DNA from: Chromatiales bacterium
Lineage (GTDB): Bacteria > Pseudomonadota > Gammaproteobacteria > CAMYNG01
Reading direction: 5' to 3'
NCBI GenBank assembly: GCA_027005735.1
Contig: JALTLF010000218.1
Location: forward strand, 22,935 to 86,934
DNA length: 64,000 bases
Shown: piece after piece, positions 1-64,000 of the stretch
Position numbering within the stretch: position 1 is the stretch's first letter
Layout of the letters: each line of letters starts with the position of its first letter
The notes under the pieces: model-generated
What the model saw: only the letters and a program-made list of their open reading frames with translations
What the model was told of the DNA's origin: nothing
Database searches by the model: none
Program-made: the position numbers and the translations under genes

Positions 1-1651
1 CCAGCGGCGGCGAGGCGAGGTAGTTCATGCGTACCTCGGCATGCACGCGTCCCTCGAAGTTGCGGTTGCCGGAGAGCACCGAGGTCACGGTGAGGTTGTT
101 GTCGGCGATGGCGCGGCTCACCGCCTCGGGCAGGGGGCCGGAATTGCCGATGCAGGTGGTGCAGCCGTAACCGACCACGTAGAAGCCCAGGGCCTCGAGA
201 TCGTCCATGAGGCCGGCCTTCTCGAGATAATCGGTGACCACGCGCGAGCCCGGCCCGAGAGAGGTCTTGACCCAGGGCTTGACGCGCAGGCCGCGCTCGC
301 GGGCCTTCTTCGCCACCAGGCCGGCGCCCAGCATCACCGAGGGGTTGGAGGTGTTGGTGCAGGAGGTAATGGCGGCGATGACCACGGCGCCGTCCTCGAG
401 GGTGACTTCCTCGCCGTCGAGGGTGAGGCGGCCCGCGCCGCTGGATTCAATCTTGCGTTCCTGCTTCAGCCTCGCGAGGGCGTCGTTGAACATGTCGCGC
501 GATTTCGACAGGGGCACGCGATCCTGCGGGCGCTTGGGGCCGGCGAGGCTTGGCACAATGCTGGCGAGATCCAGCGACAGGGTGCTGCTGTAGCGCGCCG
601 CCGGCTGGCTGCCGTCGGCGAACATGCCCTGGGCCTTTGCGTAGGCCTCCACCAGCCGGATCTGCTCCTCGTCGCGGCCCGACAGGCGCAGGTAGTTGAG
701 GGTCTCGGCATCGATGGGGAAGATGCCGCAGGTGGCGCCATACTCCGGCGCCATGTTGGCGATGGTGGCGCGGTCCGCCAGCGGCAGCTGGGCGAGGCCC
801 TCGCCGTAGAACTCGACGAACTTGCCCACCACGCCGTGCCGACGCAGCATCTCGACGATGGTCAGCACCAGGTCGGTGGCGGTGGCGCCTTCGGGCAGGG
901 CGCCGGTGAGCTCGAAGCCCACCACCTGCGGGATGAGCATGGAGATGGGCTGCCCCAGCATGGCCGCCTCGGCCTCGATGCCGCCCACGCCCCAGCCCAG
1001 CACGCCGATGCCGTTGATCATGGTGGTGTGGGAATCGGTGCCGACGAGGGTATCGGGATAGGCCTGCAGGACGCCGTCGTTTTCCTGCGCGAACACGGTA
1101 CGCGCCAGGTGTTCCAGGTTGACCTGGTGGACGATGCCGGTCTCGGGCGGCACGACGCGGAAGTTGGCGAAGGCCTGCTGGCCCCACTTGAGGAAGCTGT
1201 AGCGCTCGGTGTTGCGTTCGTATTCCAGCGTCTCGTTGGCGGCGAAGGCGTCCCGGTTGCCGAACCTGTCCACCTGCACCGAGTGATCGATGACCAGCTC
1301 GGCGGGCTGGAGAGGATTGATGCGGTCCGGATCGCCGCCGAGGGCCTGCATGGCGTCGCGCATGGCGGCGAGATCCACCACTGCGGGTACGCCGGTGAAG
1401 TCCTGCATGAGGACGCGCGCGGGACGAAAGGCGATCTCGCGATCCGGTTCGGCCTCCGCCTGCCAGCCGGCCAGCGCCTCGATGTCGGCCTTCTCCACGG
1501 TGACGCCATCCTCGAAGCGCAGCAGGTTCTCCAGCAGGATCTTGAGGGAATAGGGCAGTGTCTCGCTGCCGGCCACCTTGTCGAGGCGGTAGATTTCGTA
1601 GTCCTTGCCGTTGACCGAGAGGCGGTCACGGGCGCCAAAACTGTCGCTCAT
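1..1651 (-). CDS. acnA: Aconitate hydratase A, N-terminal ~550 aa; C-terminus lies beyond the window start
   Basis: Reverse-strand translation from the ATG at 1651 reads [49 protein letters not shown]... and continues through [26 protein letters not shown] and [16 protein letters not shown], the classic aconitase Fe-S ligand motifs. The frame is not in the ORF track because no stop lies inside the window. Overlapping plus-strand ORFs (41..1963 etc.) are high-GC mirror artefacts. Confidence 0.9.
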
Positions 1652-1787
1652 GCTTACTCCTGCCTGGGTTTGCGGCCACGGCTGCGGTGGCCATGCACAA
1701 TGAGGGCGCGATTATACGCGAAATGGCCCCGGCGTGGGACTCGGCGAGGGGGTGGCGCGCCGGGGTGCCGCGAAAGTCGAACGCGAT

Positions 1788-2429
1788 TCAGCTGTAGCGG
1801 CGCGGCAGCTCGGTGTGCAGCAGGTGCTCGGCGGCGGCCACGTAGCGGCCGCGCTGGAAGAGGATATGCCAGCGCCGGCCACCCACCTGGCGAAACAGCA
1901 CCGCGGCGCGAAATCCCGCCAGCAGGATGGCGCGGATCTTGTTGGCGTTGGCCTCGTTGTTGAGGTGCAGCGGTTCGCCGGTGACCATGATGCGCGGGCT
2001 GAGGGTGCTGATGGTGTCGGCGTAGAGCTGGCCGAGGCGTGCCAGCATGTTCTCGTGGGTGATGGGGAAGTGGCTGAGTTGCGCCCTGACGTCTTCCAGC
2101 CCGCTGAAGATGCGCGCCATGAGATCCCCGCGGCGCGCCAGCTTGCGTTCCAGGTGCAGGATGCCAACCACGTAGCGCGTGGTTTCGATGTCCCGTTGCG
2201 TGCTTTCCACGCCCAGTTGCGCGATGAGCACCTCGAGGCCGCGGCGCAGCTGGATGAGATTGCCGAAGACCGACTCGGTATCGGGGGGATCCTCCACCAG
2301 CAGGGAGTTGAGGCTGGTCTCCAGGTCATGGGGATTGGCGTTGCCGCTGTGGGAGACCTCGCGCACCAGGTCGGCGGCCTGGAAGACGCCGGCCAGCGCG
2401 ATGGTCCTGTCAGTGATGGAGCCTTTCAT
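1788..2429 (-). CDS. hflD: High-frequency lysogenization protein HflD
   Basis: MKGSITDRTIALAGVFQAADLVREVSHSGNANPHDLETSLNSLL... aligns along its length with E. coli HflD. Position after mnmA is the conserved mnmA-hflD pair. Start placed at the internal ATG 68 codons into ORF 1788..2633. Confidence 0.85.
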   Translation of the reverse strand: MKGSITDRTIALAGVFQAADLVREVSHSGNANPHDLETSLNSLLVEDPPDTESVFGNLIQLRRGLEVLIAQLGVESTQRDIETTRYVVGILHLERKLARRGDLMARIFSGLEDVRAQLSHFPITHENMLARLGQLYADTISTLSPRIMVTGEPLHLNNEANANKIRAILLAGFRAAVLFRQVGGRRWHILFQRGRYVAAAEHLLHTELPRRYS

Positions 2430-2431
2430 TC

Positions 2432-3550
2432 TTATTCTATTCCCCGTGGTGACTGCTCGGTGGCCTCGATGGTGCCCCCGCCGAGGCAACGCTCGCCATT
2501 GTACAGGACCACTGCCTGTCCCGGCATCACCGCCCACTGGGGCTGGGCGAAGACCACGCGGATGCGATCCTCGCCCAGCGCTTCGACGCGGCAGGCGGCA
2601 TCGGGGTGTCGGTAGCGGACCCTGGCGGTGCACTCCAGGGGCAGGGGCGGCGCCGCGCCCGCCACCCAGTGCAGGGCGTCGGCCTCCAGCCAGCGGCTGT
2701 AGAGCAGGGGGTGTTCATGACCCTGGGCGACGATGAGACGGTTGCGGGCGAGATCCTTGCCCACCACGTACCAGGGTTCTTCCGGGTAGTCCCGCAGACC
2801 ACCGATGCCGAGGCCCTGGCGCTGGCCGAGGGTGTAGTACATGAGGCCGTGGTGGCGACCGATCCGGTCGCCCTCGGGCGTTACCATCTCGCCGGGGCTG
2901 GCAGGCAGGTAGCGCTCGAGGAAGGCGCGAAAGTCGCGCTCGCCGATGAAGCAGATCCCGGTGCTGTCCTTCTTGTCGTGGGTGACGAGGCCGTGGCTTG
3001 CGGCCAGGCGCCGCACCTCGGGCTTGCTGAGCTCGCCGAGGGGGAACAGCGCACGCGCCAACTGGCGCTGGCCGAGGGTATAGAGAAAATAGGACTGGTC
3101 CTTGTTGGTGTCGCGGCCACGGCACAGCACATACTCGCCGTCGTGTTCCTCGATGCGCGCGTAGTGGCCGGTGGCGATGTAGTCGGCGCCCTGGTCCAGG
3201 GCGTAGTCGAGAAAGGCGGCGAACTTGATCTCCCGGTTGCACAGGATGTCGGGGTTGGGCGTCTTGCCCGCGCGGTAGCTCTCCAGGAAATAAGTGAACA
3301 CGCGATCCCAGTACTCGGCGGCGAAGTTGATCCCGTTGAGGGGGATGCCGAGGGTCTCGCACACCTGGCGCGCGTCGCGCAGATCCGTCTCGGCGCTGCA
3401 ATGGGTGTCGGTATCGTCCTCTTCCCAGTTTTTCATGAACACGCCACGCAGCTCGGCGCCCTGTTCCCTGAGCAGGAGTGCGGCCACGGAGGAATCGACC
3501 CCGCCGGACATGCCGATGATGACCTTGCTGTGGGCTGGGATCTTGCGCAT
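2432..3550 (-). CDS. mnmA: tRNA-specific 2-thiouridylase MnmA
   Basis: [27 protein letters not shown] (PP-loop SGGxDS), catalytic Cys region and C-terminal barrel are typical of MnmA. Start taken at the internal M preceding the PP-loop. Its stop abuts the hflD start (2429/2432), suggesting coupled expression. Confidence 0.9.
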
Positions 3551-3640
3551 GAAAAACCGCCAAACGGGCCGGGGCGTGAGAGGAGGAACCCGGGAAGGCG
3601 CAATCATACCCCCTTGCCGGGCAGGCTGCATCTCGCGGTT

Positions 3641-4099
3641 TCAACCCGCGCCGGGGATATCCCGCAGCAGGTCGAGATGGTAGCGCCGGCCCGCCAGGTA
3701 GTCGTCGATGCAGCGCATGACCAGCGGGCTGCGCAGCGGCAGGCCGGCGAGTTCCGCGTAGGGCTTCCAGTGGGTGGCGACGATGGCCGAATCCAGTGGC
3801 CGGGCCGCGGCATCGCGGCGGATCTGGCCGCCGAAACAGAAGCGCAGGAAACAGGGACTGTCGGCGTCCCGTTGCCAGCGATAGATACCCACCAGGTAGC
3901 CGGGGGTGAAATGCAGGCCGGTTTCTTCCCGGGTTTCGCGTTGCACGGCCTCGATGAGGCTTTCGCCTTCTTCCAGGTGACCGGCGGGCTGGTTGAAGAC
4001 CCGCTGTCCGGCATCACGCTCTTCCACCAGCAGGAAGCATCCCGCCTCCTCGATGATGGCGGCCACCGTGGCGCGGGGTGTCCAGCGAGTTTCCGTCAT
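3641..4099 (-). CDS. NUDIX hydrolase (NudJ-like)
   Basis: Nudix box GHLEEGESLIEAVQRETREETG (GX5EX7REUXEEXGU). Sits upstream of mnmA exactly as nudJ does in E. coli. Confidence 0.8.
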   Translation of the reverse strand: MTETRWTPRATVAAIIEEAGCFLLVEERDAGQRVFNQPAGHLEEGESLIEAVQRETREETGLHFTPGYLVGIYRWQRDADSPCFLRFCFGGQIRRDAAARPLDSAIVATHWKPYAELAGLPLRSPLVMRCIDDYLAGRRYHLDLLRDIPGAG

Positions 4100-4809
4100 C
4101 AGCCGTGTTTGAGCAACGAGGCGACCTGTTCGCGCAGGAAGTGGTTTTCGTCTTCCAGTGAGAAAATGCAGTGGGACAGTTCGCGGTGGCTGTTGGCCAG
4201 GGTATTCAGGCGTTTCTTCAGTTCTTCGGGGCCAAGCTCGCCTTCCTCTTCGTCAAGCGTACTCAGAAACCGTTCCAGTTCTTCCTGCTGTTGCTTCATC
4301 AGGGCCCGGAGTTCCGCGATCTCGTCCTCGTCCTCGTCCTCGTCCCCGGTCTCCGTGACCGGGATGCGTTTCACCAGGTGGCAGCCGGTGAGCAGGCGGC
4401 GGATACCCTCGGCCAGGCGCTTCCAGAAGACGTCTTCGCGCGCCGTGTCCTGCAGGAGTTCCGCTTCGAGACCCAGGTAGCGGTCCCGCAGGGAAAGCAG
4501 ATCCGCCTCGGTGAGCTCCGGCTCCAGCGGCACGCCCTCGGGGTAGAGGCTCTCCAGCCGCCCCCTGGTGAGCTTGATCTCGGTGGCGAGGTAGTGCGCC
4601 GTACTGGTGTCTGGCCGCTCACCGTCAGTGGCGTTTTCCGCCTCGTCCATCTGCCGGCCGCGTTTCAGCCGGCGGAGGCGGAAGTACAGCCAGCCGCTGA
4701 GCAGGGCGAGGACCACGAGGAGCTGGATATAGAGGGCGATGGCAAGGGGGGAGAGGGTGATCACGGCATCCTGCCTTCCGGGGTGTGGATAGAGGGGCGC
4801 ACGAGACAA
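4099..4809 (-). CDS. Hypothetical membrane-anchored coiled-coil protein with an acidic DEDEDEDE tract
   Basis: One N-terminal TM helix (LSPLAIALYIQLLVVLALLSGWLYF), then charged coiled-coil-like sequence and a TGDEDEDEDEIAELRAL tract. Strong GC3 bias. The track start is TTG; a GTG near 4764 with an AGGA upstream is a plausible alternative. No recognisable family. Confidence 0.55.
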   Translation of the reverse strand: MSRAPLYPHPGRQDAVITLSPLAIALYIQLLVVLALLSGWLYFRLRRLKRGRQMDEAENATDGERPDTSTAHYLATEIKLTRGRLESLYPEGVPLEPELTEADLLSLRDRYLGLEAELLQDTAREDVFWKRLAEGIRRLLTGCHLVKRIPVTETGDEDEDEDEIAELRALMKQQQEELERFLSTLDEEEGELGPEELKKRLNTLANSHRELSHCIFSLEDENHFLREQVASLLKHG

Positions 4810-4851
4810 AGTGTAGTCATAAAACCGGGCAGGAAAAAGCGCGCGCCCATG

Positions 4852-5478
4852 TCAGCTCCGTCGTGGGCCGTGTCGTCGCCCCCGCTGTCCCGGGCGACTT
4901 CCGCCCGCGCGCCGCTTCCTGCCGCCTCGCGCCAGCGGTGGCACCTCGAGGCAGCGCCACTGGCCGGGGGCGAGGCCATCCAGCGTCCAGTCGCCCACGG
5001 CGTAGCGCACCAGCCGCAGGGTGGGATGCCCCACCGCCGCGGTCATGCGGCGGACCTGCCGATTGCGGCCCTCCCGCAGGCGGATTTCCAGCCAACTGGT
5101 GGGGATATGGCGCCGGAAGCGGATGGGCGGATCGCGAGGCCAGAGATCGGGTGCCGCCATGCGCCGGGCTTCGGCGGGGCGGGTGGGACCGTCCTTGAGC
5201 ACCACGCCGTGGCGCAGTCGCGCCAGCGCGCTGTCGTCGGGAATGTTCTCCACCTGGACCCAGTAGGTCTTGGGCAGCTTGTGGCGGGGATCGGCGATAC
5301 GCTGCTGCCAGCGGCCGTCGTCGGTGAGCAGCAGCAGCCCCTCGCTGTCGTGGTCCAGGCGCCCGGCCGGATACACACCAGGGATATCAACAAGTTCGGC
5401 AAGCCCGGGGTGATGCCCGTCGCTGCGAAACTGGCTGAGGACGCCGAAGGGCTTGTTGAGCAGAACGATACGGGCCAT
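4852..5478 (-). CDS. rluE: 23S rRNA pseudouridine synthase RluE (RsuA/RluE family)
   Basis: MARIVLLNKPFGVLSQF...GRLDHDSEGLLLLTDDG contains the catalytic Asp motif of RsuA/RluB/RluE-type pseudouridine synthases; the C-terminal Arg-rich tail is typical of RluE. Position nudJ-side matches E. coli. Confidence 0.8.
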   Translation of the reverse strand: MARIVLLNKPFGVLSQFRSDGHHPGLAELVDIPGVYPAGRLDHDSEGLLLLTDDGRWQQRIADPRHKLPKTYWVQVENIPDDSALARLRHGVVLKDGPTRPAEARRMAAPDLWPRDPPIRFRRHIPTSWLEIRLREGRNRQVRRMTAAVGHPTLRLVRYAVGDWTLDGLAPGQWRCLEVPPLARGGRKRRAGGSRPGQRGRRHGPRRS

Positions 5479-5560
5479 GGGCGCATGTTAATGCCCACGT
5501 AAACTCTCAGCAATTTGTGGGCCCGGCCGATAAATATCAGGGTAGACGGTCACCGCAGGG

Positions 5561-8548
5561 TTGAGCAGGGATCCCCACATGCAGCAGACTCCCCCGGCAG
5601 GCAACACGCGCTCCAGTATCCGGCGCCATTTCATGGTGCTCATGGCTGCGGTGTTTGTCGCGCTGCTGCTGGCGGTCTGGTACACCGAGAAACTGGTGCG
5701 CGATACCGCGGTGGAGGCGCGTCTGCAGGCCGACACCGAGGAACAGGTCACCGCCCGCCTGGCGGAACTGAAAAACCGCCTGCAGACCACCGAGACCGCG
5801 GTCTATGAGTACCTGCTGTTGTTCGATCCCGAACAGCGTCGGACCATCGACAAGCGGCTTGAAAACGCCACCGTGGCATTAAATGTCCTCAACCGCTTTT
5901 CCACCCAGTCCCCTTACGAGGGATTCGTTCGTGACCTGGAAGAACTGAAGACCCGGTATCAGGAAATGGAGGCGGGGGTGCGCGAAGCCGTGACGGTGGC
6001 CTCGCGGGCGGAGACGCGGTTCCCGGCAATGAATATCCTGCTCGATGAACTCTATGTCAGCAACGCGAGTTTTTCGCGTGCCGTGGAATCGGCCATTGAA
6101 GAAGCACGCGAAATGCACACCATGCCCCGGCAGCGCGAGATCAACGAGCTGCTGTGGAAAATCCGCTACTACTGGTCGCAGCAGATCAGCGCCTTTCGTA
6201 TCTTCGTCGCCAATCGCTCTGGTGTCTTTGGCACGCCTGACAAATCGCTGGGCGACAACCTGGCCAATATCAAGATCTATTTCGAGGAGATACAACGCCT
6301 GCTTGGTGAGTTACGCAAGTACGATGAAGAAGACCTGCTTGGCTTGCAGCAATCCGAGTCGCTGGCGGAGATGGAGCTGCAACGGGAACTCTACGTGCGT
6401 GGTTTCAATCGTGCCGCGGAGATCTATCTCTCCGATCGCTGGCGGGCCGATATTCCCATCGTGCGCGAGCGGATCCAGCCGGCCTTCCTCGCGCTGCATC
6501 ATCATATCGGCGAGATAGAGAACAGCCTGGCGCAGCGTAGCGAGTCCACCATGGCCAATACCCTGGGTACGACGGAAACCCTGTCGCGTTTCATCTGGCT
6601 GTTGACGGCTTTCGTCAGTCTGCTGCTGTATCTTGCCTACCTGGCATTCGAGCGCATCATCCGCAGGCCCATGCTGCAGGTCAGCCGTGCCATGGAGGCC
6701 GAGGCCACCGGCCAGGGATCGCGGCCCTTGCCGACGCAGGCCTACCAGACCGAGGAGACCCGTAACCTCATCACCGCCTTCGAACACATGCGCCGCGAGG
6801 TGAATTCCCGCCAGCAGCGCCTCGAGTCCATCCTCGACAATGCCGCCGAGGGCATCGTCGTCATCGACGCCCGCGGCTTCATCGAGTCGGCCAATTCCGC
6901 GGCGCAGGCCCTGTTCGGCTTCTCGGAGGACGAGATGAAGGGCCGGCATATCCGTCGCATGGTGACGAAGGGAAGCTGGAAGAAGTTCCTGTCGCTCTAC
7001 AATCATGGCCGCCGGGGCGCGGCGCAACACATCGAAGGCATCGAAGACGAATTCTATGGGCGGCGCAAGAACGGTGAGGCCTTTGCCATGGCGGTGAAGG
7101 TCTCGCAAATGGAAATCGAGGGTCGGGTGCTGGCCACGGCCCTGGTTTCCGATGTCAGCGAACGCAAGGCCATGGTGGAGAGCCTGCGGCGCATGGCCGA
7201 GCACGACGCCCTCACCGGGCTCTACAACCGCCAGTACCTGCTCGACGAGCTGGAACGGGTTCATGCCTCGGCGCAACGCAGTGGCCGCTACCACTCGGCG
7301 CTGATTTATATCGACCTCGATCATTTCAAGTACGTCAACGATACGCTTGGTCACCTGGCCGGCGACAAGGTGCTGGTGGAGGTCACCGAACTCCTGCGCG
7401 ATCGCCTGCGCAAGGAAGACATACTCGCCCGTCTGGGTGGTGATGAATTCGCCATCCTGCTCTATGACATCAGCCCCACGCAGCTACCGCAGGTGGCCGA
7501 TGCCTATCGCCGGCGCCTGTCGGGTTACGTATTCCGCCATGACGGTGAGGCAGTGGACGTGGGTTGTTCCATTGGCGCGGCGATGCTCGAGCCCGACGTC
7601 GCTTCGAAGGAGGACCTGCTGGCGCGCGCGGACCTGGCCTGCCATATCGCCAAGCACGGTGGCCGCAACCGTATCCACGTATATACCGCCCACGACAGCC
7701 GCAACATGGACGTCATGTCCGCCGACATGGGCTGGGCGCGGCGTATCAAGTCCGCCATCGAGGAGGATCGTTTCATTCTTGCGCGCCAGCCCATCATTGA
7801 ACTCTCCAGCGGCCGTATCAGCCGCTATGAACTCCTGCTGCGCATGCTCGACGAGGAGGGGGACATCATCATGCCCGGCGGTTTTCTCTCCTCGGCGGAG
7901 CGTTTCAGCCTGTCGGTGGATATCGACAAGTGGGTCATCGGCGCGGCCATGGAACGCGTGGCGCAGAGCCTGCGGGAAGGACGCCGGGTTTCCTATGCCA
8001 TCAACCTCAGCGCCGATTCCATCGGCTCGCCCGAAGTGATGCAGCTGATCAAGTCGCGTGTGCGGGAACTGCGGATCCCGCCGGAGATCCTCGTCTTCGA
8101 GATCACCGAGACGGTGGCGATCCGCAACCTGTCCAGCGCCGCCGATTTCATTACCGAGTTGCGCAATCTGGGTTGCCTGGCTGCCCTCGACGACTTCGGT
8201 TCGGGCTATTGTTCCTTCGCCTACCTGGAGGACATTCCCGTCGACATGATCAAGATCGACGGTTCCTTCGTGCGCGATCTGAAAGACGATGACCTGCACC
8301 AGACCATCGTGCGCGCCATCAACGATATTTCCCATGCCATGGGCAAACGGACCATCGCCGAGTTCGTCGAGGACCAGGAGACGATGGAACTGTTGAAGCA
8401 GATCGGCGTGGACATGGCCCAGGGCTACGCCATCGGTCGCCCGGAACTGCTGGGACGCACGGACGAGGAACGCATCGACGCCGACCGGAATCCGGACAAC
8501 ATCGTGCCCTTCGGCAAACAGCGCGGCTCACGTGCCGCCGACGACTGA
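5561..8548 (+). CDS. Membrane sensor with HAMP-PAS-GGDEF-EAL domains (c-di-GMP cyclase/phosphodiesterase)
   Basis: Two TM segments bracket a ~300-aa extracytoplasmic region. Then a HAMP-like linker, a PAS domain (ILDNAAEGIVVIDARGFIESANSAAQALFGF), a GGDEF domain with an intact RLGGDEF motif, and an EAL domain (ELLLRM, EITE, DDFGSG motifs). The true start may be the MQQT or MVLMAAV methionine a few codons in. Confidence 0.85.
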   Translation: MSRDPHMQQTPPAGNTRSSIRRHFMVLMAAVFVALLLAVWYTEKLVRDTAVEARLQADTEEQVTARLAELKNRLQTTETAVYEYLLLFDPEQRRTIDKRLENATVALNVLNRFSTQSPYEGFVRDLEELKTRYQEMEAGVREAVTVASRAETRFPAMNILLDELYVSNASFSRAVESAIEEAREMHTMPRQREINELLWKIRYYWSQQISAFRIFVANRSGVFGTPDKSLGDNLANIKIYFEEIQRLLGELRKYDEEDLLGLQQSESLAEMELQRELYVRGFNRAAEIYLSDRWRADIPIVRERIQPAFLALHHHIGEIENSLAQRSESTMANTLGTTETLSRFIWLLTAFVSLLLYLAYLAFERIIRRPMLQVSRAMEAEATGQGSRPLPTQAYQTEETRNLITAFEHMRREVNSRQQRLESILDNAAEGIVVIDARGFIESANSAAQALFGFSEDEMKGRHIRRMVTKGSWKKFLSLYNHGRRGAAQHIEGIEDEFYGRRKNGEAFAMAVKVSQMEIEGRVLATALVSDVSERKAMVESLRRMAEHDALTGLYNRQYLLDELERVHASAQRSGRYHSALIYIDLDHFKYVNDTLGHLAGDKVLVEVTELLRDRLRKEDILARLGGDEFAILLYDISPTQLPQVADAYRRRLSGYVFRHDGEAVDVGCSIGAAMLEPDVASKEDLLARADLACHIAKHGGRNRIHVYTAHDSRNMDVMSADMGWARRIKSAIEEDRFILARQPIIELSSGRISRYELLLRMLDEEGDIIMPGGFLSSAERFSLSVDIDKWVIGAAMERVAQSLREGRRVSYAINLSADSIGSPEVMQLIKSRVRELRIPPEILVFEITETVAIRNLSSAADFITELRNLGCLAALDDFGSGYCSFAYLEDIPVDMIKIDGSFVRDLKDDDLHQTIVRAINDISHAMGKRTIAEFVEDQETMELLKQIGVDMAQGYAIGRPELLGRTDEERIDADRNPDNIVPFGKQRGSRAADD

Positions 8549-8629
8549 GCCCCGTGCCGGCACGGGTGCCATGGCGTCGGCAAAAATGGTAGTATGCGCG
8601 CCGGTTCACACTGGCTAAAGAGTATCGAC

Positions 8630-9886
8630 ATGGCGTACCAGCATATTTCCGTGCCGCAGGACGGCGAAAAAATCCAGGTCAATCCCGATCATTCCCTGAG
8701 CGTTCCCGCGCGGCCCATCGTCCCCTACATCGAGGGTGACGGCATCGGCGTGGACATCACGCCGGTGATGAAGAAGGTCACCGACGCCGCGGTGGAGAAG
8801 GCCTATGGCGGCGAACGTTCCATCGCCTGGATGGAGATCTACGCCGGCGAGAAGTCCACGCGCGTCTATGGCAAGGACACCTGGTTGCCCGAGGAGACCA
8901 TGGAGGCCATCCGTGAATTCGCCGTTGCCATCAAGGGCCCCCTGACCACGCCCGTGGGCGGCGGCATCCGTTCGCTCAACGTGACCCTGCGCCAGGACCT
9001 CGATCTCTATGTCTGCCTGCGCCCGGTGCGTTACTACGACGGCACGCCGAGCCCGCTGAAGGAACCGGAGAAGACCGACATGGTCATCTTCCGCGAGAAC
9101 TCCGAGGACATCTATGCCGGTATCGAGTGGGCCGCGGGAACCGAGGAAGTGAAGAAGGTCATAGCCTTCCTGCAGGACGAGATGGGCGTGCGCAAGATCC
9201 GCTTCCCCGAGACCTCGGGCATCGGCGTCAAGCCGGTCTCCAGCGAGGGAACGAAACGCCTCGTGCGTCGCGCCATCCAGTACGCCATCGACAATGACCG
9301 CGCCTCGGTGACGCTGGTGCACAAGGGCAACATCATGAAGTTCACCGAGGGGGCCTTCAAGAACTGGGGCTATGAACTGGCGCGCGAGGAGTTCGGCGCC
9401 ACCGAGATCGACGGCGGCCCCTGGTGTCGTCTTACCAACCCGAATACGGGCGGCGAGATCGTCGTCAAGGACGTCATCGCCGACGCCTTCCTGCAGCAGA
9501 TCCTCCTGCGTCCCGAGGACTATGACGTCATCGCGACGTTGAATCTCAACGGCGATTATGTCTCCGACGCCCTGGCGGCGCAGGTGGGCGGCATCGGCAT
9601 CGCGCCGGGGGCCAACCTGTCCGACTCCGTGGCCCTGTTCGAGGCCACCCACGGCACGGCGCCCAAGTATGCCGGCCAGGACAAGGTCAATCCCGGCTCG
9701 CTGATCCTGTCCGCGGAGATGATGTTGCGCCACCTGGGCTGGACCGAGGCCGCCGATCTGGTGGTCAGGGGCATGGCCGGCGCCATCGCCGCCGGCACCG
9801 TGACCTACGATCTCGAGCGTCTCATGGACGGCGCCACGCTGGTAAGCTGTTCCGGCTTTGGCGAGGCGGTCATCGCGAAGATGTAG
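8630..9886 (+). CDS. icd: NADP-dependent isocitrate dehydrogenase
   Basis: Near-colinear with E. coli Icd ([43 protein letters not shown]-terminal [11 protein letters not shown]). Start set at MAYQHISVP, 12 codons into the track ORF. Confidence 0.92.
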
Positions 9887-9920
9887 CCGGTCCGGCGACC
9901 CGGACAATCCGCATGAAAAT

Positions 9921-9952
9921 GAAAAAGGCGTGCCACGGGGCACGCCTTTTTC
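9921..9952. terminator. Bidirectional rho-independent terminator between icd and cspD
   Basis: GAAAAAGGCGTGCC-ACGG-GGCACGCCTTTTTC: an 8-bp GC stem flanked by an A-run and a T-run, between the convergent icd (+) and cspD (-) genes. Confidence 0.7.
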
Positions 9953-10020
9953 GCTGGCCGGGCGGGGGGCCTGGCCGTGTCAGTCACGGCTTCCCGGCAG
10001 CCGGCCGGGATGCCGCTTGC

Positions 10021-10266
10021 TCAATGGTTGGCGGAACTGGACTCGCCGGCACCGTCGCCGGCGTCATCGGGCCAGATCGCCGTGGCGTGCATGCCCTTGG
10101 GCCCCTGCGTCACGTCGAACTGGACCTTCTGGCCCTTCTTGAGGGTCTTGTAGCCTTCCATATTGATGGCGGAGAAATGCGCAAACACGTCGTCACCCCC
10201 TTCCACCGGTGAGATAAAGCCGTACCCCTTCGCATTACTGAACCACTTGACAGTACCATTCGCCAT
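10021..10266 (-). CDS. cspD: Cold-shock domain protein CspD-like
   Basis: [34 protein letters not shown] carries the RNP1/RNP2 motifs of the CSD. Divergent from clpS-clpA, as in E. coli and Pseudomonas. Confidence 0.85.
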
Positions 10267-10523
10267 GCCTTCCTAGCCTCCTTACATTCGGTCACATCTT
10301 GGGTCTACAATCGCGTTCGTGGCAAAAAACCCACAAAAATAAAGGGAATAAGCGGTCCCTGAGCGGGACTCTCGGTATTTTGTCCCCTTACTATAGTCAA
10401 ATCCGGCCAGGATTCACTATCAGGAAAACCCTAATACCCGGTCCCCCGCGTTGAAATCCAGCCCCGCCGCACCCACATCCCGGGGATAGGGTGTTTTGCC
10501 CGTTTGGGCTACAATCGTGAAAT

Positions 10524-10853
10524 ATGGCAAGCCGTAAAGATATTGAAAAATTCGACGACGGGCTGGCGCTGGAAGAGGCAAAACCGCGCCTCAAGAAGCC
10601 GCCCATGTATAAAGTTGTGCTGCTAAATGACGACTACACCCCTATGGAGTTTGTCGTGCACATCCTCGAGACCTTTTTTGGCATGGATCGTGTAAAGGCA
10701 ACCCGTGTGATGTGGATGGTCCACACCGAAGGCAAGGGGGTCTGTGGCGTCTTCACACGGGATATCGCCGAGACCAAGGTGGTGCAGGTCAACGAGTTCT
10801 CGCGCAAGCATGAGCATCCGCTGATGTGCACCCTCGAAGAATCCGATGGGTGA
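10524..10853 (+). CDS. clpS: ATP-dependent Clp protease adaptor ClpS
   Basis: [23 protein letters not shown] is the ClpS core; the gene lies immediately upstream of clpA. Confidence 0.9.
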
Positions 10854-10859
10854 ACAGTT

Positions 10860-13127
10860 ATGTTGAACAAGGAACTGGAAGCAGCACTCAACCAGGCTTT
10901 TCGCGAGGCCCGCGAGAAGGATCACGAATTCATGACCGTCGAGCACCTTCTGCTGGCCCTGCTCGACAACGACTCCGCGCGTGACGTGCTCACCGCCTGC
11001 GGCGCCGACATGAACGCCCTGCGCCGCGACCTGCAGGCCTTCCTCGAGGAGACCACGCCACTGTTGCCGCCCAACGACGAGCGCGAGACGCAGCCGACGC
11101 TGGGCTTCCAGCGCGTCCTGCAGCGCGCCGTGTTCCACGTGCAGTCCTCGGGCAAGCAGGAAGTCACCGGTGCCAACGTGCTGGTGGCCATCTTCAGCGA
11201 GCAGGAATCCCAGGCGGTGTATTTCCTCAAGCGCCAGGACATCTCCCGCCTCGACGTGGTCAACTACATCGCCCACGGTATTTCCAAGATCGGCGAGGAC
11301 GAGGGCCAGGCGGGTGAGGGCGTGGCCGGCAACGAGGAAGGTGGCGATACCCGCCAGAGCCCGCTGGAGCAGTTCACCAGCAACCTGAACGAACTTGCCC
11401 GTGCCGGCAAGATCGATCCCCTCATCGGCCGCAAGCACGAAATCGAACGCACCATCCAGATCCTCTGCCGTCGGCGCAAGAACAATCCGCTGTTCGTCGG
11501 CGAGGCCGGGGTGGGCAAGACGGCGCTGGCCGAGGGCCTGGCGAAGATGATTGTCGACGGCGAGGTGCCCGAGATCCTGCGGGATGCCACCATCTACTCC
11601 CTCGACATGGGTACCCTGCTGGCCGGCACCAAGTATCGCGGCGACTTCGAGAAGCGCCTCAAGGCCATCCTCGCCCAGCTCAAGCGCGAGGAAGGCGCCA
11701 TCCTGTTCATCGACGAGATCCATACCATCATCGGCGCGGGCGCGGCCTCGGGCGGCGCCATGGACGCCTCCAACCTGGTCAAGCCGGTGCTGGCCTCGGG
11801 GGAACTCAAGTGCATCGGTTCCACCACCTACCAGGAGTACCGCGGTATCTTCGAGAAGGACCGCGCCCTGGCGCGACGCTTCCAGAAGGTGGACGTCAAG
11901 GAACCGAGCGTCGAGGAGACCGTCCAGATCCTCGAGGGTCTCAAGAGCCGCTTCGAGGAACACCACGAGGTGCGCTATACGCGCCAGGCACTCCGGAGCG
12001 CCGCCGAGCTGGCGGAGCGCTACATCAATGATCGCCACCTGCCCGACAAGGCGGTGGACGTCATCGACGAGGCCGGCGCCAACCAGCGCATGCAGCCGGC
12101 CTCGAAGCGCAGGAAGACCATCGGCGTGCGTGAAGTGGAGTCGGTGGTGTCGAAGATCGCCCGTATTCCGCCGAAGTCCGTGTCGCGGGACGACAAGCAG
12201 GCGCTGCGCAACCTCGAGCGGGATCTCAAGCTGGTGATCTACGGGCAGGACGAAGCCATCGAGTCGCTCGCCACCGCCATCAAGCTGGCGCGCTCGGGTC
12301 TGTCCAGCGAGCACAAGCCCATCGGCTCCTTCCTGTTCGCCGGTCCCACCGGCGTGGGCAAGACCGAGGTCACGCGGCAACTGGCGCGCACGCTGGGTAT
12401 CGAGCTGATCCGCTTCGACATGTCCGAGTACATGGAACGCCATACCGTCTCGCGCCTCATCGGCGCGCCGCCGGGCTACGTCGGCTACGACCAGGGCGGC
12501 CTGCTCACCGAGGAAATCAACAAGCATCCCCATGCGGTGTTGCTGCTCGACGAGATCGAAAAGGCCCACCCGGATGTCTTCAACCTGCTCCTGCAGGTCA
12601 TGGACCACGGCACCCTGACGGACAACAACGGCCGCAAGGCCGATTTCCGCAACGTCATCATCGTCATGACCAGCAACGCCGGCGCGGACCGGCTGGATCG
12701 CCCGTCCATCGGCTTCACCCAGCAGGACCACAGCACGGATACCACCGAGGTGATTAACAAGGTCTTCTCGCCGGAATTCCGCAACCGCCTCGACGGCATC
12801 ATCCAGTTCCGCGCCCTGCAGCCGGACACCATCGGCAAGGTAGTGGACAAGTTCATCTTCGAACTGGAAGGCCAACTGGAGGAGAAGGGCGTCACGCTGA
12901 GCGTGGACGACGAGGCACGCACCTGGCTCGCCCTGCACGGCTACGATCCGAAGATGGGCGCCCGTCCCATGGCGCGGACCATACAGGAACACATCAAGAA
13001 GCCGCTCGCGGAGGAACTGTTGTTCGGCAAGCTTGCCCAGGGTGGGCACATTGCCATCAGCATTCGCGACGACGCCCTGCATTTCGAACTCACGGGCAAG
13101 AAGGAAGAGAAGGTCACCAGCGACTGA
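10860..13127 (+). CDS. clpA: ATP-dependent Clp protease ATP-binding subunit ClpA
   Basis: N-domain plus two AAA+ modules (GEAGVGKT and GPTGVGKT Walker A), 755 aa, directly following clpS. The minus-strand ORF 10623..13082 is a mirror artefact. Confidence 0.92.
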   Translation: MLNKELEAALNQAFREAREKDHEFMTVEHLLLALLDNDSARDVLTACGADMNALRRDLQAFLEETTPLLPPNDERETQPTLGFQRVLQRAVFHVQSSGKQEVTGANVLVAIFSEQESQAVYFLKRQDISRLDVVNYIAHGISKIGEDEGQAGEGVAGNEEGGDTRQSPLEQFTSNLNELARAGKIDPLIGRKHEIERTIQILCRRRKNNPLFVGEAGVGKTALAEGLAKMIVDGEVPEILRDATIYSLDMGTLLAGTKYRGDFEKRLKAILAQLKREEGAILFIDEIHTIIGAGAASGGAMDASNLVKPVLASGELKCIGSTTYQEYRGIFEKDRALARRFQKVDVKEPSVEETVQILEGLKSRFEEHHEVRYTRQALRSAAELAERYINDRHLPDKAVDVIDEAGANQRMQPASKRRKTIGVREVESVVSKIARIPPKSVSRDDKQALRNLERDLKLVIYGQDEAIESLATAIKLARSGLSSEHKPIGSFLFAGPTGVGKTEVTRQLARTLGIELIRFDMSEYMERHTVSRLIGAPPGYVGYDQGGLLTEEINKHPHAVLLLDEIEKAHPDVFNLLLQVMDHGTLTDNNGRKADFRNVIIVMTSNAGADRLDRPSIGFTQQDHSTDTTEVINKVFSPEFRNRLDGIIQFRALQPDTIGKVVDKFIFELEGQLEEKGVTLSVDDEARTWLALHGYDPKMGARPMARTIQEHIKKPLAEELLFGKLAQGGHIAISIRDDALHFELTGKKEEKVTSD

Positions 13128-13306
13128 TCTGGCAGGGCCCCTCCCCGCGGCGCAGGGGAAGCCCGGTGTCTTTCAATGGTCCTGTGATGAGGCGCCGTTC
13201 GTGCCTGAAGGGCGACTCGCGTCGCTCCGCTGGGGGAAGGACAGGTGGGGTGATCCGGGTCTTCTCGGGTGTTCGGGGATTTGGAACACGTATCTGGCGT
13301 CTGCCG

Positions 13307-13525
13307 CTATCTGCTGCGGAAGACGATGCGGCCCTTGCTGAGATCGTAGGGGGTCAGCTGAACGGTGACGCGGTCACCGGTGAGGATACGGATGTAGTGC
13401 TTGCGCATCTTGCCGGAGATATGGGCCGTGACGACGTGGCCGTTGTCCAGCTCGACGCGGAACATGGTGTTGGGCAGGGTGTCGATCACCGTGCCTTCCA
13501 TCTCGATGTGTTCTTCCTTTGCCAT
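13307..13525 (-). CDS. infA: Translation initiation factor IF-1
   Basis: [72 protein letters not shown] is nearly identical to E. coli IF-1. Start taken at the internal M of ORF 13307..13546. Confidence 0.93.
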
Positions 13526-13652
13526 CAGGGTTAACTGCTCTTCCAACCACGGGTCTGAATTCAGCGCGCATCATGCCTGAATCGGCGTGCATTTTCAAAG
13601 CCGTTTTCCCCTCCGCCGGTCCCGGCCGGCGTACTTCATCGCCCCCCCTGCC

Positions 13653-13946
13653 TCAGAGCGCGTGACCGGCGAGGTCCGCCGGCGTCTCCCCGTGCGGGCT
13701 GTTCGCGTCGGCGGCGCGCGGCATGGCGCGCCACTGGATGCGACTCCAGGCGACGTGGGGATGCTGCACCCCGCGATCGATGAGCATCTCCATGCCCAGG
13801 AAACGGGAGATCCCTTCCATGCCCTCGATGCCCGCCAGCTCCGCGCGCAGGCGGGCGAGGTGGCGGGGATTGAGGTAGAGGAGCGTGGGCGCGACGCCGT
13901 GGCGGCGCCGGTAGTCGGTGGCAATGCGGTACAGGTAGCTCAGCAT
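13653..13946 (-). CDS. Hypothetical small protein (97 aa)
   Basis: Strong GC3 bias in this frame. It fills an otherwise ~500-bp gap between infA and bpt. No recognisable domain. Confidence 0.35.
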   Translation of the reverse strand: MLSYLYRIATDYRRRHGVAPTLLYLNPRHLARLRAELAGIEGMEGISRFLGMEMLIDRGVQHPHVAWSRIQWRAMPRAADANSPHGETPADLAGHAL

Positions 13947-14024
13947 GATGCCTCCTTCGGGCTGACGGGCGCGAACGGCGTTCGCATCCGCATGCCCGTC
14001 ATAGCGGCCTGCCGTCTTCGACCT

Positions 14025-14789
14025 TTAGACCGTCGCCGGGGTTCCACCCGCACCGTCCCCGTGCAGCTCCGCCTTCCAGTAGCGTCCATCGAAGGCCTCC
14101 AGGGGGCGGTAGCGGTTCTTGTAGGCCATCTTCGGGCATTCGGCGATCCAGTAGCCGAGGTAGAGCCACCGGCGCTCCAGCCGCACGGCTTGCCGTATCT
14201 GCCATAACACAGCATAGACGCCCAGCCCGCGGCGACCCTGATCGGGATCAAAGAAGGTGTAGACGGCCGACAGCGCGTCGCCGAGGTGATCGGTGACGGC
14301 CACCGCCAGCAGGCGGCCGTCCTCGCGGAATTCGTACAGACGGGTGTCGCTCCACGGACTGGAGATAAAGGCCATGTAGTGCTCGGGGGAATCCTGATCC
14401 ATGCCGCCGCCGCGATGGCGCGTGCTGATGTAGCGCCGGTAGAGGGCATAGTGCTCCTCGTCGAAACGTACCGGCCGTTGGTGGGTGGTGAGATGGGCGT
14501 TGCGTTTCCAGGTACGTCGCTGGCTGCGGCTGGCGACGAAGCGCGCCACCGGCACGCGCACCGGTACGCAGGCGTGACAGGTGGCGCAATGGGGTCGGTA
14601 GATGTGCTCCCCGCTGCGGCGAAAACCCAGCGCGGAGAGCCGGGTATAGAGCGCGTTGTCCATGCGCGCGGAGGGATCGGCAAACAGGGTGGTGGCCTCG
14701 CGGCCGGGCAGGTAACTGCATGCGTGGGGCACGGTGGCGTAGAAGTGCAACGACTCCAGACTGACGGGAATGTCCTTGCCGGCTTTCAT
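14025..14789 (-). CDS. bpt: Arginyl-tRNA--protein transferase (bacterial Bpt/Ate, Asp/Glu leucyltransferase family)
   Basis: [39 protein letters not shown]...[22 protein letters not shown]...YLGYWI is the Ate1/Bpt N- and C-domain signature. Start at the internal ATG (cat at 14787-14789), overlapping the aat stop by 4 nt. The upstream part of ORF 14025..15407 is read-through artefact. Confidence 0.85.
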
Positions 14790-15529
14790 GCGAATCGCTT
14801 TCCGTTTACCACCTCGTCCCTGATGCGCGGGTCCAGTTGCCAGCGCGATGGCCGAGCCGCTTCGGCGGTGTGGCGCGCCAGCAGGGCGTTGAACTGGCGA
14901 CGCGGGATCATCTCCGCGCCGAAACGCTCGAGGTGCGCGGTATGGACCTGGCAGTCGATGAGACGCACGCCGCGCCCCTGCAACTGCGCCACCATGTGCG
15001 CGAAGGCCACCTTGGAGGCATCGCTGACGCGGGCGAACATGGACTCGCCGTAGAACACCCGGCCGATGGCCACGCCGTAGAGGCCGCCGACGAGCTGGCC
15101 GTCCTGCCAGCACTCCATGGAGTGCGCCCAGCCCGCCGCGTGCAACCTTGCATAAGCATAGATCATTTCCTCGCCGATCCAGCTGCCCGGTTCCGCGTCC
15201 TGCCGGCGGGGCGCGGCGCAGGCGCGCATGACGTCCTCGAAGGCGGTGTCCATGCTCAAACGGAAGGGATCGCGGCGCAGGGTCTTGCGCAGGCTGCGCG
15301 AGAGGTGCAGTTTTTCCGGGAACAGCACCATGCGGGGATCCGGCGACCACCACAGGATGGGTTGCGGTTCGCTGTACCAGGGGAAGATCCCCCGGCGATA
15401 GGCGCACAGCAGTCGTTCGACGCCGAGATCGCCGCCCACCGCGAGCAGGCCGTCGGGTTTGCGCAGGGCGCTCTCGACGTCGGGGAAGCCGCAGGGATCG
15501 CGGGGATCGAGCCAGGGGATGTCCAGCAT
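14786..15529 (-). CDS. aat: Leucyl/phenylalanyl-tRNA--protein transferase
   Basis: [69 protein letters not shown] is colinear with E. coli Aat. Start at the internal ATG of ORF 14786..16057. Confidence 0.88.
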
Positions 15530-15542
15530 GGGATGGCGGTCC

Positions 15543-16703
15543 TCAGGCCCCGGCCAGGGCCCGGCTGTCGGCACGGAAGGGCGCGCCCTCGCGCAGGCTC
15601 TCCATGTAATGCCGCACGCCGGCCCGTTCGCGGCGCAGGAAGTCGGCCACCGGCTCGCGGAAGGCCGGTTCGCGCAGCCAGTGGGCCGACCAGGTGGGGG
15701 TGGGCAGGAAGCCGCGCGCCACCTTGTGTTCCCCCTGGGCGCCGGGTTCGAAGCGGGACAGGCCGTGGCGGATGCAGTAGTCCAGGCCCTGGTAGTAACA
15801 GGTCTCGAAGTGCAGGCTGTGAAAATAGCGATCACAGCCCCAGTGACGGCCGTAGAGGCTGGTGTCGTCCCGCAGGTTGAGGGCGGCGGCGACGTACTCG
15901 CCCGCGTGGCGCGCCAGCACCAGCACCACGGCCTCGGGCATGCTGCGGGCGATCTCCGCGAAGAAACCCGGCGAGAGGGTGGGCAGGCCGCCCTTGCGGT
16001 CGAAGGTAGCAGCGTAATAGTGATGGAACAGGCGCCAGTGTTCCTCGCCGGCGGCATGACCGTCGAGGATCTCGAAGCTCACCGCCTGTTCCGCGGCGCG
16101 GCGGCGTTCGCGTTTGATCTTCTTGCGCTTCGCCGCGGTGAACTCGGCAAGGTAGTCGTCGAAGTCACGGTAGCCGGCATTGTGCCAGTGGAACTGGCAG
16201 CCGAGGCGTAGCATGAAGCCGGCCTCTTCGAGCCGGGCGGCTTCCGCCTCGGGGGGGAACAGCCAGTGCACGCCGGACAGTTCCCGTTCCTCGGCAAAGC
16301 CGCGCAGCGCTTCGCCGAAGCGGCGGGTGATGGCGTCGCGCTCGGCCTCGTGGGCGGGATCGATGAGCAGGCGCGGCCCGGTGACCGGCGAATAGGGCAC
16401 CGCCGCCACCAGCTTGGGGTAGTAGGCCAGGCCGCTGCGCGCATAGGCCTCGGCCCAGGCCCAGTCGAAGACGAATTCGCCGTAGGAGTTGCTCTTGATG
16501 TAACAGGGCGCGGCGGCGCGCAGGCGGCCGTCGGCGCGCAGGAGGAAGTACACCGGCAGCCAGCCGTAGGCCTCGCCCACCGCGCCGTGGCGCTCCAGCG
16601 CGACGAGGAATTCGTGGCGCAGGAAGGGATTGCCGCCGGGATTGAGCCGGTTCCAGTCCGCCGCCGGCACCGATTCCAGCGAGTGTGCCGTCTCCATGCG
16701 CAT
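15543..16703 (-). CDS. FemAB-like/DUF482 (COG3146) GNAT-fold N-acyltransferase
   Basis: About 387 aa. [32 protein letters not shown]...[24 protein letters not shown]...[53 protein letters not shown] is the conserved COG3146 'FemAB-related' core. Start at MRMET (16703) or MET (16697). Confidence 0.7.
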
Positions 16704-16741
16704 GGCGATGGGTCGGGCCGTGGCGATACCGCGAGGCGTGG

Positions 16742-17710
<969 letters not shown>

Positions 17711-17883
17711 CTAGACTCCGGCGAAATAAACCTGGGTGTGCGGAACGGCGACGCTGGCCCGCGGCGCCCGAAGCAACCAGCTGTTTGACAGCCTGTCGGC
17801 AACAGGTTCCGTGGTGCGCGCACAATATACGAGATGCGCTGCACAGGGTAAAGGCACATCGACACAGGACAGGACGGCGACAC

Positions 17884-18951
17884 ATGCATATCGGTATTCC
17901 GCGAGAGATCAAGATCCACGAAGGACGCGTGGCGCTCATCCCCGACGCCGTCGCCGAACTGGTGGCGGCGGGCCACACGGTGAGCGTGGAGACCGCTGCC
18001 GGCATGGGCAGCGGCTACCGCGACGAGGACTACGAGGCGGCGGGCGCGCGCATCGCGCCGGACGCCGCGGCGCTCTACGATGCCGCCCGGCTCATCGTCA
18101 AGGTCAAGGAACCCCAGGCGGAGGAGCTGGCGCTGTTGCGCGCCCATCACCTGCTGTTTTCCTACCTGCACCTCGCCGCCGCCCCGGCGCTGTTGCAGGC
18201 GCTGCTCGACATCGGTCTCACGGCGGTGGCCTTCGAGACCGTCAGCGATGCCCGCGGCCGCCTGCCTTTGCTCGCTCCCATGAGCGACATCGCCGGGCGG
18301 GTGGCGGTGATGACGGGCAGCAACCTGCTCTACCGGCATGCCGGCGGCAAGGGGCTGCTGCTGGGTGGCCTGCCCGGCGCCCCGCGCGGCCACGTGGTGG
18401 TGCTGGGGGCGGGCGTCGCCGGCGGCAATGCCACGCGCCTGGCGGCGGCCCTGGGCGCCGAGGTCACGGTCTTCGAGCGCCGCCGGGAGCGCCAGGAGGC
18501 CATGCGCGCCCTTGGCGCCAACGTCACCGCGCTGCACCCCTATCCCCGCGCCATCGCCGAGGCGGTGGCCCGTGCCGATCTGCTGGTGGGGGCGGTGCTC
18601 ATCACCGGTCAGCGGGCGCCGCACCTGGTGGACGAGGCCATGGTGGAGACCATGGCCCCGGGCAGCGTCATCATCGACATTTCCGTGGATCAGGGAGGCT
18701 GTATCGCCACCACGCGCCCCACGAGCTGGGCTGAGCCCACCTTCGTCCACGCCGGCGTGCTCCATTACGGCGTGACCAACATGCCCGGGGCGGTGCCCCG
18801 CAGCGCCTCACAGGCCCTCTCCGCGGCCCTGACGCCCTATGTCCATCGTCTCACGCAGGAAAACTGGGACGCAGCCCCGGATCTGGCTGCCGGGATCAAT
18901 GTAAAAGGGGGTAAAATCGTGTTTCCCGGCCTGTCCGCCCCCGCTGCGTAA
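17884..18951 (+). CDS. ald: Alanine dehydrogenase
   Basis: [36 protein letters not shown]..., NAD-binding [12 protein letters not shown], and the C-terminal [14 protein letters not shown] match the AlaDH/PNT family. Start at the internal ATG of ORF 17785..18951. Confidence 0.88.
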
Positions 18952-19026
18952 GGATGCTGCGCGGGCTTGTAAATTACCCGATATATTAGTAAGTTAAGCC
19001 ATCAACCTGATATAGAAGTTTAAGTC

Positions 19027-21336
19027 TTGGCCCAGGCATCGCAAAAGAAATCCGCCGATCCGGCGCCGCTGGCCGCGCACGTGCGCCGCGGCCTGAAGGA
19101 AGGGGCGCTGCTGGTCTTCGGCCTGGTGGCGCTCTACCTGTTGCTGGCCCTGGCCACTTACCACCCCGAGGATCCCGGCTGGTCCCACAGCACCGGTGGC
19201 GGCGGGGTGCACAATCTCGCCGGGCCCGCCGGCGCCTGGTTCGCCGACATCTTCCTCAGCCTGTTCGGCGCCATGGCCTTCCTGTTTCCCGTCATGGTGG
19301 CCTATGCCGGCTGGCTCATCTACCGCGGCCTGCGCCAGGACGCCCCCATGGACATGCGCGAGATCATCCTGCGCTCGGTGGGTTTCGTGCTGACCCTGCT
19401 GTCGGGCTGCGGGCTCGCGGCGTTGCACTACAGCGTGCCGGTGACGGTGCTGCCCGCCGATACCGGCGGGATCCTCGGCGACGTGGTGGGCGCGGGCATG
19501 CGCACGCTGTTCGGTTTCCTCGGCGCCACCCTGCTGCTGCTGGCGGGCTTCCTCTCCGGCGTCACCCTGTTTACCCACCTGTCCTGGATCCGGCTCATCG
19601 ATCTCACCGGCGCGGCGACCCTGCGCCTCGGCGGCTGGGCGCGCGGCCTGCTCGCGACGCTGCGCGAGGGCTGGCAGGCGCGCCGCGCGCGCCGCGACCA
19701 CGAGGCGCGTTCGCGGGAACGGGTGGCGAGCGTGCGCGCGAAGAGCGCGCGGCGCAAGCCGCCGCGCATCGAGCCGGTGGTGCGCGAGGTGCCGAAGGGC
19801 GAACGGGTCATGCGCGAGAAGCAGGCCACCCTGTTCGAGATCGAATCCGACGGCGAGCTGCCGCCGCTGTCGCTGCTCGATGAGGCCGAGGTCAACAAGC
19901 ATAGCCTGTCTCCCGAGGCGCTGGAGGCCATGTCCCGCCAGGTGGAACTCAAGCTGGCCGACTTCGGGATCAGCGTGGAGGTGGTGGCGGTGCATCCCGG
20001 CCCGGTGATCACGCGCTTCGAGCTGGAACCGGCGCCCGGCGTCAAGGTCAGCCAGATCACCAACCTTGCCAAGGATCTCGCGCGGGCCCTCTCCACCGCC
20101 ACGGTGCGCGTGGTGGAGGTCATTCCGGGCAAGTCCACCGTCGGCCTGGAGATCCCCAACCAGGTGCGCGAGACGGTGCGCCTCTCCGAGACCCTGCAGT
20201 CGCAGGCCTTCGAGGACTCCACCTCGCCACTGACCCTGGCGCTGGGCAAGGACATCAGCGGGGTGCCGGTGGTGGCGGACCTGGCGAAGATGCCGCACCT
20301 GTTGGTGGCGGGTACCACCGGCGCGGGCAAGTCGGTGGCCATCAACGCCATGCTCCTCAGCATCCTGTACAACGCCTCGCCGGAACAGGTGCGCCTGATC
20401 CTCATCGATCCCAAGATGCTGGAGCTGTCGGTTTACGACGGCATCCCGCACCTGCTGACGCCGGTGGTCACCGACATGAAGGACGCCGCCAACGCCCTGC
20501 GCTGGTGCGTGGCCGAGATGGATCGCCGTTACCGCCTGATGTCGGCGCTCAAGGTGCGCAACATCAACGGCTTCAATCGCAAGGTCAGCGAGGCGAAGGC
20601 GGCGGGCAAGCCCATCCTCGACCCGCTGTTCCAGCCGCAGCACGAGGAGGATCAGCCCGAGGAACTGGTGCCGCTGCCCTACATCGTCGTCACCGTGGAC
20701 GAACTCGCCGACATGATGATGCTGGTGGGCAAGAAGGTGGAGGAACTGATTGCGCGCCTGGCGCAGAAGGCGCGCGCCGCGGGGATCCACCTCATCCTTG
20801 CCACCCAGCGGCCCTCGGTGGACGTGCTCACCGGGCTCATCAAGGCCAATATCCCCACGCGCATCGCCTTCCAGGTCTCGGTGCGCGCCGACTCGCGCAC
20901 CATTCTCGACCAGATCGGCGCCGAGCAACTACTGGGCCACGGCGATATGCTCTACCTGCCGCCGGGGACCGCCAATCCCGTGCGCGTGCACGGCGCCTTC
21001 GTCGCCGATCAGGAAGTCCACCGCGTGGTGGAAAACCTCAAGCAGCGCGGCAGGCCCAACTACATCGAGGAGGTCACCGCCGAGATCAGCGACAGCGATG
21101 CTGGCGGGGAGGGCGGCGGCGCAGCGGACGCGGAACAGGATCCGCTCTACGACGAGGCCGTGCGCATCGTCACCGAGACCCGCAAGGCCTCCATCTCCGG
21201 CGTCCAGCGGCGACTCAAGATCGGCTACAACCGCGCGGCGCGCATGATCGAGGCCATGGAACTGGCGGGCATCGTCAGTCCCGCCGAGACCAACGGCGTG
21301 CGCGAGGTCCTCGCCCCGCCACCACCCAAAGACTGA
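19027..21336 (+). CDS. ftsK: DNA translocase FtsK
   Basis: N-terminal 4-TM domain, Pro/Arg-rich linker, RecA-like motor ([19 protein letters not shown] Walker A) and C-terminal gamma winged helix ([18 protein letters not shown]). The track start is TTG; the true start is uncertain. Confidence 0.9.
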
Positions 21337-21346
21337 GGGGCGAACC

Positions 21347-21976
21347 ATGTCATACCGATTCCAGCGCAGCGGCCTCGGCCTTGCCCTCTGGTGCCTGCTG
21401 GGCGTGGCCGGGGCGACGCCGGCCTCACTGACGGACTACTTCCACGGCATCACCACCCTGCGTGCCCATTTCACCCAGGAAGTGCGCGGCACGGTCTCCG
21501 ACCGAGTGCAGCGAACCGAGGGCATACTGGCCATCTACCGGCCGGATCGCTTCTACCTCGAGTACACCGAACCCTATCGCCAGCTCTACGTCGCCGACGG
21601 CAAGACCCTGTGGGCCTACGACGAGGATCTCGAGCAGGTCACCGTGCACCGCCAGCAGGGCATGCTGCAGAACACCCCGGCGCTGATCCTCACCCAGCCG
21701 GAGAAGCTGGCGGCCAGCTACACCATCGTGCGCCGGGAAGGGGACGGCAAGGTGGTCTTCGAACTCACGCCACGCGATCCCAACAGTCAGTTCGAATTGA
21801 TCAGCATCGGCTTTCGCGGCAAGCAGCTGGTGCTGATGGAACTGCGCGACGCGCTGGGGCAGACCACCGTGCTGCGTTTCAGTCGCCTGCAGTTGAACCC
21901 GCTCATCGACGAGGCGCGGTTTCGCTTTACGCCGCCGGAAGGCGTGGACCTGATCAGGGCCGATGAGAGCTTCTAG
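21347..21976 (+). CDS. lolA: Outer-membrane lipoprotein carrier LolA
   Basis: Signal peptide followed by a LolA fold sequence (FTQEVRG...LWAYDEDLEQVTV...FELTPRDPNSQF). ftsK-lolA-rarA-serS order as in E. coli. Confidence 0.85.
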   Translation: MSYRFQRSGLGLALWCLLGVAGATPASLTDYFHGITTLRAHFTQEVRGTVSDRVQRTEGILAIYRPDRFYLEYTEPYRQLYVADGKTLWAYDEDLEQVTVHRQQGMLQNTPALILTQPEKLAASYTIVRREGDGKVVFELTPRDPNSQFELISIGFRGKQLVLMELRDALGQTTVLRFSRLQLNPLIDEARFRFTPPEGVDLIRADESF

Positions 21977-21993
21977 CCGCCAGGTGATGGAGC

Positions 21994-23346
21994 ATGAACC
22001 GCAGCGGTGATCTCTTTGCCCCCGATGAAACCGCCACGGCGGAGGCCCGGCGTCCCTGGCAACCGCTGGCCGATCGCATGCGTCCGCGCACGTTGGCGGA
22101 GTTCGCTGGGCAGCAGCACCTGCTCGCGCCCGGCAAGCCCCTGCGCCAGGCCCTCGAGGAAGGCCGCCTGCATTCCCTCATCCTGTGGGGGCCGCCCGGC
22201 ACCGGCAAGACCACCCTGGCGCGCATGATGGCGGCCTGTTGCGAGGCGCACTTCCTGTCCCTGTCGGCCGTGCTCGCCGGGGTCAAGGACATTCGCGCCG
22301 CAGTGGACACCGCACGCCAGGTCTCGCAGCGCGAGAACCGCGCCAGCGTGCTGTTCGTGGACGAGGTGCATCGCTTCAACAAGGCCCAGCAGGATGCCTT
22401 CCTGCCGCATATCGAGGACGGCACCATCACCTTCGTCGGTGCCACCACGGAGAATCCCTCCTTCGAACTCAACAATGCGCTGCTCTCGCGCGCGCGGGTC
22501 TATGTCCTCAAGGCGCTCGACAGCGAAGATATCGTCAGCGTGCTGCGCGATGCGCTGGCCGACGCGGAGCGGGGGATCGCCGACCTTGGCTGCGACGACG
22601 AGAACCTGCGTCGCATCGCCGTGTTCGCCGACGGCGACGCGCGCCGCGCCCTCAACCTGCTGGAGCTGGCCGCGGAGATCAGCCGGGCGCAGGGCCGTGA
22701 GTGTATCGATGCCGCCATCCTCGACGAGGTCCTAACCAGCGGCACGCGGCGCTTCGACAAGCAGGGCGAGGCCTTCTACGATCTCATTTCCGCGCTGCAC
22801 AAGTCGGTGCGCGGCTCCGATCCCGATGCCAGCCTCTACTGGTTCGCGCGCATGCTGGACGGTGGCTGCGACCCTCTGTATATTGCCCGCCGGGTGGTGC
22901 GCATGGCCTCGGAGGACATCGGCAACGCCGATCCCCGCGGTCTCAGCCTGGCGCTGGATGCCTGGGAGACGCAGGAACGCCTCGGCAGTCCCGAGGGCGA
23001 ACTGGCGGTGGCGCAGGCCATCGTTTATCTCGCCTGCGCGCCCAAGAGCAATGCCGTGTACACGGCCTTCAAGGCCGCCATGCGCGACGTGAAAAGCGGC
23101 GGTTCGGAAGAAGTCCCGCTGCGCCTGCGTAATGCGCCCACCTCCCTGATGAAGGAACTGGGCTACGGCGAACAGTATCGCTACGCCCACGACGAACCCG
23201 AAGGCTATGTCGCGGGCGAACATTATTTCCCGGACGGCATGGAAAAGCGACGTTACTATCGACCGGTGATGCGCGGGCTCGAATCGCGCATTGCCGAGCG
23301 TCTGGCCTACTGGCGCGAACTGGACAGGAAACACGACAAGTCATGA
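21994..23346 (+). CDS. rarA: Replication-associated recombination protein A (RarA/MgsA AAA+ ATPase)
   Basis: [16 protein letters not shown]...[58 protein letters not shown] and the MgsA C-terminal domain. Confidence 0.92.
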
Positions 23347-23713
23347 ATCAGGTACTCGCCATCGCCGTGGGGGGCGCTGCCGGTGCGGTGATGCGCTTCT
23401 GGGTCTCCACCCTGACTTATCGCCTGCTGGGGCAGGGCTTCCCCTGGGGGACCCTGATGGTCAATGTCACGGGCTCGCTGGCCATGGGTTTCATCTACGT
23501 GCTGCTGGTGGAGCGCCTCAGCCTGGGCCCCGAGTGGCGCGCGGTGCTGATGATTGGTTTTCTCGGCGCCTTTACCACCTTTTCCACCTTTTCCGTCGAG
23601 GCACTCAACCTGGTGCAGGCGGGTTCGCCGATGCGCGCGCTGCTCTATATACTGGCGAGTGTCATCTTTTGTGTACTGGCTGCCTATGTGGGCATGATTG
23701 CGGGAAGACAGGT

Positions 23714-23717
<4 letters not shown>
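23343..23717 (+). CDS. crcB: Fluoride ion channel CrcB/FluC
   Basis: 124-aa, 4-TM protein with GxxGGxxR-like N-terminus ([12 protein letters not shown]), TLMVNVTGS and FTTFSTFS motifs. Its ATG overlaps the rarA stop, so there is no room for a fluoride riboswitch. Confidence 0.85.
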
Positions 23718-25350
<1,633 letters not shown>

Positions 25351-25369
25351 AGGGAAGAAAGTGCGTGCT

Positions 25370-25552
25370 TCAGCGCACTGACATGATCAGGAAGATCACG
25401 AACAACACCACCAGCCCGATGGGGATGAGCAGGGCCTGCCAGTCACCCTGTTTGGCCTTTGGGCTGTGCTTGACCATCTGCCTGGCGCGCGGCAGGAGAA
25501 AGATGATCATGGCGCCAATCAGGATCGCCGAGCCGATCTTGAACCAGTCCAT
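25370..25552 (-). CDS. Hypothetical small membrane protein (60 aa, two TM helices)
   Basis: MDWFKIGSAILIGAMIIFLLPRARQ...LLIPIGLVVLFVIFLIMSVR. A GGAGGGG Shine-Dalgarno lies 9 nt upstream. Convergent with serS. Confidence 0.5.
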   Translation of the reverse strand: MDWFKIGSAILIGAMIIFLLPRARQMVKHSPKAKQGDWQALLIPIGLVVLFVIFLIMSVR

Positions 25553-25574
25553 ATCCGGATCCCCTCCACGGTAG

Positions 25575-25606
25575 AAAAAGAAAAGCCCCGTAGTCGGGGC
25601 TTTTCC
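25575..25606 (-). terminator. Rho-independent terminator downstream of the BI-1/YccA gene
   Basis: On the minus strand GGAAAAGCCCCG-ACTA-CGGGGCTTTTCTTTTT: GC stem plus a U-run. Confidence 0.6.
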
Positions 25607-25626
25607 TCGGTTCCTGTGCTGCTGCC

Positions 25627-26298
25627 TTAGTCGTCGCCGCTCAGCGCGCCCAGCAGGTTCAACAGATGAATGAAGATGTTGAAGATGTCGAGATACAGGG
25701 CCACCGTGGCCATGATGTAGTTGGTCTCCCCGCCATTGATGATGCGGCTGGTGTCATACAGGATGAAACCGCTGAAGAGCAGGATGACGGCGGCGGAAAT
25801 GGCCAGCGAGAGGGCCGGGATGGCAAAGAAGATATTGCCCAGCGCGGCAAAGAGGATCACCAGCAGCCCCACGAACAGCATGCCACCAAGGAAGCTGAAG
25901 TCGCGCCTGGTGGTCAGGGCATAGCCCGACAGGCCCAGGAAGATCACCCCGGTGCCGCCCAGGGCGGTCATGATCAGCTGGGCGCCATTGGACAGGGCCA
26001 GGTACTGAGTGAGGATGGGGCCCAGCGAGAAGCCCAGCAGGCCGGTAATGGCAAACACCACCCCGATGCCGGCGCTGGAATTGGCGGTGCGCGGTAGCAC
26101 CAGCCAGATGAGCAGGAAGGCACCACCGACAGACAGCAGGTAGGTTCCCGGTCCGGTTTCCACGTACATGGAGACGGCGGCCATCAGGGCGCTGAACAGC
26201 AGTGTCATGGACAGCAGGCTGTAGGTGTTGCGCAGCACCTTGTTGGTGGCCAGCACCGATTCGGCGCTACGGCTGACGGCCGGTTGGTTAAATGCCAT
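25627..26298 (-). CDS. Bax-inhibitor-1/YccA family (TMBIM) membrane protein
   Basis: Seven predicted TM helices; the family signature C-terminus (ATVALYLDIFNIFIHLLNLLG) is present. Start at MAFNQP inside ORF 25627..26349. As in E. coli, it sits next to a tRNA-Ser gene (yccA-serT). Confidence 0.8.
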   Translation of the reverse strand: MAFNQPAVSRSAESVLATNKVLRNTYSLLSMTLLFSALMAAVSMYVETGPGTYLLSVGGAFLLIWLVLPRTANSSAGIGVVFAITGLLGFSLGPILTQYLALSNGAQLIMTALGGTGVIFLGLSGYALTTRRDFSFLGGMLFVGLLVILFAALGNIFFAIPALSLAISAAVILLFSGFILYDTSRIINGGETNYIMATVALYLDIFNIFIHLLNLLGALSGDD

Positions 26299-26621
26299 GG
26301 TTGGTATCCTCCTGATTCTCTGGATATAAATTACTAATTGCCTGGACACAGCATACCGGAACAGTTCCCGATATCAAGTAACAACATGGGGTCGGACGCC
26401 GCAAATTCAAACTGGCCAGCCCGCCCCCTTTTTGGGTATGCTTCGCCCCATTGTGCGTCGCCGGGCGAGCGGGGGCAAGGGCCGGACGTTTCGAAAAATC
26501 CGTAGCCGCCTCTCGGAAAAAACTGAAAAAAATCAGTCTGTTACCTTTTCTATATACGCCGCACGCGGGGGTATCGCTGGGATACTGCATACACCGGGCC
26601 GGGGCGGCGACGCGACAATCT

Positions 26622-26709
26622 GGAGAGCTGGCTGAGTGGTCGAAAGCGGCGGTCTTGAAAACCGTTGACCGGCGACGGTCCGGGGGTTCGAATCCCTCGC
26701 TCTCCGCCA
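26622..26709 (+). tRNA. serT: tRNA-Ser (anticodon UGA), type II tRNA with long variable arm, CCA encoded
   Basis: GGAGAGCTGGCTGAGTGGTCGAAAGCGGCGGTCTTGAAAACCGTTGACCGGCGACGGTCCGGGGGTTCGAATCCCTCGCTCTCCGCCA. Acceptor stem GGAGAGC/GCTCTCC, anticodon loop CU-UGA-AA, long variable arm, T-loop GGTTCGAATCC. Closely parallels E. coli serT. Confidence 0.9.
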
Positions 26710-26714
26710 CACAC

Positions 26715-26746
26715 GAAAGGCCCCTTCGGGGGCCTTTCGTGTTTGT
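26715..26746 (+). terminator. Rho-independent terminator after tRNA-Ser
   Basis: GAAAGGCCCC-TTCG-GGGGCCTTTC followed by GTGTTTGTGG. Confidence 0.7.
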
Positions 26747-27142
26747 GGAAAGGGGTCGATGACTCGCTGGACAGCGGATCTTCCCGAAGATAGTTGAACC
26801 CACTGCCCTCTCGGGTTTCGCACAAAGATAATCGGCCTGCAACCCCAGGCTGGGACTCAGGCGTTAGCAAGTCCGACGCCGGGGTGGTGCCGACTGGTGT
26901 TCGATATGCTCAAGAAATACGCACAGCGGGCCGAAACTTCATGCTGTCGGCACCGCAACAGGGCGCATTACAAGAGGATGCGGTCAAAATCTGACCATAT
27001 TACGGCCCATGCAGGCCTGCCGTGGAAAGGGTGTAGCACACCCCGATTGGCAGTTTGCGGTCTTTTGTGGGAGATTATGGCGTGCGTGCCCCGGGCAGGA
27101 AACCGGGTATGACGAGAAGAACAAGCCGGAGAAGAGCAGGCG

Positions 27143-27538
27143 ATGTCGCGGATCAAGATCTACAGGCTCGGTCGCAACAGCAGTAATGATTATGTCATCA
27201 ACGACGACACGGTCTCGCGTTCACACGCGGAATACATCGTCTGTGATGATGGCCGCCTGTACGTAACCGATTGTCACAGTACCAGTGGCACCTTCGTTTT
27301 CCGCGGTGAGACCTGGCAGAAGATCCGCCAGGACTTCGTGGCCCCCGATGAGAAGCTGCGCTTCGGCGAGGCCGAGGTGAGCCCCGTGGAACTGGCATCT
27401 CGCGCAAAGGCCAGTGGACCCACGGCGGCAACCGTGGCCCCGCAGGCCGGCGAGAGTGAAAAGCTTTCCGAAGCACCGGAGGCGGGCACCGGTTTCGTGC
27501 GCAATCCCGAAACGGGCGAAATCATTTCCAAACAATAA
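27143..27538 (+). CDS. FHA-domain protein (small, N-terminal FHA, disordered C-tail)
   Basis: YRLGRNSSNDYVINDDTVSRSHAEYIVCDDGRLYVTDCHSTSGTFV has the FHA hallmarks (GR, SRxH, S-x-NGT-like TSGTFV). Confidence 0.8.
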   Translation: MSRIKIYRLGRNSSNDYVINDDTVSRSHAEYIVCDDGRLYVTDCHSTSGTFVFRGETWQKIRQDFVAPDEKLRFGEAEVSPVELASRAKASGPTAATVAPQAGESEKLSEAPEAGTGFVRNPETGEIISKQ

Positions 27539-27558
27539 CACGAGACAATAATCAGGAA

Positions 27559-28314
27559 ATGGGAAATCGCACCACCGTATTACTGGTCAGCTCGGGTGCC
27601 GGCCTTGTTTTCATTCTGCTGCTCAGCCTGGTCCTCGACAGCGGTTTCTTTGCCGATTTTCTCCTCGATCGAAACACGAGCTGGGCGCCGTACCCGTTCA
27701 CCATCCAGAATGTCATGTGGCTGGTATTCTTCTTTGGCCTGGGCGAACTGTATCTTCGCCACGAGAGCGGCAGCGATGACCTGCGGCAGATTTCGCTGGG
27801 TCTCCTGCCCGAGGACGAAACCAGTCTCCTGCGCCCGAAAGACCTGCCGGCACTCTACCGCAAGGTACGCCAGTCCGATCCGGACAGGCGGCATTTTTTA
27901 CAACGCATGTTGACGCGCTGTATCCTGCAGTTTCAGAGCAGTAATTCCGTGGACCAGGCAAATACCCTGTTCAATTCCAGCCTCGAGCTGTACCAGCACG
28001 AGGTGGAGCTGCGCTATAACATGTTGCGCTATATCGTCTGGCTCATCCCGACCCTGGGGTTCATCGGCACGGTTGTGGGGATCGCGCTCGCCCTCAGTGA
28101 TGCCGGCGCGGCAAAGGATTTCCAGGATCCGGAACTGCTCAAGGTCCTGACCAGGAGCCTGGGCGTGGCGTTTTATACTACCTTGCTGGCGCTGATGATG
28201 TCGGCGGTGCTGGTATTTCTCATGCACGTGATCGAAGGCCGGGAAGAACGCGTGTTGAATACGGTTGGTCAATATACGCTCGATAACCTGATCAACCGGC
28301 TCTATGAAAAATAA
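27559..28314 (+). CDS. MotA/TolQ/ExbB-like proton-channel family membrane protein (orphan, no ExbD/TolR/MotB partner)
   Basis: Topology is an N-terminal TM pair, a cytoplasmic loop, then two C-terminal TMs. WLIPTLGFIGTVVGIALAL matches the conserved LGLLGTVxG channel helix of ExbB/TolQ, followed by a second amphipathic TM (LGVAFYTTLLALMMSAVLVFL). Confidence 0.55.
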   Translation: MGNRTTVLLVSSGAGLVFILLLSLVLDSGFFADFLLDRNTSWAPYPFTIQNVMWLVFFFGLGELYLRHESGSDDLRQISLGLLPEDETSLLRPKDLPALYRKVRQSDPDRRHFLQRMLTRCILQFQSSNSVDQANTLFNSSLELYQHEVELRYNMLRYIVWLIPTLGFIGTVVGIALALSDAGAAKDFQDPELLKVLTRSLGVAFYTTLLALMMSAVLVFLMHVIEGREERVLNTVGQYTLDNLINRLYEK

Positions 28315-28409
28315 ATGATCCCCCGGAATCGGTGGCAGGGAACCGACCGCAGCTCGATGCCGCGCCACCGCAGGGCTTGAACCACCAAAGCAGAACAGGC
28401 AGGTAAACC

Positions 28410-29003
28410 ATGAGTGACTCTGACTACGATTCACCTACCCGCAAGGTAGGATCTCCGACACGGCGCAATACGGTCAAATCGGGTGACGCGGGCGCCACCC
28501 GTCCGGCAGGAAGAGGTGGCGCCGCTGATAGCGGTGAGACAAAGACCCAGATCTATCGGCCGGGGCGTCGGCGGGATGCCGATGCCGACACCCAGTCCAA
28601 CCCCACCGGCAGTAGCGCGCGTCGCGCCGCCGCCTCCGCCATGGACGATCCCCCCGCGGGCTGGCTGGTGGTCATCAGGGGACCGGGGATGGGCAGTGTC
28701 GTGACCATCGGCATAGGCAGCAATTCCATCGGCCGGGATGCCAGCGAACGCATCAGCCTGGACTTCGGCGATGAGACCATTTCCCGTGAAGGCCATGCCA
28801 TCGTAACCTACGATCCGCGTGGCAAGAAGTTCTATATCCAGCATGGGGGCGGCAAGAACCTGACCTATCTCAACAACGAACCCGTGCTGGCCCCCGCCGA
28901 ACTGGAAGCGGGTGCGGAGATCGTCATCGGGGAGACTGCGCTGCGCTTCATGCCGCTGTGTGGGCCCGACTTCAACTGGGAAGATCTCGAGACGGATCGG
29001 TAA
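28410..29003 (+). CDS. FHA-domain protein (disordered Arg/Ser/Thr-rich N-terminus, C-terminal FHA)
   Basis: WLVVIRGPGMGSVVTIGIGSNSIGRDASERISLDFGDETISREGHAIVTYD...GGKNLTYLNNEPV is an FHA core. Confidence 0.8.
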   Translation: MSDSDYDSPTRKVGSPTRRNTVKSGDAGATRPAGRGGAADSGETKTQIYRPGRRRDADADTQSNPTGSSARRAAASAMDDPPAGWLVVIRGPGMGSVVTIGIGSNSIGRDASERISLDFGDETISREGHAIVTYDPRGKKFYIQHGGGKNLTYLNNEPVLAPAELEAGAEIVIGETALRFMPLCGPDFNWEDLETDR

Positions 29004-29025
29004 GGACAGCAAAGAAAGCGAGCGC

Positions 29026-29769
29026 ATGTTTCAGGTTAAAGGCGATCAAATCATCGGCGCCCGGACGCGCCAGGAAGACAGTTTTCGCATTGAACAACTG
29101 GATACCACGGCACAGCACCTCATGGTCATCACTGACGGCATGGGTGGTCATGCAGGTGGCGCGCAGGCAAGCCGCATCGTGGCAGACAGCTTCGTCGATG
29201 CATGGCTTGGTGGAGAAGGTACAACGGTGGATCGCCTGCACGATGCGCTGTTTTACGCCAACGACCAGGTGGCCCGGGCGATAGAAGACGATCCGGAGCT
29301 GGTCGACATGGGAACGACCCTGCTGGCCTGTGTGCTGGATGGCAGTGAGTTGTCCTGGGTCAGCGTGGGTGATTCCATACTGTGGGTTTACCGTGACGGT
29401 AAGCTGCTGCGCATCAACGACGATCACTCCATGGCCCCGGTAATCGATGGCCTGGTGGAAATCGGTCGCATGACACCCGAAGAGGCCGCCAGTGACCCCA
29501 GGCGGAACCAGTTGCGTTCAGTAGTGACGGGTGAGGACATACCGCTCATCGATATCAGCAAGACGCCTCTCGTGCTGGAGGACGCTGATATCCTGCTGCT
29601 CGCCACGGACGGCATCCTCACATTGGGTGAGGACGAAATTATTTCCGTGCTGCGGGATAGCCGCCCAGCGGGACCCGAGGCATGCGCCGGAGCGATTTTC
29701 GCCGCCATTGAATCACATGCGGAGCCACAGCAGGACAATACGACCCTGATAGTTGCTTCGCAAGACTGA
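29026..29769 (+). CDS. PP2C-family Ser/Thr protein phosphatase
   Basis: RQEDSF...VITDGMGGHAGG, LLATDGI and the C-terminal DNTTLIV are metal-binding motifs of bacterial PP2C (Stp/PppA-like). Start at the internal ATG of ORF 28912..29769. Confidence 0.85.
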   Translation: MFQVKGDQIIGARTRQEDSFRIEQLDTTAQHLMVITDGMGGHAGGAQASRIVADSFVDAWLGGEGTTVDRLHDALFYANDQVARAIEDDPELVDMGTTLLACVLDGSELSWVSVGDSILWVYRDGKLLRINDDHSMAPVIDGLVEIGRMTPEEAASDPRRNQLRSVVTGEDIPLIDISKTPLVLEDADILLLATDGILTLGEDEIISVLRDSRPAGPEACAGAIFAAIESHAEPQQDNTTLIVASQD

Positions 29770-29814
29770 ACTACGAGCTCCGGCCGACGCCGGTGAGTCA
29801 ACGCAGGAAAAAGA

Positions 29815-31299
29815 ATGAAAACATCCATCCTGAAGAAGATCCTTGTTTCGACCCTGATCATCCTCTCGTGCCTTGTGCCGATATCGTTCGCCGCCGCGGA
29901 TGCCATTCTCGACCAGACAGGAAAGGCCCTGGTCCGGATCCATGTTCTGCATGGCGGCAAGGTAGAGAGTGAGCAGATCGGTTTCATCATCAACAATGAA
30001 ACGGGTCATGTGGCAACCTACTCAGGCAGCCTGGGCAAGGACAGCACGGTCAGCATTACCACCGCCAGCAACCATGAACTCAAGGCAGAGGTCGTCTTGC
30101 TGCGCCCCGAGGAGGGCGTGGCCATCTTGCGCACCAATCTCGCCGGGATGGATGTGGACTCCGTCCTGTTTGCAAAGGATCCCCTCGAAGATGGACGTAC
30201 GGTGGCAACAGCGGTTCTTTCCGGTAGTGCGCCGGACACGGAGATCGGTATACGCCGCGGCAGTGTCGGGCAAATGGTGCCGGCGGTGGGCACTGGCAAG
30301 CCGGTGCTCATTCAGCACAACGCGCTGGCAAATACCCGCAGCTTTGGCGCGCCGCTGTTCAACAACTGTGGTGAAGTTGGCGGCCTGCTGATACCGGAAA
30401 AACGCGCGCTGACGGCCATTTTCGGCGTGCCCGATGCACAGGAAGAGGGCGTTGCCTACGCGATAAGTGGCGAATGGTTGAAGAATCTCCTGCTGGCGAA
30501 CGATATTCCGTATTACACCGCGGAAGAGACCTGTGCCAGCGAGATCGAGCAGGTCGCCCAGGCCGAGGGGGATGTGGAGCGGGCCGAGGAAGAGATCCGC
30601 GCCGCCAACGAACGCCTGGACGAACTGCGGCGCCAGCTCGAAGAGGCCGGACAGGCCAGCGCCGAGGAGCGGGCGCGCCTGCAGGACGAAATAAAGAAGG
30701 CCGAAGCCTCGGTACAGGCGCTGAAGAAGAAGCAGAAAGAGCTCGAGGCGCAGGCGGCGGAGCTGGCCGAGCGGGCCGAGGCCGTGCGCAAACGCGAGCG
30801 GCAGGTGACCATCGCCGCCGCCGTCGTTGTTGCCATCCTGTTACTGCTGGTTTTACTCGCATGGCGGCGCAAGCGCCGTGCCCTGCGGGAGAAACAGGCG
30901 GCGGAGCGGGCACGCCGGGAAACGGAAGGGGAGCTGGAAAAGAAACTGGCAGAAGAGGCCATGTTGAAGGAGATCCCCGACGTGCTGCTCGAAGCGGAGT
31001 CACCGGACGGGGAGAAATTTGCAGTCAAGATCCCGGGGCCCAATCTTGGCGGCGCGGAAGGGGCGACAGTAGGTCGCAATCCCGAGATGAGTAATTTCGT
31101 CATCAATCATCCCGATGTGTCCCGCACGCATTTCCGCCTGCTGTCAGTACGCAAGCAACTTCTGATCGAAGACCTGGGATCGACCAATGGTACCAGCATC
31201 AACGGCATCCTGCTTGGTGAAGGCGAACTGGAAGCGGTCATGAATGGCACCGTTATCAGGATCGGGGACCTGCGCATCAAGGTGACGATAAAACAATGA
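29815..31299 (+). CDS. Signal peptide / degenerate trypsin-like (S1) domain / periplasmic coiled coil / TM helix / cytoplasmic FHA domain
   Basis: Cleavable N-terminal signal peptide and an S1-like fold. Compared with the downstream paralogue the catalytic positions are altered (EGVAILRT in place of IDVALLRT; RSFGAPLF in place of GNSGGPLF). Heptad-rich EIEQVAQAEGDVERAEEEIRAANERLDELRRQLEEAG..., TM IAAAVVVAILLLLVLLAW, C-terminal FHA (ATVGRNPEMSNFVINHPDVSRTHFRLL...GSTNGTSINGILL). Confidence 0.75.
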   Translation: MKTSILKKILVSTLIILSCLVPISFAAADAILDQTGKALVRIHVLHGGKVESEQIGFIINNETGHVATYSGSLGKDSTVSITTASNHELKAEVVLLRPEEGVAILRTNLAGMDVDSVLFAKDPLEDGRTVATAVLSGSAPDTEIGIRRGSVGQMVPAVGTGKPVLIQHNALANTRSFGAPLFNNCGEVGGLLIPEKRALTAIFGVPDAQEEGVAYAISGEWLKNLLLANDIPYYTAEETCASEIEQVAQAEGDVERAEEEIRAANERLDELRRQLEEAGQASAEERARLQDEIKKAEASVQALKKKQKELEAQAAELAERAEAVRKRERQVTIAAAVVVAILLLLVLLAWRRKRRALREKQAAERARRETEGELEKKLAEEAMLKEIPDVLLEAESPDGEKFAVKIPGPNLGGAEGATVGRNPEMSNFVINHPDVSRTHFRLLSVRKQLLIEDLGSTNGTSINGILLGEGELEAVMNGTVIRIGDLRIKVTIKQ

Positions 31300-31318
31300 A
31301 TCACAGTGGAACTGGATA

Positions 31319-32638
31319 ATGTCTGAGAAACTCATGCGGCGCTCCCTGCTTCTCGGGGCTTGTCTCCTGTGTCTGCTGCTGGTGCCAGCGAGTGTGCTTG
31401 CGCGGCAGTTCGACGTGGTCAAGCTTGAGAAGAGCGTGGTTCGTGTCATCACCAACAACGGGACCGGCACCGGTTTTGTCATCAACAAGGATGGCTATGT
31501 TCTCACCAATCACCACGTCATCGAAGGCGCCTCACGTTTTGTCGTGATGTCAAGTTACCTGGCACAACCGGTCGAGGCCGAGGTGGTGTTTTTCGATCGC
31601 CAGATCGACGTCGCGCTTCTTCGTACCCGCGGTCTCAATCTGCCGCCGGTAACACTGACCACCGTGACACCGGAAAAGAGCGACCAGGTTTTCGCGTTCG
31701 GTTTCCCCGGTCTCGCCGACTACGGCTCCTGGGAAGAGATTGAAGGCATTGCCCTGGATGTCACCATTACCGATGGCGTCCTGAGCCGCATTTTTGATCA
31801 GCCCTGGGCGGGAAATTCCACGGTGATCACCATTCTCCAGCACAACGCCCAGATCAATCCGGGCAACAGCGGTGGCCCGCTGTTCGATCTATGCGGGCGC
31901 GTGATCGGTATCAATACCCAGCAGGGTGTCGGCGGCCAGGGGATTTTCTGGGCCTCGCACATCAAGGAGGCAATGGGCCTGCTGAAGCAGAAGAACATCC
32001 GTTTCAAGGTCACCAGCAAGCCCTGCAAGGAAGTGACGCCGGCCGCGCCACCTCCGCCGCCGGCACCGGCGCCGAAGGTGATTGTGCCTCCGCAGTCGCG
32101 TTACACCCCCTGGCTGGTGGCGCTTTCCATTCTCGTTGCCACCGCGGCACTGTTGCTGGCGCTCAGAAAGCCGCGCGAGCGCATCGTGGAAGTGACCAAG
32201 CGCTACGCGAGTGGTATCACGCGGCGCATTACCGGGGCAAGGAAAGACACGCAAAGCGAGGGGGGCGCCACTGTCAGGGCAGGTGCAGGCGGGAAGAGCC
32301 AGGGGAAAAAGGCTGGCAGGACGGGCTTGTTGCTTTCCGGGTTTACCAGCGGGGGCAAGCCAATACGCGTCGAGATCACCGATCAGCAACTCGCCGGTCT
32401 GGGGTTCAGTCTGGGGCGTCATCCCAACCTGGTGGACTTCGTTATCGCCGACGACTCCCTGTCACGGCGTCATTTGCGCATCAGCGGGGGACATGGGCGC
32501 TACTACGTGGAAGACCTCAACTCCAGCAACGGGGTATTGATCAACGGCAAGCCGGCGAAACCCTTCGCCAGGGTCGAGATTGTGCCGGGTGACAGGCTGA
32601 CGCTGGGAGACGTGGAAATCGATGTGTCCCGGATTTAA
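31319..32638 (+). CDS. Signal peptide / HtrA- or trypsin-like serine protease (intact triad) / TM helix / cytoplasmic FHA domain
   Basis: Catalytic His (GTGFVINKDGYVLTNHHVIEGA), Asp (IDVALLRT) and Ser (INPGNSGGPLFD) are all present. Pro-rich linker, TM WLVALSILVATAALLLAL, C-terminal FHA (FSLGRHPNLVDFVIADDSLSRRHLRI...SSNGVLINGKP). Confidence 0.8.
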   Translation: MSEKLMRRSLLLGACLLCLLLVPASVLARQFDVVKLEKSVVRVITNNGTGTGFVINKDGYVLTNHHVIEGASRFVVMSSYLAQPVEAEVVFFDRQIDVALLRTRGLNLPPVTLTTVTPEKSDQVFAFGFPGLADYGSWEEIEGIALDVTITDGVLSRIFDQPWAGNSTVITILQHNAQINPGNSGGPLFDLCGRVIGINTQQGVGGQGIFWASHIKEAMGLLKQKNIRFKVTSKPCKEVTPAAPPPPPAPAPKVIVPPQSRYTPWLVALSILVATAALLLALRKPRERIVEVTKRYASGITRRITGARKDTQSEGGATVRAGAGGKSQGKKAGRTGLLLSGFTSGGKPIRVEITDQQLAGLGFSLGRHPNLVDFVIADDSLSRRHLRISGGHGRYYVEDLNSSNGVLINGKPAKPFARVEIVPGDRLTLGDVEIDVSRI

Positions 32639-32689
32639 GCGCCTGGCACGGCGTTTGCCGGTGTCCGTCTCCGTGTCAGGACGCCAGCC

Positions 32690-33511
32690 GTGAGACGCCG
32701 CAACCGGGAGATCAATATCTTCAACGTTTCGGCGCTGGACCTGTTTGCCTCGGCGCTGGGGGCCTTCATACTCATCACGGTGGTCCTGTTCCCCTACTTT
32801 CCAAATACGGGAGACTCGCCGGAGCGGGTGGCGACCTGCAAGCAGGCCCTGCAGGAATGCCGCAAGGAAAAACAGCGTCTCGAACGGGAACTGGCCAGGG
32901 CACAATTCCCCCATCTCGACCTTGTCATTGCCCTGGATGTCACCGGCAGCATGAAAGAACAGATCGACGGTCTGAAGTCGGAACTACAGCAACTGACCAT
33001 GGTGCTGGGAAAACTGGCCCCTTCCCTCGGTATTGGCGTGGTTGCCTTTGGCGACCGAAAATGGGAACAACCCATCTTCACCTATCGTCTCAGGGAGGTT
33101 GGCGGCTCCCCTGCCAATTTCCGGGATCTGCAGCGATTCATCGATGGCCTGGCACCCAACATGGGCCTGGGTTCGGGGGATAACGATGATTACCCCGAAG
33201 CCGTTGCGCGCGCGTTAGATGAAGCCATAGCGATGCCGTGGCGGGCGCAGGCAAAGAAACGGATCATTGTCGTCATCACCGACAATCCGGCCTACCCGGA
33301 AAGGATTAGCTATTCTTTACGAAGGGCAGAGGAATTTGCGCGTACACCGGGACAACAGGTGTCCACCGTTCTGGTGATTTCGCAAAATGATCCCGAAATC
33401 TATGGGCCGGCACGGGAATTTTTGGCTAAACTGGCCCGTAAGGGGAAAGGAGAAGCCGTCAAGGCCGGCGGCTCCATGACTGCGGCACTGCTGTTGGCAT
33501 TGCTGGGATAA
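32690..33511 (+). CDS. Membrane-anchored periplasmic von Willebrand factor A (vWA) domain protein
   Basis: Basic N-terminus, TM LFASALGAFILITVVLFPYF, then LVIALDVTGSM (MIDAS DxSxS-type motif) and a Rossmann-like vWA fold (IGVVAFGD..., IIVVITDNPA). Confidence 0.75.
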   Translation: MRRRNREINIFNVSALDLFASALGAFILITVVLFPYFPNTGDSPERVATCKQALQECRKEKQRLERELARAQFPHLDLVIALDVTGSMKEQIDGLKSELQQLTMVLGKLAPSLGIGVVAFGDRKWEQPIFTYRLREVGGSPANFRDLQRFIDGLAPNMGLGSGDNDDYPEAVARALDEAIAMPWRAQAKKRIIVVITDNPAYPERISYSLRRAEEFARTPGQQVSTVLVISQNDPEIYGPAREFLAKLARKGKGEAVKAGGSMTAALLLALLG

Positions 33512-33553
33512 TTTGACTACCGAGGCACATCAAACCAGAAGCAGGAAATAACG

Positions 33554-34528
33554 ATGAATGATAACCATACGACAGTGAGAGAGAAAGGCGTATCGGGCTG
33601 GCTCATTACGGCCATACTTGGTCTGATGTTTGGTTCAACGGCGGCCTATGCGGATCAACCGTCCGATACGGCGACCTTCGATGCGGAATTCCAGGTCGCT
33701 CTGGAAGAGCAACCCGATCCTGCCCGTCTGCAGGCCATGCTACGGCTTGCCGAGGCAAAGAGCAGCAGCGGTGGAGGCGGCGGCAGCGCGCCCGTGGCGA
33801 GCGGGGGAAATGTCTGGTTCGCCATCTTTCGCACTACCGACAACCGACAGCGCTGGGTACGCAACACTTCGCTCCAGGAGTTCACGAATTCCATTCGCAA
33901 GGCCTGGAGGGACGGCTATCATCTCAAGCGTGTCAACTACGCCGATGGGCGCTGGGTGGGCATCTTCGTCGACACCAAGGTGGGTTGTGCCGAACGTAAC
34001 GGTTTTGAAACCGCTGGTTCACGCGAGGCTTTCCTCAAGGCCGTAAAGCAACGTTGGGTCGATGGTTATACCCTGGTAGATGCGGCCTATGGCGAAGGCA
34101 CCTGGTTTGGTAACTTCTGTGAGGATCCCCGTGACAATACCTATGTCACGGCGAGTGACTGGGATGCCCTGAGCAACCTGATCAGCAAGAAATGGGACCA
34201 GGACAGCCAGTGGCACGTGCTCTCAGCAGACCGTGGTCCCGACGGCTGGTTGGCGGTATTCGTCAAGGGGGAGTGCCCGGGACGCAATGGCTGGAGCATC
34301 TATGATTCCCAGGCCGCCCTGGAAGAAGCACTGCGCGACAGCAACAACGACGGTTTCGCGGTTCGCAACATGGCCTACACCAATGGAAACTGGATTGCGA
34401 TGCGTTGCGAAGAGGATGTCAGCAACATCTATGAAACTGCCGCCAGCTGGCCGCAGTTGAAGGAAAAAATCAAGCAGCGCTGGGGTCAGGGCCTAGACCT
34501 GATCGCCATCGACTACGGTCGGCGCTAG
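33554..34528 (+). CDS. Secreted protein made of five tandem copies of an uncharacterised ~55-aa W/G/aromatic repeat; paralogue of the kinase ectodomain
   Basis: Signal peptide (ITAILGLMFGSTAAYA). Repeats: NVWFAIFRTTDNRQRWVRNTSLQEFTNSIRKAWRDGYHLKRVNY..., ERNGFETAGSREAFLKAVKQRWVDGYTLVDAAYGEGTWFGNF, NTYVTASDWDALSNLISKKWDQDSQWHVLSA..., RNGWSIYDSQAALEEALRDSNNDGFAVRNMAYTNGNWIAM, SNIYETAASWPQLKEKIKQRWGQGLDLIAIDYG. About 60-70% identical to residues ~485-725 of the kinase. Confidence 0.7.
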   Translation: MNDNHTTVREKGVSGWLITAILGLMFGSTAAYADQPSDTATFDAEFQVALEEQPDPARLQAMLRLAEAKSSSGGGGGSAPVASGGNVWFAIFRTTDNRQRWVRNTSLQEFTNSIRKAWRDGYHLKRVNYADGRWVGIFVDTKVGCAERNGFETAGSREAFLKAVKQRWVDGYTLVDAAYGEGTWFGNFCEDPRDNTYVTASDWDALSNLISKKWDQDSQWHVLSADRGPDGWLAVFVKGECPGRNGWSIYDSQAALEEALRDSNNDGFAVRNMAYTNGNWIAMRCEEDVSNIYETAASWPQLKEKIKQRWGQGLDLIAIDYGRR

Positions 34529-34839
34529 CTCGCATATCCACACTTGGGGGCGGTCCCGGTCTCCGGGACCGCGCCCTGCCAGCGTGGAACCTTCCACGGC
34601 AGGCCCGGCAGGACGCCGCCACGGGAATACCGTCGTGCCCCCGTGTCGGTGGGGGCCGAAGGGCGCGCGCCTGGCCCGAGTCATTGAAATTGCGGGGATT
34701 TTCAGGTTAGATAAGCCACGTGGCGAGGATGTTGTCGGTAACGGCGAGCTTCCACGCCCGGCGCCATGCTCACATGGCCACTGGATCTACCCCCGGGATC
34801 CCGCTGGTCGCGGTACATTAAAATCATAATGAAGTCGCC

Positions 34840-37017
34840 ATGAACGAACATCACCATTCCCTGCCGGAGGGCTACCAGCTTTTCGAATATCGCATCGATG
34901 GTATTCTGGGCACCGGTGGCTTCGGGATCACCTACCTTGGGTGGGACAGCAATCTCGACAAGCAGGTGGCCATCAAGGAGTACCTGCCCGGTGAATACGC
35001 CGTGCGTCTCGAAGGCGAGACCGTGGCGCCCCGGTCCACCGAGGACGAAGACGACTATGCCTGGGGGCTGGAGCGTTTTCTCGACGAGGCCCGTGCCCTG
35101 GCCCGCTTCGATCATCCCAATATCAACCGCGTACTGCGTTTTTTCGAAGCCAACAACACGGCCTACCTGGTGCTGGAGTACGTCGAGGGCAGGACGCTGG
35201 CCAAGGTTCTCAAGTCCGGCTACAGCTTCAGCGAAGCCGAGATCACCGAAATGCTGGGCGCCATGCTGTCCGGCCTGGCGGTGGTGCACCGTGCCGGCTA
35301 TGTTCACCGCGACATCAAGCCGGCCAATATCATGTTGCGCCCGGACGGCCAGCCGGTATTGCTGGATTTCGGCGCTGCCCGCCAGGCCATCGGCCGCAAG
35401 ACACAGAGCATTACCACGGTCCTCACCCCCGGCTATGCGCCCATCGAGCAGTATGACCAGCATGCCGAGGACATCGGCCCGTGGACCGATATTTACGCAC
35501 TCGGCATGGTCTTCTACCGCTGCGTCACCGGGATCTCGGACGGTGAACTGGTCGATGCCGTGGCGCGCGCGCGCATGCAGCGCAAGGGAGAAGATCCCCT
35601 CGCGCCGGCGGTGATCGCCGCGCAGGGCAAGTACAGTCCGAAGTTGCTCGAAGCCATCGACTGGGCAGTGGCGGTCAACGAGGAGGATCGTCCCCAGAAC
35701 GTCTCCGAACTCACCTCGATTCTGCCGGCCTTCGAAAACCGCACCCAGGTCTCGGGACGCGGTGATACCCAGGCCCCCACGCAGGCCGCCGGCCAGGCCC
35801 CGGGCGGGCGGCATCCGGCGGATCAGAAGACCCGGGCGGTCGCGCCGGTGGGCATGACCAGTGGTGCCCGCTGGGCACTTGGCGTGACGCTGGCGCTGGT
35901 TCTCATCGGCATTGCCCTGGGTGCGGCGTGGGTCTTCTGGGCCGGCCCGCCCGATGGAGGGGAGTCCGGCGGCCCGCTTGCCGGTGGGCCCGCGCCCGGT
36001 CCGCAGGCCACGGATCCCACGCCCGCGGTGGCCTCGCCCGTGGAAGTCGCGCCGGCCTACCTGGTGGTGCGCAGCAATGTCTCCGGCGATCACGTCATCG
36101 TCGATGGTCGGGATCTCGGGCACAGCGGGACGCGCCGTCACGAACTGGCACCGGGTGAACATGAAATACGGGTGGAGAAAAAGGGTTACATCCCCTGGAA
36201 GCGGACGCTGACGCTGGAGAGTGGCAAGACCCTCACGGTCAGGGCGCGCCTGCGTCCCCTCGCCGGGGTGCCACCGGTGGCCGGCGGGGGCCGCAGGGGC
36301 CACTGGTTTGCCGTGTTCAGGTCGACGGACAACCGCCAGCGCTGGGTACGCAACAGTTCACTCCAGGAGTTCACGGCTTCCATCCAGAAGGGCTGGGAAG
36401 ACAACTACCACCTGAGCCGCGTGATCTACAGCCGTAATACCTGGGTCGGGGTTTTCGTTGACCCGGCGGTGGGCTGCGCCAATCGAAACGGCTACGAGGT
36501 GGCGAGTACGCGCAGCGAGTTCATTAATCGTATCAAGGAGCGCTGGAAGGATGGTTTCACGCTCGTGGACATGGCCTACGGCGAGGGCGTGTGGTTTGGA
36601 AACTTCTGTGAGGACGCGCGTGGCAATACCTATGCCACGGCATCCACCTGGGATGCGCTGGCGAAAAAGATCAGCCAGAAATGGAACAAGGACAGCGATT
36701 GGCATGTCATCTCGGTGGAGCGAGGCAGGGGCGGCTGGATGGCGGTCTTCGTCAAGGGGCTGTGCCCGGGGCGCAACGGCTGGAACCGTGTCGGCTCCAG
36801 CGCGGAGCTGGAAAGGGAACTCCGGCAGGGTAGCCGCGAGGGGTTTTCGGTACGCAATATCCGCTACACCGACGGCGCCTGGTATGCCCTGCGTTGCGAG
36901 GACGGGATGCACAACATCTATGAAACCGCCAGCAGTTGGGAGGAAATGAAGAAAAAGATCAGTACGCGCTGGAGCCAGAAACTGGATCTCGTGGCGCTGG
37001 ATTACGGCCCCAACTGA
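34840..37017 (+). CDS. Hanks-type Ser/Thr protein kinase / TM / periplasmic PEGA domain / five-repeat ectodomain
   Basis: GTGGFGITYLG...VAIKE (P-loop and VAIK Lys), HRDIKPANIML, DFGAA, TPGYAPIEQ. TM WALGVTLALVLIGIALGAAWVFW. PEGA-like YLVVRSNVSGDHVIVDGRDLGHSGTRRHELAPGEHEIRVEKKGYIPWKRTLTL. Five repeats HWFAVFRSTDNRQRWVRNSSLQEF... to ...LDLVALDYGPN. Confidence 0.85.
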   Translation: MNEHHHSLPEGYQLFEYRIDGILGTGGFGITYLGWDSNLDKQVAIKEYLPGEYAVRLEGETVAPRSTEDEDDYAWGLERFLDEARALARFDHPNINRVLRFFEANNTAYLVLEYVEGRTLAKVLKSGYSFSEAEITEMLGAMLSGLAVVHRAGYVHRDIKPANIMLRPDGQPVLLDFGAARQAIGRKTQSITTVLTPGYAPIEQYDQHAEDIGPWTDIYALGMVFYRCVTGISDGELVDAVARARMQRKGEDPLAPAVIAAQGKYSPKLLEAIDWAVAVNEEDRPQNVSELTSILPAFENRTQVSGRGDTQAPTQAAGQAPGGRHPADQKTRAVAPVGMTSGARWALGVTLALVLIGIALGAAWVFWAGPPDGGESGGPLAGGPAPGPQATDPTPAVASPVEVAPAYLVVRSNVSGDHVIVDGRDLGHSGTRRHELAPGEHEIRVEKKGYIPWKRTLTLESGKTLTVRARLRPLAGVPPVAGGGRRGHWFAVFRSTDNRQRWVRNSSLQEFTASIQKGWEDNYHLSRVIYSRNTWVGVFVDPAVGCANRNGYEVASTRSEFINRIKERWKDGFTLVDMAYGEGVWFGNFCEDARGNTYATASTWDALAKKISQKWNKDSDWHVISVERGRGGWMAVFVKGLCPGRNGWNRVGSSAELERELRQGSREGFSVRNIRYTDGAWYALRCEDGMHNIYETASSWEEMKKKISTRWSQKLDLVALDYGPN

Positions 37018-37311
37018 CGCGCGCACGCGGATCTTGCCGCAGCACATGCACAATTGTGGTGCGTGGAGATGGGGCCAGGCGGCCGGGCGGGCACGTTTCG
37101 CCTGTGCCTGTATCAGGACTGGGGTTTCGCGTATGGTTTGCGCTAGAATTACCCGGCCGACCGCCCATGCCGGTTTCCCCGGGAAGGGCGTAGGATAGCC
37201 GGGGCCCGCACAGTGCCAGCGGGCGGGGCAGCTGGAACACCAACCCCAATATAGACTTATGATGGTTTTTCCCGATCGCCCCCGTGGGCGTCAATGCTGG
37301 AGGAAGTCACC

Positions 37312-37959
37312 ATGATCAGGGTCCTGCTGGTGGATGACCACGATCTGGTGCGTACCGGGATCCGGCGCCTGCTGGAGGACGTCAACGATATCGAGATCGT
37401 CGGCGAGGCGGCCAGTGGCGAGGAGGCGGTCAACCAGGCACGGACGCAGATGCCCGACGTGGTGTTGATGGATCTCTCCATGCCGGGCATGGGGGGGATC
37501 GAGGCGACGCGCAAGCTGCTGCAACACCATCCCGATATCCGCGTCATCGTGGTGACCATGCACGACGACGAACTCTATCCCCAGCGGCTGCTCAAGGCCG
37601 GCGCGCGCGGCTATCTCACCAAGGGGGCCAGCGCCACCGAGATCGTGCGTGCCATCCGCGAGGTCATGGCCAACCGCCGTTACCTGAGTCCCGACGTCGC
37701 CCAGCAGATCGCCCTGTCCACCTCCACCGATGGCGTCGCCTCACCCTTTGCCAACCTCTCCGAACGCGAGCTGCAGGTCATGATGATGCTCATGGAAGGC
37801 TGCAAGATCGGCGACATCTCCGAGCGCCTGTGCCTGAGTCCCAAGACCGTCAGCACCTACCGCTACCGGCTGTATGACAAGCTCGGCGTGAACAACGACA
37901 TGGAACTGGCGCGGCTGGCCATCCTGCACGGCGTGGTGGAGGGCAACGGCCCGCACTGA
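37312..37959 (+). CDS. uvrY: NarL/FixJ-family response regulator UvrY/GacA/SirA orthologue
   Basis: MIRVLLVDDHDLVRTGIRRLLEDVNDIEIVGEAASGEEAV...VVLMDLSMPGMGGIEATRKL and a LuxR HTH (ERELQVMMMLMEGCKIGDISERLCLSPKTVSTYRYRLYDKLG) are colinear with E. coli UvrY. Confidence 0.85.
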   Translation: MIRVLLVDDHDLVRTGIRRLLEDVNDIEIVGEAASGEEAVNQARTQMPDVVLMDLSMPGMGGIEATRKLLQHHPDIRVIVVTMHDDELYPQRLLKAGARGYLTKGASATEIVRAIREVMANRRYLSPDVAQQIALSTSTDGVASPFANLSERELQVMMMLMEGCKIGDISERLCLSPKTVSTYRYRLYDKLGVNNDMELARLAILHGVVEGNGPH

Positions 37960-37982
37960 GGTTTTCGCGCTACCCCTGTTCC

Positions 37983-38441
37983 TCAGGGCGTCAGCCGCTT
38001 GTGCATGCGGGTATGGGTGATACAGCCGAACAGGGTCGGCCCCGGCCCCGCCTCTGCGTAACCCTGCCGGCGGTAGAAGCCCACCGCGCCGCTACGGGCG
38101 TTGAGACTGATTTCGCCGAGGCCCATTTCCCGTCCGCGTGCCTCCAGCCAGGCGAGGATGGCCGTGCCGACGCCACATCCCCGTGCGTCTTCCGCCACCG
38201 CCATGTAGCGGATCGCCCCTTCTCCCTCCGTCACGCGCTGCAGGCGTCCCACCCCCAGGGCCGCGCCGCCTTCGTCTCGCACCAGGCAATGAACGGCGCG
38301 TGAGGGAGGGCTGTCCCAGGCATCGCGCTCGCTACCCCGGGGCTGTCGCCAGGGGGCGCGCAACACCTGCCAGCGCAGGGCGAAATAGGCCTGCCACTCC
38401 GCCGTGGTGGCGGGCGGGCCGATGCGCCAGGACTCAGGCAA
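37983..38441 (-). CDS. GNAT-family N-acetyltransferase
   Basis: Acetyl-CoA motif A: RYMAVAEDARGCGVGTAILAWLEARGREMGL. Confidence 0.7.
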   Translation of the reverse strand: MPESWRIGPPATTAEWQAYFALRWQVLRAPWRQPRGSERDAWDSPPSRAVHCLVRDEGGAALGVGRLQRVTEGEGAIRYMAVAEDARGCGVGTAILAWLEARGREMGLGEISLNARSGAVGFYRRQGYAEAGPGPTLFGCITHTRMHKRLTP

Positions 38442-39042
38442 AGACCACCCAGGTGGTGGCGATGTACTTCACCCCCGCTTCCAGGGTCACGCCGCGGTGT
38501 TCGTGGGTCCAGAAGGGGGGAAACAGCAACAGGCTGCCCTCGCGGGGCGTGACCTTGAGATCCTGGAAGAGAAACTCCGTCTCCCCGCCGGGACCGGCGA
38601 CGTCGTTGAGGTACCACACCGCCACCAGCTGGCGCTGGGAGAACTCGTGGCTGCCGCCGTCGATGTGCCAGTGGTAGTGCTCGCCCGGCAGGGTACGCTG
38701 GATGGCGTAGCCCATGTCCTTGAACGGGCCCTTGAAGTAGGGGAAGTGTTCGCGGAACTCGAGGATGGCCTCGCCGAGCGAGCGAAACAGGGCGCGGTCG
38801 ATGTCCTTCCAGTGGGGCTTGCCGCTGACCACCAGGTCGGTGGACTTCTTGATGCTGCGATCCTTTTGCGCCAGCTGGCCGATACGGCCCTCGTATTGCT
38901 CGTCGTCGGCGGCCTCGAAGCGCGAAATCATCTCGCGACACAGGGCGGCGGGCAGGGCATGCTCCTTGAGGAAGATGAAACTGTTGGGGGCCAGCTCGCG
39001 AATGGTCTGCAAGGGGCGGCGGGTGGATGCTTCGGACGACAT
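38434..39042 (-). CDS. 2OG-Fe(II) oxygenase superfamily protein (PhyH/P4H-like)
   Basis: HWHIDGG ... TEFLF ... FWTHEHRG gives an HxD...H facial triad with an Arg for 2OG. Confidence 0.65.
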   Translation of the reverse strand: MSSEASTRRPLQTIRELAPNSFIFLKEHALPAALCREMISRFEAADDEQYEGRIGQLAQKDRSIKKSTDLVVSGKPHWKDIDRALFRSLGEAILEFREHFPYFKGPFKDMGYAIQRTLPGEHYHWHIDGGSHEFSQRQLVAVWYLNDVAGPGGETEFLFQDLKVTPREGSLLLFPPFWTHEHRGVTLEAGVKYIATTWVVFA

Positions 39043-39080
39043 GGGACAACCCCGGGGGTGACAAATGGCAGGGGGATTGT

Positions 39081-40127
39081 CTACAGGGTGTGCTTGTCGA
39101 TCAAGTCCTGCGTGGCCTGCTGGAGCGCCGCCGGGCCCCTTTCGTGGGCCGCGAGCAAGCGCGTGGCGGCCTCTCGCCAGTGTGCGCGGCCCGTGTCGAT
39201 GAGACGCGCGAAGACGTCCCAGTCACCGCTCTCGCGCCACGCTTGCCAGGCCGCCAGCAGGGCGGGGAACAGAACCTTGCGCATGCCGGTGAGATTGGCG
39301 ACATAGTAGTGCAGCGAGGGCGTGCGCCGCGCCGCCACCAGCTCGGGCAGGGTGGTGAGGCAGTCGGCGTAGAGATCCTTGACCGCGCGGGCGATCAGCT
39401 CGCTGCGGCTGCGCGGCAGGGCGGCGAGCATCTCCCGCCACTGGGGGCCAAGTGCGCGACCCGCGGTGATCTCGCCGATCTCGTGCAGGCGCACGGTGTC
39501 CAGTTCCTGGTTGGTCATGGCCTCCAGGGCGTCCTCCAGCCTGCCTTCGAAGTCGTAGCAGCCGAAGGCGGCGCCAAGGGCATTGTCGGGACGATTCCAG
39601 CGCCACTCCTCCAGTTTCTGCCACAGCAGGGCGCGCAGGGCCTCGCGGCGCAGGAAGATGGTGCTACCCTGGACCATGGCCGGCGGGGCGCTGAGATCGC
39701 GGGCGTATTCCTCGCCGCAGGTGAGGATGCGGTAACCATCACGTTCCTCGCAGGCCACGAGACGGGCGAGGAAGAAGTGGGGGCGGGCGCGCTGTCCCAG
39801 CCCGGCGCTGTAGACCAGGCCTTCCTCCAGCAGGTGGCGGTTGACCGCCTCGGTCTCGAAGGGCGGCACCTGCTCGCCGGCCACCGGCACGTCGGCATAG
39901 TCCTCTTCTTCCAGCTCGCTCCACAGGGCCTCGCGCTCCATCAGCCAGTTGCTCAGCGGCTCGTTGGGCAGGCGCGCGGAGAAACCGAAGCCATGTTCCC
40001 AGCGAAAGAATTCGCGCATCTTCATCAAGTAGATACACACGGTGTCGTCACCGGCGTGGCGGGCATCCGCGATGTGGCAGTTGCGTTGCACGGCTTCGCA
40101 GACAGGCTGAGCGACGGGTTTGTTCAT
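39081..40127 (-). CDS. Conserved hypothetical protein (~349 aa)
   Basis: Strong GC3 bias and a long uninterrupted frame. No recognisable motif. Start tentatively at MNKPVAQP. Confidence 0.5.
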   Translation of the reverse strand: MNKPVAQPVCEAVQRNCHIADARHAGDDTVCIYLMKMREFFRWEHGFGFSARLPNEPLSNWLMEREALWSELEEEDYADVPVAGEQVPPFETEAVNRHLLEEGLVYSAGLGQRARPHFFLARLVACEERDGYRILTCGEEYARDLSAPPAMVQGSTIFLRREALRALLWQKLEEWRWNRPDNALGAAFGCYDFEGRLEDALEAMTNQELDTVRLHEIGEITAGRALGPQWREMLAALPRSRSELIARAVKDLYADCLTTLPELVAARRTPSLHYYVANLTGMRKVLFPALLAAWQAWRESGDWDVFARLIDTGRAHWREAATRLLAAHERGPAALQQATQDLIDKHTL

Positions 40128-40290
40128 CACGGCATCCGGCTCCTCGTGATGGCGGGGGTTCACCCACACCGTTGAAAAAATGGTAGCATTGCCGCAGCCC
40201 GCTTGCTATTAACCTGAAAAATCAGGGGTTTTTCACGGCAGGGGGGCCGCGGGCCACCCGTGCCCGCCCATGGTCAAATAGCGAAGAGGT

Positions 40291-40875
40291 TTGAGATCCG
40301 TGCGTGTCAAAACCCGCTGGAACGACAAGAAGCAGCCCCGCAGCTACCGGGAAACCGCCAGCGCCCTGGCCTTCAATCTGTGGCGCCTGTGTGCCCAGGC
40401 GGTCCTGACCCTGGAGAACGAGAATTTTCAGACCGACTCCCAGAAGCAGCGCCTCGATATCATCGCCGAGTACATCGCCTTCCTGGTACACGTCACCGAT
40501 CGCCTCGCCTGGGGGCGTCTCGACGACGGGGAGCGCGCCGCCCTGGTGACGGAGATGGCGCTGGCCCTCAACCGGATCTTCGTCGACAACGCGCGCGACT
40601 TCGCCGACGCCGCGGTCTACCACGACGGCATCATCGACTTTATCAACCGGGTGGGCGGCGAGTATGCCGAGATGGCCTTTGCGGACGAGGAGCCCAGCTT
40701 CAGCATGCTGCGCCTGTTCGCCGAGCGCATCACTGCCGTGCTGGGTCCCCGCGATCGCAAGTGGGTCGCGGATCGCATCATCCAGCTGGACGGCCCGGAC
40801 GCCGTGGCGGTGCTGAAAAAGACCCTGCGCAGCCTGGTGCCGGAGCTGGGCCTGGGTAAGACCTCCCCGGCCTGA
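40291..40875 (+). CDS. Hypothetical protein (194 aa)
   Basis: Good codon bias; ends at a bidirectional terminator; no recognisable domain. Confidence 0.5.
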   Translation: MRSVRVKTRWNDKKQPRSYRETASALAFNLWRLCAQAVLTLENENFQTDSQKQRLDIIAEYIAFLVHVTDRLAWGRLDDGERAALVTEMALALNRIFVDNARDFADAAVYHDGIIDFINRVGGEYAEMAFADEEPSFSMLRLFAERITAVLGPRDRKWVADRIIQLDGPDAVAVLKKTLRSLVPELGLGKTSPA

Positions 40876-40893
40876 AGTGGCCACGCGGCCATG

Positions 40894-40933
40894 AAAAAAC
40901 CCCGTACGCGGTTTGCGCGATACGGGGTTTTTC
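40894..40933. terminator. Bidirectional rho-independent terminator
   Basis: AAAAAACCCCGTACGCGGTTTGCGCGATACGGGGTTTTTC between two convergent genes. Confidence 0.7.
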
Positions 40934-40954
40934 TTTTAGAACAGCAGGTTCTAC

Positions 40955-41152
40955 TTACTTCTTAACCCAGTTCTTGTAGTTGTCCATGTTCTTGGCGGCG
41001 CCGTCTTCGTAGCCGGCCTCGTAGGCCTCGGTGAGGCGCTGCTCTTCACGCTTGGGGTTGACGAGATAACCGCCCTGCCATCCCTGGATGTACTCGGGAT
41101 CGACACCGGCAGCTTCCATCTTGGTTACCATATCGTAGTAGGTCTGGTTCAT
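40955..41152 (-). CDS. Hypothetical small protein (65 aa)
   Basis: MNQTYYDMVTKMEAAGVDPEYIQGWQGGYLVNP.... Lower-GC, well-defined ORF between a terminator and the trpD-like gene. Confidence 0.45.
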   Translation of the reverse strand: MNQTYYDMVTKMEAAGVDPEYIQGWQGGYLVNPKREEQRLTEAYEAGYEDGAAKNMDNYKNWVKK

Positions 41153-41181
41153 GGTTCATGACTCCTCTATAGAATTCAGGG

Positions 41182-42309
41182 TTAATTGCTGCAAGCCGCC
41201 TGGAAGCGGGCCTTGGCGGCGCCGTTGTCCAGAACGTCTCTTACCAGGTTGGCCGCGCTGACCATGTCCTTCGCGCGACCCAGATGGTGAAGCACGATGG
41301 CACCACCATAAATCAGTGAATCCCGGGCGGGACCGGGGCTGCCCGCCAGCGCCGCGAGACCGTTTTCCGCCGCGCGCTCGGCGGCGGCATCGCTGTCCAG
41401 GCTCATGGCCCGGTTGTCGCCGGCCGCGGCCTGGGGCAGATCCGCCGGCAGGGGCGTGGCGCGCGTCTCGCTCTGGATGCCGATGTCCCCCGGCGCAATG
41501 ACCCGGGGCTGTTCCTCGCCGCCCTCGTGGCAGGCAAAGACCTTCGCCTCCTGCTGCAGGGACGGGATGATACCACCTTCCACGCCCCGGATGATGGCCG
41601 CGCTGTGGAAACCCGCCTCGCGGGCGAGGGACGCGTAGATGGGTGGATAGGCCTTGTGGACGTAGCCGGTGATCAGGTGCGTGCGGCGGCGTCCGCGCAG
41701 CGGGCCGAGCAGCACCTCCACGGTGGTCAGCACGGTGCGCTTGACCATGGTGGTGCGCAGGGGCACCAGGTCGTGGAGCGGCCGGCAGAAGGCGCGCTGG
41801 TCCACATAGCTCCAGCCGATGTTCGTATCGGCGAGGCGCGCTGCCGCCGTGGCCGGATCGAGATCCACCGGTGCGCCGGCGGCGCGCAGGACCTTGCGGT
41901 GGGTGATGCCGAACTTGGGTCCCACCGCCTCCAGGCCGTGGCTCACCGTGGCGAGACCGCAGGCGGCCAGCACGGCGGGCAGGAAGGGGGAGGCGGGCAG
42001 GCCGCGACTCCAGCCGTCGTAGGGATCCGCCAGATCCACCACCTCGTCCACCTCGGCGGTGGTGATGTCGGCGGCGTCGATGAGGGCGCGCAGGACGCCG
42101 CGGTTCTCCTCGTCGGTCTCGCGCTTCATGCGCATGGCGATGAGCAGAATGGCCGTCTGCACGGGATCGGCCTCGCCACGCAGGATGGTGGCCATGGCCT
42201 CGCGGGCCTCGTCGAGGCCGAGATCCTTGCTATACTCCGGGCCGGTGGCAACCTTCTGGATGCAGGCACGGAGCTGGAGCTGTGCGTCTGTCAGCGTGTC
42301 AGTTGTCAT
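41182..42309 (-). CDS. Anthranilate phosphoribosyltransferase-family protein (TrpD2/YbiB-like)
   Basis: GT3 N-terminal helical domain (DPVQTAILLIAMRMKRETDEE) and TrpD-like core (GTGGD-equivalent region ITGYVHKAYPP). Start at MTTDTL within ORF 41182..42411. Confidence 0.6.
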   Translation of the reverse strand: MTTDTLTDAQLQLRACIQKVATGPEYSKDLGLDEAREAMATILRGEADPVQTAILLIAMRMKRETDEENRGVLRALIDAADITTAEVDEVVDLADPYDGWSRGLPASPFLPAVLAACGLATVSHGLEAVGPKFGITHRKVLRAAGAPVDLDPATAAARLADTNIGWSYVDQRAFCRPLHDLVPLRTTMVKRTVLTTVEVLLGPLRGRRRTHLITGYVHKAYPPIYASLAREAGFHSAAIIRGVEGGIIPSLQQEAKVFACHEGGEEQPRVIAPGDIGIQSETRATPLPADLPQAAAGDNRAMSLDSDAAAERAAENGLAALAGSPGPARDSLIYGGAIVLHHLGRAKDMVSAANLVRDVLDNGAAKARFQAACSN

Positions 42310-42518
42310 TGAAATCCTTGTAATTCTCCCACGCGACCCCCAGCGGGCGCGGGCGCGGCAAGTATACCCAAGGCAAAAGAGCGTCATTATACCCCTATAG
42401 GGGTAGTTCATTGATTTCCCTGATTTCCTGCTGCGCGGGGGACGGATTTCAGGTTAAAATCGCCGTCCGCAAAATTTAGTGAATTAGTCGGATACTCCAC
42501 GGAGAACCCATCGGCATC

Positions 42519-42950
42519 ATGAGCAGTACAGAAGATACCCAGATGAGCCTGGAGAGCGGCATCGCCGCCTTCGAGGCGAAGCATTTTTCCACCGCCATGC
42601 AGCTGCTTTCGCCGCTGGCGGAGGCCGGCAATGCCGAGGCCCAGTACCGCCTCGCCATCATGTGCCAGAACGGCCTCGGCGTGGCGCAGAATCAGGCCCT
42701 GGGGGTGAAGTGGATGCGGGCCGCCGCCGAACAGGGGCTGGCCATTGCCCAGCACGGCCTGGGTTTCATGTACCTCGAGGGCGAGGGCGTGGAAAAGGAC
42801 GGCGAACAGGCGGTCGCCTGGTTCCGCAAGGCCGCGGAGCAGGGACTGGTGGGCTCCCAGGCCACCCTGGGGCGCATGTACGAGGAGGGTATCGGCGTGG
42901 AACAGGATGCCGAGGAAGCCCGCAAATGGTACGAAAAAGCCGGATTTTGA
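42519..42950 (+). CDS. Sel1-repeat (TPR-like) protein
   Basis: Four Sel1 repeats (AEAQYRLAIMCQNGLGVAQN..., AIAQHGLGFMYLEGEGVEKD..., VGSQATLGRMYEEGIGVEQDAEEARKWYEKA). Confidence 0.8.
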   Translation: MSSTEDTQMSLESGIAAFEAKHFSTAMQLLSPLAEAGNAEAQYRLAIMCQNGLGVAQNQALGVKWMRAAAEQGLAIAQHGLGFMYLEGEGVEKDGEQAVAWFRKAAEQGLVGSQATLGRMYEEGIGVEQDAEEARKWYEKAGF

Positions 42951-43012
42951 CGTATTTTCGCCGCAGATCGACGATACTGTTTCCTGTGAGCCAGCCGTAG
43001 CCCCACCGTCGT

Positions 43013-44161
43013 ATGGAATTATCCAAAGAAGACAGCCTGCGCCTGCACGTGTTGCTCAACCAGTCCCTCAAGGCGGTGCGTATCGACGAGGGGGCCATGG
43101 TGCTCCACGCGCTCACGGACCGCGGCGCGGCGCAGGTGCCCCTCAACCCCAACTGCCGCGACGAGCAGTACCTGCGGCTGGTCCGGGAGTTGCTCTCCAC
43201 CCACGTGCTGGGTTCGCCCGGGGGCTACCCGGTGTTTCTGCGCCGCTGGACGCGTATGGGACAGGCTCGCGCTGAAAGCCTGGACAAGCTGCTGCTGCTG
43301 GGTGAACCGGAAGCGGTGGTGGCCGTGGTTCACGCGGAGGGCCTGACCAACGAGCTGGCCCGCCGGGCATGGTGGATCATGCCCACGGCGGACAATGCGC
43401 GGCGCATGCTGGAGCGCGAGGACGTGGTACGCGGCGACATGGGGCCGGAACTGGCGGCCTTCCTGGTGGAATTTTTGCCCTTCGAGGAAGACTCGCGGGA
43501 CATTCTCGACTCCATCCGCCTCGTCCTGCAGCCGGGACTCATCGACGAGGCCACGCGGGACAAGCTGTGGCGGCGGGCGCGACAGAAATCGGTATACTAC
43601 GTGGGGTTTTTGAGCGGCGCGCCCCACACGCTGCCGGAACAGGCGGCGCCCCATCCGCTGCGCGAGGCCCTGCAGCCGGATGCCGATGCCGCGGCGCCGC
43701 TGGCGGAACTGGTGACGCTGATGCGCCAGGTCCTCGATGCCCCCGCGCAGACCTTCCTGCGGGTGGCGCTGGAGGCCATGCGCAAGCCGCGTGACCAGGA
43801 GACGGTGATCGCCCTGTTCAATGCCATCGGCCGGTATTTCCGCCCCTGCGAGCAGGTGCCACGCCAGGACACCATCGAGGCGCAGGTGGCCGCCGTGGAC
43901 GCCGCGCTGGCGGACGGGGACAATGAGACCCTGGCGCAGTTTCAGGCCCGTTATCCGGCCCATGGCGGGATGCTGCGGGCGGCGATGATCATCGGGGGTC
44001 TCTCGGACAGGATGCTCTCGCCCATCCTGTCGCGCACCGACGCCATGGGCAGCGTCATGCGCCGCAAGCTGGAGCCCGTGATGACGCCCGTGAGTGAACA
44101 GCTACAGGTATTACGCCCCGACGGGGGGCAGCGCGGCAGGCGCAGCGGGGCGCGAGGATGA
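43013..44161 (+). CDS. Conserved hypothetical protein (382 aa)
   Basis: Long GC3-biased ORF. Its stop overlaps the start of the next ORF (ATGA), so the two probably form an operon. Confidence 0.55.
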   Translation: MELSKEDSLRLHVLLNQSLKAVRIDEGAMVLHALTDRGAAQVPLNPNCRDEQYLRLVRELLSTHVLGSPGGYPVFLRRWTRMGQARAESLDKLLLLGEPEAVVAVVHAEGLTNELARRAWWIMPTADNARRMLEREDVVRGDMGPELAAFLVEFLPFEEDSRDILDSIRLVLQPGLIDEATRDKLWRRARQKSVYYVGFLSGAPHTLPEQAAPHPLREALQPDADAAAPLAELVTLMRQVLDAPAQTFLRVALEAMRKPRDQETVIALFNAIGRYFRPCEQVPRQDTIEAQVAAVDAALADGDNETLAQFQARYPAHGGMLRAAMIIGGLSDRMLSPILSRTDAMGSVMRRKLEPVMTPVSEQLQVLRPDGGQRGRRSGARG

Positions 44162-44706
44162 ATACGCTGAGCGTGGCCAAGGTGGCCCTGTCGCTGCGTC
44201 TGCGCATCCACCCCAACACCTTCGAGCGTTTCCTGCCGGCCTCGCCGGTGCGCGTCGGCGAGGAACTGGCGGAACTGGTGGACGGCATGGCCCGCCGGGA
44301 GGGCCTCGGTTACTACCCGGCGCTGGAATACTTCCGCGACCGCGAGGGCTTCGACGGTGATCTCCTCGATGCGGTGGAGCACATCGCCTGGGTGGCCACC
44401 AGCCTGGTGCGCGAGGAGGTGCAGATGAAACTGCGGCCGCTGTTTTCCAGCGTGCGCATCGAGGGGATCCAGTGCCTGGCCTTTACCCTGCCCACGGTAC
44501 GCCCGGGACAGGCCAATGCGCTGCAACGCCTGGCGATGCACTACACGCCGGACGCGGTGAAGCTGGACCTGACGCTGTCGCTGCTGCGCAAGGACACGCC
44601 GCGCGAGGGCCTGGAGAAATTTGCCGCCCACGTTGTGGAGCGCTGGCTGAAAGATTCCTTTGCAACCTTTGATATCACCTCGAGCCATCGTGTCGAGGCC
44701 GAATAG
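44158..44706 (+). CDS. Conserved hypothetical protein (182 aa)
   Basis: Translationally coupled to 43013..44161. No known motif. Confidence 0.5.
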   Translation: MNTLSVAKVALSLRLRIHPNTFERFLPASPVRVGEELAELVDGMARREGLGYYPALEYFRDREGFDGDLLDAVEHIAWVATSLVREEVQMKLRPLFSSVRIEGIQCLAFTLPTVRPGQANALQRLAMHYTPDAVKLDLTLSLLRKDTPREGLEKFAAHVVERWLKDSFATFDITSSHRVEAE

Positions 44707-44724
44707 AACGGGAGAACCCTGAAC

Positions 44725-44982
44725 GTGCCTGAAGTCCTCATGTACTGTACCGAGACTTGTCCCTTTTGCCAGCGCGCCCTGCGCCTGCTGGAGAAGAAGG
44801 GCGTGACCCCCGTGCGGATCGACGTCGACGACGATCCGGGCAAGTGGGAGGAGATGGAGAAACGCACCGGGCGCGACACCGTGCCGCAGATCTACATCGG
44901 TGAACGCCACGTGGGCGGTTTCGACGACCTCGTGGAACTGGACATGGACGGCGAACTGGATCCGCTCCTCGGACAGGAGTAG
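44725..44982 (+). CDS. grxC: Glutaredoxin 3
   Basis: MPEVLMYCTETCPFCQRALRLLEKKGV (CPFC active site), TVPQIYIG. Confidence 0.9.
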   Translation: MPEVLMYCTETCPFCQRALRLLEKKGVTPVRIDVDDDPGKWEEMEKRTGRDTVPQIYIGERHVGGFDDLVELDMDGELDPLLGQE

Positions 44983-45002
44983 GCGCGGGAGAACCCCCTG
45001 TT

Positions 45003-46460
45003 ATGGATTTTTTACCCATATTCATTGATATCCGCCACAAGCCGGTGCTGGTGGCGGGTGGCGGCAAGGTGGCGGCGCGCAAGGTGCGCCTGCTGCGCAA
45101 GGCCGGCGGCGAGGTCACCGTGGTGGCGCCGGAACTGTGCGAGGAACTGGCGGAACAGCGCGCGGCGGGCCACATCCGCCATGTGGCGCGCAAGTTCGAG
45201 GCCGCCGATCTGGATACGCCGGTGCTCATCATCGCCGCCACCGATGACCGCGAGGTCAACCGGGCGATCTCCGAGGGCGCTCGTGCCGCGCGCGTGCCGG
45301 TCAACGTGGTGGACGATCCGGAACTGTGCGGGTTTATCATGCCCTCCATCATCGATCGATCGCCGGTACAGATCGCCATCTCCACCGGCGGTTCCTCGCC
45401 GGTACTGGCGCGCCTGCTGCGCTCCAAGCTGGAGAGTTGTACCCCCGCCACCTACGGCAAGCTGGCCACCCTGGTGAATGACTACCGCGACCGGGTCAAG
45501 GAACGTTTTGCCGACGAGTCACAGCGCAAGCAGTTCTGGGAACAGATCCTCGAGGGTGAGGTGGCGGAACTGGTGTTCGCCGGCAAGGAGAAGGCCGCCC
45601 GCGAGGCGCTGTCGGCCGCCATCGCGTCCGCCGATCCCAGCGGCATGCCGAAGGGCGAGGTCTACCTGGTGGGTTCCGGTCCCGGCGATCCCGATCTTCT
45701 TACCTTCCGCGCCCTGCGCCTGATGCAGCAGGCCGACGTGGTGATCTATGATCGCCTGGTCTCGAAGCAGATCCTCGAGCTGGTGCGGCGCGACGCGGAA
45801 CTGGTCTATGCCGGCAAGGAACGGGACAACCACACCCTGCCACAGGAGCATATCAACCAGCTACTGGTGAAATATGCCCGCAAGGGTTATCGCGTATTGC
45901 GCCTCAAGGGCGGAGATCCCTTCATCTTCGGTCGCGGGGGCGAGGAGATCGCTACCCTCATGGAGGAGGGGATCGGCTTCCAGGTGGTGCCGGGGATCAC
46001 CGCCGCCGCCGGCTGCGCCTCCTATGCGGGGATCCCGCTGACCCACCGTGATCACGCGCAGAGTTGCGTCTTCGTCACCGGCAATCTCAAGGACGGTTCG
46101 CTGGATCTCAACTGGCAGGCGCTGGCCCATCCCAACCAGACCATCGTCTTCTACATGGGCCTGCATGGCGTACAGACCATTTGCACAAAACTCGTGGAAC
46201 ACGGGCTGGCCGCCGATACGCCGGCGGCGCTGGTGCAACAGGGGACGACGCCCAACCAGCGGGTGTTCACCGGCACGCTGGCAAGCCTGCCCGAGCTGGT
46301 GGAAAGCAACGACGTCAGGCCACCGACGCTGATCATCGTCGGTTCGGTGGTTTCACTGCAGGACAAGCTCGCGTGGTTCGAGCCGGTGACCACGGAGACC
46401 GAACAGAAGGACATCTTCAGTAGCAATCCCGGCCGTGACGGGAAAAGCGAAAAGAGGTAG
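45003..46460 (+). CDS. cysG: Siroheme synthase CysG (precorrin-2 dehydrogenase/ferrochelatase fused to uroporphyrinogen-III C-methyltransferase)
   Basis: N-terminal Rossmann VLVAGGGKVAARK plus the SUMT domain (GEVYLVGSGPGDPDLLTFRALRLMQQADVVIYDRLV, VRLKGGDPFIFGRGGEE). Confidence 0.9.
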   Translation: MDFLPIFIDIRHKPVLVAGGGKVAARKVRLLRKAGGEVTVVAPELCEELAEQRAAGHIRHVARKFEAADLDTPVLIIAATDDREVNRAISEGARAARVPVNVVDDPELCGFIMPSIIDRSPVQIAISTGGSSPVLARLLRSKLESCTPATYGKLATLVNDYRDRVKERFADESQRKQFWEQILEGEVAELVFAGKEKAAREALSAAIASADPSGMPKGEVYLVGSGPGDPDLLTFRALRLMQQADVVIYDRLVSKQILELVRRDAELVYAGKERDNHTLPQEHINQLLVKYARKGYRVLRLKGGDPFIFGRGGEEIATLMEEGIGFQVVPGITAAAGCASYAGIPLTHRDHAQSCVFVTGNLKDGSLDLNWQALAHPNQTIVFYMGLHGVQTICTKLVEHGLAADTPAALVQQGTTPNQRVFTGTLASLPELVESNDVRPPTLIIVGSVVSLQDKLAWFEPVTTETEQKDIFSSNPGRDGKSEKR

Positions 46461-46465
46461 CTGCC

Positions 46466-46789
46466 ATGTTAGACTTTGACTCGACAGGATGCGGCGAGGC
46501 GGAACACTTCGCGCTCCAGGTACTGGGCACCAGCATGGAACCGGAGTTCCCGGATCAGTGTATCGTCATCATCGATCCCGCCGGGGTCGCCGAGGATGGC
46601 GCCTATGTGATCGCCAATTACCGGGACGAACTGATCTTCCGCCAGCTGCGGATCATCGACCAGCGCTACTACCTGGTTCCGCTCAACGATGCCTTCCCCA
46701 CGCATGAGATCGCCGGACCCGAGGAAGTGAAGGGGATCATCGTGCAGCGTGCCGGCACGCGGCGCTCGATGCACAAGCACTATACCTGA
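46466..46789 (+). CDS. Stand-alone S24 (LexA/UmuD-like) peptidase domain protein
   Basis: GTSMEPEF (nucleophilic Ser) and a downstream Lys region (VKGIIVQRAG). No DNA-binding N-domain. Starts 6 nt after the cysG stop. Confidence 0.6.
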   Translation: MLDFDSTGCGEAEHFALQVLGTSMEPEFPDQCIVIIDPAGVAEDGAYVIANYRDELIFRQLRIIDQRYYLVPLNDAFPTHEIAGPEEVKGIIVQRAGTRRSMHKHYT

Positions 46790-46795
46790 AGCCGT

Positions 46796-47284
46796 TCAGG
46801 CAGCCTGTGGTCCAAGCTGTTCCTTGCTGACCTTCGAGGCGAAGAAGGCGTCGGCGGCCTCGATATCGACGACATTGCCGTTCTCGTCCACCAGTTCCTG
46901 TTCATAGTCGTTCCAGCCGCGCAGGCCGGTCTTGAGCGAGCGCACGGATCGGTAGCCCATGCGTTGCATGACCTCACAGGCCAGCGCGCTGCGGTTTCCG
47001 GAGCGACAGATGACGATGATGTCGCGTTCGCGCGCCTGTACCAGGTCGGGAATGGTCTCTTCGTAACCCCAGTCACAGGCGCTCTCGAGGATCCCGCGCG
47101 GCACGTTGATGGAGTTGCGGATGTGCATGGCGGCATATTCGTGGGGCTCGCGAACGTCCAGCAGCAGGACATCGCTGTAGCCCGCGATCAATTCCTCCAG
47201 GTCCCAGGGAAAGATCTCTTCGACGTGTTCGAGACTCTCTGCCACGAGTTGCGAAAAACTCATTGTCGGACTTGCTTCAGACAT
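46796..47284 (-). CDS. Rhodanese-domain sulfurtransferase
   Basis: LLLDVREPHEY...CRSGNRS (catalytic Cys loop). Start at ATG MSEASP with an AAGAGGA SD; the longer track ORF begins at a TTG. Confidence 0.75.
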   Translation of the reverse strand: MSEASPTMSFSQLVAESLEHVEEIFPWDLEELIAGYSDVLLLDVREPHEYAAMHIRNSINVPRGILESACDWGYEETIPDLVQARERDIIVICRSGNRSALACEVMQRMGYRSVRSLKTGLRGWNDYEQELVDENGNVVDIEAADAFFASKVSKEQLGPQAA

Positions 47285-47924
47285 TGCGTGTAATTCCTCT
47301 TTCAACGGCGATCACCGCGGCTTCGACGCGGGAGTGTACATCAAGTTTACGCAGGATGGCCTTGACATGAAGCTTGACGGTGCCATCCGATATACCGAGG
47401 TTGCGCGCGATAACCTTGTTGCTCTGACCCTCGGCAAGATGGCACAGGATCTCCATCTCGCGCGGGGTGAGACTGGAAAACGGCGACTCCGGCACCTCGA
47501 CCTCCTGGTCTCCGTCCTGTACCACCTTGGCCAGTACGCCGGTGAGGGTGGGGGCGACCACGGTCTTGCCCGTGGAGATGTCCTTGAGGACCTGTTCCAG
47601 TTCCTCGGGTTCGATGTCCTTGAGCAGGTAACCCTGGGCGCCATTGCGCAGGGCATCGACGAGATCCTTTTCATCGTCGCTGGTGGTGAGCATGACGATG
47701 GGCATCTCGGCGCCATTCTTGCGCAGCTCGCGCAGTACTTCGAGGCCGGACATGTCGGGCATGCGCATGTCGAGCAGGATAACGTCGGGGTTCTGTTCCT
47801 CGGCAAGACGCAGGCCCTCCTGCCCCGAGCCGGCCGTGCCGACGACGGTGATGCCGCGACTCTCAAGCAGGGTCTGCAGGCCGACGCGGAACAGGGCGTG
47901 GTCGTCGATGAGTAATACGCGCAT
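47277..47924 (-). CDS. NarL/FixJ-family response regulator
   Basis: REC domain (LLIDDHALFRVGL...VILLDMRMPDMSG) plus LuxR HTH (LTPREMEILCHLAEGQSNKVIARNLGISDGTVKLHVKAILRKL). Confidence 0.88.
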   Translation of the reverse strand: MRVLLIDDHALFRVGLQTLLESRGITVVGTAGSGQEGLRLAEEQNPDVILLDMRMPDMSGLEVLRELRKNGAEMPIVMLTTSDDEKDLVDALRNGAQGYLLKDIEPEELEQVLKDISTGKTVVAPTLTGVLAKVVQDGDQEVEVPESPFSSLTPREMEILCHLAEGQSNKVIARNLGISDGTVKLHVKAILRKLDVHSRVEAAVIAVERGITRNV

Positions 47925-47935
47925 AGTTTCTATCG

Positions 47936-49567
47936 TTAAAGTGTCGTTGACAGGCCGCCGGGGCCCTTGTGCTCGTCCGCGAAGGGATAGCGGAAGGTAA
48001 GGATAACACGTGTGCCTTCGCCGGGCTCGCTCTCCAGGCTCAGATCGCCATGCAGCTTCTGTGCGCGCTCGCGCATGATGGAAATGCCGATGTGGTTGCC
48101 GCCGACCCCGGCACGCGCGCTGATGTCTTCACCCAGGCCCACGCCATCGTCTTCCACCAGTACCAGGTAATTGTTGTCGGCCTCCTGACGCAGGAGAATG
48201 CGCACGGCGCGCGCCGAGCTGTGCTTGCGGATGTTGGACAGGGATTCCTGCACGATGCGCAGGATCTGCAACTCCAGGTTGGCCGGCAGCTTGGCCTCAT
48301 TCCATTCGTCCTGAAGGAAAACGAGGATATTGTTGTGGGCGCGGTATTTCTTGATCATGTCCTGCAGCGCGGGTACCAGGCCGCGCTCATCCATGGGGGT
48401 GCGGAAGTGATTCAGCAGCTCGCGCAGTTCCTGGTTGGCCTCCTCGATACTGTTCTTGAGCTGGATGACCTCGCTGTTGGAAATCGTCGACCAGGTGGCG
48501 AGGGATTCCTCCATGGTGCGGATCTGGAAACGCAAGCTGGCCAGCGTCTGCGCCAGTGAGTCGTGCAGTTCATGCGCCAGCAGGTTGCGTTCCTCGATGA
48601 TGGACAGGCGACGGGCTTCGTCGTCCAGACGCGCCTTTTCGATGGCCATGCCAAGGTGGCGGCCGATACTGGTGAGCAGTTCCTGCATGTCGCCCTGCAT
48701 GAGGGAATCCGGGTTGCTGGTATCGACGAAGAGATTGAAGACGCCGAGGGGCCGGCCCTGGTAGTCGAGGGGGACCGAGATCATCTCCGTGTTACCATCC
48801 TGGAACAGGGGCTGGCCGACGAATTTTTCACAGTCGGCATGGCGCGTGTGGCACACCGCCGTGCCCTCGTTGAGGGAACTGCCGCAGAAACAGCGATCTA
48901 CCGGGACAAGGGATTCTTCCTTCAGGACTTCCTCGCGAAAGCCGGCGCTGGCCACCATGCGTAACTGGTTGTTTTCGGTGAGCAGGCGGATCGAACCCGC
49001 GCGCGCGCCCAGTAGGCTCATGAGGATATCGAGGAAACGGCTGAGGAGATCTTCCACGGTAAGCGCGCCGTTGATATTGGCGGCAACCTCGTAGAGGATC
49101 TTCAGCGAACGGCTCTTCTGTTCGAGGCTCTCGGTCTGCTTGCGAATGCGGACCTCCATTTCCTGCGACAGGGTCTGCAGATCCTCGCTGAGGGCATTGA
49201 TGTCCCGCGCCAGCTCGGTGAATTCCCCATGGCCGGGGATGGGCAGGCGGGCGTTGAGGTGCCCGGCGCGCATGCGCAGTGCCCAGTTGCGCATGTGAGA
49301 GAGCGGCGTGAAGAGATCGGCGCGGATGCGCTGCGCGATGACCACCAGCAGCAGGACGGAGACGCCGATCAGCGCGAGTTGCAGCCATATTACGGGCCAG
49401 AAGAAGCTCAGCACCAGCGCCAGGAAGGTGAGCCCGAGGCCAAGGAAAGGGACGAACAGGCGGCTCTTGATGAGGCTCAGGCCCTTGTGGCGCCATCCCC
49501 GGGCCGGCGGGATCACCCGTGTGAGGAAATGCTTCCTCTGGCTGTTCGTCTGTACCGCTGCTTTCAT
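47936..49567 (-). CDS. NarX/NarQ-type sensor histidine kinase: 2 TM / HAMP / Cys-rich GAF / HisKA_3 / HATPase
   Basis: Short periplasmic loop, HAMP (LTFLALVLSFF...), GAF containing VDRCFCGSSLNEGTAVCHTRHADC, H-box LAHELHDSLAQTLASL (HisKA_3), then the N and G boxes (ESLSNIRKHS, DDGVGL, GISIMRERA). Confidence 0.85.
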   Translation of the reverse strand: MKAAVQTNSQRKHFLTRVIPPARGWRHKGLSLIKSRLFVPFLGLGLTFLALVLSFFWPVIWLQLALIGVSVLLLVVIAQRIRADLFTPLSHMRNWALRMRAGHLNARLPIPGHGEFTELARDINALSEDLQTLSQEMEVRIRKQTESLEQKSRSLKILYEVAANINGALTVEDLLSRFLDILMSLLGARAGSIRLLTENNQLRMVASAGFREEVLKEESLVPVDRCFCGSSLNEGTAVCHTRHADCEKFVGQPLFQDGNTEMISVPLDYQGRPLGVFNLFVDTSNPDSLMQGDMQELLTSIGRHLGMAIEKARLDDEARRLSIIEERNLLAHELHDSLAQTLASLRFQIRTMEESLATWSTISNSEVIQLKNSIEEANQELRELLNHFRTPMDERGLVPALQDMIKKYRAHNNILVFLQDEWNEAKLPANLELQILRIVQESLSNIRKHSSARAVRILLRQEADNNYLVLVEDDGVGLGEDISARAGVGGNHIGISIMRERAQKLHGDLSLESEPGEGTRVILTFRYPFADEHKGPGGLSTTL

Positions 49568-49675
49568 GTCTGCCGTGCCCGCGGGGCGGAGTAGGGTAAA
49601 ACCGCTCTAATATATCTGTTTTTGCCTCCCGGCGACAGCCCGCGGCCGGGGGTTTCGACAAAAATATCAATATAT

Positions 49676-51115
49676 TCAGTCGGTTATTGCGTAGATGCCG
49701 GGGCGGAATATGGCCTTGCCGGACTGCAGGAACTCGGCGGTATAGGGATCGACGGCATTCTCCAGCTCCTCGCACCAGGAGGGGTGGCTGTAGCTGATGT
49801 CCTTGAGGAACCACAGGCCGCGCGGCGACTGGCAGGCGGCGGTAAGCATCTGGATCTGCTCGCCGGCCTCGGGGCCGACGATGCAGCCGCCCAGCATCTG
49901 GCCGGTTTCCTCGTCGTGGATCACCTCCACGAAACCCTCGGCGTCGTGGCGTCCCAGAGCCTTGGCCGAGCCGGCGTAATTGGCGCGCGCCACGTCGGGT
50001 TCGAAGCCGGCGGACTCGGCCATGTCCTCGCTGAGACCGACGGCAGCGATCTCCAGCGCGGTATCGATGACCACCGGCACGCGGCGGTAGTTGCGCGCCA
50101 GCTCGTTGCCGTTCACGGCGTTGGTTGCCGCCACCTTGGCATCGTGCAGGGCCGCGTTGGCGGTCATGGGACCTTCCTTGACGTCACCCACGGCGTAGAT
50201 CCCGGCGACGCTGGTCTCGAGAAACTCGTTGGTTTCGATGAAGCCGCGCGCGTCACGCTGGATGCCCGCGGCGTCAAGACCAAGATCCGCGGTGCGCGGT
50301 TCCCGTCCGATGGCCACAAGCACACAGTCGAATTCCGCCTGGCTGTCATCGGAGAAGCCAAGCGTGATCGTCTCCCCCTGTCGCTGGCAGCGGGTGACCG
50401 CCGTCTCCAGGCGGTGGTGGATGCCCAGGCGATCGAACTTGCGCTGCAACATGCCGCTGGCGCGCAGCGGGATCTCCGGTTTGTTGAGCAGGCGTGGCGC
50501 GGTGTCGACGATAGTCACCTCGCTGCCGAACTGATGACACAGATAGCCCAGTTCCACACCGATGGCGCCCCCGCCGACGATGAGTATGCGGCGGGGAAGC
50601 GCCCCGCTGATACGCATGAAATCGCCGGAATGGATGATCTTCTCGCCGTCGTGACGACAGACGGGATGTGGCCGGGGGCGCGAGCCGGTGGCAAGGATGA
50701 TGCGCTCGGCCTGCAGATGAAGCGTTTTCCCTTCGCCGCATACCTCAACGCTGCGGGGATCGAGGAGGCGCGCCGCGCCGGCGAACATGTTGACGCCGAG
50801 ATGGCGCAACCAGAGGGGGAAGTGGCCACGGATACCGCTGATGACTTCTTCCTTGTGGCGCCAGGCGCCGGCGAAATCACCCTGGGTGGTACCCTTCAGG
50901 CCACGGCCCTGGAGTGAATTGACGTCCTCGATGAGGCTGGCGATATAGAGCATCGCCTTCTTGGGTATGCAACCCTGGTTGAGGCAGGTGCCACCCGGCA
51001 AGCCCTTTTCGATCAATGCCACGCGCGCACCGAGATGCGCCGCGGTCACCGCGGCCTTGTAGCCGCCCGGACCACTGCCAATGACGATGAGATCGAAGCG
51101 GGATCGCGAAGTCAT
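49676..51115 (-). CDS. Class-I pyridine-nucleotide-disulfide oxidoreductase (dihydrolipoamide-dehydrogenase-like flavoprotein)
   Basis: DLIVIGSGPGGYKAAV (FAD site), redox-active GGTCLNQGCIPKK, NAD(P) site ILIVGGGAIGVELG, C-terminal dimerisation domain with an HPSWCEE variant of the His-Glu dyad. It begins 12 nt after the dsrR stop, so it is probably the last dsr-operon gene. Confidence 0.85.
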   Translation of the reverse strand: MTSRSRFDLIVIGSGPGGYKAAVTAAHLGARVALIEKGLPGGTCLNQGCIPKKAMLYIASLIEDVNSLQGRGLKGTTQGDFAGAWRHKEEVISGIRGHFPLWLRHLGVNMFAGAARLLDPRSVEVCGEGKTLHLQAERIILATGSRPRPHPVCRHDGEKIIHSGDFMRISGALPRRILIVGGGAIGVELGYLCHQFGSEVTIVDTAPRLLNKPEIPLRASGMLQRKFDRLGIHHRLETAVTRCQRQGETITLGFSDDSQAEFDCVLVAIGREPRTADLGLDAAGIQRDARGFIETNEFLETSVAGIYAVGDVKEGPMTANAALHDAKVAATNAVNGNELARNYRRVPVVIDTALEIAAVGLSEDMAESAGFEPDVARANYAGSAKALGRHDAEGFVEVIHDEETGQMLGGCIVGPEAGEQIQMLTAACQSPRGLWFLKDISYSHPSWCEELENAVDPYTAEFLQSGKAIFRPGIYAITD

Positions 51116-51126
51116 GAGGGCGGTTT

Positions 51127-51441
51127 CTACTCGGCAGGCGGCGTGTAGTTGGGATCGTTTGGGTTGAGAAACACGAACTCCCTGTTGCCGTCGTCGAGTT
51201 CAACGAAGTCGATGGTCATACCGACGACCAGGTCGAGACTGACCGGTGAAACGACGATATCGATACCCTCGGACTTGAAATGGTTGTCGCCATCACGGGA
51301 CTCATCGTCGAAACCGATGCCGTAGTGGATGCTGCCATCGGGGTTACGTTGTGCGGCAATTCGCAGGGCCATGCCCTCCATGCGTCCTTCCTTGGCGGAA
51401 TGGCGAATTTGTGCGGCGGCTTCCGGGGTTATGGTGATCAA
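51127..51441 (-). CDS. dsrR: DsrR (IscA/HesB-like protein lacking the Fe-S cysteines)
   Basis: MITITPEAAAQIRH...GMALRIAAQRNPDGSIHYGIGFDD...DIVVSP: A-type-carrier fold with no conserved Cys, in the expected position after dsrN. Confidence 0.8.
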   Translation of the reverse strand: MITITPEAAAQIRHSAKEGRMEGMALRIAAQRNPDGSIHYGIGFDDESRDGDNHFKSEGIDIVVSPVSLDLVVGMTIDFVELDDGNREFVFLNPNDPNYTPPAE

Positions 51442-51465
51442 TGTGAGTACCTCGAAGTGGATTGT

Positions 51466-52878
51466 TCAACAAATGTCGGCCTGGCGGGCCTCTGCCTTGA
51501 CCGAGGCGACAAAGGCCAGAAAGCGCGTCACCCAGGGGTTCTGCCAGGTGTGACGTAGATGGCTGTAGTTGCCCAGCACGTTGCGATAGACGATACCGTC
51601 GTGGCCGTCCCCAATCCCCTTGCCGCGCTTCATGCGATAGGCAAAGCGCAGATCCGGGGCGAGTGCCTCCAGCGCGGAGTAGTGGAACTCGTGGGCAGGC
51701 ACCGGTCGTGCGGGCTTGATGGCAGCCGGGACGGGCCAGGGGAAATCCGCGGTCTCTTCCAGGAACACGTAGCCGCGGCCCTGGGGTCGCGCGTGCATGA
51801 CCGTATCGGCCGGCAGGACCCCGGCCATGGGGTACACGGCTTCCCCCCAGCGCAGGCTGCGGCTCAGGTACATGAGTCCGCCACACTCGGCATAGACCGG
51901 CAGTCCGGCCTCGATGGCGGCGGCAATGGCCTTGCGCAGGCCCTCGTTGGCGCTGATCTGCGCCGCATGGGTCTCGGGGAAACCGCCGCCGATGAACAGG
52001 CCGTCGAGGGGGGGCAGGGCGGTGTCGCGCATGCTGTTCAACCGGACCAACTGTGCACCCTGATCGCGGAAGGCCTGCAGATCGCCGGGGTAGTAGAAAC
52101 CGAAGGCGTCGTCCTGGATGATGCCGATACGCAGACCGTCAAAGCGGGCCGACGGCCCTGGCTCCGGGGCCTGCATCGTCGGGACGGCAAGGGCGGGCGC
52201 CTGCTCGGCGACGCCAATCAGCGCGTCGAGCTCCACCTCGGCAGCGAGACGTCGGGCGAAGGTGTCGATGATCTCGTTGGAACCCGCCTGTTCGTTGCTC
52301 GGCACCAGCCCAAGGTGACGCTCGTCGATATGCAGGCTCTCATCACGCCCCACGGCACCCAGCACCGGGAGATCGGTATAGCGCTCGATAATGGCGCGCA
52401 GCTTGCCCTCATGACGGCTGCCGCCCACCTGGTTGAGGATCACGCCGCGGATGGCGACTTCGGGATCGAAGGCCTGGAAACCCTGCAGTAGGGCCGCCAC
52501 GCCCCGCGTCATGCCACGGGTATCGACCACCATCACCACCGGACTGGCAACGAGTTTCGCCAACGCGGCGTTGCTGTTGCTGCCGTCGATATCGACGCCG
52601 TCGTGCAGGCCCTTGTTGCCCTCGATCAGGCTGAGATCGGCATCGCGCGAGTAGTGGGCAAGCTTGTAACGGATCTCGTCACTGCCCTGGGTGTGGAAAT
52701 CGAGGTTGTGGCAGGGGCGGCCGGCGGCCTGGCCCAGCCACAGCGGGTCGATATAGTCAGGCCCCTTCTTGAAGGGTTGGACCGCCAGGCCACGGCGCCT
52801 GAGCGCCGCGCACAGACCAACGGCGATGGTGGTCTTGCCGGAGGACTTGTGCGCCGCGGAGATCAGCAGGTGAGCCAT
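51466..52878 (-). CDS. dsrN: DsrN, siroheme amidase (cobyrinic acid a,c-diamide synthase homologue)
   Basis: MAHLLISAAHKSSGKTTIAVGL (CobB/CbiA P-loop) and a C-terminal glutamine amidotransferase domain (ECGGLMYL). Confidence 0.85.
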   Translation of the reverse strand: MAHLLISAAHKSSGKTTIAVGLCAALRRRGLAVQPFKKGPDYIDPLWLGQAAGRPCHNLDFHTQGSDEIRYKLAHYSRDADLSLIEGNKGLHDGVDIDGSNSNAALAKLVASPVVMVVDTRGMTRGVAALLQGFQAFDPEVAIRGVILNQVGGSRHEGKLRAIIERYTDLPVLGAVGRDESLHIDERHLGLVPSNEQAGSNEIIDTFARRLAAEVELDALIGVAEQAPALAVPTMQAPEPGPSARFDGLRIGIIQDDAFGFYYPGDLQAFRDQGAQLVRLNSMRDTALPPLDGLFIGGGFPETHAAQISANEGLRKAIAAAIEAGLPVYAECGGLMYLSRSLRWGEAVYPMAGVLPADTVMHARPQGRGYVFLEETADFPWPVPAAIKPARPVPAHEFHYSALEALAPDLRFAYRMKRGKGIGDGHDGIVYRNVLGNYSHLRHTWQNPWVTRFLAFVASVKAEARQADIC

Positions 52879-52935
52879 ATTCCAGCACCCTTGCCAGGGT
52901 CGACCTCACTGACCCGATCACCGTGGTGGCGGCGA

Positions 52936-54168
52936 TCAGGCCGATGCGGTATCGGCGGCCCCGGACTTGTGATAAGGATCGACCATGTTGTCTGCCAGGC
53001 TGATGGGCAGGAACTTGAGCACCTTCACCGCGAACAGCACCATGAACAGGGCCACGGCCACGCCACCCAGTCCCAGCATGACCTCGGGCCAGCTCGGCGA
53101 ATAGGGTGCCACCACGCCCTCGGTAAAGGTACTGGAGGCCTCGTAACCGGGGAAGATCACCAATGGGTAGGCCTGGCCGCCAATCACGATGACGTAGACC
53201 TGCGCGAGGCCGCCAATGATGACGAGCAGGGCGGCAAGACCGATGAGCTTGCGGTTTTTGCCCCAGCTCGGGTGGTAGAGCAGGGCCAGCGGTACCAGCG
53301 AGCCCAGGACGATCTGCACCCACCAGAACAGGGTCGTGTAGATGCCCCCGTCGCGCAGGATGAAGGCCTCCACGCCGTGATGCTCGGTGGCATAGAGATT
53401 GGTCAGGTGGAAGGCCAGCACGAAATACAGGACGCCGGCGATAAACACCCCGAGCAGGTTCTTCAGCCGCCGGATGGCGAGATCACCCAGGGGACGCCGG
53501 GTACCATTGTAGAGACCCATCAGCAGCAAAATGAAGATCGCCAGTCCGAACGAGAAGGACATGGCGATGAACAGGGGCGCCATGATGGCGGCATCGTAGC
53601 CCTGGCGCGCCACCAGGAATCCAAAGATGGAGCCGGTACCGGTGGTCAGGATGAGGCGCCACAGGAAGGCGAAGAAGCCGACCGGCTTGCTGTACTTGCC
53701 CAGCGAGTGCTGCATCATGGTCCACAGGTAGACGGCCACGATGGCAAAGAACCCGTTGTACAGGATGATGTTCCACGCAAAGATGGATTTGAAGTTGTAA
53801 TAGGTCATTGCGACGACGAGCCGCTCGGGACGTCCCAGGTCGAGCACCAGTACCGTCAGGCCACCGGCGAGCAGGCAGATGGCAAGCAGGCCGGAGAGCC
53901 GCGCCAATGGCTTGTACTGGTACTTCCCGAACACGGAGGCAATAGAGGCGACGTTGAGGGCGCCGGAAGCAGCCACGATGAGAAAGATGGCGAACACGTG
54001 CGGAGTTCCCCACACGATCTGGTTGCTCATGCCCGTGATCCAGTGGCCTTCATGCTCCATGAGGTACCAGCCATAGCCGGCGACGGCCATCAGGCCGACG
54101 AGGGCAAGCAGAATGGCCCAGTAACCGCCGGAACGTCCTTCGATCTCCTGGTAGTCGTAGTGATTCAT
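52936..54168 (-). CDS. dsrP: DsrP (NrfD/PsrC-like integral membrane quinone-interacting subunit)
   Basis: 410 aa with about 10 TM helices, of the NrfD family; position after dsrO. Confidence 0.85.
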   Translation of the reverse strand: MNHYDYQEIEGRSGGYWAILLALVGLMAVAGYGWYLMEHEGHWITGMSNQIVWGTPHVFAIFLIVAASGALNVASIASVFGKYQYKPLARLSGLLAICLLAGGLTVLVLDLGRPERLVVAMTYYNFKSIFAWNIILYNGFFAIVAVYLWTMMQHSLGKYSKPVGFFAFLWRLILTTGTGSIFGFLVARQGYDAAIMAPLFIAMSFSFGLAIFILLLMGLYNGTRRPLGDLAIRRLKNLLGVFIAGVLYFVLAFHLTNLYATEHHGVEAFILRDGGIYTTLFWWVQIVLGSLVPLALLYHPSWGKNRKLIGLAALLVIIGGLAQVYVIVIGGQAYPLVIFPGYEASSTFTEGVVAPYSPSWPEVMLGLGGVAVALFMVLFAVKVLKFLPISLADNMVDPYHKSGAADTASA

Positions 54169-54174
54169 AACCTG

Positions 54175-54930
54175 CTAAATCCCCTTGTAATGGATGCCCG
54201 GGTTGAGTCCCAGGTCTGCACGGATTTGCCGTGATCCAAATTTCTTGAGAGTCTGTGATAGGCGGCTGTCGGGATCGTTGAGATCGCCGAAGACAAAGGC
54301 CGCGTGACCTTCCTCGTTACAGGCCTCGGCGCAGGCCGGGACGGCGTTTTCACCGTCGCGGTCAACACGGTGCACGCACAGGGTGCAGGACTCCACCGTG
54401 CCCTTGCCGCGAGGCGCGTTCACGCTCTGATCCTGCAGGACTTCATGGATGAAGGATCGTGCCTTGTAGGGGCAGGCCATCATGCAGTAGCGACAGCCGA
54501 TACAGATATGCTTGTCCACCAGGACGATGCCATCCGCGCGGCGGAAGGACGCCCCGGTGGGACAGACATCCGCGCAGGGCGGCGTTTCGCAGTGCTGACA
54601 CAGCATGGGCAGGGAATAGGTCGCACCGGTGGCCTTGTGCTTGAGGTTGACCTTGCGGATCCACTGCGCCTGCTGGTCCGGGCGGGAGTTTACCTCGTTG
54701 GAACCCCAGCCGTTTTCCTGCTGGCAGGCGGTGACACAGGCGTTACAGTCCTTGGCGCACTTGTTGGTATCGATCAACATGCCCCAGCGATTCTTCGCGC
54801 TGACGGGTTCGTCGGCCGGTTTGCCGTGGGCCAGATCGACAAGAAATACGCCGGGCGCGACGGAAAGGCCAGTGAGGGCGGCGGCCTGACCAAGGAACTT
54901 ACGCCGCGTGGCGTTGACGTCTTTGCTCAT
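54175..54930 (-). CDS. dsrO: DsrO (Tat-exported 4x[4Fe-4S] ferredoxin)
   Basis: Tat motif TRRKFLGQAAALTGLSVA and multiple CxxCxxCxxxCP clusters (CAKDCNACVTAC, CQHCETPPCADVCP, CIGCRYCMMACP, CTLCVHR). Stop overlaps the dsrJ start. Confidence 0.88.
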   Translation of the reverse strand: MSKDVNATRRKFLGQAAALTGLSVAPGVFLVDLAHGKPADEPVSAKNRWGMLIDTNKCAKDCNACVTACQQENGWGSNEVNSRPDQQAQWIRKVNLKHKATGATYSLPMLCQHCETPPCADVCPTGASFRRADGIVLVDKHICIGCRYCMMACPYKARSFIHEVLQDQSVNAPRGKGTVESCTLCVHRVDRDGENAVPACAEACNEEGHAAFVFGDLNDPDSRLSQTLKKFGSRQIRADLGLNPGIHYKGI

Positions 54931-55415
54931 TCTTCCTCCTCCCTGGTGGCGACACGCACTGCTTCATCCACGAGGTCAAGCGGCTGGGCAAGGGGCGTCG
55001 GACGTCCTTCGGCGCCAGTCAACTCCAGCGGCTGCCCGGTGGGACCATCGTTGTGGCATTCGAAGCAGTCGATGGTGACACCGGCGTAATTGTGACAGGA
55101 GGAGCAGAAGTGCTCGTCGCTGCCATACCGAACCCGCTCCTGTCCTGCCTCGGCCTTCGGCACGTGGCAATTCAGGCACTGCGCAAGGGAATGTTGCGGC
55201 GTGCGAATACCCTCATGCATGGTGGCGTCACGTTGGTGCAGGATGAACTCGAAGTGACGTTTACGCATGACGTCGGTGGGCTCGACACACTTCACGCCTT
55301 TCCCCTTGGGGACCACCGGCACCGGCGTATCCGCCATGGCAGGCAAGGCGAAGGAAAGTAACACCGCCACCAGCAGGGTGGCGATGCGCTTATTGTTATA
55401 ATACAAAGACTTCAT
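54927..55415 (-). CDS. dsrJ: DsrJ (periplasmic triheme cytochrome c)
   Basis: Signal peptide and three CxxCH motifs (CLNCH, CSSCH, CFECH). Confidence 0.88.
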   Translation of the reverse strand: MKSLYYNNKRIATLLVAVLLSFALPAMADTPVPVVPKGKGVKCVEPTDVMRKRHFEFILHQRDATMHEGIRTPQHSLAQCLNCHVPKAEAGQERVRYGSDEHFCSSCHNYAGVTIDCFECHNDGPTGQPLELTGAEGRPTPLAQPLDLVDEAVRVATREEEE

Positions 55416-55432
55416 TGGGCTTCCCCGTTGGC

Positions 55433-57373
55433 TTATTCACCCATACCCATTTCGATGTAACCGGTCGGGCAAACATCGGCGCAGATGTGGCAACCAATAC
55501 ACTTCGTGTAGTCGGTGGCAACGTAGCGACCCAGGGTGCGCTTATCCTTCGGTACACGATAGACTGCATCCTGCGGGCAGTAGATGACGCAGTTGTCACA
55601 CTCGAAACACATACCGCAGCTCATGCAACGGTTCGCCTCGGCAACGGTCTCTTCCTCGCTGAGGCCCTTCATACGCTCTTCAAAGTGACCCAGAACCTCG
55701 TCTGCCGTGGGGACGTCTTCCCTGCGTTTGATACGATCGACGTGTTCGAAGTGACCAAGGAAGAGGTTGTCGGCCGGGATGATCTCCTGGCGGGCACGGT
55801 CTTCGAAGTTGTGGATTGCGAAATTGGCTTCCGAGGTACCGCGGGTCTCCTCGTGGTTGTACTCCTCGGGCGCCAGGCCGGTTTCACGCAGCTTGGCCAG
55901 CAGGTCGAAGTGGTGCTTGTCCACCTTGGGACGCTTGCCAAGTTCTTCATTGCGGAAATAGCGATCGATGCTCTCGGCTGCGACCGAGGCCTGGCCGATG
56001 GCCGTGGTCAAAAGGTGAGGACGTACGATATCGCCGGCGACGAAGTGGCCTTCCTTGCCCGGGACGCGATAGTGCTGGTCGGCATCGATGAAGCCCTTGC
56101 CATTGTCCAGATCCTCGAGGCCGGAGAGGTCGCCCTTCTGACCGATGGCGGCGACGATCAGGTCGGCCTCGATGTCGAACTCCGTGCCTTCCTTCGGCGT
56201 CTTGCCGTCGGCTTCCAGCTCAACGACGCGCAGGGCAACGGCACGACCGTTGTCGTCCTTGATGACCTTGACCGGGTTCAGGCAACCGCGGATATTGACA
56301 CCTTCGCGCAGGGCGTCCTGGATTTCGTGCTCGGCGGCGTTCATCTGCTCGATGGGCGAACGCGAGATGAGCGTTACCGTCGCGCCCATACGCTTGGCGG
56401 TGGCGGCAACGTCGTGCGCGGCGTGGCCGAGGACGATGTTTTCCGGACGGTCCTGTTCGTTCATGTTGGTGATGTGACCCAGACGACGGGCGACCGAGAC
56501 CACGTCGATGGAGGTATCACCACCACCGATGACGACGACTTTCTCGGAAACCGCCTTCAGGCGGCCTTCGTTGAAGGCGCGCAGGAAGTCCACGCCGGTG
56601 AGGCAGTTGGGCGCATCGGAGCCCTCGATGGGGAGCTGACGACCGGAGTGGGTGCCGACGGCCCACAGGATAGCGTCGTACTCCTTCTCCAGGTCTTCTA
56701 CCTTGACGTCGCGGCCCACGCGGGTCTTCAGTTTTACTTCGACGCCCATATCGACGATGCGCTGATTCTCGCCGTCGAGGACGGAACGCGGCGTACGATA
56801 ACCGGGGATGCCGTAGCGCATCATGCCGCCCAGCTCCTCGCGCTCGTCGAAGACGGTGCAGGCATGGCCCATTTTCCGCAACTGGTAGGCCGCGGCCATG
56901 CCGGCGGGGCCACCTCCGATGATGGCCACCTTCTTGCCGGATTCCTTTTCGGGCGGCGCGAAGGACATCTTGTTCTCCAGCGCCCAGTCGCCGATGAACT
57001 GCTCTACGGCGTTGATACCAACGCGGTCATCCACTTCGTTGCGGTTGCAACCGGCCTCGCAGGGTGCCGGGCAGACACGGCCCATGACGGCGGGGAAGGG
57101 GTTGGCGGCCGTGGAGCGCTCGAAGGCGTACTGCTGCCAGCTCTCGCCCTCGGCGGGCTTCTCAATGCCGCGGACGATATCCAGCCAGCCGCGGATGTCT
57201 TCACCAGCGGGGCAACTGCCCTGGCAGGGCGGAGTACGGTGAACGTAGGTCGGGCACTTGTGCGACCAACCGGCCTGGAAGATCGCCTCCTGCCAGTCGT
57301 CGTGTTGATAATCCCCGTCCTTAAACTTACGGAACGTATGTTCTTTGTGCATATCTTCCGGGGAAGTCGCCAT
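55433..57373 (-). CDS. dsrL: DsrL (NAD(P)H:acceptor oxidoreductase, GltD-like with C-terminal ferredoxin domain)
   Basis: N-terminal Fe-S Cys clusters (CPTYVHRTPPCQGSCPAGEDI, CPAPCEAGC), FAD/NAD sites VAIIGGGPAGMAAA and VVVIGGGDTSID, C-terminal 2x[4Fe-4S] CMSCGMCFECDNCVIYCP and CIGCHICADVCP. Confidence 0.9.
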   Translation of the reverse strand: MATSPEDMHKEHTFRKFKDGDYQHDDWQEAIFQAGWSHKCPTYVHRTPPCQGSCPAGEDIRGWLDIVRGIEKPAEGESWQQYAFERSTAANPFPAVMGRVCPAPCEAGCNRNEVDDRVGINAVEQFIGDWALENKMSFAPPEKESGKKVAIIGGGPAGMAAAYQLRKMGHACTVFDEREELGGMMRYGIPGYRTPRSVLDGENQRIVDMGVEVKLKTRVGRDVKVEDLEKEYDAILWAVGTHSGRQLPIEGSDAPNCLTGVDFLRAFNEGRLKAVSEKVVVIGGGDTSIDVVSVARRLGHITNMNEQDRPENIVLGHAAHDVAATAKRMGATVTLISRSPIEQMNAAEHEIQDALREGVNIRGCLNPVKVIKDDNGRAVALRVVELEADGKTPKEGTEFDIEADLIVAAIGQKGDLSGLEDLDNGKGFIDADQHYRVPGKEGHFVAGDIVRPHLLTTAIGQASVAAESIDRYFRNEELGKRPKVDKHHFDLLAKLRETGLAPEEYNHEETRGTSEANFAIHNFEDRARQEIIPADNLFLGHFEHVDRIKRREDVPTADEVLGHFEERMKGLSEEETVAEANRCMSCGMCFECDNCVIYCPQDAVYRVPKDKRTLGRYVATDYTKCIGCHICADVCPTGYIEMGMGE

Positions 57374-57454
57374 GTCTGTATCTCCTGTGAATTATCCGGA
57401 CCGTGTCCGATTAACAACTAAAACTCAAAATTGGATGAATTGCGTATCCAGTTA

Positions 57455-58978
57455 TTACTCTTCGTCACCACTATCGCCATCGTCGTCAGTGTCCGCGCCA
57501 TCAAGGATGATGGCCTCGCTGACGAGCTGATGCACGCTGACGATCTGATCCATGGTGAAGCCATAGTAGGGGATCACCTTGGTAAACTGACTCTTGCAGA
57601 TGGCGCAGATCGCGGCCATGTGCGTGACGCCGTGGTTTTCCACTACGTGTTTGAGGGCCTGCATGCGGGGCAGGGCGCCCTTGACGCGAATTTCCATCAG
57701 GTCGTCGGTGAGCAGGCCACCGCCGCCACCGCAACAGAAGGTTGCCTCGCCGATGGTATCGCTGGGCATATCGACGAAGTTGTTGCAGCAGGCCTTGATG
57801 ATTTCACGCGGGATCCTGAACTGGCCACCGGGTTCGTCACCCATGCGCGAGGCGCGCGCCACGTTGCAGGAGTCGTGGTACGTCAGCGTCATGTGATCGT
57901 TCTCGGACTTGTCGAACTTGATCACGCCGCGCTGAATGAGATCATAGGTGACCTCGCAGATGTGTTGGGGCACGGGGTAGTTCGGATCCAGGAAGTCGAA
58001 GGGCCCCGCAAGCGTGTTCAGGAAGGAGTAGGCGACACGCCAGGCGTGACCACATTCGCCGAAGACGATGCGCTTGACGCCCAGTTCCTCGGCGGCCTCG
58101 CGTATGCGCACGGAGATCCGGCGCATGTTCTCGTAGCTACCGATGAACATGCCGAAATTGGCCGCCTCGGAGGCATGGGAACTCAGGGTCCAGCTCAGGC
58201 CGGCCTGGTGAAAGACCTTGGCATAGCCGATGAGGCCATCGACATGCGGCTCGGCAAAGAAATCCGCGGAGGGCGTCACCAGGAGGATGTCGGCACCCTT
58301 CTGGTCGAGGGGGAACTTGACCGGCACGCCGGTGTCATCCTCGACTTCCTCTTCGAGACCTTCCAGCGTATCGGCCAGTGCGGGCTCCGGCAGGCCGAGG
58401 TTGTTGCCGATCTTGAAGACCTTGCCGATGATTTCGTTACAGTACTTCTGGCCCATGCCGATACTGTCCATGATCTCGCGCGCGGCCATGGAGATTTCGG
58501 CGGTATCGATACCGTAGGGACAGTACACGGAGCAGCGGCGGCACTGGGAACACTGGTGAAAGTAGCTGTACCACTCCTCGAGGACTTCCTTCGTCAGGTC
58601 GACAGCACCCACCAGCTTGGGGAAATACTTTCCGGCGAAGGTAAACTTGCGGCGATAGACGCGGCGCAGCAGGTCCTGACGTGCCACCGGCATGTTGTTG
58701 GCGTCCTCGGTACCGAGGTAATAGTGGCACTTGTCGGTACAGGCGCCACATTTCACACAGGAATCCAGGTAGACGCGGAAGGAGCGGTACTTGCCGAGCA
58801 GCTCCTCCATTTTCGCGTAGGCCTTCTCCTGCCAGTCATCCACCAGCTCACCGGGATACCCCAGAGGCTCCTGGAATTCCTCCTTGGAGAGGAAGGGCTT
58901 CGAATGCGACATCACACCCAGCTTGATGTGCGGGATGACGGGATATTCTTTGATTTCCGGCGTTTCAAAATCAGCCAC
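57455..58978 (-). CDS. dsrK: DsrK (HdrD-like catalytic subunit with CCG domains)
   Basis: CVKCGACTDKC and CSQCRRCSVYCP ferredoxin-type clusters, followed by two CCG domains (FGECGHAW; IKACCNNF; ATFCCGGGGG). Confidence 0.9.
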   Translation of the reverse strand: MADFETPEIKEYPVIPHIKLGVMSHSKPFLSKEEFQEPLGYPGELVDDWQEKAYAKMEELLGKYRSFRVYLDSCVKCGACTDKCHYYLGTEDANNMPVARQDLLRRVYRRKFTFAGKYFPKLVGAVDLTKEVLEEWYSYFHQCSQCRRCSVYCPYGIDTAEISMAAREIMDSIGMGQKYCNEIIGKVFKIGNNLGLPEPALADTLEGLEEEVEDDTGVPVKFPLDQKGADILLVTPSADFFAEPHVDGLIGYAKVFHQAGLSWTLSSHASEAANFGMFIGSYENMRRISVRIREAAEELGVKRIVFGECGHAWRVAYSFLNTLAGPFDFLDPNYPVPQHICEVTYDLIQRGVIKFDKSENDHMTLTYHDSCNVARASRMGDEPGGQFRIPREIIKACCNNFVDMPSDTIGEATFCCGGGGGLLTDDLMEIRVKGALPRMQALKHVVENHGVTHMAAICAICKSQFTKVIPYYGFTMDQIVSVHQLVSEAIILDGADTDDDGDSGDEE

Positions 58979-59030
58979 GATATTTTCCTCGATCCTGTTC
59001 TGCGCGCTATGGCAGTTTCGTTATGCTTTT

Positions 59031-59786
59031 TTAACCGTTGCCTTCTTCAAGCTTGGCGGCCCACGGCGCCAGGTGGCGCTTCTCCCGTGGGTTGTCCACC
59101 TGGTTGCGCGTCGGGCTGAAGAATACACCGGGAGCATGCAGCAGCTTGCTGATGGGGAAAATGACCATCAGGATCAGTACCAGCGCCAGATGCGTAATGA
59201 GCAGACCACTCTCGGGCAGGGGCTGCCAGTCGAAGTACAGCAGTCCCAGCGCAAAGGCCTTGAGCTGCACGATATCGACGTCCCGCGCATAGAAGGACAT
59301 TAATACGCCGGTGGCGGCAATGCTGAAGATCAGGATCAGCATCAGGTAGTCCGAGGGACTGGAAATATAGCGCACGCGGTCGACGACGATGCGACGCACG
59401 AACAGGCCGGCGAGGCCGATCAACATGGCGAGGCCGGCGTACTTACCGGCCGCCTGAACGATCTGCATGCTTACCAGCGGCCACAGGAAAGATTCCGGCG
59501 GCACGATGTAGCGCAGGTGGCGGAAGAAGGCCAGCAGCAGCGAGAAATGAAACATCCAGCCAAAGATCCAGATCCACTTGTTGGATTTGAACAGGCTGTT
59601 GAACAGCACGACTTCACTTGCCATGCGAACTACAACCCCGCTAGTGGTTGTCGGAGCGGGTGTTGTGGGGATCTTCAATGGGGCAGGGGTGCGCGCGTAC
59701 TGCACGATCTTTCGGGCCAGGCCGAAAACCAGCAGTATGGTGGCGGCGACGAAAGCGCCTGCAAATATATAGGACAAGGCCGACAT
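59031..59786 (-). CDS. dsrM: DsrM (NarI-like dihaem b membrane subunit)
   Basis: Five TM helices with conserved His pairs (FHFSLLLAFFRHL, ITHLALVLILMVIFPISKLLH). Confidence 0.88.
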   Translation of the reverse strand: MSALSYIFAGAFVAATILLVFGLARKIVQYARTPAPLKIPTTPAPTTTSGVVVRMASEVVLFNSLFKSNKWIWIFGWMFHFSLLLAFFRHLRYIVPPESFLWPLVSMQIVQAAGKYAGLAMLIGLAGLFVRRIVVDRVRYISSPSDYLMLILIFSIAATGVLMSFYARDVDIVQLKAFALGLLYFDWQPLPESGLLITHLALVLILMVIFPISKLLHAPGVFFSPTRNQVDNPREKRHLAPWAAKLEEGNG

Positions 59787-59862
59787 CCTAGTAAAATCCT
59801 CTGTTTTTATACTTCGATTAGGAAAGAGGGGGTTGAAAACCCCCTCTCGTCGTTCCTAAGCG

Positions 59863-60195
59863 TTATACGCAGCCCGTGGGCTTGGGCAGGCCGGCGTACT
59901 TACAGGCCTGCTTGGCGGGGCCGTAGGGGAACAGTTCGTACAGGTACTTGCTGTTACCCTTTTCCTTGCCCAGCTTCTTGCCGATGGCCTTGGTCAGAAC
60001 GCGGACTGCCGGAGCAATCTGGTACTCGTCGTAGTACTCGCGCAGGAAGTTGATGACTTCCCAGTGCTCGTCGCTGAGCTCGGTACCGTCTTCCTTGGCC
60101 ATTGCTTCACCAACTTCAGGGGTCCACTCGCTCAGGTTAGCCAGGTAACCCTCTTCGTCGGTTTCGTAGGTCTTACCGTTTACTTCAATAGGCAT
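59863..60195 (-). CDS. dsrC: DsrC (persulfide-carrying substrate protein)
   Basis: 110 aa. The C-terminal arm ...CKYAGLPKPTGCV carries the two conserved Cys (penultimate CV). A TusE/DsrC-family core (EHWEVINFLREYY) is present. Confidence 0.92.
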   Translation of the reverse strand: MPIEVNGKTYETDEEGYLANLSEWTPEVGEAMAKEDGTELSDEHWEVINFLREYYDEYQIAPAVRVLTKAIGKKLGKEKGNSKYLYELFPYGPAKQACKYAGLPKPTGCV

Positions 60196-60227
60196 TGTTT
60201 AGATCTCCTCGTTAGCAGATTGAATCG

Positions 60228-60536
60228 TTATAGCCAGGGCTGCACGTTGTCGTGGTCAGCCACCAGATCAACGAACCCGCCGTAATCCACAACCTTGACG
60301 CCATCCAGTAGCTGGTCGTCACGAATACCACGCGCTTTCATGTCAGGACCGAGCACGTAGAAGGTCAGGCCCTTCATTGCCGCGGTTACCTTGTCCGAAA
60401 TCACGGTACCCTTGGTTGCGCCATAAACACCGTCTTCAAACAGAAGGACAGCACCACCTTCCTTCGCCAGGCGAATACAGGCATCCAGCGAATTTTTCTC
60501 GAAGGGGGATTTGTTTACTGTGTGTAATTTCGACAT
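60228..60536 (-). CDS. dsrH: DsrH
   Basis: 102-aa DsrH/TusB family protein directly after dsrF. Confidence 0.85.
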   Translation of the reverse strand: MSKLHTVNKSPFEKNSLDACIRLAKEGGAVLLFEDGVYGATKGTVISDKVTAAMKGLTFYVLGPDMKARGIRDDQLLDGVKVVDYGGFVDLVADHDNVQPWL

Positions 60537-60548
60537 AACAAAACTCCC

Positions 60549-60956
60549 CTAGAAAGCAAGAACAACGTCTTGTTCATCCATGATATCAGCCAACTCGGCG
60601 CTGGAAACGACCCGAATGGAGGGCTTCTCGGCCCAGTCATCGTCCTCGTCTTCATACGTCAGCGGCATGAGATCATCCTCGGTCAGGCCACGCGCCTCGA
60701 GTGATTCCTTTTCGACATACAGCTTGTTGACGTCGTAGTCACCCAGGGCATTGTAGGTCGGCGAAAAGTTCTTCATGCCGATCTCGCTCGTGTCCTGCCC
60801 CTTGACCAACTGGTAGACGCCGTCATCGACGAAAGCCAGGCTTACATCCTGCTCGAAGGCCGCGCCAATCAGTACGACTTCCAGGGATTCCAGCGCATAG
60901 ATGGTACCGTAAGGGGCCTTGCGGTTGAGATAAAGAAACTTCTTGATATCAGACAT
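60549..60956 (-). CDS. dsrF: DsrF
   Basis: 135-aa DsrF/TusC family protein (MSDIKKFLYLNRKAPYGTIYALESLEVVLIGAAF). Confidence 0.85.
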   Translation of the reverse strand: MSDIKKFLYLNRKAPYGTIYALESLEVVLIGAAFEQDVSLAFVDDGVYQLVKGQDTSEIGMKNFSPTYNALGDYDVNKLYVEKESLEARGLTEDDLMPLTYEDEDDDWAEKPSIRVVSSAELADIMDEQDVVLAF

Positions 60957-60970
60957 AATTCCCCCTACGC

Positions 60971-61363
60971 CTAGTCGCCGAAGGTCACCAGGCGGTCTGC
61001 CTGGATACCGGCTTCAATCAACTGACCCAGACCAGAGATGCGGAAGCCCGGTGCGATGTTGTTGCCATCCTTACCGTTACGTTCCTGCTCACCTTCGTCG
61101 ATGATGCCGCGCCGCTGCGCTGCAGCGACGCACACCACGAGGTCCAGATCATGCTTCTCGGCCAGTTCGGTCCACTGCTGGGTGATGTTGCGATCATCCT
61201 GCGGCGGAATCGAATAGCGAGTCGCATTGTTGACACCATCGTTGTAGAAGAAGACACGGAAAATCTCGTGCCCCTTCTCCAGCGCCGCCTTGGTGAACTG
61301 GTAGGCGGAATCACTGGCCTGATGGTTGTAGGGCCCTTCATTAATGAGAATGCCAAGCTTCAT
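60971..61363 (-). CDS. dsrE: DsrE (sulfur-transferase with active-site Cys)
   Basis: 130-aa DsrE/TusD family protein; conserved Cys in LVVCVAAAQRRG. Confidence 0.88.
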   Translation of the reverse strand: MKLGILINEGPYNHQASDSAYQFTKAALEKGHEIFRVFFYNDGVNNATRYSIPPQDDRNITQQWTELAEKHDLDLVVCVAAAQRRGIIDEGEQERNGKDGNNIAPGFRISGLGQLIEAGIQADRLVTFGD

Positions 61364-61387
61364 TCGTTTTTACCTCGATAAATCGTC

Positions 61388-62464
61388 TTAGAAACGAATG
61401 TGCGTGGAGGCATTCAGGCTGGCACGAGCGCCGCGCCAGTTGTCCACGTGGTACTTGGTGAACGGCAGACCGGTAACCTCGAAGAAGCGCGGCCAGCCGA
61501 TACGCTCGATCCACTCGTTGATACGCTCCCAGTCCTTCGCGCCTGCCTTGTATTCCTTGAGAATACGCTTGACGATGGCGGTTGCTTCCGGCCAACGCGG
61601 CGGGTTGTTGGGGATGCCGGCGGCGACCAGCTTCTGGAAGGTCGGCTTGCCGCGAGCATTGGAGTGGTTACCACCCACCCAGATGGCCAGCTTGGTGTGC
61701 TCGGCGTCGTTGATCTGCATCGGCGGGCAGGGCGGGAAGCAGGCACCGCAGCAGATGCACTTCTTCTCGTCAACTTCCAGCGAGGGCTTGCCGTTGACCA
61801 TGGCCGGGCGGATGGCCGCAACCGGGCAACGTGCAACCACGGAAGGACGTTCGCAGACGTTGGCAACCTGGTCGTGGTTGATCTTCGGCGGCTTGGTATG
61901 CTGAACGTTGATGGCGATATCACCCTGGCCGCCGCAGTTGATCTGGCAGCAGGAGGTGGTGATGTGCACGCGGTTCGGCATGTTGCAGTTTTTGAACTCG
62001 TCGATGAGCTCGTCCATCATGGACTTCACCACGCCCGAGGCATCGGTGCCGGGGATGTCGCAGTGCAGCCAGCCCTGGGTATGGGACAGGGTGGTGACGG
62101 AGTTTGCGGTACCGCCGACGACGAAACCGGCGTCCTCGATGGCCTTGATCAGCGGATCGACCTTGGCCTCATCGGTAACGACGTACTCGATGTTGGAACG
62201 CAGGGTGAAGCGGATGTAACCCTCGGCATACTTGTCGCCGATGTCGCACAGGGTGCGCAGGCTGAAGACATCGAGGATACGCTGGGTACCGACCTTGATG
62301 GTCCAGATCTTCTCACCGCTCTTGGCAACGTGCAGCAGCACACCCGGCTTGACGTTTTCGTGGTAGTCCCACAGGCCGTAGTTACGACGCATGGTGGGGT
62401 GCATGTACTGAAACCCATCCGGACAACCGGACTCAATGGGCTGACGCATTTCTTCTAACGCCAT
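61388..62464 (-). CDS. dsrB: Reverse-type dissimilatory sulfite reductase beta subunit
   Basis: Siroheme-[4Fe-4S] site TTSCCQINCGGQ, ferredoxin insert CICCGACFPPCP; 358 aa. Confidence 0.93.
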   Translation of the reverse strand: MALEEMRQPIESGCPDGFQYMHPTMRRNYGLWDYHENVKPGVLLHVAKSGEKIWTIKVGTQRILDVFSLRTLCDIGDKYAEGYIRFTLRSNIEYVVTDEAKVDPLIKAIEDAGFVVGGTANSVTTLSHTQGWLHCDIPGTDASGVVKSMMDELIDEFKNCNMPNRVHITTSCCQINCGGQGDIAINVQHTKPPKINHDQVANVCERPSVVARCPVAAIRPAMVNGKPSLEVDEKKCICCGACFPPCPPMQINDAEHTKLAIWVGGNHSNARGKPTFQKLVAAGIPNNPPRWPEATAIVKRILKEYKAGAKDWERINEWIERIGWPRFFEVTGLPFTKYHVDNWRGARASLNASTHIRF

Positions 62465-62513
62465 TGTAATCTCCTGAAATTATTGAATTCGTTGTAAGTC
62501 GAATGCGTAATGC

Positions 62514-63764
62514 TTAGCCAGCGGCTTCTTCGGCCTTGCGGGCAAACCACTTCTCGGCTTCCTCGTCCCAGCCGTCGGTGCGCACATAGGAGCACTGGCG
62601 CGGGTTGTTGATCATATGCGGATCAACATCGACGCCGACACCTTCGAGGAAGTTCACCAGGCCGATACGCTCGATCATCTCGCCGCAGCGCTCGTGCTCG
62701 AGGCCGTTCTCGGCCCAGAAGTCGATGACTTCCTCGGCAAACTCGACCAGCGACTCGTAGTCTTCAGCGGTTTCGAGCTTCTTGAAGGGAATGACGACGG
62801 TACCCATGAGGTCGCCGATCTTCAGGGTGCGCTTGCCACCGATGAGGATGGTCACGCCACGGTCGTTACCCGGCGACAGGGCCTTGGGCATGACGTTCAG
62901 GCAGTGCATGCAGCGTACGCAGTTGCTGTTGTCGACCGTCAGGGTGTTGTCTTCGTTCAGCGTCATGCAGTTGGTCGGGCAACGGCTGGTGACGTTGTCG
63001 ATGACATAGTCGCGGCCCTTTTTCTCGACGAAGGCCTTGACTTCATCCTGGTTGATGACCATGTCATCGCGCCAGGTGCCAATCACGGCGAAGTCGGAAC
63101 GCTCGATGGCGTTCTGGCAGTCATTGGGGCAACCGGAGATCTTGAACTTGAACTTGTAGGGCAGGGCCGGACGATGTACATCGTCGGTAAAGTTGTTGAG
63201 CAGGTGACGATGGATCGCATGCTCGTTGCAGCAGGACTGCTCGCAGCGGGCCGCGCCTACGCAGGACATGCCGGTACGTACGCAGGGGCCGGCACCACCG
63301 AGGTCCCAACCGTATTCGTTGATTTCATCGAAGAAGTGCTGCGTGCCATCGGTGTCGGTACCGATGAACATGATGTTACCGGTCTGGCCGTGGAAGGTGA
63401 TCAGGCCGGAACCGTGCTTCTCCCAGCTATCGGCCAGCTGGCGCAGCATGTCGGTGCTGTAGTAGTTGCCCGCGGGCGGCTGAACGCGCAGGGTGTGGAA
63501 TTCCTTGGACTCGGGGAAGGCGTCACCGACTTCGGAGAAACGCGGGATGATGCCGCCGCCGTAACCGAATACGGAAACCGTGCCGCCTTTCCAGTAACCC
63601 TTGCGGGTCTCGTAGGAGTGCTCCAGCTGACCAAGCAGACTGCCGCACACTTCGTTGATACGCTTCTCGGGATGTTCGTCACGTAAGCGCTTGATACCGC
63701 TGATGAAGCTCGGCCAGGGGCCGTTTTCCAGCTCGTCAAGCATCGGTGTTTCGTATTTTGGCAT
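62514..63764 (-). CDS. dsrA: Reverse-type dissimilatory sulfite reductase alpha subunit
   Basis: CVRTGMSCVGAARCEQSCC..., ferredoxin domain CPTNCMTLNED...CVRCMHCLNVMP; 416 aa. An AGGAG SD lies 7 nt upstream of the ATG. Confidence 0.93.
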   Translation of the reverse strand: MPKYETPMLDELENGPWPSFISGIKRLRDEHPEKRINEVCGSLLGQLEHSYETRKGYWKGGTVSVFGYGGGIIPRFSEVGDAFPESKEFHTLRVQPPAGNYYSTDMLRQLADSWEKHGSGLITFHGQTGNIMFIGTDTDGTQHFFDEINEYGWDLGGAGPCVRTGMSCVGAARCEQSCCNEHAIHRHLLNNFTDDVHRPALPYKFKFKISGCPNDCQNAIERSDFAVIGTWRDDMVINQDEVKAFVEKKGRDYVIDNVTSRCPTNCMTLNEDNTLTVDNSNCVRCMHCLNVMPKALSPGNDRGVTILIGGKRTLKIGDLMGTVVIPFKKLETAEDYESLVEFAEEVIDFWAENGLEHERCGEMIERIGLVNFLEGVGVDVDPHMINNPRQCSYVRTDGWDEEAEKWFARKAEEAAG

Positions 63765-63898
63765 GTCGCACTCCTTAAACGATTAAACTCAGCATTGAAA
63801 TTGTTCGGTTACCGGATAACAGTCTTCACCAACCATCAGTCCGCGGGCCGGGGGCCCTTTTGCTGGGGTGAGAAGTCTAGGTATCTCTTCACAATTCG

Positions 63899-63928
63899 CA
63901 TACCCCACCTATGGGGTGGGGGTGGTAT
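63899..63928. promoter_or_regulatory. Imperfect palindrome about 135-165 bp upstream of dsrA; candidate regulator operator
   Basis: ATACCCCACC-TATG-GGGTGGGGGTGGTAT sits in the AT-richer dsrA leader/promoter region. Confidence 0.3.
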
Positions 63929-64000
63929 TTATCAGTTATCCCTATTGGGATATAAGACTTGGGGCGCAGATTGTGCCTTAATTACGCCCCGTTTGGGAGT

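Follow-up and report, generated by a model that had tools for sequence, protein, structure and literature searches.

DUF482, a candidate aminoacyl-tRNA-dependent transferase, leads a conserved gene unit with aat and bpt in one gammaproteobacterial clade

Introduction

Aat and Bpt/ATE1 – the aminoacyl-tRNA–protein transferases of the N-degron pathway – use charged tRNA as donor and have a GNAT-type catalytic domain. Aminoacyl-tRNA-dependent enzymes also include the FemABX family (e.g. Weissella viridescens FemX, PDB 4II9 and 1NE9, and FemA), the C-terminal domain of MprF (DUF2156) together with fungal ErdS, and Sbb17 and Sba18 (PDB 9WQW-9WQY), which are peptide synthases of streptothricin-type antibiotic pathways in actinomycete secondary metabolism. 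In Fem/MprF-type enzymes the described aminoacyl-tRNA-binding element is a positively charged helix lying between GNAT I and GNAT II, the two GNAT domains (PMC7334510, PMC9351520); other GNATs are described as lacking it (PMC9351520). An aromatic-Lys pair is catalytic in FemX (F304-K305) and Ate1 (Y303-K304), as is a lysine in L-PGS (K813) and A-PGS (K840) (PMC9351520).

DUF482 (PF04339, COG3146) is a large and very strongly conserved family, with at least 1,140 clusters at 50% identity with E < 1e-30, and is found across the Proteobacteria and also in Acidobacteria. We found no biochemical function for any DUF482/PF04339/COG3146 member in the literature searched. Gerdes et al. linked COG3146 by context to pterin and benzoate metabolism, and the resulting prediction of a pterin-dependent or benzoate hydroxylase was tested and invalidated by negative complementation (PMC3223725). 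The same authors list the plant protein At2g23390 under COG3146, and the plant–bacterial grouping used here is taken from that literature (PMC3223725); At2g23390 was detected among the soluble proteins of the chloroplast, and alphaproteobacteria are the probable source of the plant gene (PMC3223725, PMC3531887, PMC3493653). In plants the homolog carries the annotation acyl-CoA N-acyltransferase; in cotton, silencing of the homolog GhACNAT causes male sterility and alters lipid and jasmonate readouts (PMC4488762).

Here, we describe a DUF482 gene lying next to aat and bpt in a 64,000-nucleotide stretch of DNA from a Chromatiales bacterium (the window; contig JALTLF010000218.1). We favour the reading, at a probability of roughly 0.55, that DUF482, aat and bpt (and perhaps a fourth gene, orf97) form a conserved transcription unit, that DUF482 is an aminoacyl-tRNA-dependent aminoacyl transferase, and that its linkage to aat and bpt reflects lineage-specific co-expression.

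Organization of the locus

The features of the window that bear on this reading are as follows.

16742..17707, minus strand: trxB (thioredoxin reductase), 38 nt upstream of DUF482
15543..16703, minus strand: DUF482/FemAB_like (PF04339) gene, 386 aa, predicted tandem-GNAT enzyme
16086..16142, minus strand: codons of the basic interdomain helix (DUF482 residues 188-206), candidate alpha(+) helix for the tRNA acceptor arm
15723..15728, minus strand: codons for H326-K327, part of the invariant DUF482 motif GAQGEHK and candidate counterpart of the catalytic aromatic-Lys pair
15530..15542, minus strand: DUF482-aat spacer of 13 nt, bounded by the stop codon of DUF482 (15545-15543) and the ATG of aat (15529)
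14786..15529, minus strand: aat, leucyl/phenylalanyl-tRNA–protein transferase (PF03588, TIGR00667)
14025..14789, minus strand: bpt, ATE-type aminoacyl-tRNA–protein transferase (ATE_N, ATE_C, NF002341)
13653..13946, minus strand: orf97, small conserved ORF after bpt; strong ribosome-binding site GAAGGAGG
13307..13525, minus strand: infA (IF1), identified from its translation
10524..13127, plus strand: clpS-clpA, N-degron adaptor and unfoldase (ORFs 10524-10853 for clpS and 10860-13127 for clpA)

A preliminary description had reported three consecutive genes, bpt, aat and DUF482, in one orientation and with 13 nt separating DUF482 from aat. The ORFs, their shared strand and the spacer are all as it gave them, and the family matches agree. 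The DUF482 protein matches PF04339 with E 1.2e-146 and 489 bits (cut-off 27), residues 8-377 aligning with profile positions 1-368 of 369, and has every family-invariant residue; it also matches PF13480 (Acetyltransf_6). Aat matches PF03588 (E about 5e-77) and TIGR00667 (217.6 bits, cut-off 143.55) and its translation carries the IDCQ motif, and Bpt matches ATE_N (E 2.9e-25), ATE_C (E 1.4e-42) and NF002341 (349 bits, cut-off 252).

Two points of orientation needed correction. DUF482 had been placed after aat and bpt, but the order of transcription is trxB, DUF482, aat, bpt, orf97 and infA, such that DUF482 precedes both transferase genes. Similarly, clpS and clpA do not lie 2 kb upstream as had been supposed; they are encoded on the other strand and run towards the infA end of this gene string, and the clpA 3′ end is about 0.9 kb from the bpt 3′ end with infA and the small ORF between them. 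The position of clpS-clpA is kept in related loci.

The aat stop and bpt start codons overlap as ATGA. The 13-nt spacer leaves no room for a promoter or terminator between DUF482 and aat, and no promoter-like or terminator-like site was found on the minus strand between trxB and bpt; promoter-like sites are present on the trxB side (17852-17824) and at 13598-13570, the latter being infA's own. The orf97 product has no Pfam or NCBIfam match, and homologs are found at the equivalent place in locus L116 and in 11 of the 80 related loci; orf97 is possibly the last gene of the unit.

Conservation of gene order

Linkage to aat is a common feature of DUF482 genes in related gammaproteobacteria, with DUF482 preceding aat within 300 nt at 66 of 77 informative species-level loci. 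The aat-bpt adjacency is present at 57/66 and the trxB-DUF482 adjacency at only 24/76, so that retention of the DUF482-aat pair matches that of aat-bpt and far exceeds that of trxB-DUF482. A broad metagenome sample shows the same arrangement at 22 of its 71 informative loci, and because it recurs in both sets it is not a matter of chance. The spacer of the window is replaced in relatives by ATGA or by 26-32-nt overlaps; overlap of the DUF482 stop with the aat start is predicted at 46/71 loci, and the ATGA form was checked by eye in eight. These overlapping codons suggest that DUF482 and aat are translationally coupled.

The unit appears to have been placed within an older gammaproteobacterial gene string, ftsK-trxB-...-aat-bpt-infA/clpA-clpS, and the DUF482-aat-bpt block is retained where its flanks differ (Competibacteraceae, Thiomargarita and Lamprocystis). 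In 16 related loci a PilZ-like gene, mostly on the opposite strand, separates trxB from DUF482, which identifies DUF482 as the leading gene of the unit. Unrelated genes, infA among them, have likewise been retained for a very long time in the aat-bpt neighbourhood.

In the DUF482 tree, the linked loci fall into what is essentially a single clade. Linkage of DUF482 to aat-bpt was found in 0 of 14 distant genomes, among them Pseudomonas aeruginosa, Halomonas, Ralstonia and several alphaproteobacteria. The P. aeruginosa ortholog (PAO1 locus tag presumably PA3230) lies in the neighbourhood of actP and ppiA, and neither aat nor bpt occurs within 4 kb of it. Conservation of the linkage elsewhere, which the preliminary description had made a test of its proposal, is seen among related species, so this test does not refute the proposal. 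However, the linked loci trace back to what is essentially one event, so the neighbourhood argument has less force than a first look suggests and carries limited weight for function. The invariant DUF482 residues are identical in aat-linked and unlinked lineages, which indicates that the function of the protein does not track linkage.

In the sister clade, the ortholog is tightly packed after ubiC-ubiA and adjoins DUF938. It is a real but tentative possibility that DUF482 is a transferase, aminoacyl-tRNA-dependent or otherwise, acting on a small molecule or lipid – e.g. in the 4-hydroxybenzoate/ubiquinone branch, or in connection with the DUF938 methyltransferase-like protein – and that it owes its position before aat to a past insertion into a convenient operon. 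In 13 loci ubiA (38% to 69% identical to a reference ubiA) is directly upstream on the same strand at apparent gaps of 6-93 nt, and in 12 loci DUF938 lies next to or close by DUF482, some of these pairs being convergent and others co-directional. The acceptors of the structurally nearest enzymes (UDP-MurNAc-pentapeptide, an aminosugar and phosphatidylglycerol) and the contextual tie of COG3146 to pterin and benzoate metabolism (PMC3223725) fit this possibility as well. However, the ubiA and DUF938 contexts are likewise confined to a single clade, of 22 leaves, and the benzoate hydroxylase complementation, the sole experimental test, was negative (PMC3223725). Nor does action on a small molecule or lipid account for the preservation of overlapping codons at the DUF482-aat junction when trxB-DUF482 adjacency decays.

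Predicted fold and active site

The AF2 model of DUF482 (pLDDT 91.4, pTM 0.90) has two consecutive GNAT domains, and its best structural matches are FemX, Sbb17, MprF and FemA; the nearest solved structures are all aminoacyl-tRNA-dependent transferases. The structural test set in the preliminary description likewise does not refute its proposal, the model having a Fem/MprF architecture and a conserved positively charged interdomain helix. Helix 190-205 sits between strands 164-174, at the end of GNAT I, and 208-213, at the start of GNAT II; across 31 diverse and 95 sequences, segment 188-206 has a mean net charge of +5.9 to +6.3 (range +3 to +8), and R193 and R200 are invariant in all 126. K327 is present in 95/95 and 31/31 sequences and H326 in 93/95, and H326-K327 is a candidate equivalent of the catalytic aromatic-Lys pair of FemX and Ate1. 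The model also has an extra long C-terminal helix (346-372).

These features make aminoacyl-tRNA use by DUF482 likely, as modelled, although acetyl-CoA-dependent tandem GNATs (2wpw, VipF and Eis) are also significant, if weaker, structural matches, which limits how far the donor can be read from the fold. That DUF482 is an ordinary acyl-CoA-dependent N-acyltransferase unrelated to tRNA, its neighbourhood being coincidental synteny, seems to us unlikely. Such an activity would accord with those matches, with the PF13480 hit, with the source annotations ('GNAT family N-acetyltransferase' and 'acyl-CoA N-acyltransferase'), and with the name of the plant homolog and the lipid, jasmonate and fertility effects of silencing in cotton (PMC4488762). 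The annotation names, though, are automatic, and Aat and Bpt match PF13480 too. In a regular-expression test that is weak (chance matches occur in Aat and Bpt), the CoA motif Q/R-x-x-G-x-G/A was absent from beta4-alpha3 of both GNAT halves, and its sole match (RRFGEA, residue 127) falls within helix 116-139 of GNAT I. Also counting against acyl-CoA use is the conserved interdomain helix with its +6 charge, an element that other GNATs are described as lacking (PMC9351520).

Sequence searches reach few of these relatives. A single-protein search of the PDB with DUF482 found nothing, and the only sequence-level PDB relatives are Sba18 (E 0.02, with the GNAT II profile) and Sbb17 (E 0.22, marginal, with the full-length profile). 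Matches to RtcB, which scored above Sba18, and to 3f8h were rejected as artefacts, the motif LHFExCYYQG matching the His-tag/TEV linker HHHHHHENLYFQG of the deposited constructs. Alignment of DUF482 with Aat and Bpt alignments from the loci by hhalign gave probabilities below 1%, but the aat-versus-bpt positive control failed as well, so that these values carry no weight either way.

DUF482 is only 11-14% identical to FemX and FemA, and it does not match the FemABX model PF02388 at E ≤ 0.01. To our knowledge, the Gram-negative proteobacteria and plants that have DUF482 build no interpeptide bridges. Sbb17 and Sba18 have an aminosugar as acceptor and belong to specialized antibiotic pathways, whereas DUF482 genes are of housekeeping type, being widespread, single-copy and highly conserved. 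MprF has its domain fused to a membrane flippase domain and a lipid as acceptor; in the loci examined, bacterial DUF482 is a stand-alone protein of about 380 aa. Ten longer PF04339 members have no informative domain fusions, only N-terminal extensions plus one HhH-GPD fusion that probably reflects the neighbouring gene. DUF482 shares with Aat and Bpt an operon in the linked clade and, as predicted, their donor, but by sequence or close structural likeness it is a member of neither the Aat (PF03588) nor the ATE (PF04376+PF04377) family.

Discussion

The favoured reading of DUF482 as an aminoacyl-tRNA-dependent transferase suggests how the protein may work. DUF482 itself would transfer amino acids from aminoacyl-tRNA, with GNAT II and the basic helix holding the aminoacylated CCA end and acceptor arm of the charged tRNA, K327 stabilising the tetrahedral intermediate, and GNAT I presenting the acceptor amine (or hydroxyl). 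In the linked clade the operon would then co-express three enzymes that draw on charged tRNA. Because other lineages place the ortholog in different operons, we regard the aat-bpt linkage as lineage-specific co-expression and not as proof of a shared N-degron function.

The preliminary description proposed a function within the N-degron pathway. DUF482 would be a third aminoacyl-tRNA–protein transferase, adding a residue to certain N-termini to generate substrates for Aat and Bpt or ends that ClpS recognises directly. This would explain the translational coupling to aat, and it is consistent with the tightness of the DUF482-aat pair, the position within an aat-bpt-clpSA neighbourhood and the aminoacyl-tRNA-transferase-type fold with its basic helix. 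Two isolated hints point the same way: in one acidobacterium the beginning of DUF482 is overlapped by a gene for an M28 aminopeptidase, and clpA is convergent 0.3-2.3 kb downstream of DUF482 in three alpha-like loci that do not have aat. As an independent link to the pathway the clpA association was set aside, since it covers only 3 of 16 leaves in the alpha-like part of the tree and azlCD intervene in Sinorhizobium. Against a third tagging transferase are the confinement of the aat linkage to one clade, its absence from all 14 distant genomes, the actP/ppiA setting in P. aeruginosa, the substitution of ubiC-ubiA-DUF482 in the sister clade, the identity of the invariant residues in linked and unlinked lineages, and the presence of the family in plants (PMC3223725). 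On balance we consider such a role improbable.

Overall, the proposal of the preliminary description is supported in part. The retained linkage and the Fem/MprF architecture stand in its favour; the ortholog located behind ubiC-ubiA in the sister clade does not fit it. We would give little credence to a bolder form of it, in which DUF482 is an unrecognised aminoacyl-tRNA–protein (or peptide) transferase that, where coupled to Aat, prepares N-termini for Aat or Bpt or tags those that neither can handle. If this form were true, the activity might operate in plastids too, the plant homolog At2g23390 being from the chloroplast soluble proteome.

The DUF482-aat-bpt arrangement is a testable lead and no demonstration of protein-end tagging. 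Nonetheless, the predicted fold would place PF04339 among the enzymes that divert charged tRNA from the ribosome. Should the acceptor prove to be a protein N-terminus, a further branch would be added to the bacterial N-degron pathway; should it be a metabolite or lipid, the result would be a previously unrecognised tRNA-dependent modification. Either outcome would de-orphan a large family.

Gene organization

The minus-strand genes from trxB through infA are tightly packed, as seen in the ORF listing and the reverse-strand sequence, and GC content is uniform over the region.

Features of the DUF482 region
17707-16742, minus strand: trxB, from the ORF listing; 38-nt gap before DUF482
16703-15543, minus strand: DUF482, 386 aa; PF04339 FemAB_like end to end (E 1.2e-146), also PF13480
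DUF482-aat spacer, minus strand: 13 nt, from the reverse-strand sequence
15529-14786, minus strand: aat; PF03588, and TIGR00667 at 217.6 bits against a cut-off of 143.55
aat/bpt junction, minus strand: 4-nt ATGA overlap, from the reverse-strand sequence
14789-14025, minus strand: bpt; ATE_N and ATE_C, and NF002341 at 349 bits against a cut-off of 252
13946-13653, minus strand: orf97, 97 aa, with a strong GAAGGAGG ribosome-binding site
13525-13307, minus strand: infA, an ORF
10524-13127, plus strand: clpS and clpA, convergent with infA

ORFs and family matches agree that bpt, aat and DUF482 are consecutive and share one orientation, and the 13-nt spacing given in the preliminary description is correct in the sequence. 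The order of transcription has to be revised, however: DUF482 is the first of the trio rather than following bpt and aat, and clpS and clpA, previously called upstream, are actually on the plus strand and convergent. In a simple consensus scan, promoter-like sites were found only before trxB and infA, and neither promoter-like nor terminator-like sites were found on the minus strand from trxB to bpt, which agrees, as weak evidence, with co-transcription.

No Pfam or NCBIfam match was found for orf97. Its homologs have about 73 aa of core sequence in common (MLSF[IV]Y...EHG..PN.LY.N..H...LGME..V....HP.V.W) and are likewise placed downstream of bpt in 11 of the 80 related loci, as well as in the additional locus L116; orf97 could be the fourth gene of the DUF482-aat-bpt unit.

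Conservation among close relatives

Relatives were sampled as one genome per GTDB species, taking the closest 80 DUF482 loci (48-78% protein identity; Chromatiales, Competibacteraceae, Thiohalomonadaceae, Granulosicoccaceae, Thiomargarita and relatives), with adjacency counted by tBLASTn with the window's proteins in informative loci only. DUF482 is followed by aat within 300 nt in 66 of 77 loci (70 of 77 within 1.6 kb), aat by bpt within 300 nt in 57 of 66 (59 of 66 within 3 kb), and trxB by DUF482 within 300 nt in 24 of 76 (50 of 76 within 2.5 kb). The DUF482-aat junction is therefore retained as faithfully as aat-bpt and far better than trxB-DUF482, and the DUF482-aat-bpt block is intact despite different flanks in Competibacteraceae, Thiomargarita and Lamprocystis.

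A PilZ-like gene lies between trxB and DUF482 in 16 related loci, on the opposite strand in 14 of these, so that DUF482 there leads its own unit, with a transcript separate from trxB. Its product is about 223 aa and PilZ/YcgR-like as judged from sequence (L002, L003, L007, L011, L015, L017, L020, L024, L026, L029, L032, L039 and others).

The DUF482 stop and aat start are predicted to overlap in 46 of 71 loci (representative junctions were checked by eye), 27 of them through a 4-nt ATGA, with overlaps of 26-32 nt in Competibacteraceae. Together with the retained junction, these overlaps are the signature of a co-transcribed and translationally coupled DUF482-aat pair, and a conserved DUF482-aat-bpt operon is supported in this clade. 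Many loci carry DUF482-aat and then, directly, convergent clpA-clpS with bpt not detectable (L043, L074, L103, L107, L120, L121, L132, L136, L165, L174 and others); the pair is thus retained even in loci that lack bpt.

Reach and origin of the linkage

Fourteen distant DUF482 orthologs (35-48% identity) were compared with their flanks: Oceanicoccus, Marinobacterium, Thalassotalea, Halomonas, P. aeruginosa, Ralstonia, Methylobacterium, Sinorhizobium, Sphingomonas, Azospirillum, an acidobacterium and three more. Neither aat nor bpt lies within 4-5 kb of DUF482 in any of the 14, and the P. aeruginosa neighbourhood has actP and ppiA. The preliminary description had asked whether the linkage is conserved elsewhere, and the answer divides: it is kept in related gammaproteobacteria but absent from the flanks of all 14 distant orthologs. 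A metagenome scan with the acidobacterial DUF482 as lead sampled the family more evenly (80 loci, 37-45% identical to the lead and 37-55% to the window protein); here 22 of the 71 informative loci have aat next to DUF482, each time within the trxB...clpA backbone.

The aat-linked DUF482 sequences group as a single contiguous block in neighbour-joining trees; about a dozen nested members have lost the linkage, and one outlier has the same backbone. The linkage therefore arose essentially once and has since been kept for a long time. Alpha, beta, Pseudomonas and acidobacterial sequences fall outside both this block and the ubiA-linked one described below. The invariant DUF482 residues are identical in linked and unlinked lineages, which suggests a biochemical function unchanged by neighbourhood.

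Other neighbourhoods of DUF482

In the metagenome sample, 9 of 65 informative loci, and four more at contig edges, carry ubiA immediately before DUF482 in the same orientation. The ubiC-ubiA, DUF938 and HIT contexts make up a block of 22 leaves in the trees, sister to the aat-linked one. Packing there is equally tight: apparent gaps between ubiA and DUF482 measure 6-93 nt, and in L083 the two overlap by 11 nt. The ubiC-ubiA-DUF482 loci (L081 3202-6164, L083 3499-6170, L100-L102, L105, L109, L113, L117, L124, L142, L170) have ubiA genes with between 38% and 69% identity to the reference ubiA. In the ubiA-linked lineage of low identity (L100, L101, L102, L109, L142), DUF482 is followed by a co-oriented HhH-GPD (AlkA-like glycosylase) gene, and one 740-aa database protein, P0266, is a DUF482 and HhH-GPD fusion, possibly a gene-call read-through.

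DUF938 (PF06080, methyltransferase-like), not present in the window, is beside or near DUF482 in loci without aat (L081, L083, L087, L096, L110, L112, L117, L122, L125, L086, L059, L069). It is convergent in the ubiA-linked clade and co-directional, overlapping the DUF482 stop, in two members of the aat-linked clade (L059 3916-4515; L069 5591-6181).

Three alpha-like loci have clpA convergent 0.3-2.3 kb downstream with no aat or bpt between (L146 3811-4161; L166 8420-10974, where clpS accompanies it; L090 6833-9085), and in Sinorhizobium azlC and azlD lie between DUF482 and clpA. This is probably local synteny, because just 3 of 16 leaves of that part of the tree have it. In an acidobacterial MAG (L084 3358-7240) the DUF482 start lies in a 4-nt overlap with an M28 peptidase gene, and an M43 peptidase gene comes next on the same strand; the metagenome sample yielded no second case of this single arrangement.

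Predicted structure and aminoacyl-tRNA transferase-like features

DUF482 is a very large and strongly conserved family, with more than 7,900 database proteins matching at E <= 1e-5 and at least 1,140 clusters (50% identity) at E <= 1e-30. Among relatives that share 53-77% identity with the window protein, column identity averages 66%, and some 20 residues do not vary across diverse representatives. A confident AlphaFold2 model (26 sequences, mean pLDDT 91.4, pTM 0.90) has two GNAT-type alpha/beta halves. Foldseek against the PDB places Weissella FemX first (E about 1e-12), followed by Sbb17 and Sba18, then FemA, then A-PGS/MprF, and only later the acetyl-CoA tandem GNATs; below a step in the structural comparison scores come the acetyl-CoA enzyme ORF14 (12.9), ATE1 (10.3) and Aat (9.4). 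Sba18 and Sbb17, aminoacyl-tRNA-dependent peptide synthases, are near DUF482 by fold and are also its sole real PDB relatives by sequence (E 0.02, GNAT II profile). Profile matches to PDB 9i8v and 3f8h are spurious: the family-invariant motif LHFExCYYQG (residues 297-306, window about 15786-15815) resembles the His-tag/TEV linker HHHHHHENLYFQG in unrelated constructs, a trap in PDB searches with this family.

Aminoacyl-tRNA transferases are set apart from other GNATs by a positively charged, tRNA-binding helix that lies between GNAT I and GNAT II (PMC7334510); this helix is conserved in L-PGS, A-PGS, FemX, Aat and Ate1 and absent from other GNATs, and a second hallmark is a catalytic Lys after an aromatic residue (FemX F304-K305, Ate1 Y303-K304; PMC9351520). 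In DUF482, helix 190-205 is exactly at the GNAT I/GNAT II junction, with an average net charge of about +6 (range +3 to +8) and invariant R193 and R200 across 126 sequences. Judged by sequence and secondary structure, DUF482 has the first hallmark, the basic interdomain helix. The motif GAQGEHK, with K327 invariant and H326 nearly so, makes H326-K327 a candidate for the aromatic-Lys pair.

That DUF482 is a plain acyl-CoA N-acyltransferase seems rather unlikely, as the CoA P-loop motif was not found at the beta4-alpha3 position of either half. Considering this together with the fold and motifs, aminoacyl-tRNA would most likely be the donor, and the evidence supports a Fem/MprF-type enzyme. Aat and ATE1 are far more distant from it in structure than are enzymes whose acceptors are non-protein molecules or cell-wall precursors. 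A small-molecule or lipid acceptor is a possible, if tentative, alternative reading.

Discussion

We favour, at a probability of roughly 55%, a reading in which DUF482 would be an aminoacyl-tRNA-dependent transferase, its acceptor left unspecified, in a lineage-specific operon. The preliminary description had proposed action on protein N-termini in the N-degron pathway. Exciting as that is, and exceptional as the DUF482-aat junction is in retention and codon overlap, what backs it is one lineage's gene order: the linkage is single in origin, the sister clade has its rival tight ubiCA context, and infA, which is unrelated, has likewise long been embedded in the neighbourhood. The M28 aminopeptidase gene overlapping DUF482 in the acidobacterium and the convergent clpA of three alpha-like loci are scattered hints towards it, and the relative distance of the fold from Aat and ATE1 also speaks against it; we consider it improbable.

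No biochemical function has been assigned to DUF482, PF04339 or COG3146 in the literature searched. Gerdes et al. predicted a pterin-dependent enzyme for COG3146 from context, and the benzoate-hydroxylase hypothesis for a Xanthomonas protein was invalidated (PMC3223725); the ubiC-ubiA context was probably the source of that older prediction. The Arabidopsis homolog At2g23390 was detected in the chloroplast soluble proteome (PMC3531887) and an alphaproteobacterial origin has been proposed for it (PMC3493653), and silencing of the cotton homolog leads to male sterility (PMC4488762).

The FemAB resemblance is already known, being recorded in the Pfam name. What is new is quantitative structural support for it, including the basic interdomain helix, a conserved operon that joins DUF482 to aat-bpt, with apparent translational coupling, in a single clade of gammaproteobacteria, and the clade-specificity of the DUF482-aat linkage. 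From fold and motifs we would class DUF482 as a distinct branch of tRNA-dependent tandem-GNAT transferases, here built into an aat-bpt module, and it is a promising and testable starting point for assigning a function to a large family.

What the first reader, a model, noticed from the sequence alone, without database searches (positions are those of the whole stretch)
27143..37017. Nine-gene, co-directional FHA / STK / PP2C / vWA / protease / MotA-like locus next to tRNA-Ser: candidate undescribed envelope phospho-signalling and proteolysis system
In under 10 kb, all on one strand and tightly spaced, sit four FHA domains (two stand-alone, two fused to proteases), a PP2C phosphatase, a Hanks kinase with a large extracytoplasmic sensor, a secreted paralogue of that sensor, a TM-anchored periplasmic vWA protein, two TM-anchored periplasmic S1 proteases and an orphan MotA/TolQ/ExbB-like channel. 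The kinase/phosphatase/FHA/vWA set resembles the T6SS threonine-phosphorylation pathway (PpkA-PppA-Fha1, where PpkA carries a periplasmic vWA) and actinobacterial FhaA/PknB/PstP modules. Here, however, no T6SS, peptidoglycan synthase or other output machinery is present, and the outputs appear to be proteases and a proton channel. The locus lies between housekeeping tRNA-Ser/yccA and uvrY, with no integrase or direct repeat, so it looks like a resident chromosomal module rather than a mobile island. I am not aware of this exact architecture having been described. The mechanistic model (kinase autophosphorylation recruiting FHA-tagged proteases across the membrane) is my inference.
Basis: partly seen in the sequence, partly recalled or inferred. 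Interest (0 to 1): 0.9.

Follow-up and report, generated by a model that had tools for sequence, protein, structure and literature searches.

The report
Kinase-controlled TolQ-like motor and protease cassette
The nine genes are one copy of a widespread, probably horizontally acquired envelope cassette that links receptor Ser/Thr kinases, a phosphatase and phosphothreonine-binding FHA proteins to a TolQ/MotA-like proton motor, whose likely partner is the membrane-anchored vWA protein; its biological role is unknown.

Summary
Nine co-directional genes at 27143-37017 encode FHA, a MotA/ExbB-like protein, FHA, PP2C, two trypsin-like-TM-FHA proteins, TM-vWA, a secreted repeat protein and a Hanks kinase carrying a paralogue of that repeat domain.

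There are three corrections:
- The upstream "protease" (P5) has lost its catalytic triad. So have all 33 of its relatives examined.
- The MotA-like gene is probably not an orphan. The vWA protein starts with a single TM helix carrying an invariant Asp and co-occurs with the MotA-like gene in 18 of 20 well-flanked loci. A 2025 paper proposed this type of TolQ-like/vWA 5:2 motor.
- The locus looks acquired. Its GC3 is 0.71 against 0.85 in the flanks, and related cassettes sit in unrelated contexts, some beside integrases or transposases.

The order FHA-MotA-FHA-PP2C, plus trypsin-FHA, TM-vWA and one to three kinases with interchangeable sensor domains, recurs in gammaproteobacterial genomes and many marine metagenome contigs. 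In one genome the kinase sensors are diversified by retroelements. No T6SS is nearby.

The most likely mechanism is that receptor kinases create phosphothreonine marks read by the FHA proteins, which gate the motor and the tethered protease pair; PP2C resets the system. I found no paper linking the motor to the kinase, FHA and protease genes. The biological role is open.

The parts
26622..26709 (+). tRNA-Ser (anticodon TGA); left boundary of the low-GC3 segment and a possible former insertion site
   Evidence: ARAGORN; Rfam tRNA 58.6 bits. No repeat of its 3' end was found downstream.
27143..27538 (+). P1: small cytoplasmic FHA protein (131 aa), encoded immediately upstream of the motor gene
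   Evidence: Pfam FHA 1.1e-12. An FHA gene lies directly upstream of the MotA-like gene in 41 of 54 loci. Conserved GR...SR.H residues and a conserved C-terminal R...tG.i motif are seen across 57 sequences.
27559..28314 (+). P2: TolQ/ExbB/MotA-like channel subunit (251 aa), the most conserved protein of the cassette
   Evidence: MotA_ExbB 2.2e-12. It is 56-68% identical across many lineages, with invariant Thr165/Thr171 and Thr207/Thr208 in the last two TM helices. The AF2 model has pLDDT 89.2. All top 50 Foldseek PDB hits are ExbB, TolQ, MotA, PomA or ZorA chains; the best TM-score is 0.59 to TolQ 8vlw_B.
28410..29003 (+). P3: cytoplasmic FHA protein (197 aa) with a disordered Ser/Thr-rich N-terminal arm (GarA/OdhI/FhaB-like layout)
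   Evidence: FHA 1.6e-10. NCBIfam hits to FhaB/FipA 1.6e-11 and OdhI 5.2e-10, both below their cut-offs. An FHA gene lies directly downstream of the MotA-like gene in 45 of 54 loci. There is a semi-conserved Thr about 45 residues before the FHA core.
29026..29769 (+). P4: PP2C-type Ser/Thr phosphatase (247 aa), cytoplasmic
   Evidence: PP2C_2 2.8e-12. Stp1/IreP family 1.1e-37, below the equivalog cut-off. The metal-binding motifs DGMGGH, GDS, TDG and DNTT can be read directly in the sequence. PP2C is present in 14 of 20 well-flanked loci.
29815..31299 (+). P5: signal peptide, catalytically dead trypsin-like domain, coiled coil, TM helix, cytoplasmic FHA (494 aa)
   Evidence: Trypsin_2 1.3e-06 and FHA 1.9e-13. 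The triad positions read G-G-F instead of H-D-S. None of the 33 P5-type relatives keeps the triad, while 31 of 33 keep the FHA residues R-S-H-N.
31319..32638 (+). P6: signal peptide, active-looking HtrA/DegS-like S1 protease domain, TM helix, cytoplasmic FHA (439 aa)
   Evidence: Trypsin_2 9.7e-30 and FHA 4.7e-15. His66, Asp97 and Ser184 are invariant in 27 homologues, and H-D-S is kept in 16 of 19 P6-type relatives. 2577 proteins match at E<=1e-10, and the 120 listed nearly all carry the same trypsin+FHA architecture.
32690..33511 (+). P7: N-terminal TM helix with invariant Asp17, coiled coil, periplasmic vWA domain with a DxTxS MIDAS-type motif (273 aa); probable B-subunit of the P2 motor
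   Evidence: D17, L18, F19, A20, G24 and F26 are invariant in 37 sequences, and D17, F19, A20, G24 and F26 in 85 further representatives. The vWA profile hits ITIH4 at 5e-12. A P7-type gene is present in 18 of 20 well-flanked MotA-like loci. The anchor occurs in 852 clusters at 50% identity and sits at the N-terminus in nearly all of the 150 listed. It is followed by vWA in at least 52 of 85, with no other globular domain seen. This matches the published description of 'TPH-vWA' proteins.
33554..34528 (+). P8: secreted protein (324 aa) with a five-fold beta-alpha-beta-beta repeat domain; paralogue of the kinase's sensor domain; lineage-specific accessory
34549..34574 (+). GC-rich hairpin after the P8 stop codon, inside the 311-nt gap before the kinase gene; possibly separates two transcription units
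   Evidence: Read directly in the sequence. It was not called by the terminator scan because it has no T-run.
34840..37017 (+). P9: receptor Hanks-type Ser/Thr kinase (725 aa): cytoplasmic kinase, TM helix, periplasmic PEGA domain and P8-like repeat domain
   Evidence: Pkinase 8.8e-37 and PEGA 1.9e-14. The motifs VAIK, HRDIKPAN and DFG can be read in the sequence. The C-terminus is 62% identical to P8. Kinases are present in 17 of 20 well-flanked loci, with varying sensor domains: Ank, FGE-sulfatase, Sel1, PEGA and Beta_helix.

Best explanation
The locus is one copy of a conserved, self-contained and horizontally mobile envelope cassette.

Core components:
(i) A TolQ/MotA-like channel protein (P2). 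It most likely forms a proton-driven 5:2-type motor with the vWA protein (P7). P7's N-terminal helix carries the Asp that MotB, TolR and ExbD use for proton binding, and its vWA domain reaches into the periplasm.
(ii) Two small cytoplasmic FHA proteins (P1, P3), encoded on either side of the motor gene.
(iii) A PP2C phosphatase (P4).
(iv) One or two bitopic proteins with a periplasmic trypsin-like domain and a cytoplasmic FHA domain. Here there is one active-looking form (P6) and one dead form (P5).
(v) One to three receptor Hanks kinases whose periplasmic sensor domains differ between genomes. Here the sensor is PEGA plus a rare five-repeat domain, which is also made as a secreted paralogue (P8).

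Proposed mechanism:
1. A periplasmic or extracellular cue binds the kinase sensor.
2. The kinase phosphorylates threonines on itself or on cassette partners.
3. The four FHA domains read these marks. This gates or assembles the motor and positions the tethered protease/pseudo-protease pair.
4. The motor pulls or turns its vWA domain against a periplasmic or outer-membrane target.
5. PP2C resets the system.

Shown here: the domains, the predicted topology, the conserved catalytic and binding residues, the dead triad in P5, the co-conservation and gene order, the invariant Asp helix, and the TolQ/ExbB fold of P2.

Inferred: the P2-P7 complex (also predicted independently in the literature), who phosphorylates whom, the direction of signalling, and the output. 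The biological role is not established. I lean towards surveillance of variable external ligands.
For: - All domain assignments are confirmed.
- The gene set and order are conserved at 27-66% identity in L007, L008, L009, L171 and L173.
- In 20 non-redundant loci with at least 7 kb on both sides of the MotA-like gene, the P7-type anchor occurs in 18, FHA in 18, STK in 17, PP2C in 14 and trypsin+FHA in 11. FHA genes directly flank the motor gene in 41 and 45 of 54 loci.
- P2 and the first roughly 70 residues of P7 are the most conserved parts of the cassette (56-66% and 36-65% identity).
- The Asp-bearing helix is invariant and is attached only to coiled coil plus vWA.
- The P2 model matches only ExbB, TolQ, MotA, PomA and ZorA chains.
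- PMC12204202 reports TM-tethered vWA proteins that co-occur tightly with tolQ-like genes lacking tolR/exbD. Their AlphaFold 3 models place the Asp inside the Thr ring of the pentamer.
- The active H-D-S triad and the FHA pThr-binding residues are conserved in the P6 type.
- Kinase and PP2C catalytic motifs are intact.
- Sensor domains vary between loci, and in L171 two kinase-FGE-sulfatase genes are each followed by bAvd plus a reverse transcriptase, the signature of diversity-generating retroelements.
- Composition and varied contexts indicate horizontal transfer.
Against: - No experiment bears on any step.
- Sequence similarity of the P7 helix to E. coli TolR, ExbD or MotB is not significant by hhalign and is no better than for control TM helices. 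Pfam ExbD and MotB_plug models do not hit.
- I could not verify by sequence that the published TPH-vWA family is this one.
- Detection used single-sequence phmmer, so the absences (PP2C in 6 and trypsin-FHA in 9 of 20 loci) may be sensitivity limits or real variation.
- Many cassettes carry only the dead trypsin-like form, so proteolysis is not a universal output.
- No conserved phospho-acceptor site was found. TQ motifs are not enriched in the juxtamembrane segments, and no Thr is invariant in the cytoplasmic domain of P2.
- Flanking genes show no consistent defence-island context, no cassette protein matches a PADLOC system beyond generic domains, and no copy was found in viral contigs.
Confidence: 0.55

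Rival explanations
1. It is an anti-phage or anti-competitor immune system. The variable, sometimes retroelement-diversified, kinase sensors recognise invader molecules at the envelope. Phospho-signalling then opens the TolQ-like/vWA channel or releases the protease, causing membrane depolarisation, growth arrest or destruction of an invader component. This would be a Zorya-like or abortive-infection logic. It is a specific version of the main explanation's output.
For: - Horizontal mobility and composition.
- Integrases or transposases lie next to the cassettes in L007, L009 and L172.
- Sensor domains are interchangeable and there are often several kinases per locus.
- DGRs sit on two kinase genes in L171.
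- Weak ZorA hits for P2.
- MADS components and SoFic occur in a few flanks.
- TerY-P-like vWA/PP2C/STK modules act as stand-alone anti-phage systems, according to PMC11090510 citing Gao et al. 2020.
Against: - No consistent defence-gene neighbourhood: each PADLOC family hits at most 2 of 128 flanking ORFs, and the flanks are mostly metabolic.
- No PADLOC model beyond generic kinase, protease and MotA domains.
- No nuclease, TIR or other familiar effector is present.
- No relative was found in viral contigs.
- No experimental evidence.
Confidence: 0.3
2. It is an envelope-maintenance or force-transduction system, a Tol-Pal/Ton-like accessory motor. The vWA protein pulls on an outer-membrane or periplasmic partner. 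The kinase, phosphatase and FHA proteins only tune its activity to envelope state, and the protease does quality control.
For: - PMC12204202 interprets TolQ-like/vWA pairs as pmf-driven force transducers acting on the outer membrane.
- P6 is closest to the HtrA/DegS/MarP envelope proteases.
- Mycobacterial FhaA/FhaB-PknB-PstP modules regulate envelope synthesis (established knowledge; P3 gives below-cut-off hits to FhaB/FipA).
- The flanks are mostly housekeeping or metabolic.
Against: - A patchy, mobile distribution and low GC3 are unusual for a housekeeping function.
- Sensor domains are swapped freely and can be hypermutated by DGRs. This fits recognition of variable ligands better than self-envelope sensing.
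- No outer-membrane partner gene is conserved in the cassette.
Confidence: 0.3
3. It is a threonine-phosphorylation pathway of the T6SS type (PpkA-PppA-Fha) that controls a secretion or motility apparatus encoded elsewhere in the genome.
For: - The STK + PP2C + FHA + vWA set resembles PpkA/PppA/Fha1 (established knowledge).
- The FHA domains give weak TagH/VI_FHA hits, 1e-6 to 2e-10, below the cut-off.
- P1 gives a weak hit to the gliding protein GltG.
Against: - No T6SS or gliding genes occur in the 64-kb window or within 10 kb in seven other annotated loci.
- The vWA domain is on a separate protein with a motor-type anchor, not on the kinase.
- The cassette moves as a self-contained unit into unrelated contexts.
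- All TagH hits are far below the family cut-off.
Confidence: 0.05
4. The genes are independent modules that merely lie next to each other in this genome.
For: None beyond the larger 311-nt gap and hairpin between P8 and the kinase gene.
Against: The same set and order are conserved across distant lineages and dozens of contigs.
Confidence: 0.02

Closest known systems
[quoted passage not shown]
   Same: A TolQ/ExbB-like gene with no tolR/exbD/motB gene, tightly linked to a gene for a TM-tethered vWA protein whose helix carries the conserved Asp. Found mainly in Proteobacteria. The vWA genes often come in pairs, as seen here in L145, L152, L163 and L151.
   Different: That paper does not mention kinases, and its only 'FHA' word match is FhaC, an unrelated outer-membrane protein. 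Here the motor pair is embedded in a conserved STK/PP2C/FHA/trypsin-FHA cassette. The window has a single vWA gene. Identity of the two families rests on matching descriptions, not on a sequence comparison.
Zorya ZorAB (anti-phage 5:2 motor)
   Same: A MotA-like pentamer-type subunit outside flagella or Tol/Ton, in a mobile cassette. P2 gives weak ZorA hits (3.4e-06), and ZorA chains of 8vvn are among the structural matches (TM 0.52-0.56).
   Different: P2 has no long ZorA tail, there is no ZorB peptidoglycan-binding domain, and there is no ZorC/D/E. The hits are domain-level only. The kinase, PP2C and FHA layer has no Zorya counterpart.
TerY-P triad (vWA + PP2C + Ser/Thr kinase; Anantharaman et al. 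2012, as summarised in PMC11090510) and the Deinococcus DRA0331-0334 vWA-STK-FHA-PP2C operon (bioRxiv 10.64898/2026.01.23.701218)
   Same: Co-transcribed vWA, PP2C and Hanks kinase (plus FHA in Deinococcus), forming a mobile phospho-switch module.
   Different: TerY-type vWA proteins and their kinases are cytoplasmic, with the kinase fused to a zinc ribbon or OB fold. Here the vWA domain is periplasmic on a motor-type anchor, the kinases are receptor kinases, and a TolQ-like channel and trypsin-FHA proteins are added. P7 gave no PADLOC hit at all.
T6SS threonine phosphorylation pathway (PpkA-PppA-Fha1/TagH)
   Same: A receptor Hanks kinase, a PP2C and FHA readers control an envelope machine, with a vWA domain in the periplasm (established knowledge).
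   Different: In PpkA the vWA domain is part of the kinase. Here it is on a separate motor-type protein. No T6SS genes are nearby. The TagH model scores 29-41 bits against a cut-off of 120.
Actinobacterial FhaA/FhaB(FipA)-PstP-PknA/B and GarA/OdhI FHA switches
   Same: Small FHA proteins with Thr-rich N-terminal arms encoded beside a PP2C and receptor kinases. P3 hits FhaB/FipA at 1.6e-11 and OdhI at 5.2e-10.
   Different: Scores are far below the equivalog cut-offs (44.5 against 125 bits; 39.3 against 200). There are no RodA/PBP or metabolic-enzyme partners. The host is a Gram-negative gammaproteobacterium.
N-terminal domain of fungal polyglycine hydrolases (Fvan-cmp, PDB 7tpu)
   Different: Only 10% sequence identity. 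There is no beta-lactamase-like catalytic domain. Here the fold serves as a bacterial periplasmic sensor or secreted domain.

Membership tests
MotA/TolQ/ExbB family (A-subunit of 5:2 ion-driven motors) | Sequence match to the MotA_ExbB channel domain above the curated threshold | tested here: met
   PF01618 at 47.3 bits against a cut-off of 22.9, E 2.2e-12.
MotA/TolQ/ExbB family (A-subunit of 5:2 ion-driven motors) | Fold of the subunit: TM hairpin of two long helices plus a helical cytoplasmic domain | tested here: met
   AF2 pLDDT 89.2. All top 50 Foldseek PDB hits are ExbB, TolQ, MotA, PomA or ZorA, with TM up to 0.59.
MotA/TolQ/ExbB family (A-subunit of 5:2 ion-driven motors) | Conserved pore-lining Thr residues in the last two TM helices | tested here: met
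   T165, T171, T207 and T208 are invariant in 40 sequences. Their equivalence to the TolQ/ExbB Thr ring is inferred from position, not from a superposition.
MotA/TolQ/ExbB family (A-subunit of 5:2 ion-driven motors) | Pentamer enclosing a dimer of a single-pass partner that carries an essential Asp | not testable with these tools
   No multimer prediction was available. Indirect support: the invariant Asp17 helix of P7 and 18/20 co-occurrence, and the AF3 models reported in PMC12204202.
MotB/TolR/ExbD-type B-subunit (for P7) | N-in single TM helix with a conserved Asp near the cytoplasmic end, followed by a periplasmic domain | tested here: met
   D17 is invariant in 37 + 85 sequences. Basic residues precede the helix, and a coiled coil plus vWA follows. 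The topology is inferred from the sequence.
MotB/TolR/ExbD-type B-subunit (for P7) | Detectable sequence homology to MotB, TolR or ExbD | tested here: inconclusive
   hhalign of the P7 N-terminal profile against E. coli TolR, ExbD and MotB gives probabilities below 2%, no better than control TM helices. Pfam ExbD and MotB_plug do not hit at E<=10. The segment is too short for such tests to decide.
S1/HtrA-like serine protease (P6 and P5) | His-Asp-Ser catalytic triad | tested here: met
   P6: H66, D97 and S184 are invariant in 27 homologues and kept in 16 of 19 relatives. P5 does NOT meet it: its triad positions read G-G-F, and 0 of 33 relatives keep the triad. P5 has the fold only.
FHA domain (P1, P3, P5, P6) | Pfam match above threshold and the pThr-binding Arg, Ser, His and Asn residues | tested here: met
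   FHA scores 41.7-56.2 bits against a cut-off of 20.7. R-S-H-N is kept in 17 of 19 P6-type and 31 of 33 P5-type proteins. The GR and SR.H motifs are conserved in P1 and P3.
TerY-P triad / TerY-P defence system | TerY-like cytoplasmic vWA protein, PP2C, and a kinase fused to a zinc ribbon or OB fold | tested here: not met
   P7 has no PADLOC hit. Its vWA domain follows an N-terminal TM helix, so it is periplasmic. P9 is a receptor kinase with PEGA and repeat domains and has no ZnR or OB fold. Only the vWA+PP2C+STK gene set is shared.
T6SS threonine phosphorylation pathway | TagH/Fha1-type FHA protein above the family cut-off, and linkage to T6SS core genes | tested here: not met
   TIGR03354 scores 28.9-41.2 bits against a cut-off of 120.25. 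There are no T6SS genes in the window or in seven other neighbourhoods.
Zorya | ZorA with a long C-terminal tail, ZorB with a peptidoglycan-binding domain, and ZorC/D or ZorE | tested here: not met
   ZorA models hit only the channel region of P2, at E 3.4e-06 or weaker, against models of 461-683 positions. P2 is 251 aa. No ZorB, ZorC, ZorD or ZorE hits.
Hanks-type Ser/Thr kinase and PP2C phosphatase | Catalytic motifs (VAIK, HRD, DFG; PP2C metal-binding Asp motifs) | tested here: met
   Pkinase 127.4 bits and PP2C_2 47.1 bits, both above their cut-offs. The motifs can be read in the translations. Enzyme activity was not tested.

The most novel reading that the evidence does not exclude
The cassette is a previously unrecognised class of bacterial surface-receptor system. 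In it, eukaryote-like receptor kinases with swappable, sometimes retroelement-hypermutated, ligand-binding domains switch on a proton-powered TolQ-like/vWA motor and a tethered protease pair through phosphothreonine-FHA wiring. This would be the first ion-driven 5:2 motor controlled by Ser/Thr phosphorylation, and it may act as an immune-like sensor-effector machine.
Probability: 0.3. Interest if true: 0.85.

Novelty: new variant of a known kind. Interest (0 to 1): 0.68.

Why it matters
Five-to-two ion-driven motors (flagellar stators, Tol, Ton, gliding motors, Zorya) are a small set of machines that carry energy from the inner membrane into the envelope. How they are switched on is a central open question.

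This cassette places such a motor under what looks like direct control of Hanks kinases, a PP2C and four FHA domains. It is common enough to study: roughly 3,000 MotA-like and 2,600 trypsin-FHA relatives at E<=1e-10, and 852 anchor clusters at 50% identity and E<=0.001.

It offers a testable link between bacterial Ser/Thr signalling, whose outputs in Gram-negative bacteria are mostly unknown, and envelope mechanics. The diversified sensors in some copies suggest recognition of changing external ligands.

The P8 domain also extends to bacteria a fold so far matched only by a fungal polyglycine hydrolase among solved structures.

Tried and rejected
- The genome-contig scan with the trypsin-FHA profile chose the generic HtrA pattern GNSGGPL[FVI]D. 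It returned mostly unrelated proteases.
- The viral-contig scan with the MotA-like profile found no relatives.
- Profile comparison of the P7 helix with E. coli TolR, ExbD and MotB was not significant. Pfam at E<=10 gave no ExbD or MotB_plug hit.
- TQ autophosphorylation-type motifs are not enriched in the kinase juxtamembrane segments: 0.20 against 0.16 per 100 aa, present in 6 of 49 kinases.
- No conserved defence-island context: each PADLOC family hits at most 2 of 128 flanking ORFs, and Pfam shows mostly metabolic genes plus 3 integrases.
- PADLOC on the nine proteins gave only generic kinase, protease and MotA-domain hits.
- No tRNA-derived direct repeat bounds the locus. There is no reverse transcriptase or Avd in the window.
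- Rfam found only the tRNA.
- The promoter and terminator scans were at or below background.
- The afdb50 fold library was unavailable.
- Six literature searches found no description of the full cassette. The library lacks most subscription journals, so absence is not proof.

Full report
**1. What is in the sequence**

The + strand between 27143 and 37017 carries nine tightly spaced ORFs. I call them P1 to P9.

| Gene | Coordinates | Size (aa) | Assignment |
|---|---|---|---|
| P1 | 27143-27538 | 131 | FHA |
| P2 | 27559-28314 | 251 | MotA_ExbB |
| P3 | 28410-29003 | 197 | FHA |
| P4 | 29026-29769 | 247 | PP2C |
| P5 | 29815-31299 | 494 | weak Trypsin_2, coiled coil, TM, FHA |
| P6 | 31319-32638 | 439 | Trypsin_2, TM, FHA |
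| P7 | 32690-33511 | 273 | TM, vWA |
| P8 | 33554-34528 | 324 | secreted repeat protein |
| P9 | 34840-37017 | 725 | Pkinase, TM, PEGA, P8-like domain |

The vWA call is marginal for the single sequence (9.1e-06). It becomes solid with a family profile, which hits the ITIH4 vWA domain at 5e-12. P8 and the C-terminus of P9 are clear paralogues: 62% amino-acid identity and 68-76% DNA identity.

tRNA-Ser(TGA) lies at 26622-26709. The flanks are ftsK, lolA, rarA, serS and yccA on the left, and uvrY/gacA on the right. The larger ORFs in the rest of the window that I scanned are housekeeping or sulfur-metabolism genes, including ClpA, CysG and DsrK. None is a T6SS gene. The source is an uncultured gammaproteobacterial MAG.

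**2. It is a conserved cassette, not a chance neighbourhood**

Trypsin-TM-FHA proteins form a large family: 2577 hits at E<=1e-10. Looking up three distant members in long contigs gave the same gene order each time: FHA, MotA_ExbB, FHA, PP2C, trypsin-FHA, trypsin-FHA, a P7-like gene, then one to three kinases. Identity to the window proteins was 27-66%.

The MotA-like protein is the most conserved component, at 56-68% identity over many lineages. I used a profile of it to fetch 80 metagenome loci, which I mapped with phmmer.

Among 20 non-redundant loci with at least 7 kb on both sides of the MotA-like gene:

| Component | Loci with it (of 20) |
|---|---|
| P7-type anchor protein | 18 |
| FHA | 18 |
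| Kinase | 17 |
| PP2C | 14 |
| Trypsin+FHA | 11 |

An FHA gene sits directly upstream of the MotA-like gene in 41 of 54 loci, and directly downstream in 45 of 54. These are single-sequence searches, so the lower figures are minimum estimates.

Three more annotated examples agree: L171, L172 and L173, the last from Corallincola platygyrae. P8 is the exception. It has only three other clusters in 5.8 billion proteins and appears only in the near-identical locus L091. It is a lineage-specific accessory.

**3. Corrections to the anatomy**

*(a) P5 is not a protease.* I aligned 54 trypsin-FHA proteins from the loci. Sixteen of 19 P6-type proteins keep His-Asp-Ser. None of 33 P5-type proteins does; the window's P5 reads G-G-F. 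Both types keep the FHA phosphothreonine-binding residues. Many cassettes carry only the dead form.

*(b) P2 is probably not an orphan.* P7 begins with a basic stretch followed by one TM helix (consensus MKxRSREINIFSMSALDLFASALGAFIL...). Asp17, Leu18, Phe19, Ala20, Gly24 and Phe26 are invariant in 37 sequences. Five of these, all except Leu18, are also invariant in 85 further representatives.
- This anchor occurs in 852 clusters at 50% identity. It sits at the N-terminus in nearly all of the 150 listed.
- It is followed only by coiled coil plus vWA.
- Together with P2 it is the best conserved part of the cassette.
- P2's predicted structure (pLDDT 89.2) matches only ExbB, TolQ, MotA, PomA and ZorA chains. 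Four Thr in its last two TM helices are invariant.

All characterised members of this motor family work with a single-pass partner that carries an essential Asp (established knowledge). P7 is therefore the obvious candidate.

A direct sequence test against E. coli TolR, ExbD and MotB was not significant, so homology of the helix is unproven.

Independently, a 2025 Mol Biol Evol paper (PMC12204202) describes TM-tethered vWA proteins that co-occur tightly with tolQ-like genes lacking tolR/exbD. These proteins carry the conserved Asp in a 'transpore helix', and AlphaFold 3 places them inside the pentamer. The description fits this family, including the frequent pairs of vWA genes that I see in L145, L152, L163 and L151. 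I could not compare sequences. That paper does not mention kinases, and its only 'FHA' word match is FhaC.

*(c) The locus looks acquired.* Its nine genes have GC3 of 0.65-0.80 (mean 0.714). Seventeen flanking genes have 0.82-0.92 (mean 0.854). The ranges do not overlap, p=4e-5. Overall G+C is 0.606 for the locus against 0.645-0.660 for the flanks. Related cassettes lie in unrelated contexts, next to an rve integrase and phage-like genes (L007), transposases (L009), or three tyrosine integrases (L172). That does not make the module resident.

**4. The sensors**

The kinases of different cassettes carry different extracytoplasmic domains: ankyrin repeats, FGE-sulfatase, Sel1, PEGA and beta-helix. 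In L171, two kinase-FGE-sulfatase genes are each followed by bAvd and a reverse transcriptase. This is the signature of diversity-generating retroelements, which are known to target this lectin-like fold (background in PMC10907252 and PMC3575424).

**5. How it most likely works**

*Read from the sequences.* The cytoplasm holds the kinase domain, the PP2C, P1, P3 and the FHA domains of P5 and P6. The periplasm holds the kinase sensor, P8, the trypsin-like domains and the vWA domain. The membrane holds the P2 channel and the single TM helices of P5, P6, P7 and P9. The kinase and PP2C motifs are intact.

*Inferred.*
1. Ligand binding activates the receptor kinase.
2. The resulting phosphothreonines are read by four FHA domains.
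3. P1 and P3 flank the motor gene in most loci, so they are the best candidates for gating the P2/P7 motor. P3 has the GarA/OdhI/FhaB layout of a Thr-rich arm plus FHA.
4. P5 and P6 would be drawn to phosphorylated partners. This would bring their periplasmic domains next to the sensor or to the vWA domain.
5. The motor would use proton flow to turn or pull the vWA domain.
6. PP2C resets the system.

I did not find a conserved acceptor site.

**6. What it is for**

This is open. Three features favour recognition of changing external ligands, possibly an immune-like role: mobility, swappable sensors and hypermutated sensors. Against a classical defence system:
- the flanks of 24 loci show no consistent defence context;
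- PADLOC has no matching system;
- no copy was found in viral contigs.

An envelope-maintenance or force-transduction role, as suggested for the vWA motors in PMC12204202, is equally tenable. A T6SS-type regulatory pathway is unlikely, because no T6SS genes accompany the cassette anywhere.

**7. Comparison with known systems, and novelty**

The closest described systems, and how this cassette differs from each:

| Known system | Difference here |
|---|---|
| TolQ-like/TPH-vWA motors (PMC12204202) | Probably the same motor pair, but that work describes no signalling layer |
| TerY-P triad and the Deinococcus vWA-STK-FHA-PP2C operon | Those are cytoplasmic and have no motor |
| T6SS PpkA-PppA-Fha pathway | No T6SS here; the vWA domain is on a different protein |
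| Zorya | P2 has no ZorA tail; no ZorB, ZorC or ZorD |
| Actinobacterial FhaA/FhaB-PstP-PknB modules | Only domain-level similarity |

Six full-text searches found no description of the complete cassette. The library is incomplete.

I rate the finding a new variant of a known kind: a 5:2-type motor, already predicted, that is embedded in a conserved Ser/Thr phospho-signalling and (pseudo)protease cassette, apparently undescribed.

Noticed in passing
window 52936-63764 (- strand): Cluster of dsr-type sulfur-metabolism genes: a DsrK hit at 4e-184 (57455-58978) and a DsrL-like NAD(P)-binding protein at 55433-57373. This suggests the host is a sulfur-oxidising gammaproteobacterium.
   Followed up: partly
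window 34529-34839: Unusually long 311-nt gap between P8 and the kinase gene. It holds a GC-rich hairpin (GCGGTCCCGG-TCTC-CGGGACCGC, 34549-34574) with no T-run. It may split the locus into two transcription units.
   Followed up: partly
L171:11639-20583: In a 10.3-Mb genome, two kinase-FGE-sulfatase genes of the cassette are each followed by bAvd plus a reverse transcriptase. These are apparent diversity-generating retroelements aimed at the kinase sensors.
   Followed up: partly
L105-L107, L110, L113, L125, L146, L151, L157 (upstream of the FHA-MotA genes, opposite strand): Many marine cassettes carry an extra, divergently transcribed pair: a PP2C protein of roughly 500-630 aa and a protein of roughly 770-830 aa ending in an FHA domain (sizes estimated from ORF coordinates). 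The pair is absent from the window.
   Followed up: no
[not shown]
   Followed up: yes
L009 and L010 (one 2.4-Mb contig, positions 2203716-2224918 and 2404140-2416301): The same cassette, with identical upstream genes, appears twice in one contig. The second copy runs into the contig end. This is probably an assembly overlap rather than a true duplication.
   Followed up: no
window 37983-40169 (- strand): Downstream of uvrY there is no uvrC. Instead there is an acetyltransferase, a 2OG-Fe(II) oxygenase and an Sfum_1244/DUF6866-family gene. The usual uvrY-uvrC linkage is absent here.
   Followed up: no
L145, L152, L155, L156, L165, L170: A sub-type of the cassette has two tandem P7-like vWA genes upstream, an oppositely oriented P3-like FHA gene, only the dead trypsin-like form, and no detected PP2C.
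   Followed up: no

What the first reader, a model, noticed from the sequence alone, without database searches (positions are those of the whole stretch)
27559..28314. Orphan MotA/TolQ/ExbB-like channel subunit embedded among FHA proteins
The C-terminal two helices carry the conserved LGxxGTVxG motif of proton-conducting ExbB/TolQ/MotA stators, but no ExbD/TolR/MotB-like partner (single TM plus periplasmic domain) is encoded in the cluster. It is flanked by two FHA proteins, suggesting its cytoplasmic loop (Ser/Thr-rich LLPEDETSLLRPKDLP) is a phosphorylation or FHA-docking target. Stator-like proteins in non-motility contexts (e.g. Zorya ZorA, AglR) are often parts of energised envelope machines; here it may energise or gate the protease/vWA components.
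Basis: partly seen in the sequence, partly recalled or inferred. Interest (0 to 1): 0.55.

Follow-up and report, generated by a model that had tools for sequence, protein, structure and literature searches.

The report
Stator-like channel with vWA partner
The gene really encodes a MotA/ExbB-type membrane motor subunit, but it is probably not an orphan: its likely partner is a nearby membrane-anchored vWA protein, and the pair sits in a conserved, uncharacterised cluster of kinase, phosphatase, FHA and protease genes.

Summary
Observation confirmed. ORF 27559-28314 (+, 251 aa) matches Pfam MotA_ExbB at 47.3 bits against a cut-off of 22.9. Its model folds like ExbB/TolQ/MotA/ZorA. It keeps the pore Thr (T171, equivalent to TolQ T145 and ExbB T148) and lies between two FHA genes.

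"Orphan" is only formally right. No canonical ExbD/TolR/MotB is encoded in the window, and only one turned up in 85 related loci. However, gene 32690-33511 encodes a basic N-terminus, one TM helix with an invariant Asp17, a short coiled coil and a periplasmic MIDAS vWA domain. This Asp-TM module lies within 10 kb of the MotA-like gene in 77 of 86 loci across six or more phyla; 7 of the 9 misses are truncated contigs. Its first 40 residues average 69% identity, against 28% for the rest. In Longimicrobiales the two genes occur without the phospho-module.

The best reading is a non-canonical 5:2-type ion-driven unit with a vWA-bearing plug, regulated by Ser/Thr kinase, PP2C and FHA proteins, alongside a periplasmic protease/pseudoprotease pair. 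Homology of the Asp helix to ExbD/TolR is not statistically shown, and no complex was modelled.

A 2025 paper briefly predicts TolQ-like/vWA pairs. I found no description of the phospho-regulated cluster. The proposed loop phospho-site is not conserved. Novelty: new variant of a known kind. Interest 0.6.

The parts
27559..28314 (+). MotA/ExbB/TolQ-like membrane subunit, 251 aa. It has four predicted hydrophobic helices (residues 2-25, 49-66, 158-181, 200-225) and a cytoplasmic domain at about residues 67-155.
   Evidence: PF01618 at 47.3 bits against a cut-off of 22.9. AF2 model with pLDDT 87.8. Foldseek top matches are ExbB 9ddo, TolQ 9kpz/9ddm/9quq/8vlw, MotA 6ysl and ZorA 8vvn, with probability 1.0 and TMq up to 0.58. 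Hydropathy.
28048..28086 (+). Penultimate-TM motif PTLGFIGTVVGIA (residues 164-176). T171 aligns with TolQ T145 and ExbB T148; P164 aligns with the conserved Pro of TolQ and ExbB.
   Evidence: hhalign against E. coli TolQ and ExbB. Invariant in alignment A1. Motif present in 99 of 103 distinct orthologues.
28162..28194 (+). Last-TM motif GVAFYTTLLAL (residues 202-212) with invariant T207 and T208. These are candidates for the second pore-lining Thr.
   Evidence: Invariant columns in A1. Present in 99 of 103 orthologues. Equivalence to TolQ T178 / ExbB T181 is inferred, not aligned.
27802..27849 (+). Cytoplasmic loop LLPEDETSLLRPKDLP (residues 82-97). LLPED is invariant; the Ser/Thr positions are variable.
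32690..33511 (+). Proposed partner (plug) subunit, 273 aa. It has a basic N-terminus, a TM helix with invariant Asp17, a helix at residues 44-70 carrying two Cys (C50, C57), and a periplasmic vWA domain with MIDAS residues D83-x-T-x-S87 and T197-D198.
   Evidence: Hydropathy. Pfam VWA_2 at 26.7 bits, just under the cut-off of 27. AF2 model with pLDDT 86.7. Foldseek hits to anthrax-receptor and integrin vWA domains at E 5e-10. Invariant residues in A3. Co-occurrence.
32717..32812 (+). Conserved TM module of the partner: IFNVSALD17LFASALGAFILITVVLFPYFPNTG (residues 10-41).
   Evidence: Nearly invariant across phyla. The N-terminal 40 aa average 69% pairwise identity against 28% for the rest of the protein.
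27143..27538 (+). Small cytoplasmic FHA protein (FHA1, 131 aa) with the conserved C-terminal tail RNPETGEII (residues 120-128, T124).
   Evidence: PF00498 at 48.6 bits. Tail motif conserved in orthologues.
28410..29003 (+). Cytoplasmic FHA protein (FHA2, 197 aa). [quoted passage not shown]
   Evidence: PF00498 at 41.7 bits. Sub-threshold NCBIfam hits to FhaB_Rv0019c and OdhI. Conserved Thr motifs in orthologues.
29026..29769 (+). PP2C-type Ser/Thr phosphatase (247 aa).
   Evidence: PF13672 at 47.1 bits. Stp1/IreP family model at 129.8 bits, below its cut-off. The same gene call appears in a 98%-identical contig.
29815..31299 (+). Bitopic protein: signal peptide, periplasmic trypsin-fold domain with the catalytic triad lost (pseudoprotease), coiled coil, TM helix, cytoplasmic FHA domain.
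   Evidence: Pfam Trypsin_2 at 29.6 bits and FHA at 51 bits. Hydropathy. Triad positions replaced. The catalytic Ser motif is missing from the first member of every tandem pair sampled.
31319..32638 (+). Bitopic protein: signal peptide, periplasmic active trypsin/HtrA-like protease (H65, D97, S184), TM helix, cytoplasmic FHA domain.
   Evidence: Trypsin_2 at 104.6 bits and FHA at 56.2 bits. Triad motifs TNHHV, DVALL and GNSGG.
33554..34528 (+). Secreted repeat protein (324 aa), paralogous to the extracytoplasmic C-terminus of the kinase.
   Evidence: phmmer E 1e-104 to the kinase C-terminus. Only a sub-threshold DUF7477 hit.
34840..37017 (+). Receptor Ser/Thr kinase (725 aa): kinase domain with HRD and DFG, TM helix, periplasmic PEGA domain and repeat domain.
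   Evidence: Pkinase at 127.4 bits and PEGA at 53.7 bits. TM helix at residues 341-371. Motifs located.
26622..26709 (+). tRNA-Ser(tga), immediately upstream of the cluster. It marks the left edge of a stretch with lower G+C.
   Evidence: ARAGORN. Rfam tRNA at 58.6 bits. G+C of 58-60% against 63-70% in the flanks.

Best explanation
ORF 27559-28314 is the channel-forming subunit of a non-canonical member of the MotA/ExbB/TolQ (5:2-type) ion-driven motors. By analogy it is probably pentameric. Its inner subunit is not an ExbD, TolR or MotB protein. It is the product of 32690-33511, whose single TM helix carries an invariant Asp (D17) and continues into a short, Cys-bearing coiled coil and a periplasmic MIDAS vWA head.

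Inferred mechanism. Ion flow past D17 and the Thr ring (T171, T207/T208) drives rotation or a power stroke of the Asp-TM dimer. This applies force to, or repositions, whatever the vWA head binds in the periplasm.

In this window and most relatives the unit is embedded in a Thr-phosphorylation module. Receptor kinases with variable extracytoplasmic sensor domains, together with a PP2C phosphatase, write and erase phospho-Thr marks. The likely sites are in the tails of the two small FHA proteins that flank the motor gene. FHA domains read these marks. Four proteins carry FHA domains: the two soluble ones, and a membrane-anchored periplasmic protease and pseudoprotease pair. This would assemble or switch the motor, vWA and protease complex.

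Shown here: family membership, fold, conserved pore residues, conserved synteny, and the extreme conservation of the Asp-TM module.

Inferred: physical pairing, stoichiometry, ion coupling, which residues are phosphorylated, and the biological output.
For: Family and fold:
- PF01618 match above the cut-off.
- ExbB, TolQ, MotA and ZorA are the top structural matches.
- T171 and P164 align with TolQ T145/P138 and the ExbB equivalents and are invariant.

Partner:
- The 273-aa protein has a basic N-terminus, a TM helix at residues 14-36 and then a vWA domain.
- D17 and its surrounding residues (S14, A15, L16, L18, F19, A20, S21, G24, A25, F26) are invariant in 31 database homologues.
- The same module is conserved in ORFs from Gammaproteobacteria, Binatia, Latescibacterota, Gemmatimonadota, Acidobacteriota, Rhodothermales and Rhizobium.
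- The N-terminal 40 aa average 69% identity against 28% for the remainder. The C-terminal domain is exchangeable: vWA in some, no Pfam domain in others.

Co-occurrence:
- 77 of 86 loci have the Asp-TM ORF within 10 kb. Seven of the nine misses are truncated contigs.
- All four vWA homologues checked in reverse have the MotA-like gene within about 5 kb.
- The two genes are directly adjacent on a Rhizobium megaplasmid.
- Longimicrobiales loci keep only these two genes of the set.
- A canonical ExbD occurs in 1 of 85 loci and not in the window.

Precedent:
- PMC12204202 predicts with AF3 that TM-tethered vWA proteins with a conserved Asp insert into TolQ-like pentamers that lack TolR/ExbD.
- PMC11761067 predicts that an FHA domain binds the cytoplasmic face of the TolQ-like AglR pentamer.

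Phospho-module:
- FHA-MotA-FHA-PP2C order plus kinases occurs in about 58-62 of 86 loci.
- Invariant Thr motifs lie in the FHA1 and FHA2 tails.
- The kinase carries HRD and DFG motifs.
Against: No sequence statistic links the Asp-TM helix to ExbD, TolR or MotB. A profile of the module finds no such chain in the PDB and no PF02472 hit in Pfam. hhalign and hmmsearch against E. coli ExbD, TolR and MotB are at noise level. The E-to-D spacing differs by two residues from TolR.

No multimer prediction or experiment was possible, so pairing rests on co-occurrence and conservation alone.

Two loci with full 10-kb flanks (L015, L083) lack the Asp-TM gene nearby.

The paper's family is described as mostly heterologous vWA pairs. 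Here a single gene is the rule, with pairs in 4 of 77 loci, so the two may not be the same family.

The MotA-like cytoplasmic domain has no invariant Thr, so how FHA proteins would engage the motor is unknown.

In the window the motor gene and its proposed partner are 4.4 kb apart, not adjacent.
Confidence: 0.6

Rival explanations
1. The MotA-like protein is a true orphan that works without an inserted partner. It would act, for example, as a membrane scaffold or a gated channel controlled directly by the flanking FHA proteins. The vWA protein would be just another periplasmic component of the same pathway.
For: No statistical similarity links the Asp-TM helix to ExbD, TolR or MotB. The two genes are 4.4 kb apart in the window. 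L015 and L083 lack the vWA gene within 10 kb. The FHA genes are the immediate neighbours in most loci.
Against: Known members of this fold enclose a partner helix bearing an acidic residue (established for MotAB, ExbBD, TolQR and ZorAB; those structures are listed). The pore Thr that contacts that residue is invariant here. The only part of the vWA protein conserved across phyla is a TM helix with a buried Asp, which is hard to explain for a mere membrane anchor. In Longimicrobiales the two genes occur together without any FHA gene.
Confidence: 0.2
2. The protein borrows a canonical ExbD, TolR or MotB encoded elsewhere in the genome, as a spare ExbB/TolQ paralogue.
For: Only 64 kb of the genome is visible, so distant ExbD/TolR genes cannot be excluded. 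One related locus (L022) has an ExbD-like ORF about 9 kb away.
Against: There is no ExbD, TolR or MotB in the window and only one in 85 loci. The family is a compact, divergent clade: no NCBIfam equivalog applies, and the best hits score 15-16 bits against cut-offs of 341-801. Its own profile reaches only 3278 cluster representatives out of 1.84 billion. The same cluster occurs at 55-67% identity in six or more phyla whose Tol and Ton systems differ, which argues for a self-contained module.
Confidence: 0.07
3. At the level of function, the cluster is an envelope-surveillance or conflict (anti-phage or anti-predator) system analogous to Zorya. The motor and vWA unit would sense envelope perturbation, and the kinase, FHA and protease parts would execute a response. 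This is compatible with the structural model above and is a rival only to a housekeeping or adhesion role.
For: The best PADLOC hits of the MotA-like protein are ZorA models, though weak at 24 bits. A 34%-identical relative with a long ZorA-like tail and two ExbD-like partners lies between type III-B CRISPR genes and viperin on an Anabaena plasmid. Loci often carry several paralogous kinases with diverse sensor domains. Some lie next to integrases and transposases. Here the cluster follows a tRNA gene and has lower G+C. Its distribution across phyla at high identity suggests horizontal transfer.
Against: No known defence system was recognised. The protein has no ZorA tail, and the cluster has no nuclease or other classical effector. 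There is no integrase or att repeat in this window. Kinase hits to PD-T4-6 and MAD6 reflect the generic kinase fold. No experimental data exist.
Confidence: 0.25

Closest known systems
TolQ-like / TM-tethered vWA pairs predicted in 'Origin and Evolution of Bacterial Periplasmic Force Transducers' (Mol Biol Evol 2025, PMC12204202, section 8, Fig. 4c-d; Idiomarina loihiensis example)
   Same: A tolQ-like gene with no tolR, exbD or motB. A co-occurring membrane-tethered vWA protein whose TM helix carries a conserved Asp. The helix is proposed, from AF3 models, to sit inside the pentamer next to a ring of Thr. The window shows the same features.
   Different: The paper describes mostly heterologous pairs of vWA genes. 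Here a single gene is the rule, with pairs in 4 of 77 loci. The paper never mentions kinases, phosphatases or proteases, and 'FHA' appears only as part of 'FhaC'. It gives no accession numbers in the held text, so orthology with the window genes could not be tested. In relatives of the window gene, the domain after the helix is not always vWA.
ExbB-ExbD / TolQ-TolR (Ton and Tol-Pal motors)
   Same: Fold of the channel subunit, the PF01618 match, and the conserved Pro and Thr of the penultimate TM. The partner has an N-in single TM with an Asp about 7 residues into the hydrophobic stretch, preceded by E-I-N-I as in TolR (by inspection).
   Different: There is no PF02472 domain, no TonB/TolA-like protein and no SHLS-type helix in the cluster. 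An extra N-terminal hydrophobic helix gives four helices, as in MotA, instead of three. The partner's periplasmic part is a coiled coil plus vWA. The partner helix has no statistically detectable similarity to ExbD or TolR.
Zorya ZorA-ZorB anti-phage motor
   Same: A MotA-like subunit in a non-motility context. ZorA models are the best PADLOC hits, and ZorA 8vvn is among the structural matches at TMq 0.57.
   Different: There is no long C-terminal ZorA tail; the protein ends about 25 residues after the last TM. There is no ZorB with a peptidoglycan-binding domain and no ZorC/D/E. The NCBIfam ZorA_4 score is 16.3 bits against a cut-off of 500.
Myxococcus Agl-Glt gliding machinery (AglRQS motor, GltG FHA-TM-TonB_C, vWA adhesin CglB)
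   Same: A TolQ-like motor combined with FHA-domain bitopic proteins and a vWA-domain component. An FHA domain is predicted to bind the cytoplasmic face of the pentamer (PMC11761067).
   Different: Agl uses canonical TolR-like AglQ and AglS. The vWA protein CglB is an outer-membrane adhesin, not the plug. There is no kinase/PP2C pair and there are no proteases. NCBIfam GltG scores 31 bits against a cut-off of 650.
Thr-phosphorylation pathways built from receptor kinase + PP2C + FHA (T6SS PpkA/PppA/Fha1; mycobacterial FhaA/FhaB/PstP/PknAB; GarA/OdhI switches)
   Same: The same triad of domains in one operon. FHA2 has the GarA/OdhI/FhaB-like layout of a Thr-bearing disordered N-terminus followed by an FHA domain. 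That PpkA carries a periplasmic vWA domain comes from my own knowledge, not from a tool result.
   Different: The nine cluster genes and ten neighbours that were scanned contain no T6SS, cell-wall synthesis or 2-oxoglutarate dehydrogenase genes. All NCBIfam equivalog scores are far below their cut-offs. The regulated object here would be a stator-like unit.

Membership tests
MotA/TolQ/ExbB proton channel family (PF01618) | Profile match above the curated threshold | tested here: met
   47.3 bits against a cut-off of 22.9, E 2.2e-12, residues 113-234.
MotA/TolQ/ExbB proton channel family (PF01618) | Fold of the channel subunit (long TM helices plus a helical cytoplasmic domain) | tested here: met
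   AF2 model with pLDDT 87.8. The Foldseek top 50 are all ExbB, TolQ, MotA, PomA or ZorA chains, with probability 0.95-1.0 and TMq 0.35-0.58.
MotA/TolQ/ExbB proton channel family (PF01618) | Conserved Pro and pore-lining Thr in the penultimate TM (TolQ T145 / ExbB T148) | tested here: met
   hhalign places P164 and T171 on the TolQ and ExbB residues. Both are invariant.
MotA/TolQ/ExbB proton channel family (PF01618) | Pentamer enclosing two partner helices that carry an acidic residue | not testable with these tools
   Only monomer prediction was available. A candidate partner with invariant D17 exists.
Canonical Ton / Tol / Mot stator operons | Neighbouring ExbD/TolR (PF02472) or MotB (OmpA-like) gene | tested here: not met
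   None in the window by phmmer or Pfam. One ExbD-like ORF in 85 related loci.
Canonical Ton / Tol / Mot stator operons | TonB/TolA-type transducer with an SHLS-type TM helix | tested here: not met
   No His-containing TM helix in any cluster protein. No TonB_C or TolA hit.
Zorya (ZorAB) | ZorA with a long C-terminal helical tail; match to the ZorA family model | tested here: not met
   The protein is 251 aa and ends at about residue 251, after a last TM at 200-225. NCBIfam ZorA_4 scores 16.3 bits against a cut-off of 500. PADLOC ZorA hits score 13-24 bits.
Zorya (ZorAB) | ZorB with a peptidoglycan-binding domain, and ZorC/D or other effector genes | tested here: not met
   No cluster protein matches any Zor model other than the weak ZorA hits of the MotA-like ORF itself.
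TolQ-like / trans-pore-helix vWA pairs (PMC12204202) | tolQ-like gene without tolR, exbD or motB, tightly co-occurring with a TM-tethered vWA gene | tested here: met
   77 of 86 loci. All 4 reciprocal checks positive.
TolQ-like / trans-pore-helix vWA pairs (PMC12204202) | Conserved Asp in the vWA protein's TM helix | tested here: met
   D17 is invariant in A2 and A3.
TolQ-like / trans-pore-helix vWA pairs (PMC12204202) | vWA genes predominantly in heterologous pairs | tested here: not met
   One Asp-TM gene in the window. Two in only 4 of 77 loci.
TolQ-like / trans-pore-helix vWA pairs (PMC12204202) | Orthology with the published Idiomarina loihiensis example | not testable with these tools
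   No accession or sequence is given in the held text or supplements.
Agl-Glt gliding machinery | AglQ/AglS TolR-like partners; GltG/GltJ family membership | tested here: not met
   No ExbD/TolR-like ORF. NCBIfam GltG scores 31 bits against a cut-off of 650.
T6SS threonine-phosphorylation pathway (PpkA/PppA/Fha1) | Linkage to T6SS core genes; TagH/Fha family membership | tested here: not met
   TIGR03354 VI_FHA scores 29-41 bits against a cut-off of 120. None of the 19 proteins scanned is a T6SS component.

The most novel reading that the evidence does not exclude
The cluster would be a previously uncharacterised class of envelope machine. It would be a 5:2-type ion-driven motor whose rotor or plug carries a MIDAS vWA 'hand'. 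The motor would be switched by receptor Ser/Thr kinases through FHA adaptors, and it would feed or position substrates for a membrane-tethered periplasmic protease/pseudoprotease pair. In effect this is a PMF-powered substitute for ATP-dependent unfoldase-proteases in the ATP-free periplasm, or a Zorya-like surveillance device with a proteolytic output. It would be spread by horizontal transfer among marine and symbiont bacteria of at least six phyla.
Probability: 0.25. Interest if true: 0.85.

Novelty: new variant of a known kind. Interest (0 to 1): 0.6.

Why it matters
Every characterised MotA/ExbB-type motor (flagellar stator, Ton, Tol, Agl, GldLM, Zorya) couples ion flow to work through a dedicated small partner protein. 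This case would add three things if the model holds.

- The partner's only conserved part is the Asp-bearing helix, and its output domain is exchangeable. It is vWA here.
- The whole unit appears to be under eukaryote-like Thr-phosphorylation control. That would be a new way of regulating a stator-like motor.
- The motor would be linked to periplasmic proteolysis, a process that lacks a local energy source.

The system is compact at about 10 kb and nine genes. It is conserved in cultured organisms (Corallincola, Rhizobium leguminosarum pRlBT01d, Pseudomonas sp. WN033), so it is experimentally tractable. For annotation, it also shows that "orphan" MotA/ExbB genes should be checked for non-canonical Asp-TM partners before being called partnerless.

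Tried and rejected
1. Statistical homology of the Asp-TM helix to ExbD, TolR or MotB. I searched a profile of the N-terminal module against all PDB chains, ran each module sequence against Pfam at E<=10, ran hhalign against E. coli ExbD, and ran hmmsearch with filters off against E. coli TolR, ExbD and MotB. All were at noise level, so the resemblance rests on features, not on a score.

2. Bridging through a distant relative. The Anabaena plasmid homologue is followed by two ExbD-like proteins. One has a sub-threshold PF02472 hit (E 0.0036) and a weak match to the module profile. This is suggestive only.

3. Known defence systems. PADLOC gave only weak ZorA hits and generic kinase and protease hits.

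4. The loop LLPEDETS as an FHA target. This was rejected as an obligatory site because the Thr is absent in 27 of 98 orthologues.

5. Rosetta-stone fusions. The long 'MotA-like' representatives (P0257, P0269, P0289) are frameshifted gene calls. P0195, a vWA+FHA protein, looks like a read-through of adjacent genes with no TM helix between the periplasmic and cytoplasmic domains. Neither was used as evidence.

6. Mobile-element boundaries. There is no second copy of the tRNA 3' end and no integrase among the neighbours.

7. Promoter and terminator scan. Counts were at or below shuffled expectation.

8. Literature. Five full-text searches found no paper describing a MotA/ExbB-like gene in an FHA/PP2C/kinase/protease cluster.
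Full report
**The observation**

ORF 27559-28314 (+) is a 251-aa protein. It matches Pfam MotA_ExbB (PF01618) at 47.3 bits against a gathering cut-off of 22.9. No NCBIfam equivalog applies: the best hits score 15-16 bits against cut-offs of 341-801. PADLOC gives only weak ZorA hits of at most 24 bits.

An AlphaFold2 model built on 26 homologues is confident, with mean pLDDT 87.8. Its best matches among solved structures are exclusively ExbB, TolQ, MotA/PomA and ZorA chains, with probability about 1 and TM-score up to 0.58. Profile alignment to E. coli TolQ and ExbB superposes PTLGFIGTVVGI on P-x-x-G-L-F-G-T-V-W-G-I. T171 therefore corresponds to TolQ T145 and ExbB T148, and P164 to the conserved Pro.

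Hydropathy and the model show four hydrophobic helices (residues 2-25, 49-66, 158-181, 200-225), one more at the N-terminus than ExbB or TolQ. I infer a MotA-like N-in topology. The gene is flanked by FHA-domain ORFs at 27143-27538 and 28410-29003.

**The neighbourhood**

The cluster begins after tRNA-Ser(tga) at 26622-26709. Nine co-directional genes with short gaps follow:

| Coordinates | Product |
|---|---|
| 27143-27538 | FHA1 |
| 27559-28314 | MotA-like subunit |
| 28410-29003 | FHA2 |
| 29026-29769 | PP2C phosphatase |
| 29815-31299 | periplasmic trypsin-fold domain, TM helix, cytoplasmic FHA |
| 31319-32638 | periplasmic trypsin-fold domain, TM helix, cytoplasmic FHA |
| 32690-33511 | TM-anchored vWA protein |
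| 33554-34528 | secreted repeat protein |
| 34840-37017 | receptor Ser/Thr kinase with PEGA and the same repeat domain |

G+C is 58-60% here against 63-70% in the flanks. The flanks are housekeeping genes: ftsK, lolA, rarA, crcB and serS upstream (named from the translations and gene order, not from a family search; records CRCB and seryl-tRNA synthetase families on the near-identical contig), a Bax1-I protein, and a LuxR-type response regulator, GNAT and a 2OG oxygenase downstream. There is no integrase among them. There is no repeat of the tRNA end.

**Related loci**

The MotA-like protein has more than 3000 database relatives, and the best 120 share its length at 56-98% identity. They form a compact clade: 194 clusters (at 50% identity) at E<=1e-30, and 3278 at E<=1e-3, among 1.84 billion representatives.

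A scan of one genome per species found 473 genomes. The 80 best come from Gammaproteobacteria, Binatia, Latescibacterota, Gemmatimonadota, Acidobacteriota and Rhodothermales. A Rhizobium leguminosarum megaplasmid also carries it.

I called ORFs in all loci and searched them with the window's proteins. The order FHA-MotA-FHA-PP2C, with protease-FHA genes and one to several kinases, recurs in most loci.

The most faithful companion is the homologue of the window's vWA protein. It is present in 77 of 86 loci, and seven of the nine misses are contigs that end too early. All four reciprocal look-ups starting from vWA homologues found the MotA-like gene within about 5 kb. In many Longimicrobiales loci only these two genes of the set are present, convergent, next to a PG-binding/LRR protein. 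Canonical ExbD, TolR or MotB was found in one of 85 loci and not in the window.

**The partner**

What is conserved in the vWA protein is not the vWA domain. It is the first 40 or so residues: M-(K/R)-x-R-x-R-E-I-N-I-F-S-M-S-A-L-D-L-F-A-S-A-L-G-A-F-I-L-I-x-x-V-L-F-P-Y-F-P-N-T-G.

F11, S14, A15, L16, D17, L18, F19, A20, S21, G24, A25, F26, P35, F37, P38 and N39 are invariant in 31 independent database homologues. The first 40 residues average 69% pairwise identity, against 28% for the rest.

After the helix comes a coiled coil of very variable length, and then either a vWA domain or a domain without a Pfam match. In the window protein the model shows a TM helix at 14-36, a helix at 44-70 with two Cys, and a vWA fold at 76-272. 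The fold is closest to the anthrax-receptor and integrin MIDAS domains. MIDAS residues D83, S87, T197 and D198 are conserved.

A basic cytoplasmic N-terminus, E-I-N-I, and an Asp about seven residues into a single TM helix is the layout of TolR (…SEINIVPLLD23VLL…) and ExbD (by inspection).

This resemblance is not supported by any score. A profile of the module finds no ExbD, TolR or MotB in the PDB or in Pfam, and direct comparisons are at noise level. The case for pairing therefore rests on three things:

- near-obligate co-occurrence;
- a buried, invariant acidic residue in the only conserved segment;
- the matching invariance of the pore Thr in the channel subunit.

**Literature**

PMC12204202 (Mol Biol Evol 2025) devotes one paragraph and one figure panel to TM-tethered vWA proteins. 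[quoted passage not shown] AF3 models place the helices inside the TolQ-like pentamer. That is the same idea.

The paper reports mostly heterologous vWA pairs, names Idiomarina loihiensis, and never mentions kinases, phosphatases or proteases; 'FHA' appears only as part of 'FhaC'. I could not test orthology.

PMC11761067 predicts that an FHA domain of GltG binds the cytoplasmic face of the TolQ-like AglR pentamer. This is a precedent for contact between FHA domains and a motor. I found no paper on the full cluster.

**The phospho-module**

- The kinase has HRD and DFG motifs.
- FHA2 has a disordered, Thr-bearing N-terminus (…DSPT…, …ETKTQIYRPG…) before its FHA domain, like GarA/OdhI/FhaB.
- FHA1 orthologues end in an invariant R-x-P-x-T-G-E-I-I tail. 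This fits the pT-x-x-I pattern favoured by many FHA domains (the preference is from my own knowledge; the motif is).
A Thr is present in only 71 of 98 orthologues, and 13 have neither Ser nor Thr. The cytoplasmic domain has no invariant Thr.
- The first protease gene has lost His, Asp and Ser of the triad, while the second keeps them. This dead-then-live order recurs wherever two are present.
- Some loci use M4 metallopeptidase-FHA proteins instead.

**Most likely mechanism**

A MotA-like oligomer, presumably a pentamer, encloses a dimer of the Asp-TM helices. Ion flow through D17 and the Thr ring moves the dimer and its periplasmic vWA head. Receptor kinases and PP2C set phospho-Thr marks on the FHA adaptor tails. 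FHA domains, including those on the cytoplasmic ends of the protease pair, assemble or switch the complex.

The steps that are shown and those that are inferred are listed under Best explanation. I put 0.6 on this structural model. The biological role (defence or surveillance, adhesion, or periplasmic proteolysis) is open.

Several points hint at a conflict-type system. The sensor kinases are diversified and multiple. Horizontal transfer is apparent. Some loci sit next to integrases. A ZorA-like relative lies beside CRISPR and viperin genes. None of this proves the role.

**Caveats**

- Gene starts in the related loci are my own ORF calls.
- Domain detection in the loci used the window's proteins as queries, so divergent FHA, PP2C or kinase genes may have been missed.
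- Only 10 kb on each side of each locus was examined.
- No multimer model could be run.
- The rest of this genome is unseen.

Noticed in passing
window 29815-31299 and 31319-32638: These are tandem bitopic proteins with a periplasmic trypsin fold, a TM helix and a cytoplasmic FHA domain. The first has lost the whole catalytic triad and is a pseudoprotease. The second keeps H65, D97 and S184. The same dead-then-live order recurs in about 30 related loci.
   Followed up: partly
window 33554-34528 and 36250-37017: A secreted 324-aa protein is a close paralogue (phmmer E 1e-104) of the extracytoplasmic C-terminus of the kinase. Both contain about four repeats of the pattern W..G..L..V.Y..G.W.G.F, with only a sub-threshold DUF7477 hit. 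This domain was not seen in any of the 85 other loci. It may be a decoy or co-receptor for the kinase's ligand.
   Followed up: partly
window 27500-27526 (FHA1 tail); FHA2 orthologue N-termini in L006-L085: The FHA1 C-terminal tail RNPETGEII and the N-terminus of FHA2 orthologues (MPVYRGPDGKIIEE) look like one short motif with Thr exchanged for Asp. They might compete for the same docking site. The window's FHA2 lacks this N-terminus: a stop codon lies two codons upstream of its ATG.
   Followed up: partly
L090 (Anabaena cylindrica PCC 7122 plasmid NC_019773), locus 5713-8292: A 466-aa relative (34% identity) has a long ZorA-like C-terminal coiled coil. It is followed by two small ExbD-like TM proteins, one with FLDIL and the other with FLSVL in the helix. 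The genes lie between type III-B CRISPR cmr genes and a viperin gene.
   Followed up: partly
window 26622-37017: The cluster starts right after tRNA-Ser(tga) and has 58-60% G+C against 63-70% around it, which suggests acquisition. However, there is no integrase and no repeat of the tRNA 3' end.
   Followed up: yes
L027, L029, L032, L033, L038, L043-L045, L050, L052, L053, L057, L060, L061, L063, L067, L070, L076, L078, L082: In Gemmatimonadota/Longimicrobiales loci only the MotA-like gene and the Asp-TM vWA gene are present, convergent, next to a PG_binding_1 + LRR protein. No FHA, PP2C or kinase was detected. One such genome (contig OZ220732.1, source of L043) also has a second copy linked to FHA and PP2C (L096).
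   Followed up: partly
L094 1-644; L095 132-4105: Some relatives replace or supplement the trypsin-FHA proteins with thermolysin-like (Peptidase_M4_C) FHA proteins and with PP2C fusions. A membrane-tethered periplasmic protease with a cytoplasmic FHA domain is therefore the recurring theme, rather than a particular protease family.
   Followed up: no
loci L021-L078 (record titles): Many carriers are metagenome bins whose names I recognise as sponge or coral symbiont bins (APA, RHO, IRC, CAR, PNG, SB06xx, Plut, 'Candidatus Spongiihabitans'). This hints at enrichment in host-associated marine bacteria. It rests on my own reading of bin names and was not verified.
   Followed up: no
P0195, P0257, P0269, P0289: Apparent fusion or over-long proteins in the databases (vWA+FHA, and MotA-like proteins with long tails) look like read-through or frameshifted gene calls in high-G+C contigs, not real domain fusions.
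   Followed up: yes
window 32837-32860: Two Cys (C50, C57; CKQALQEC) lie in the periplasmic helix just after the partner's TM segment. Cys residues recur in this region in orthologues, for example CPVCPTCP in Gemmatimonadota. They could form interchain disulfides that fix a dimer.
   Followed up: no
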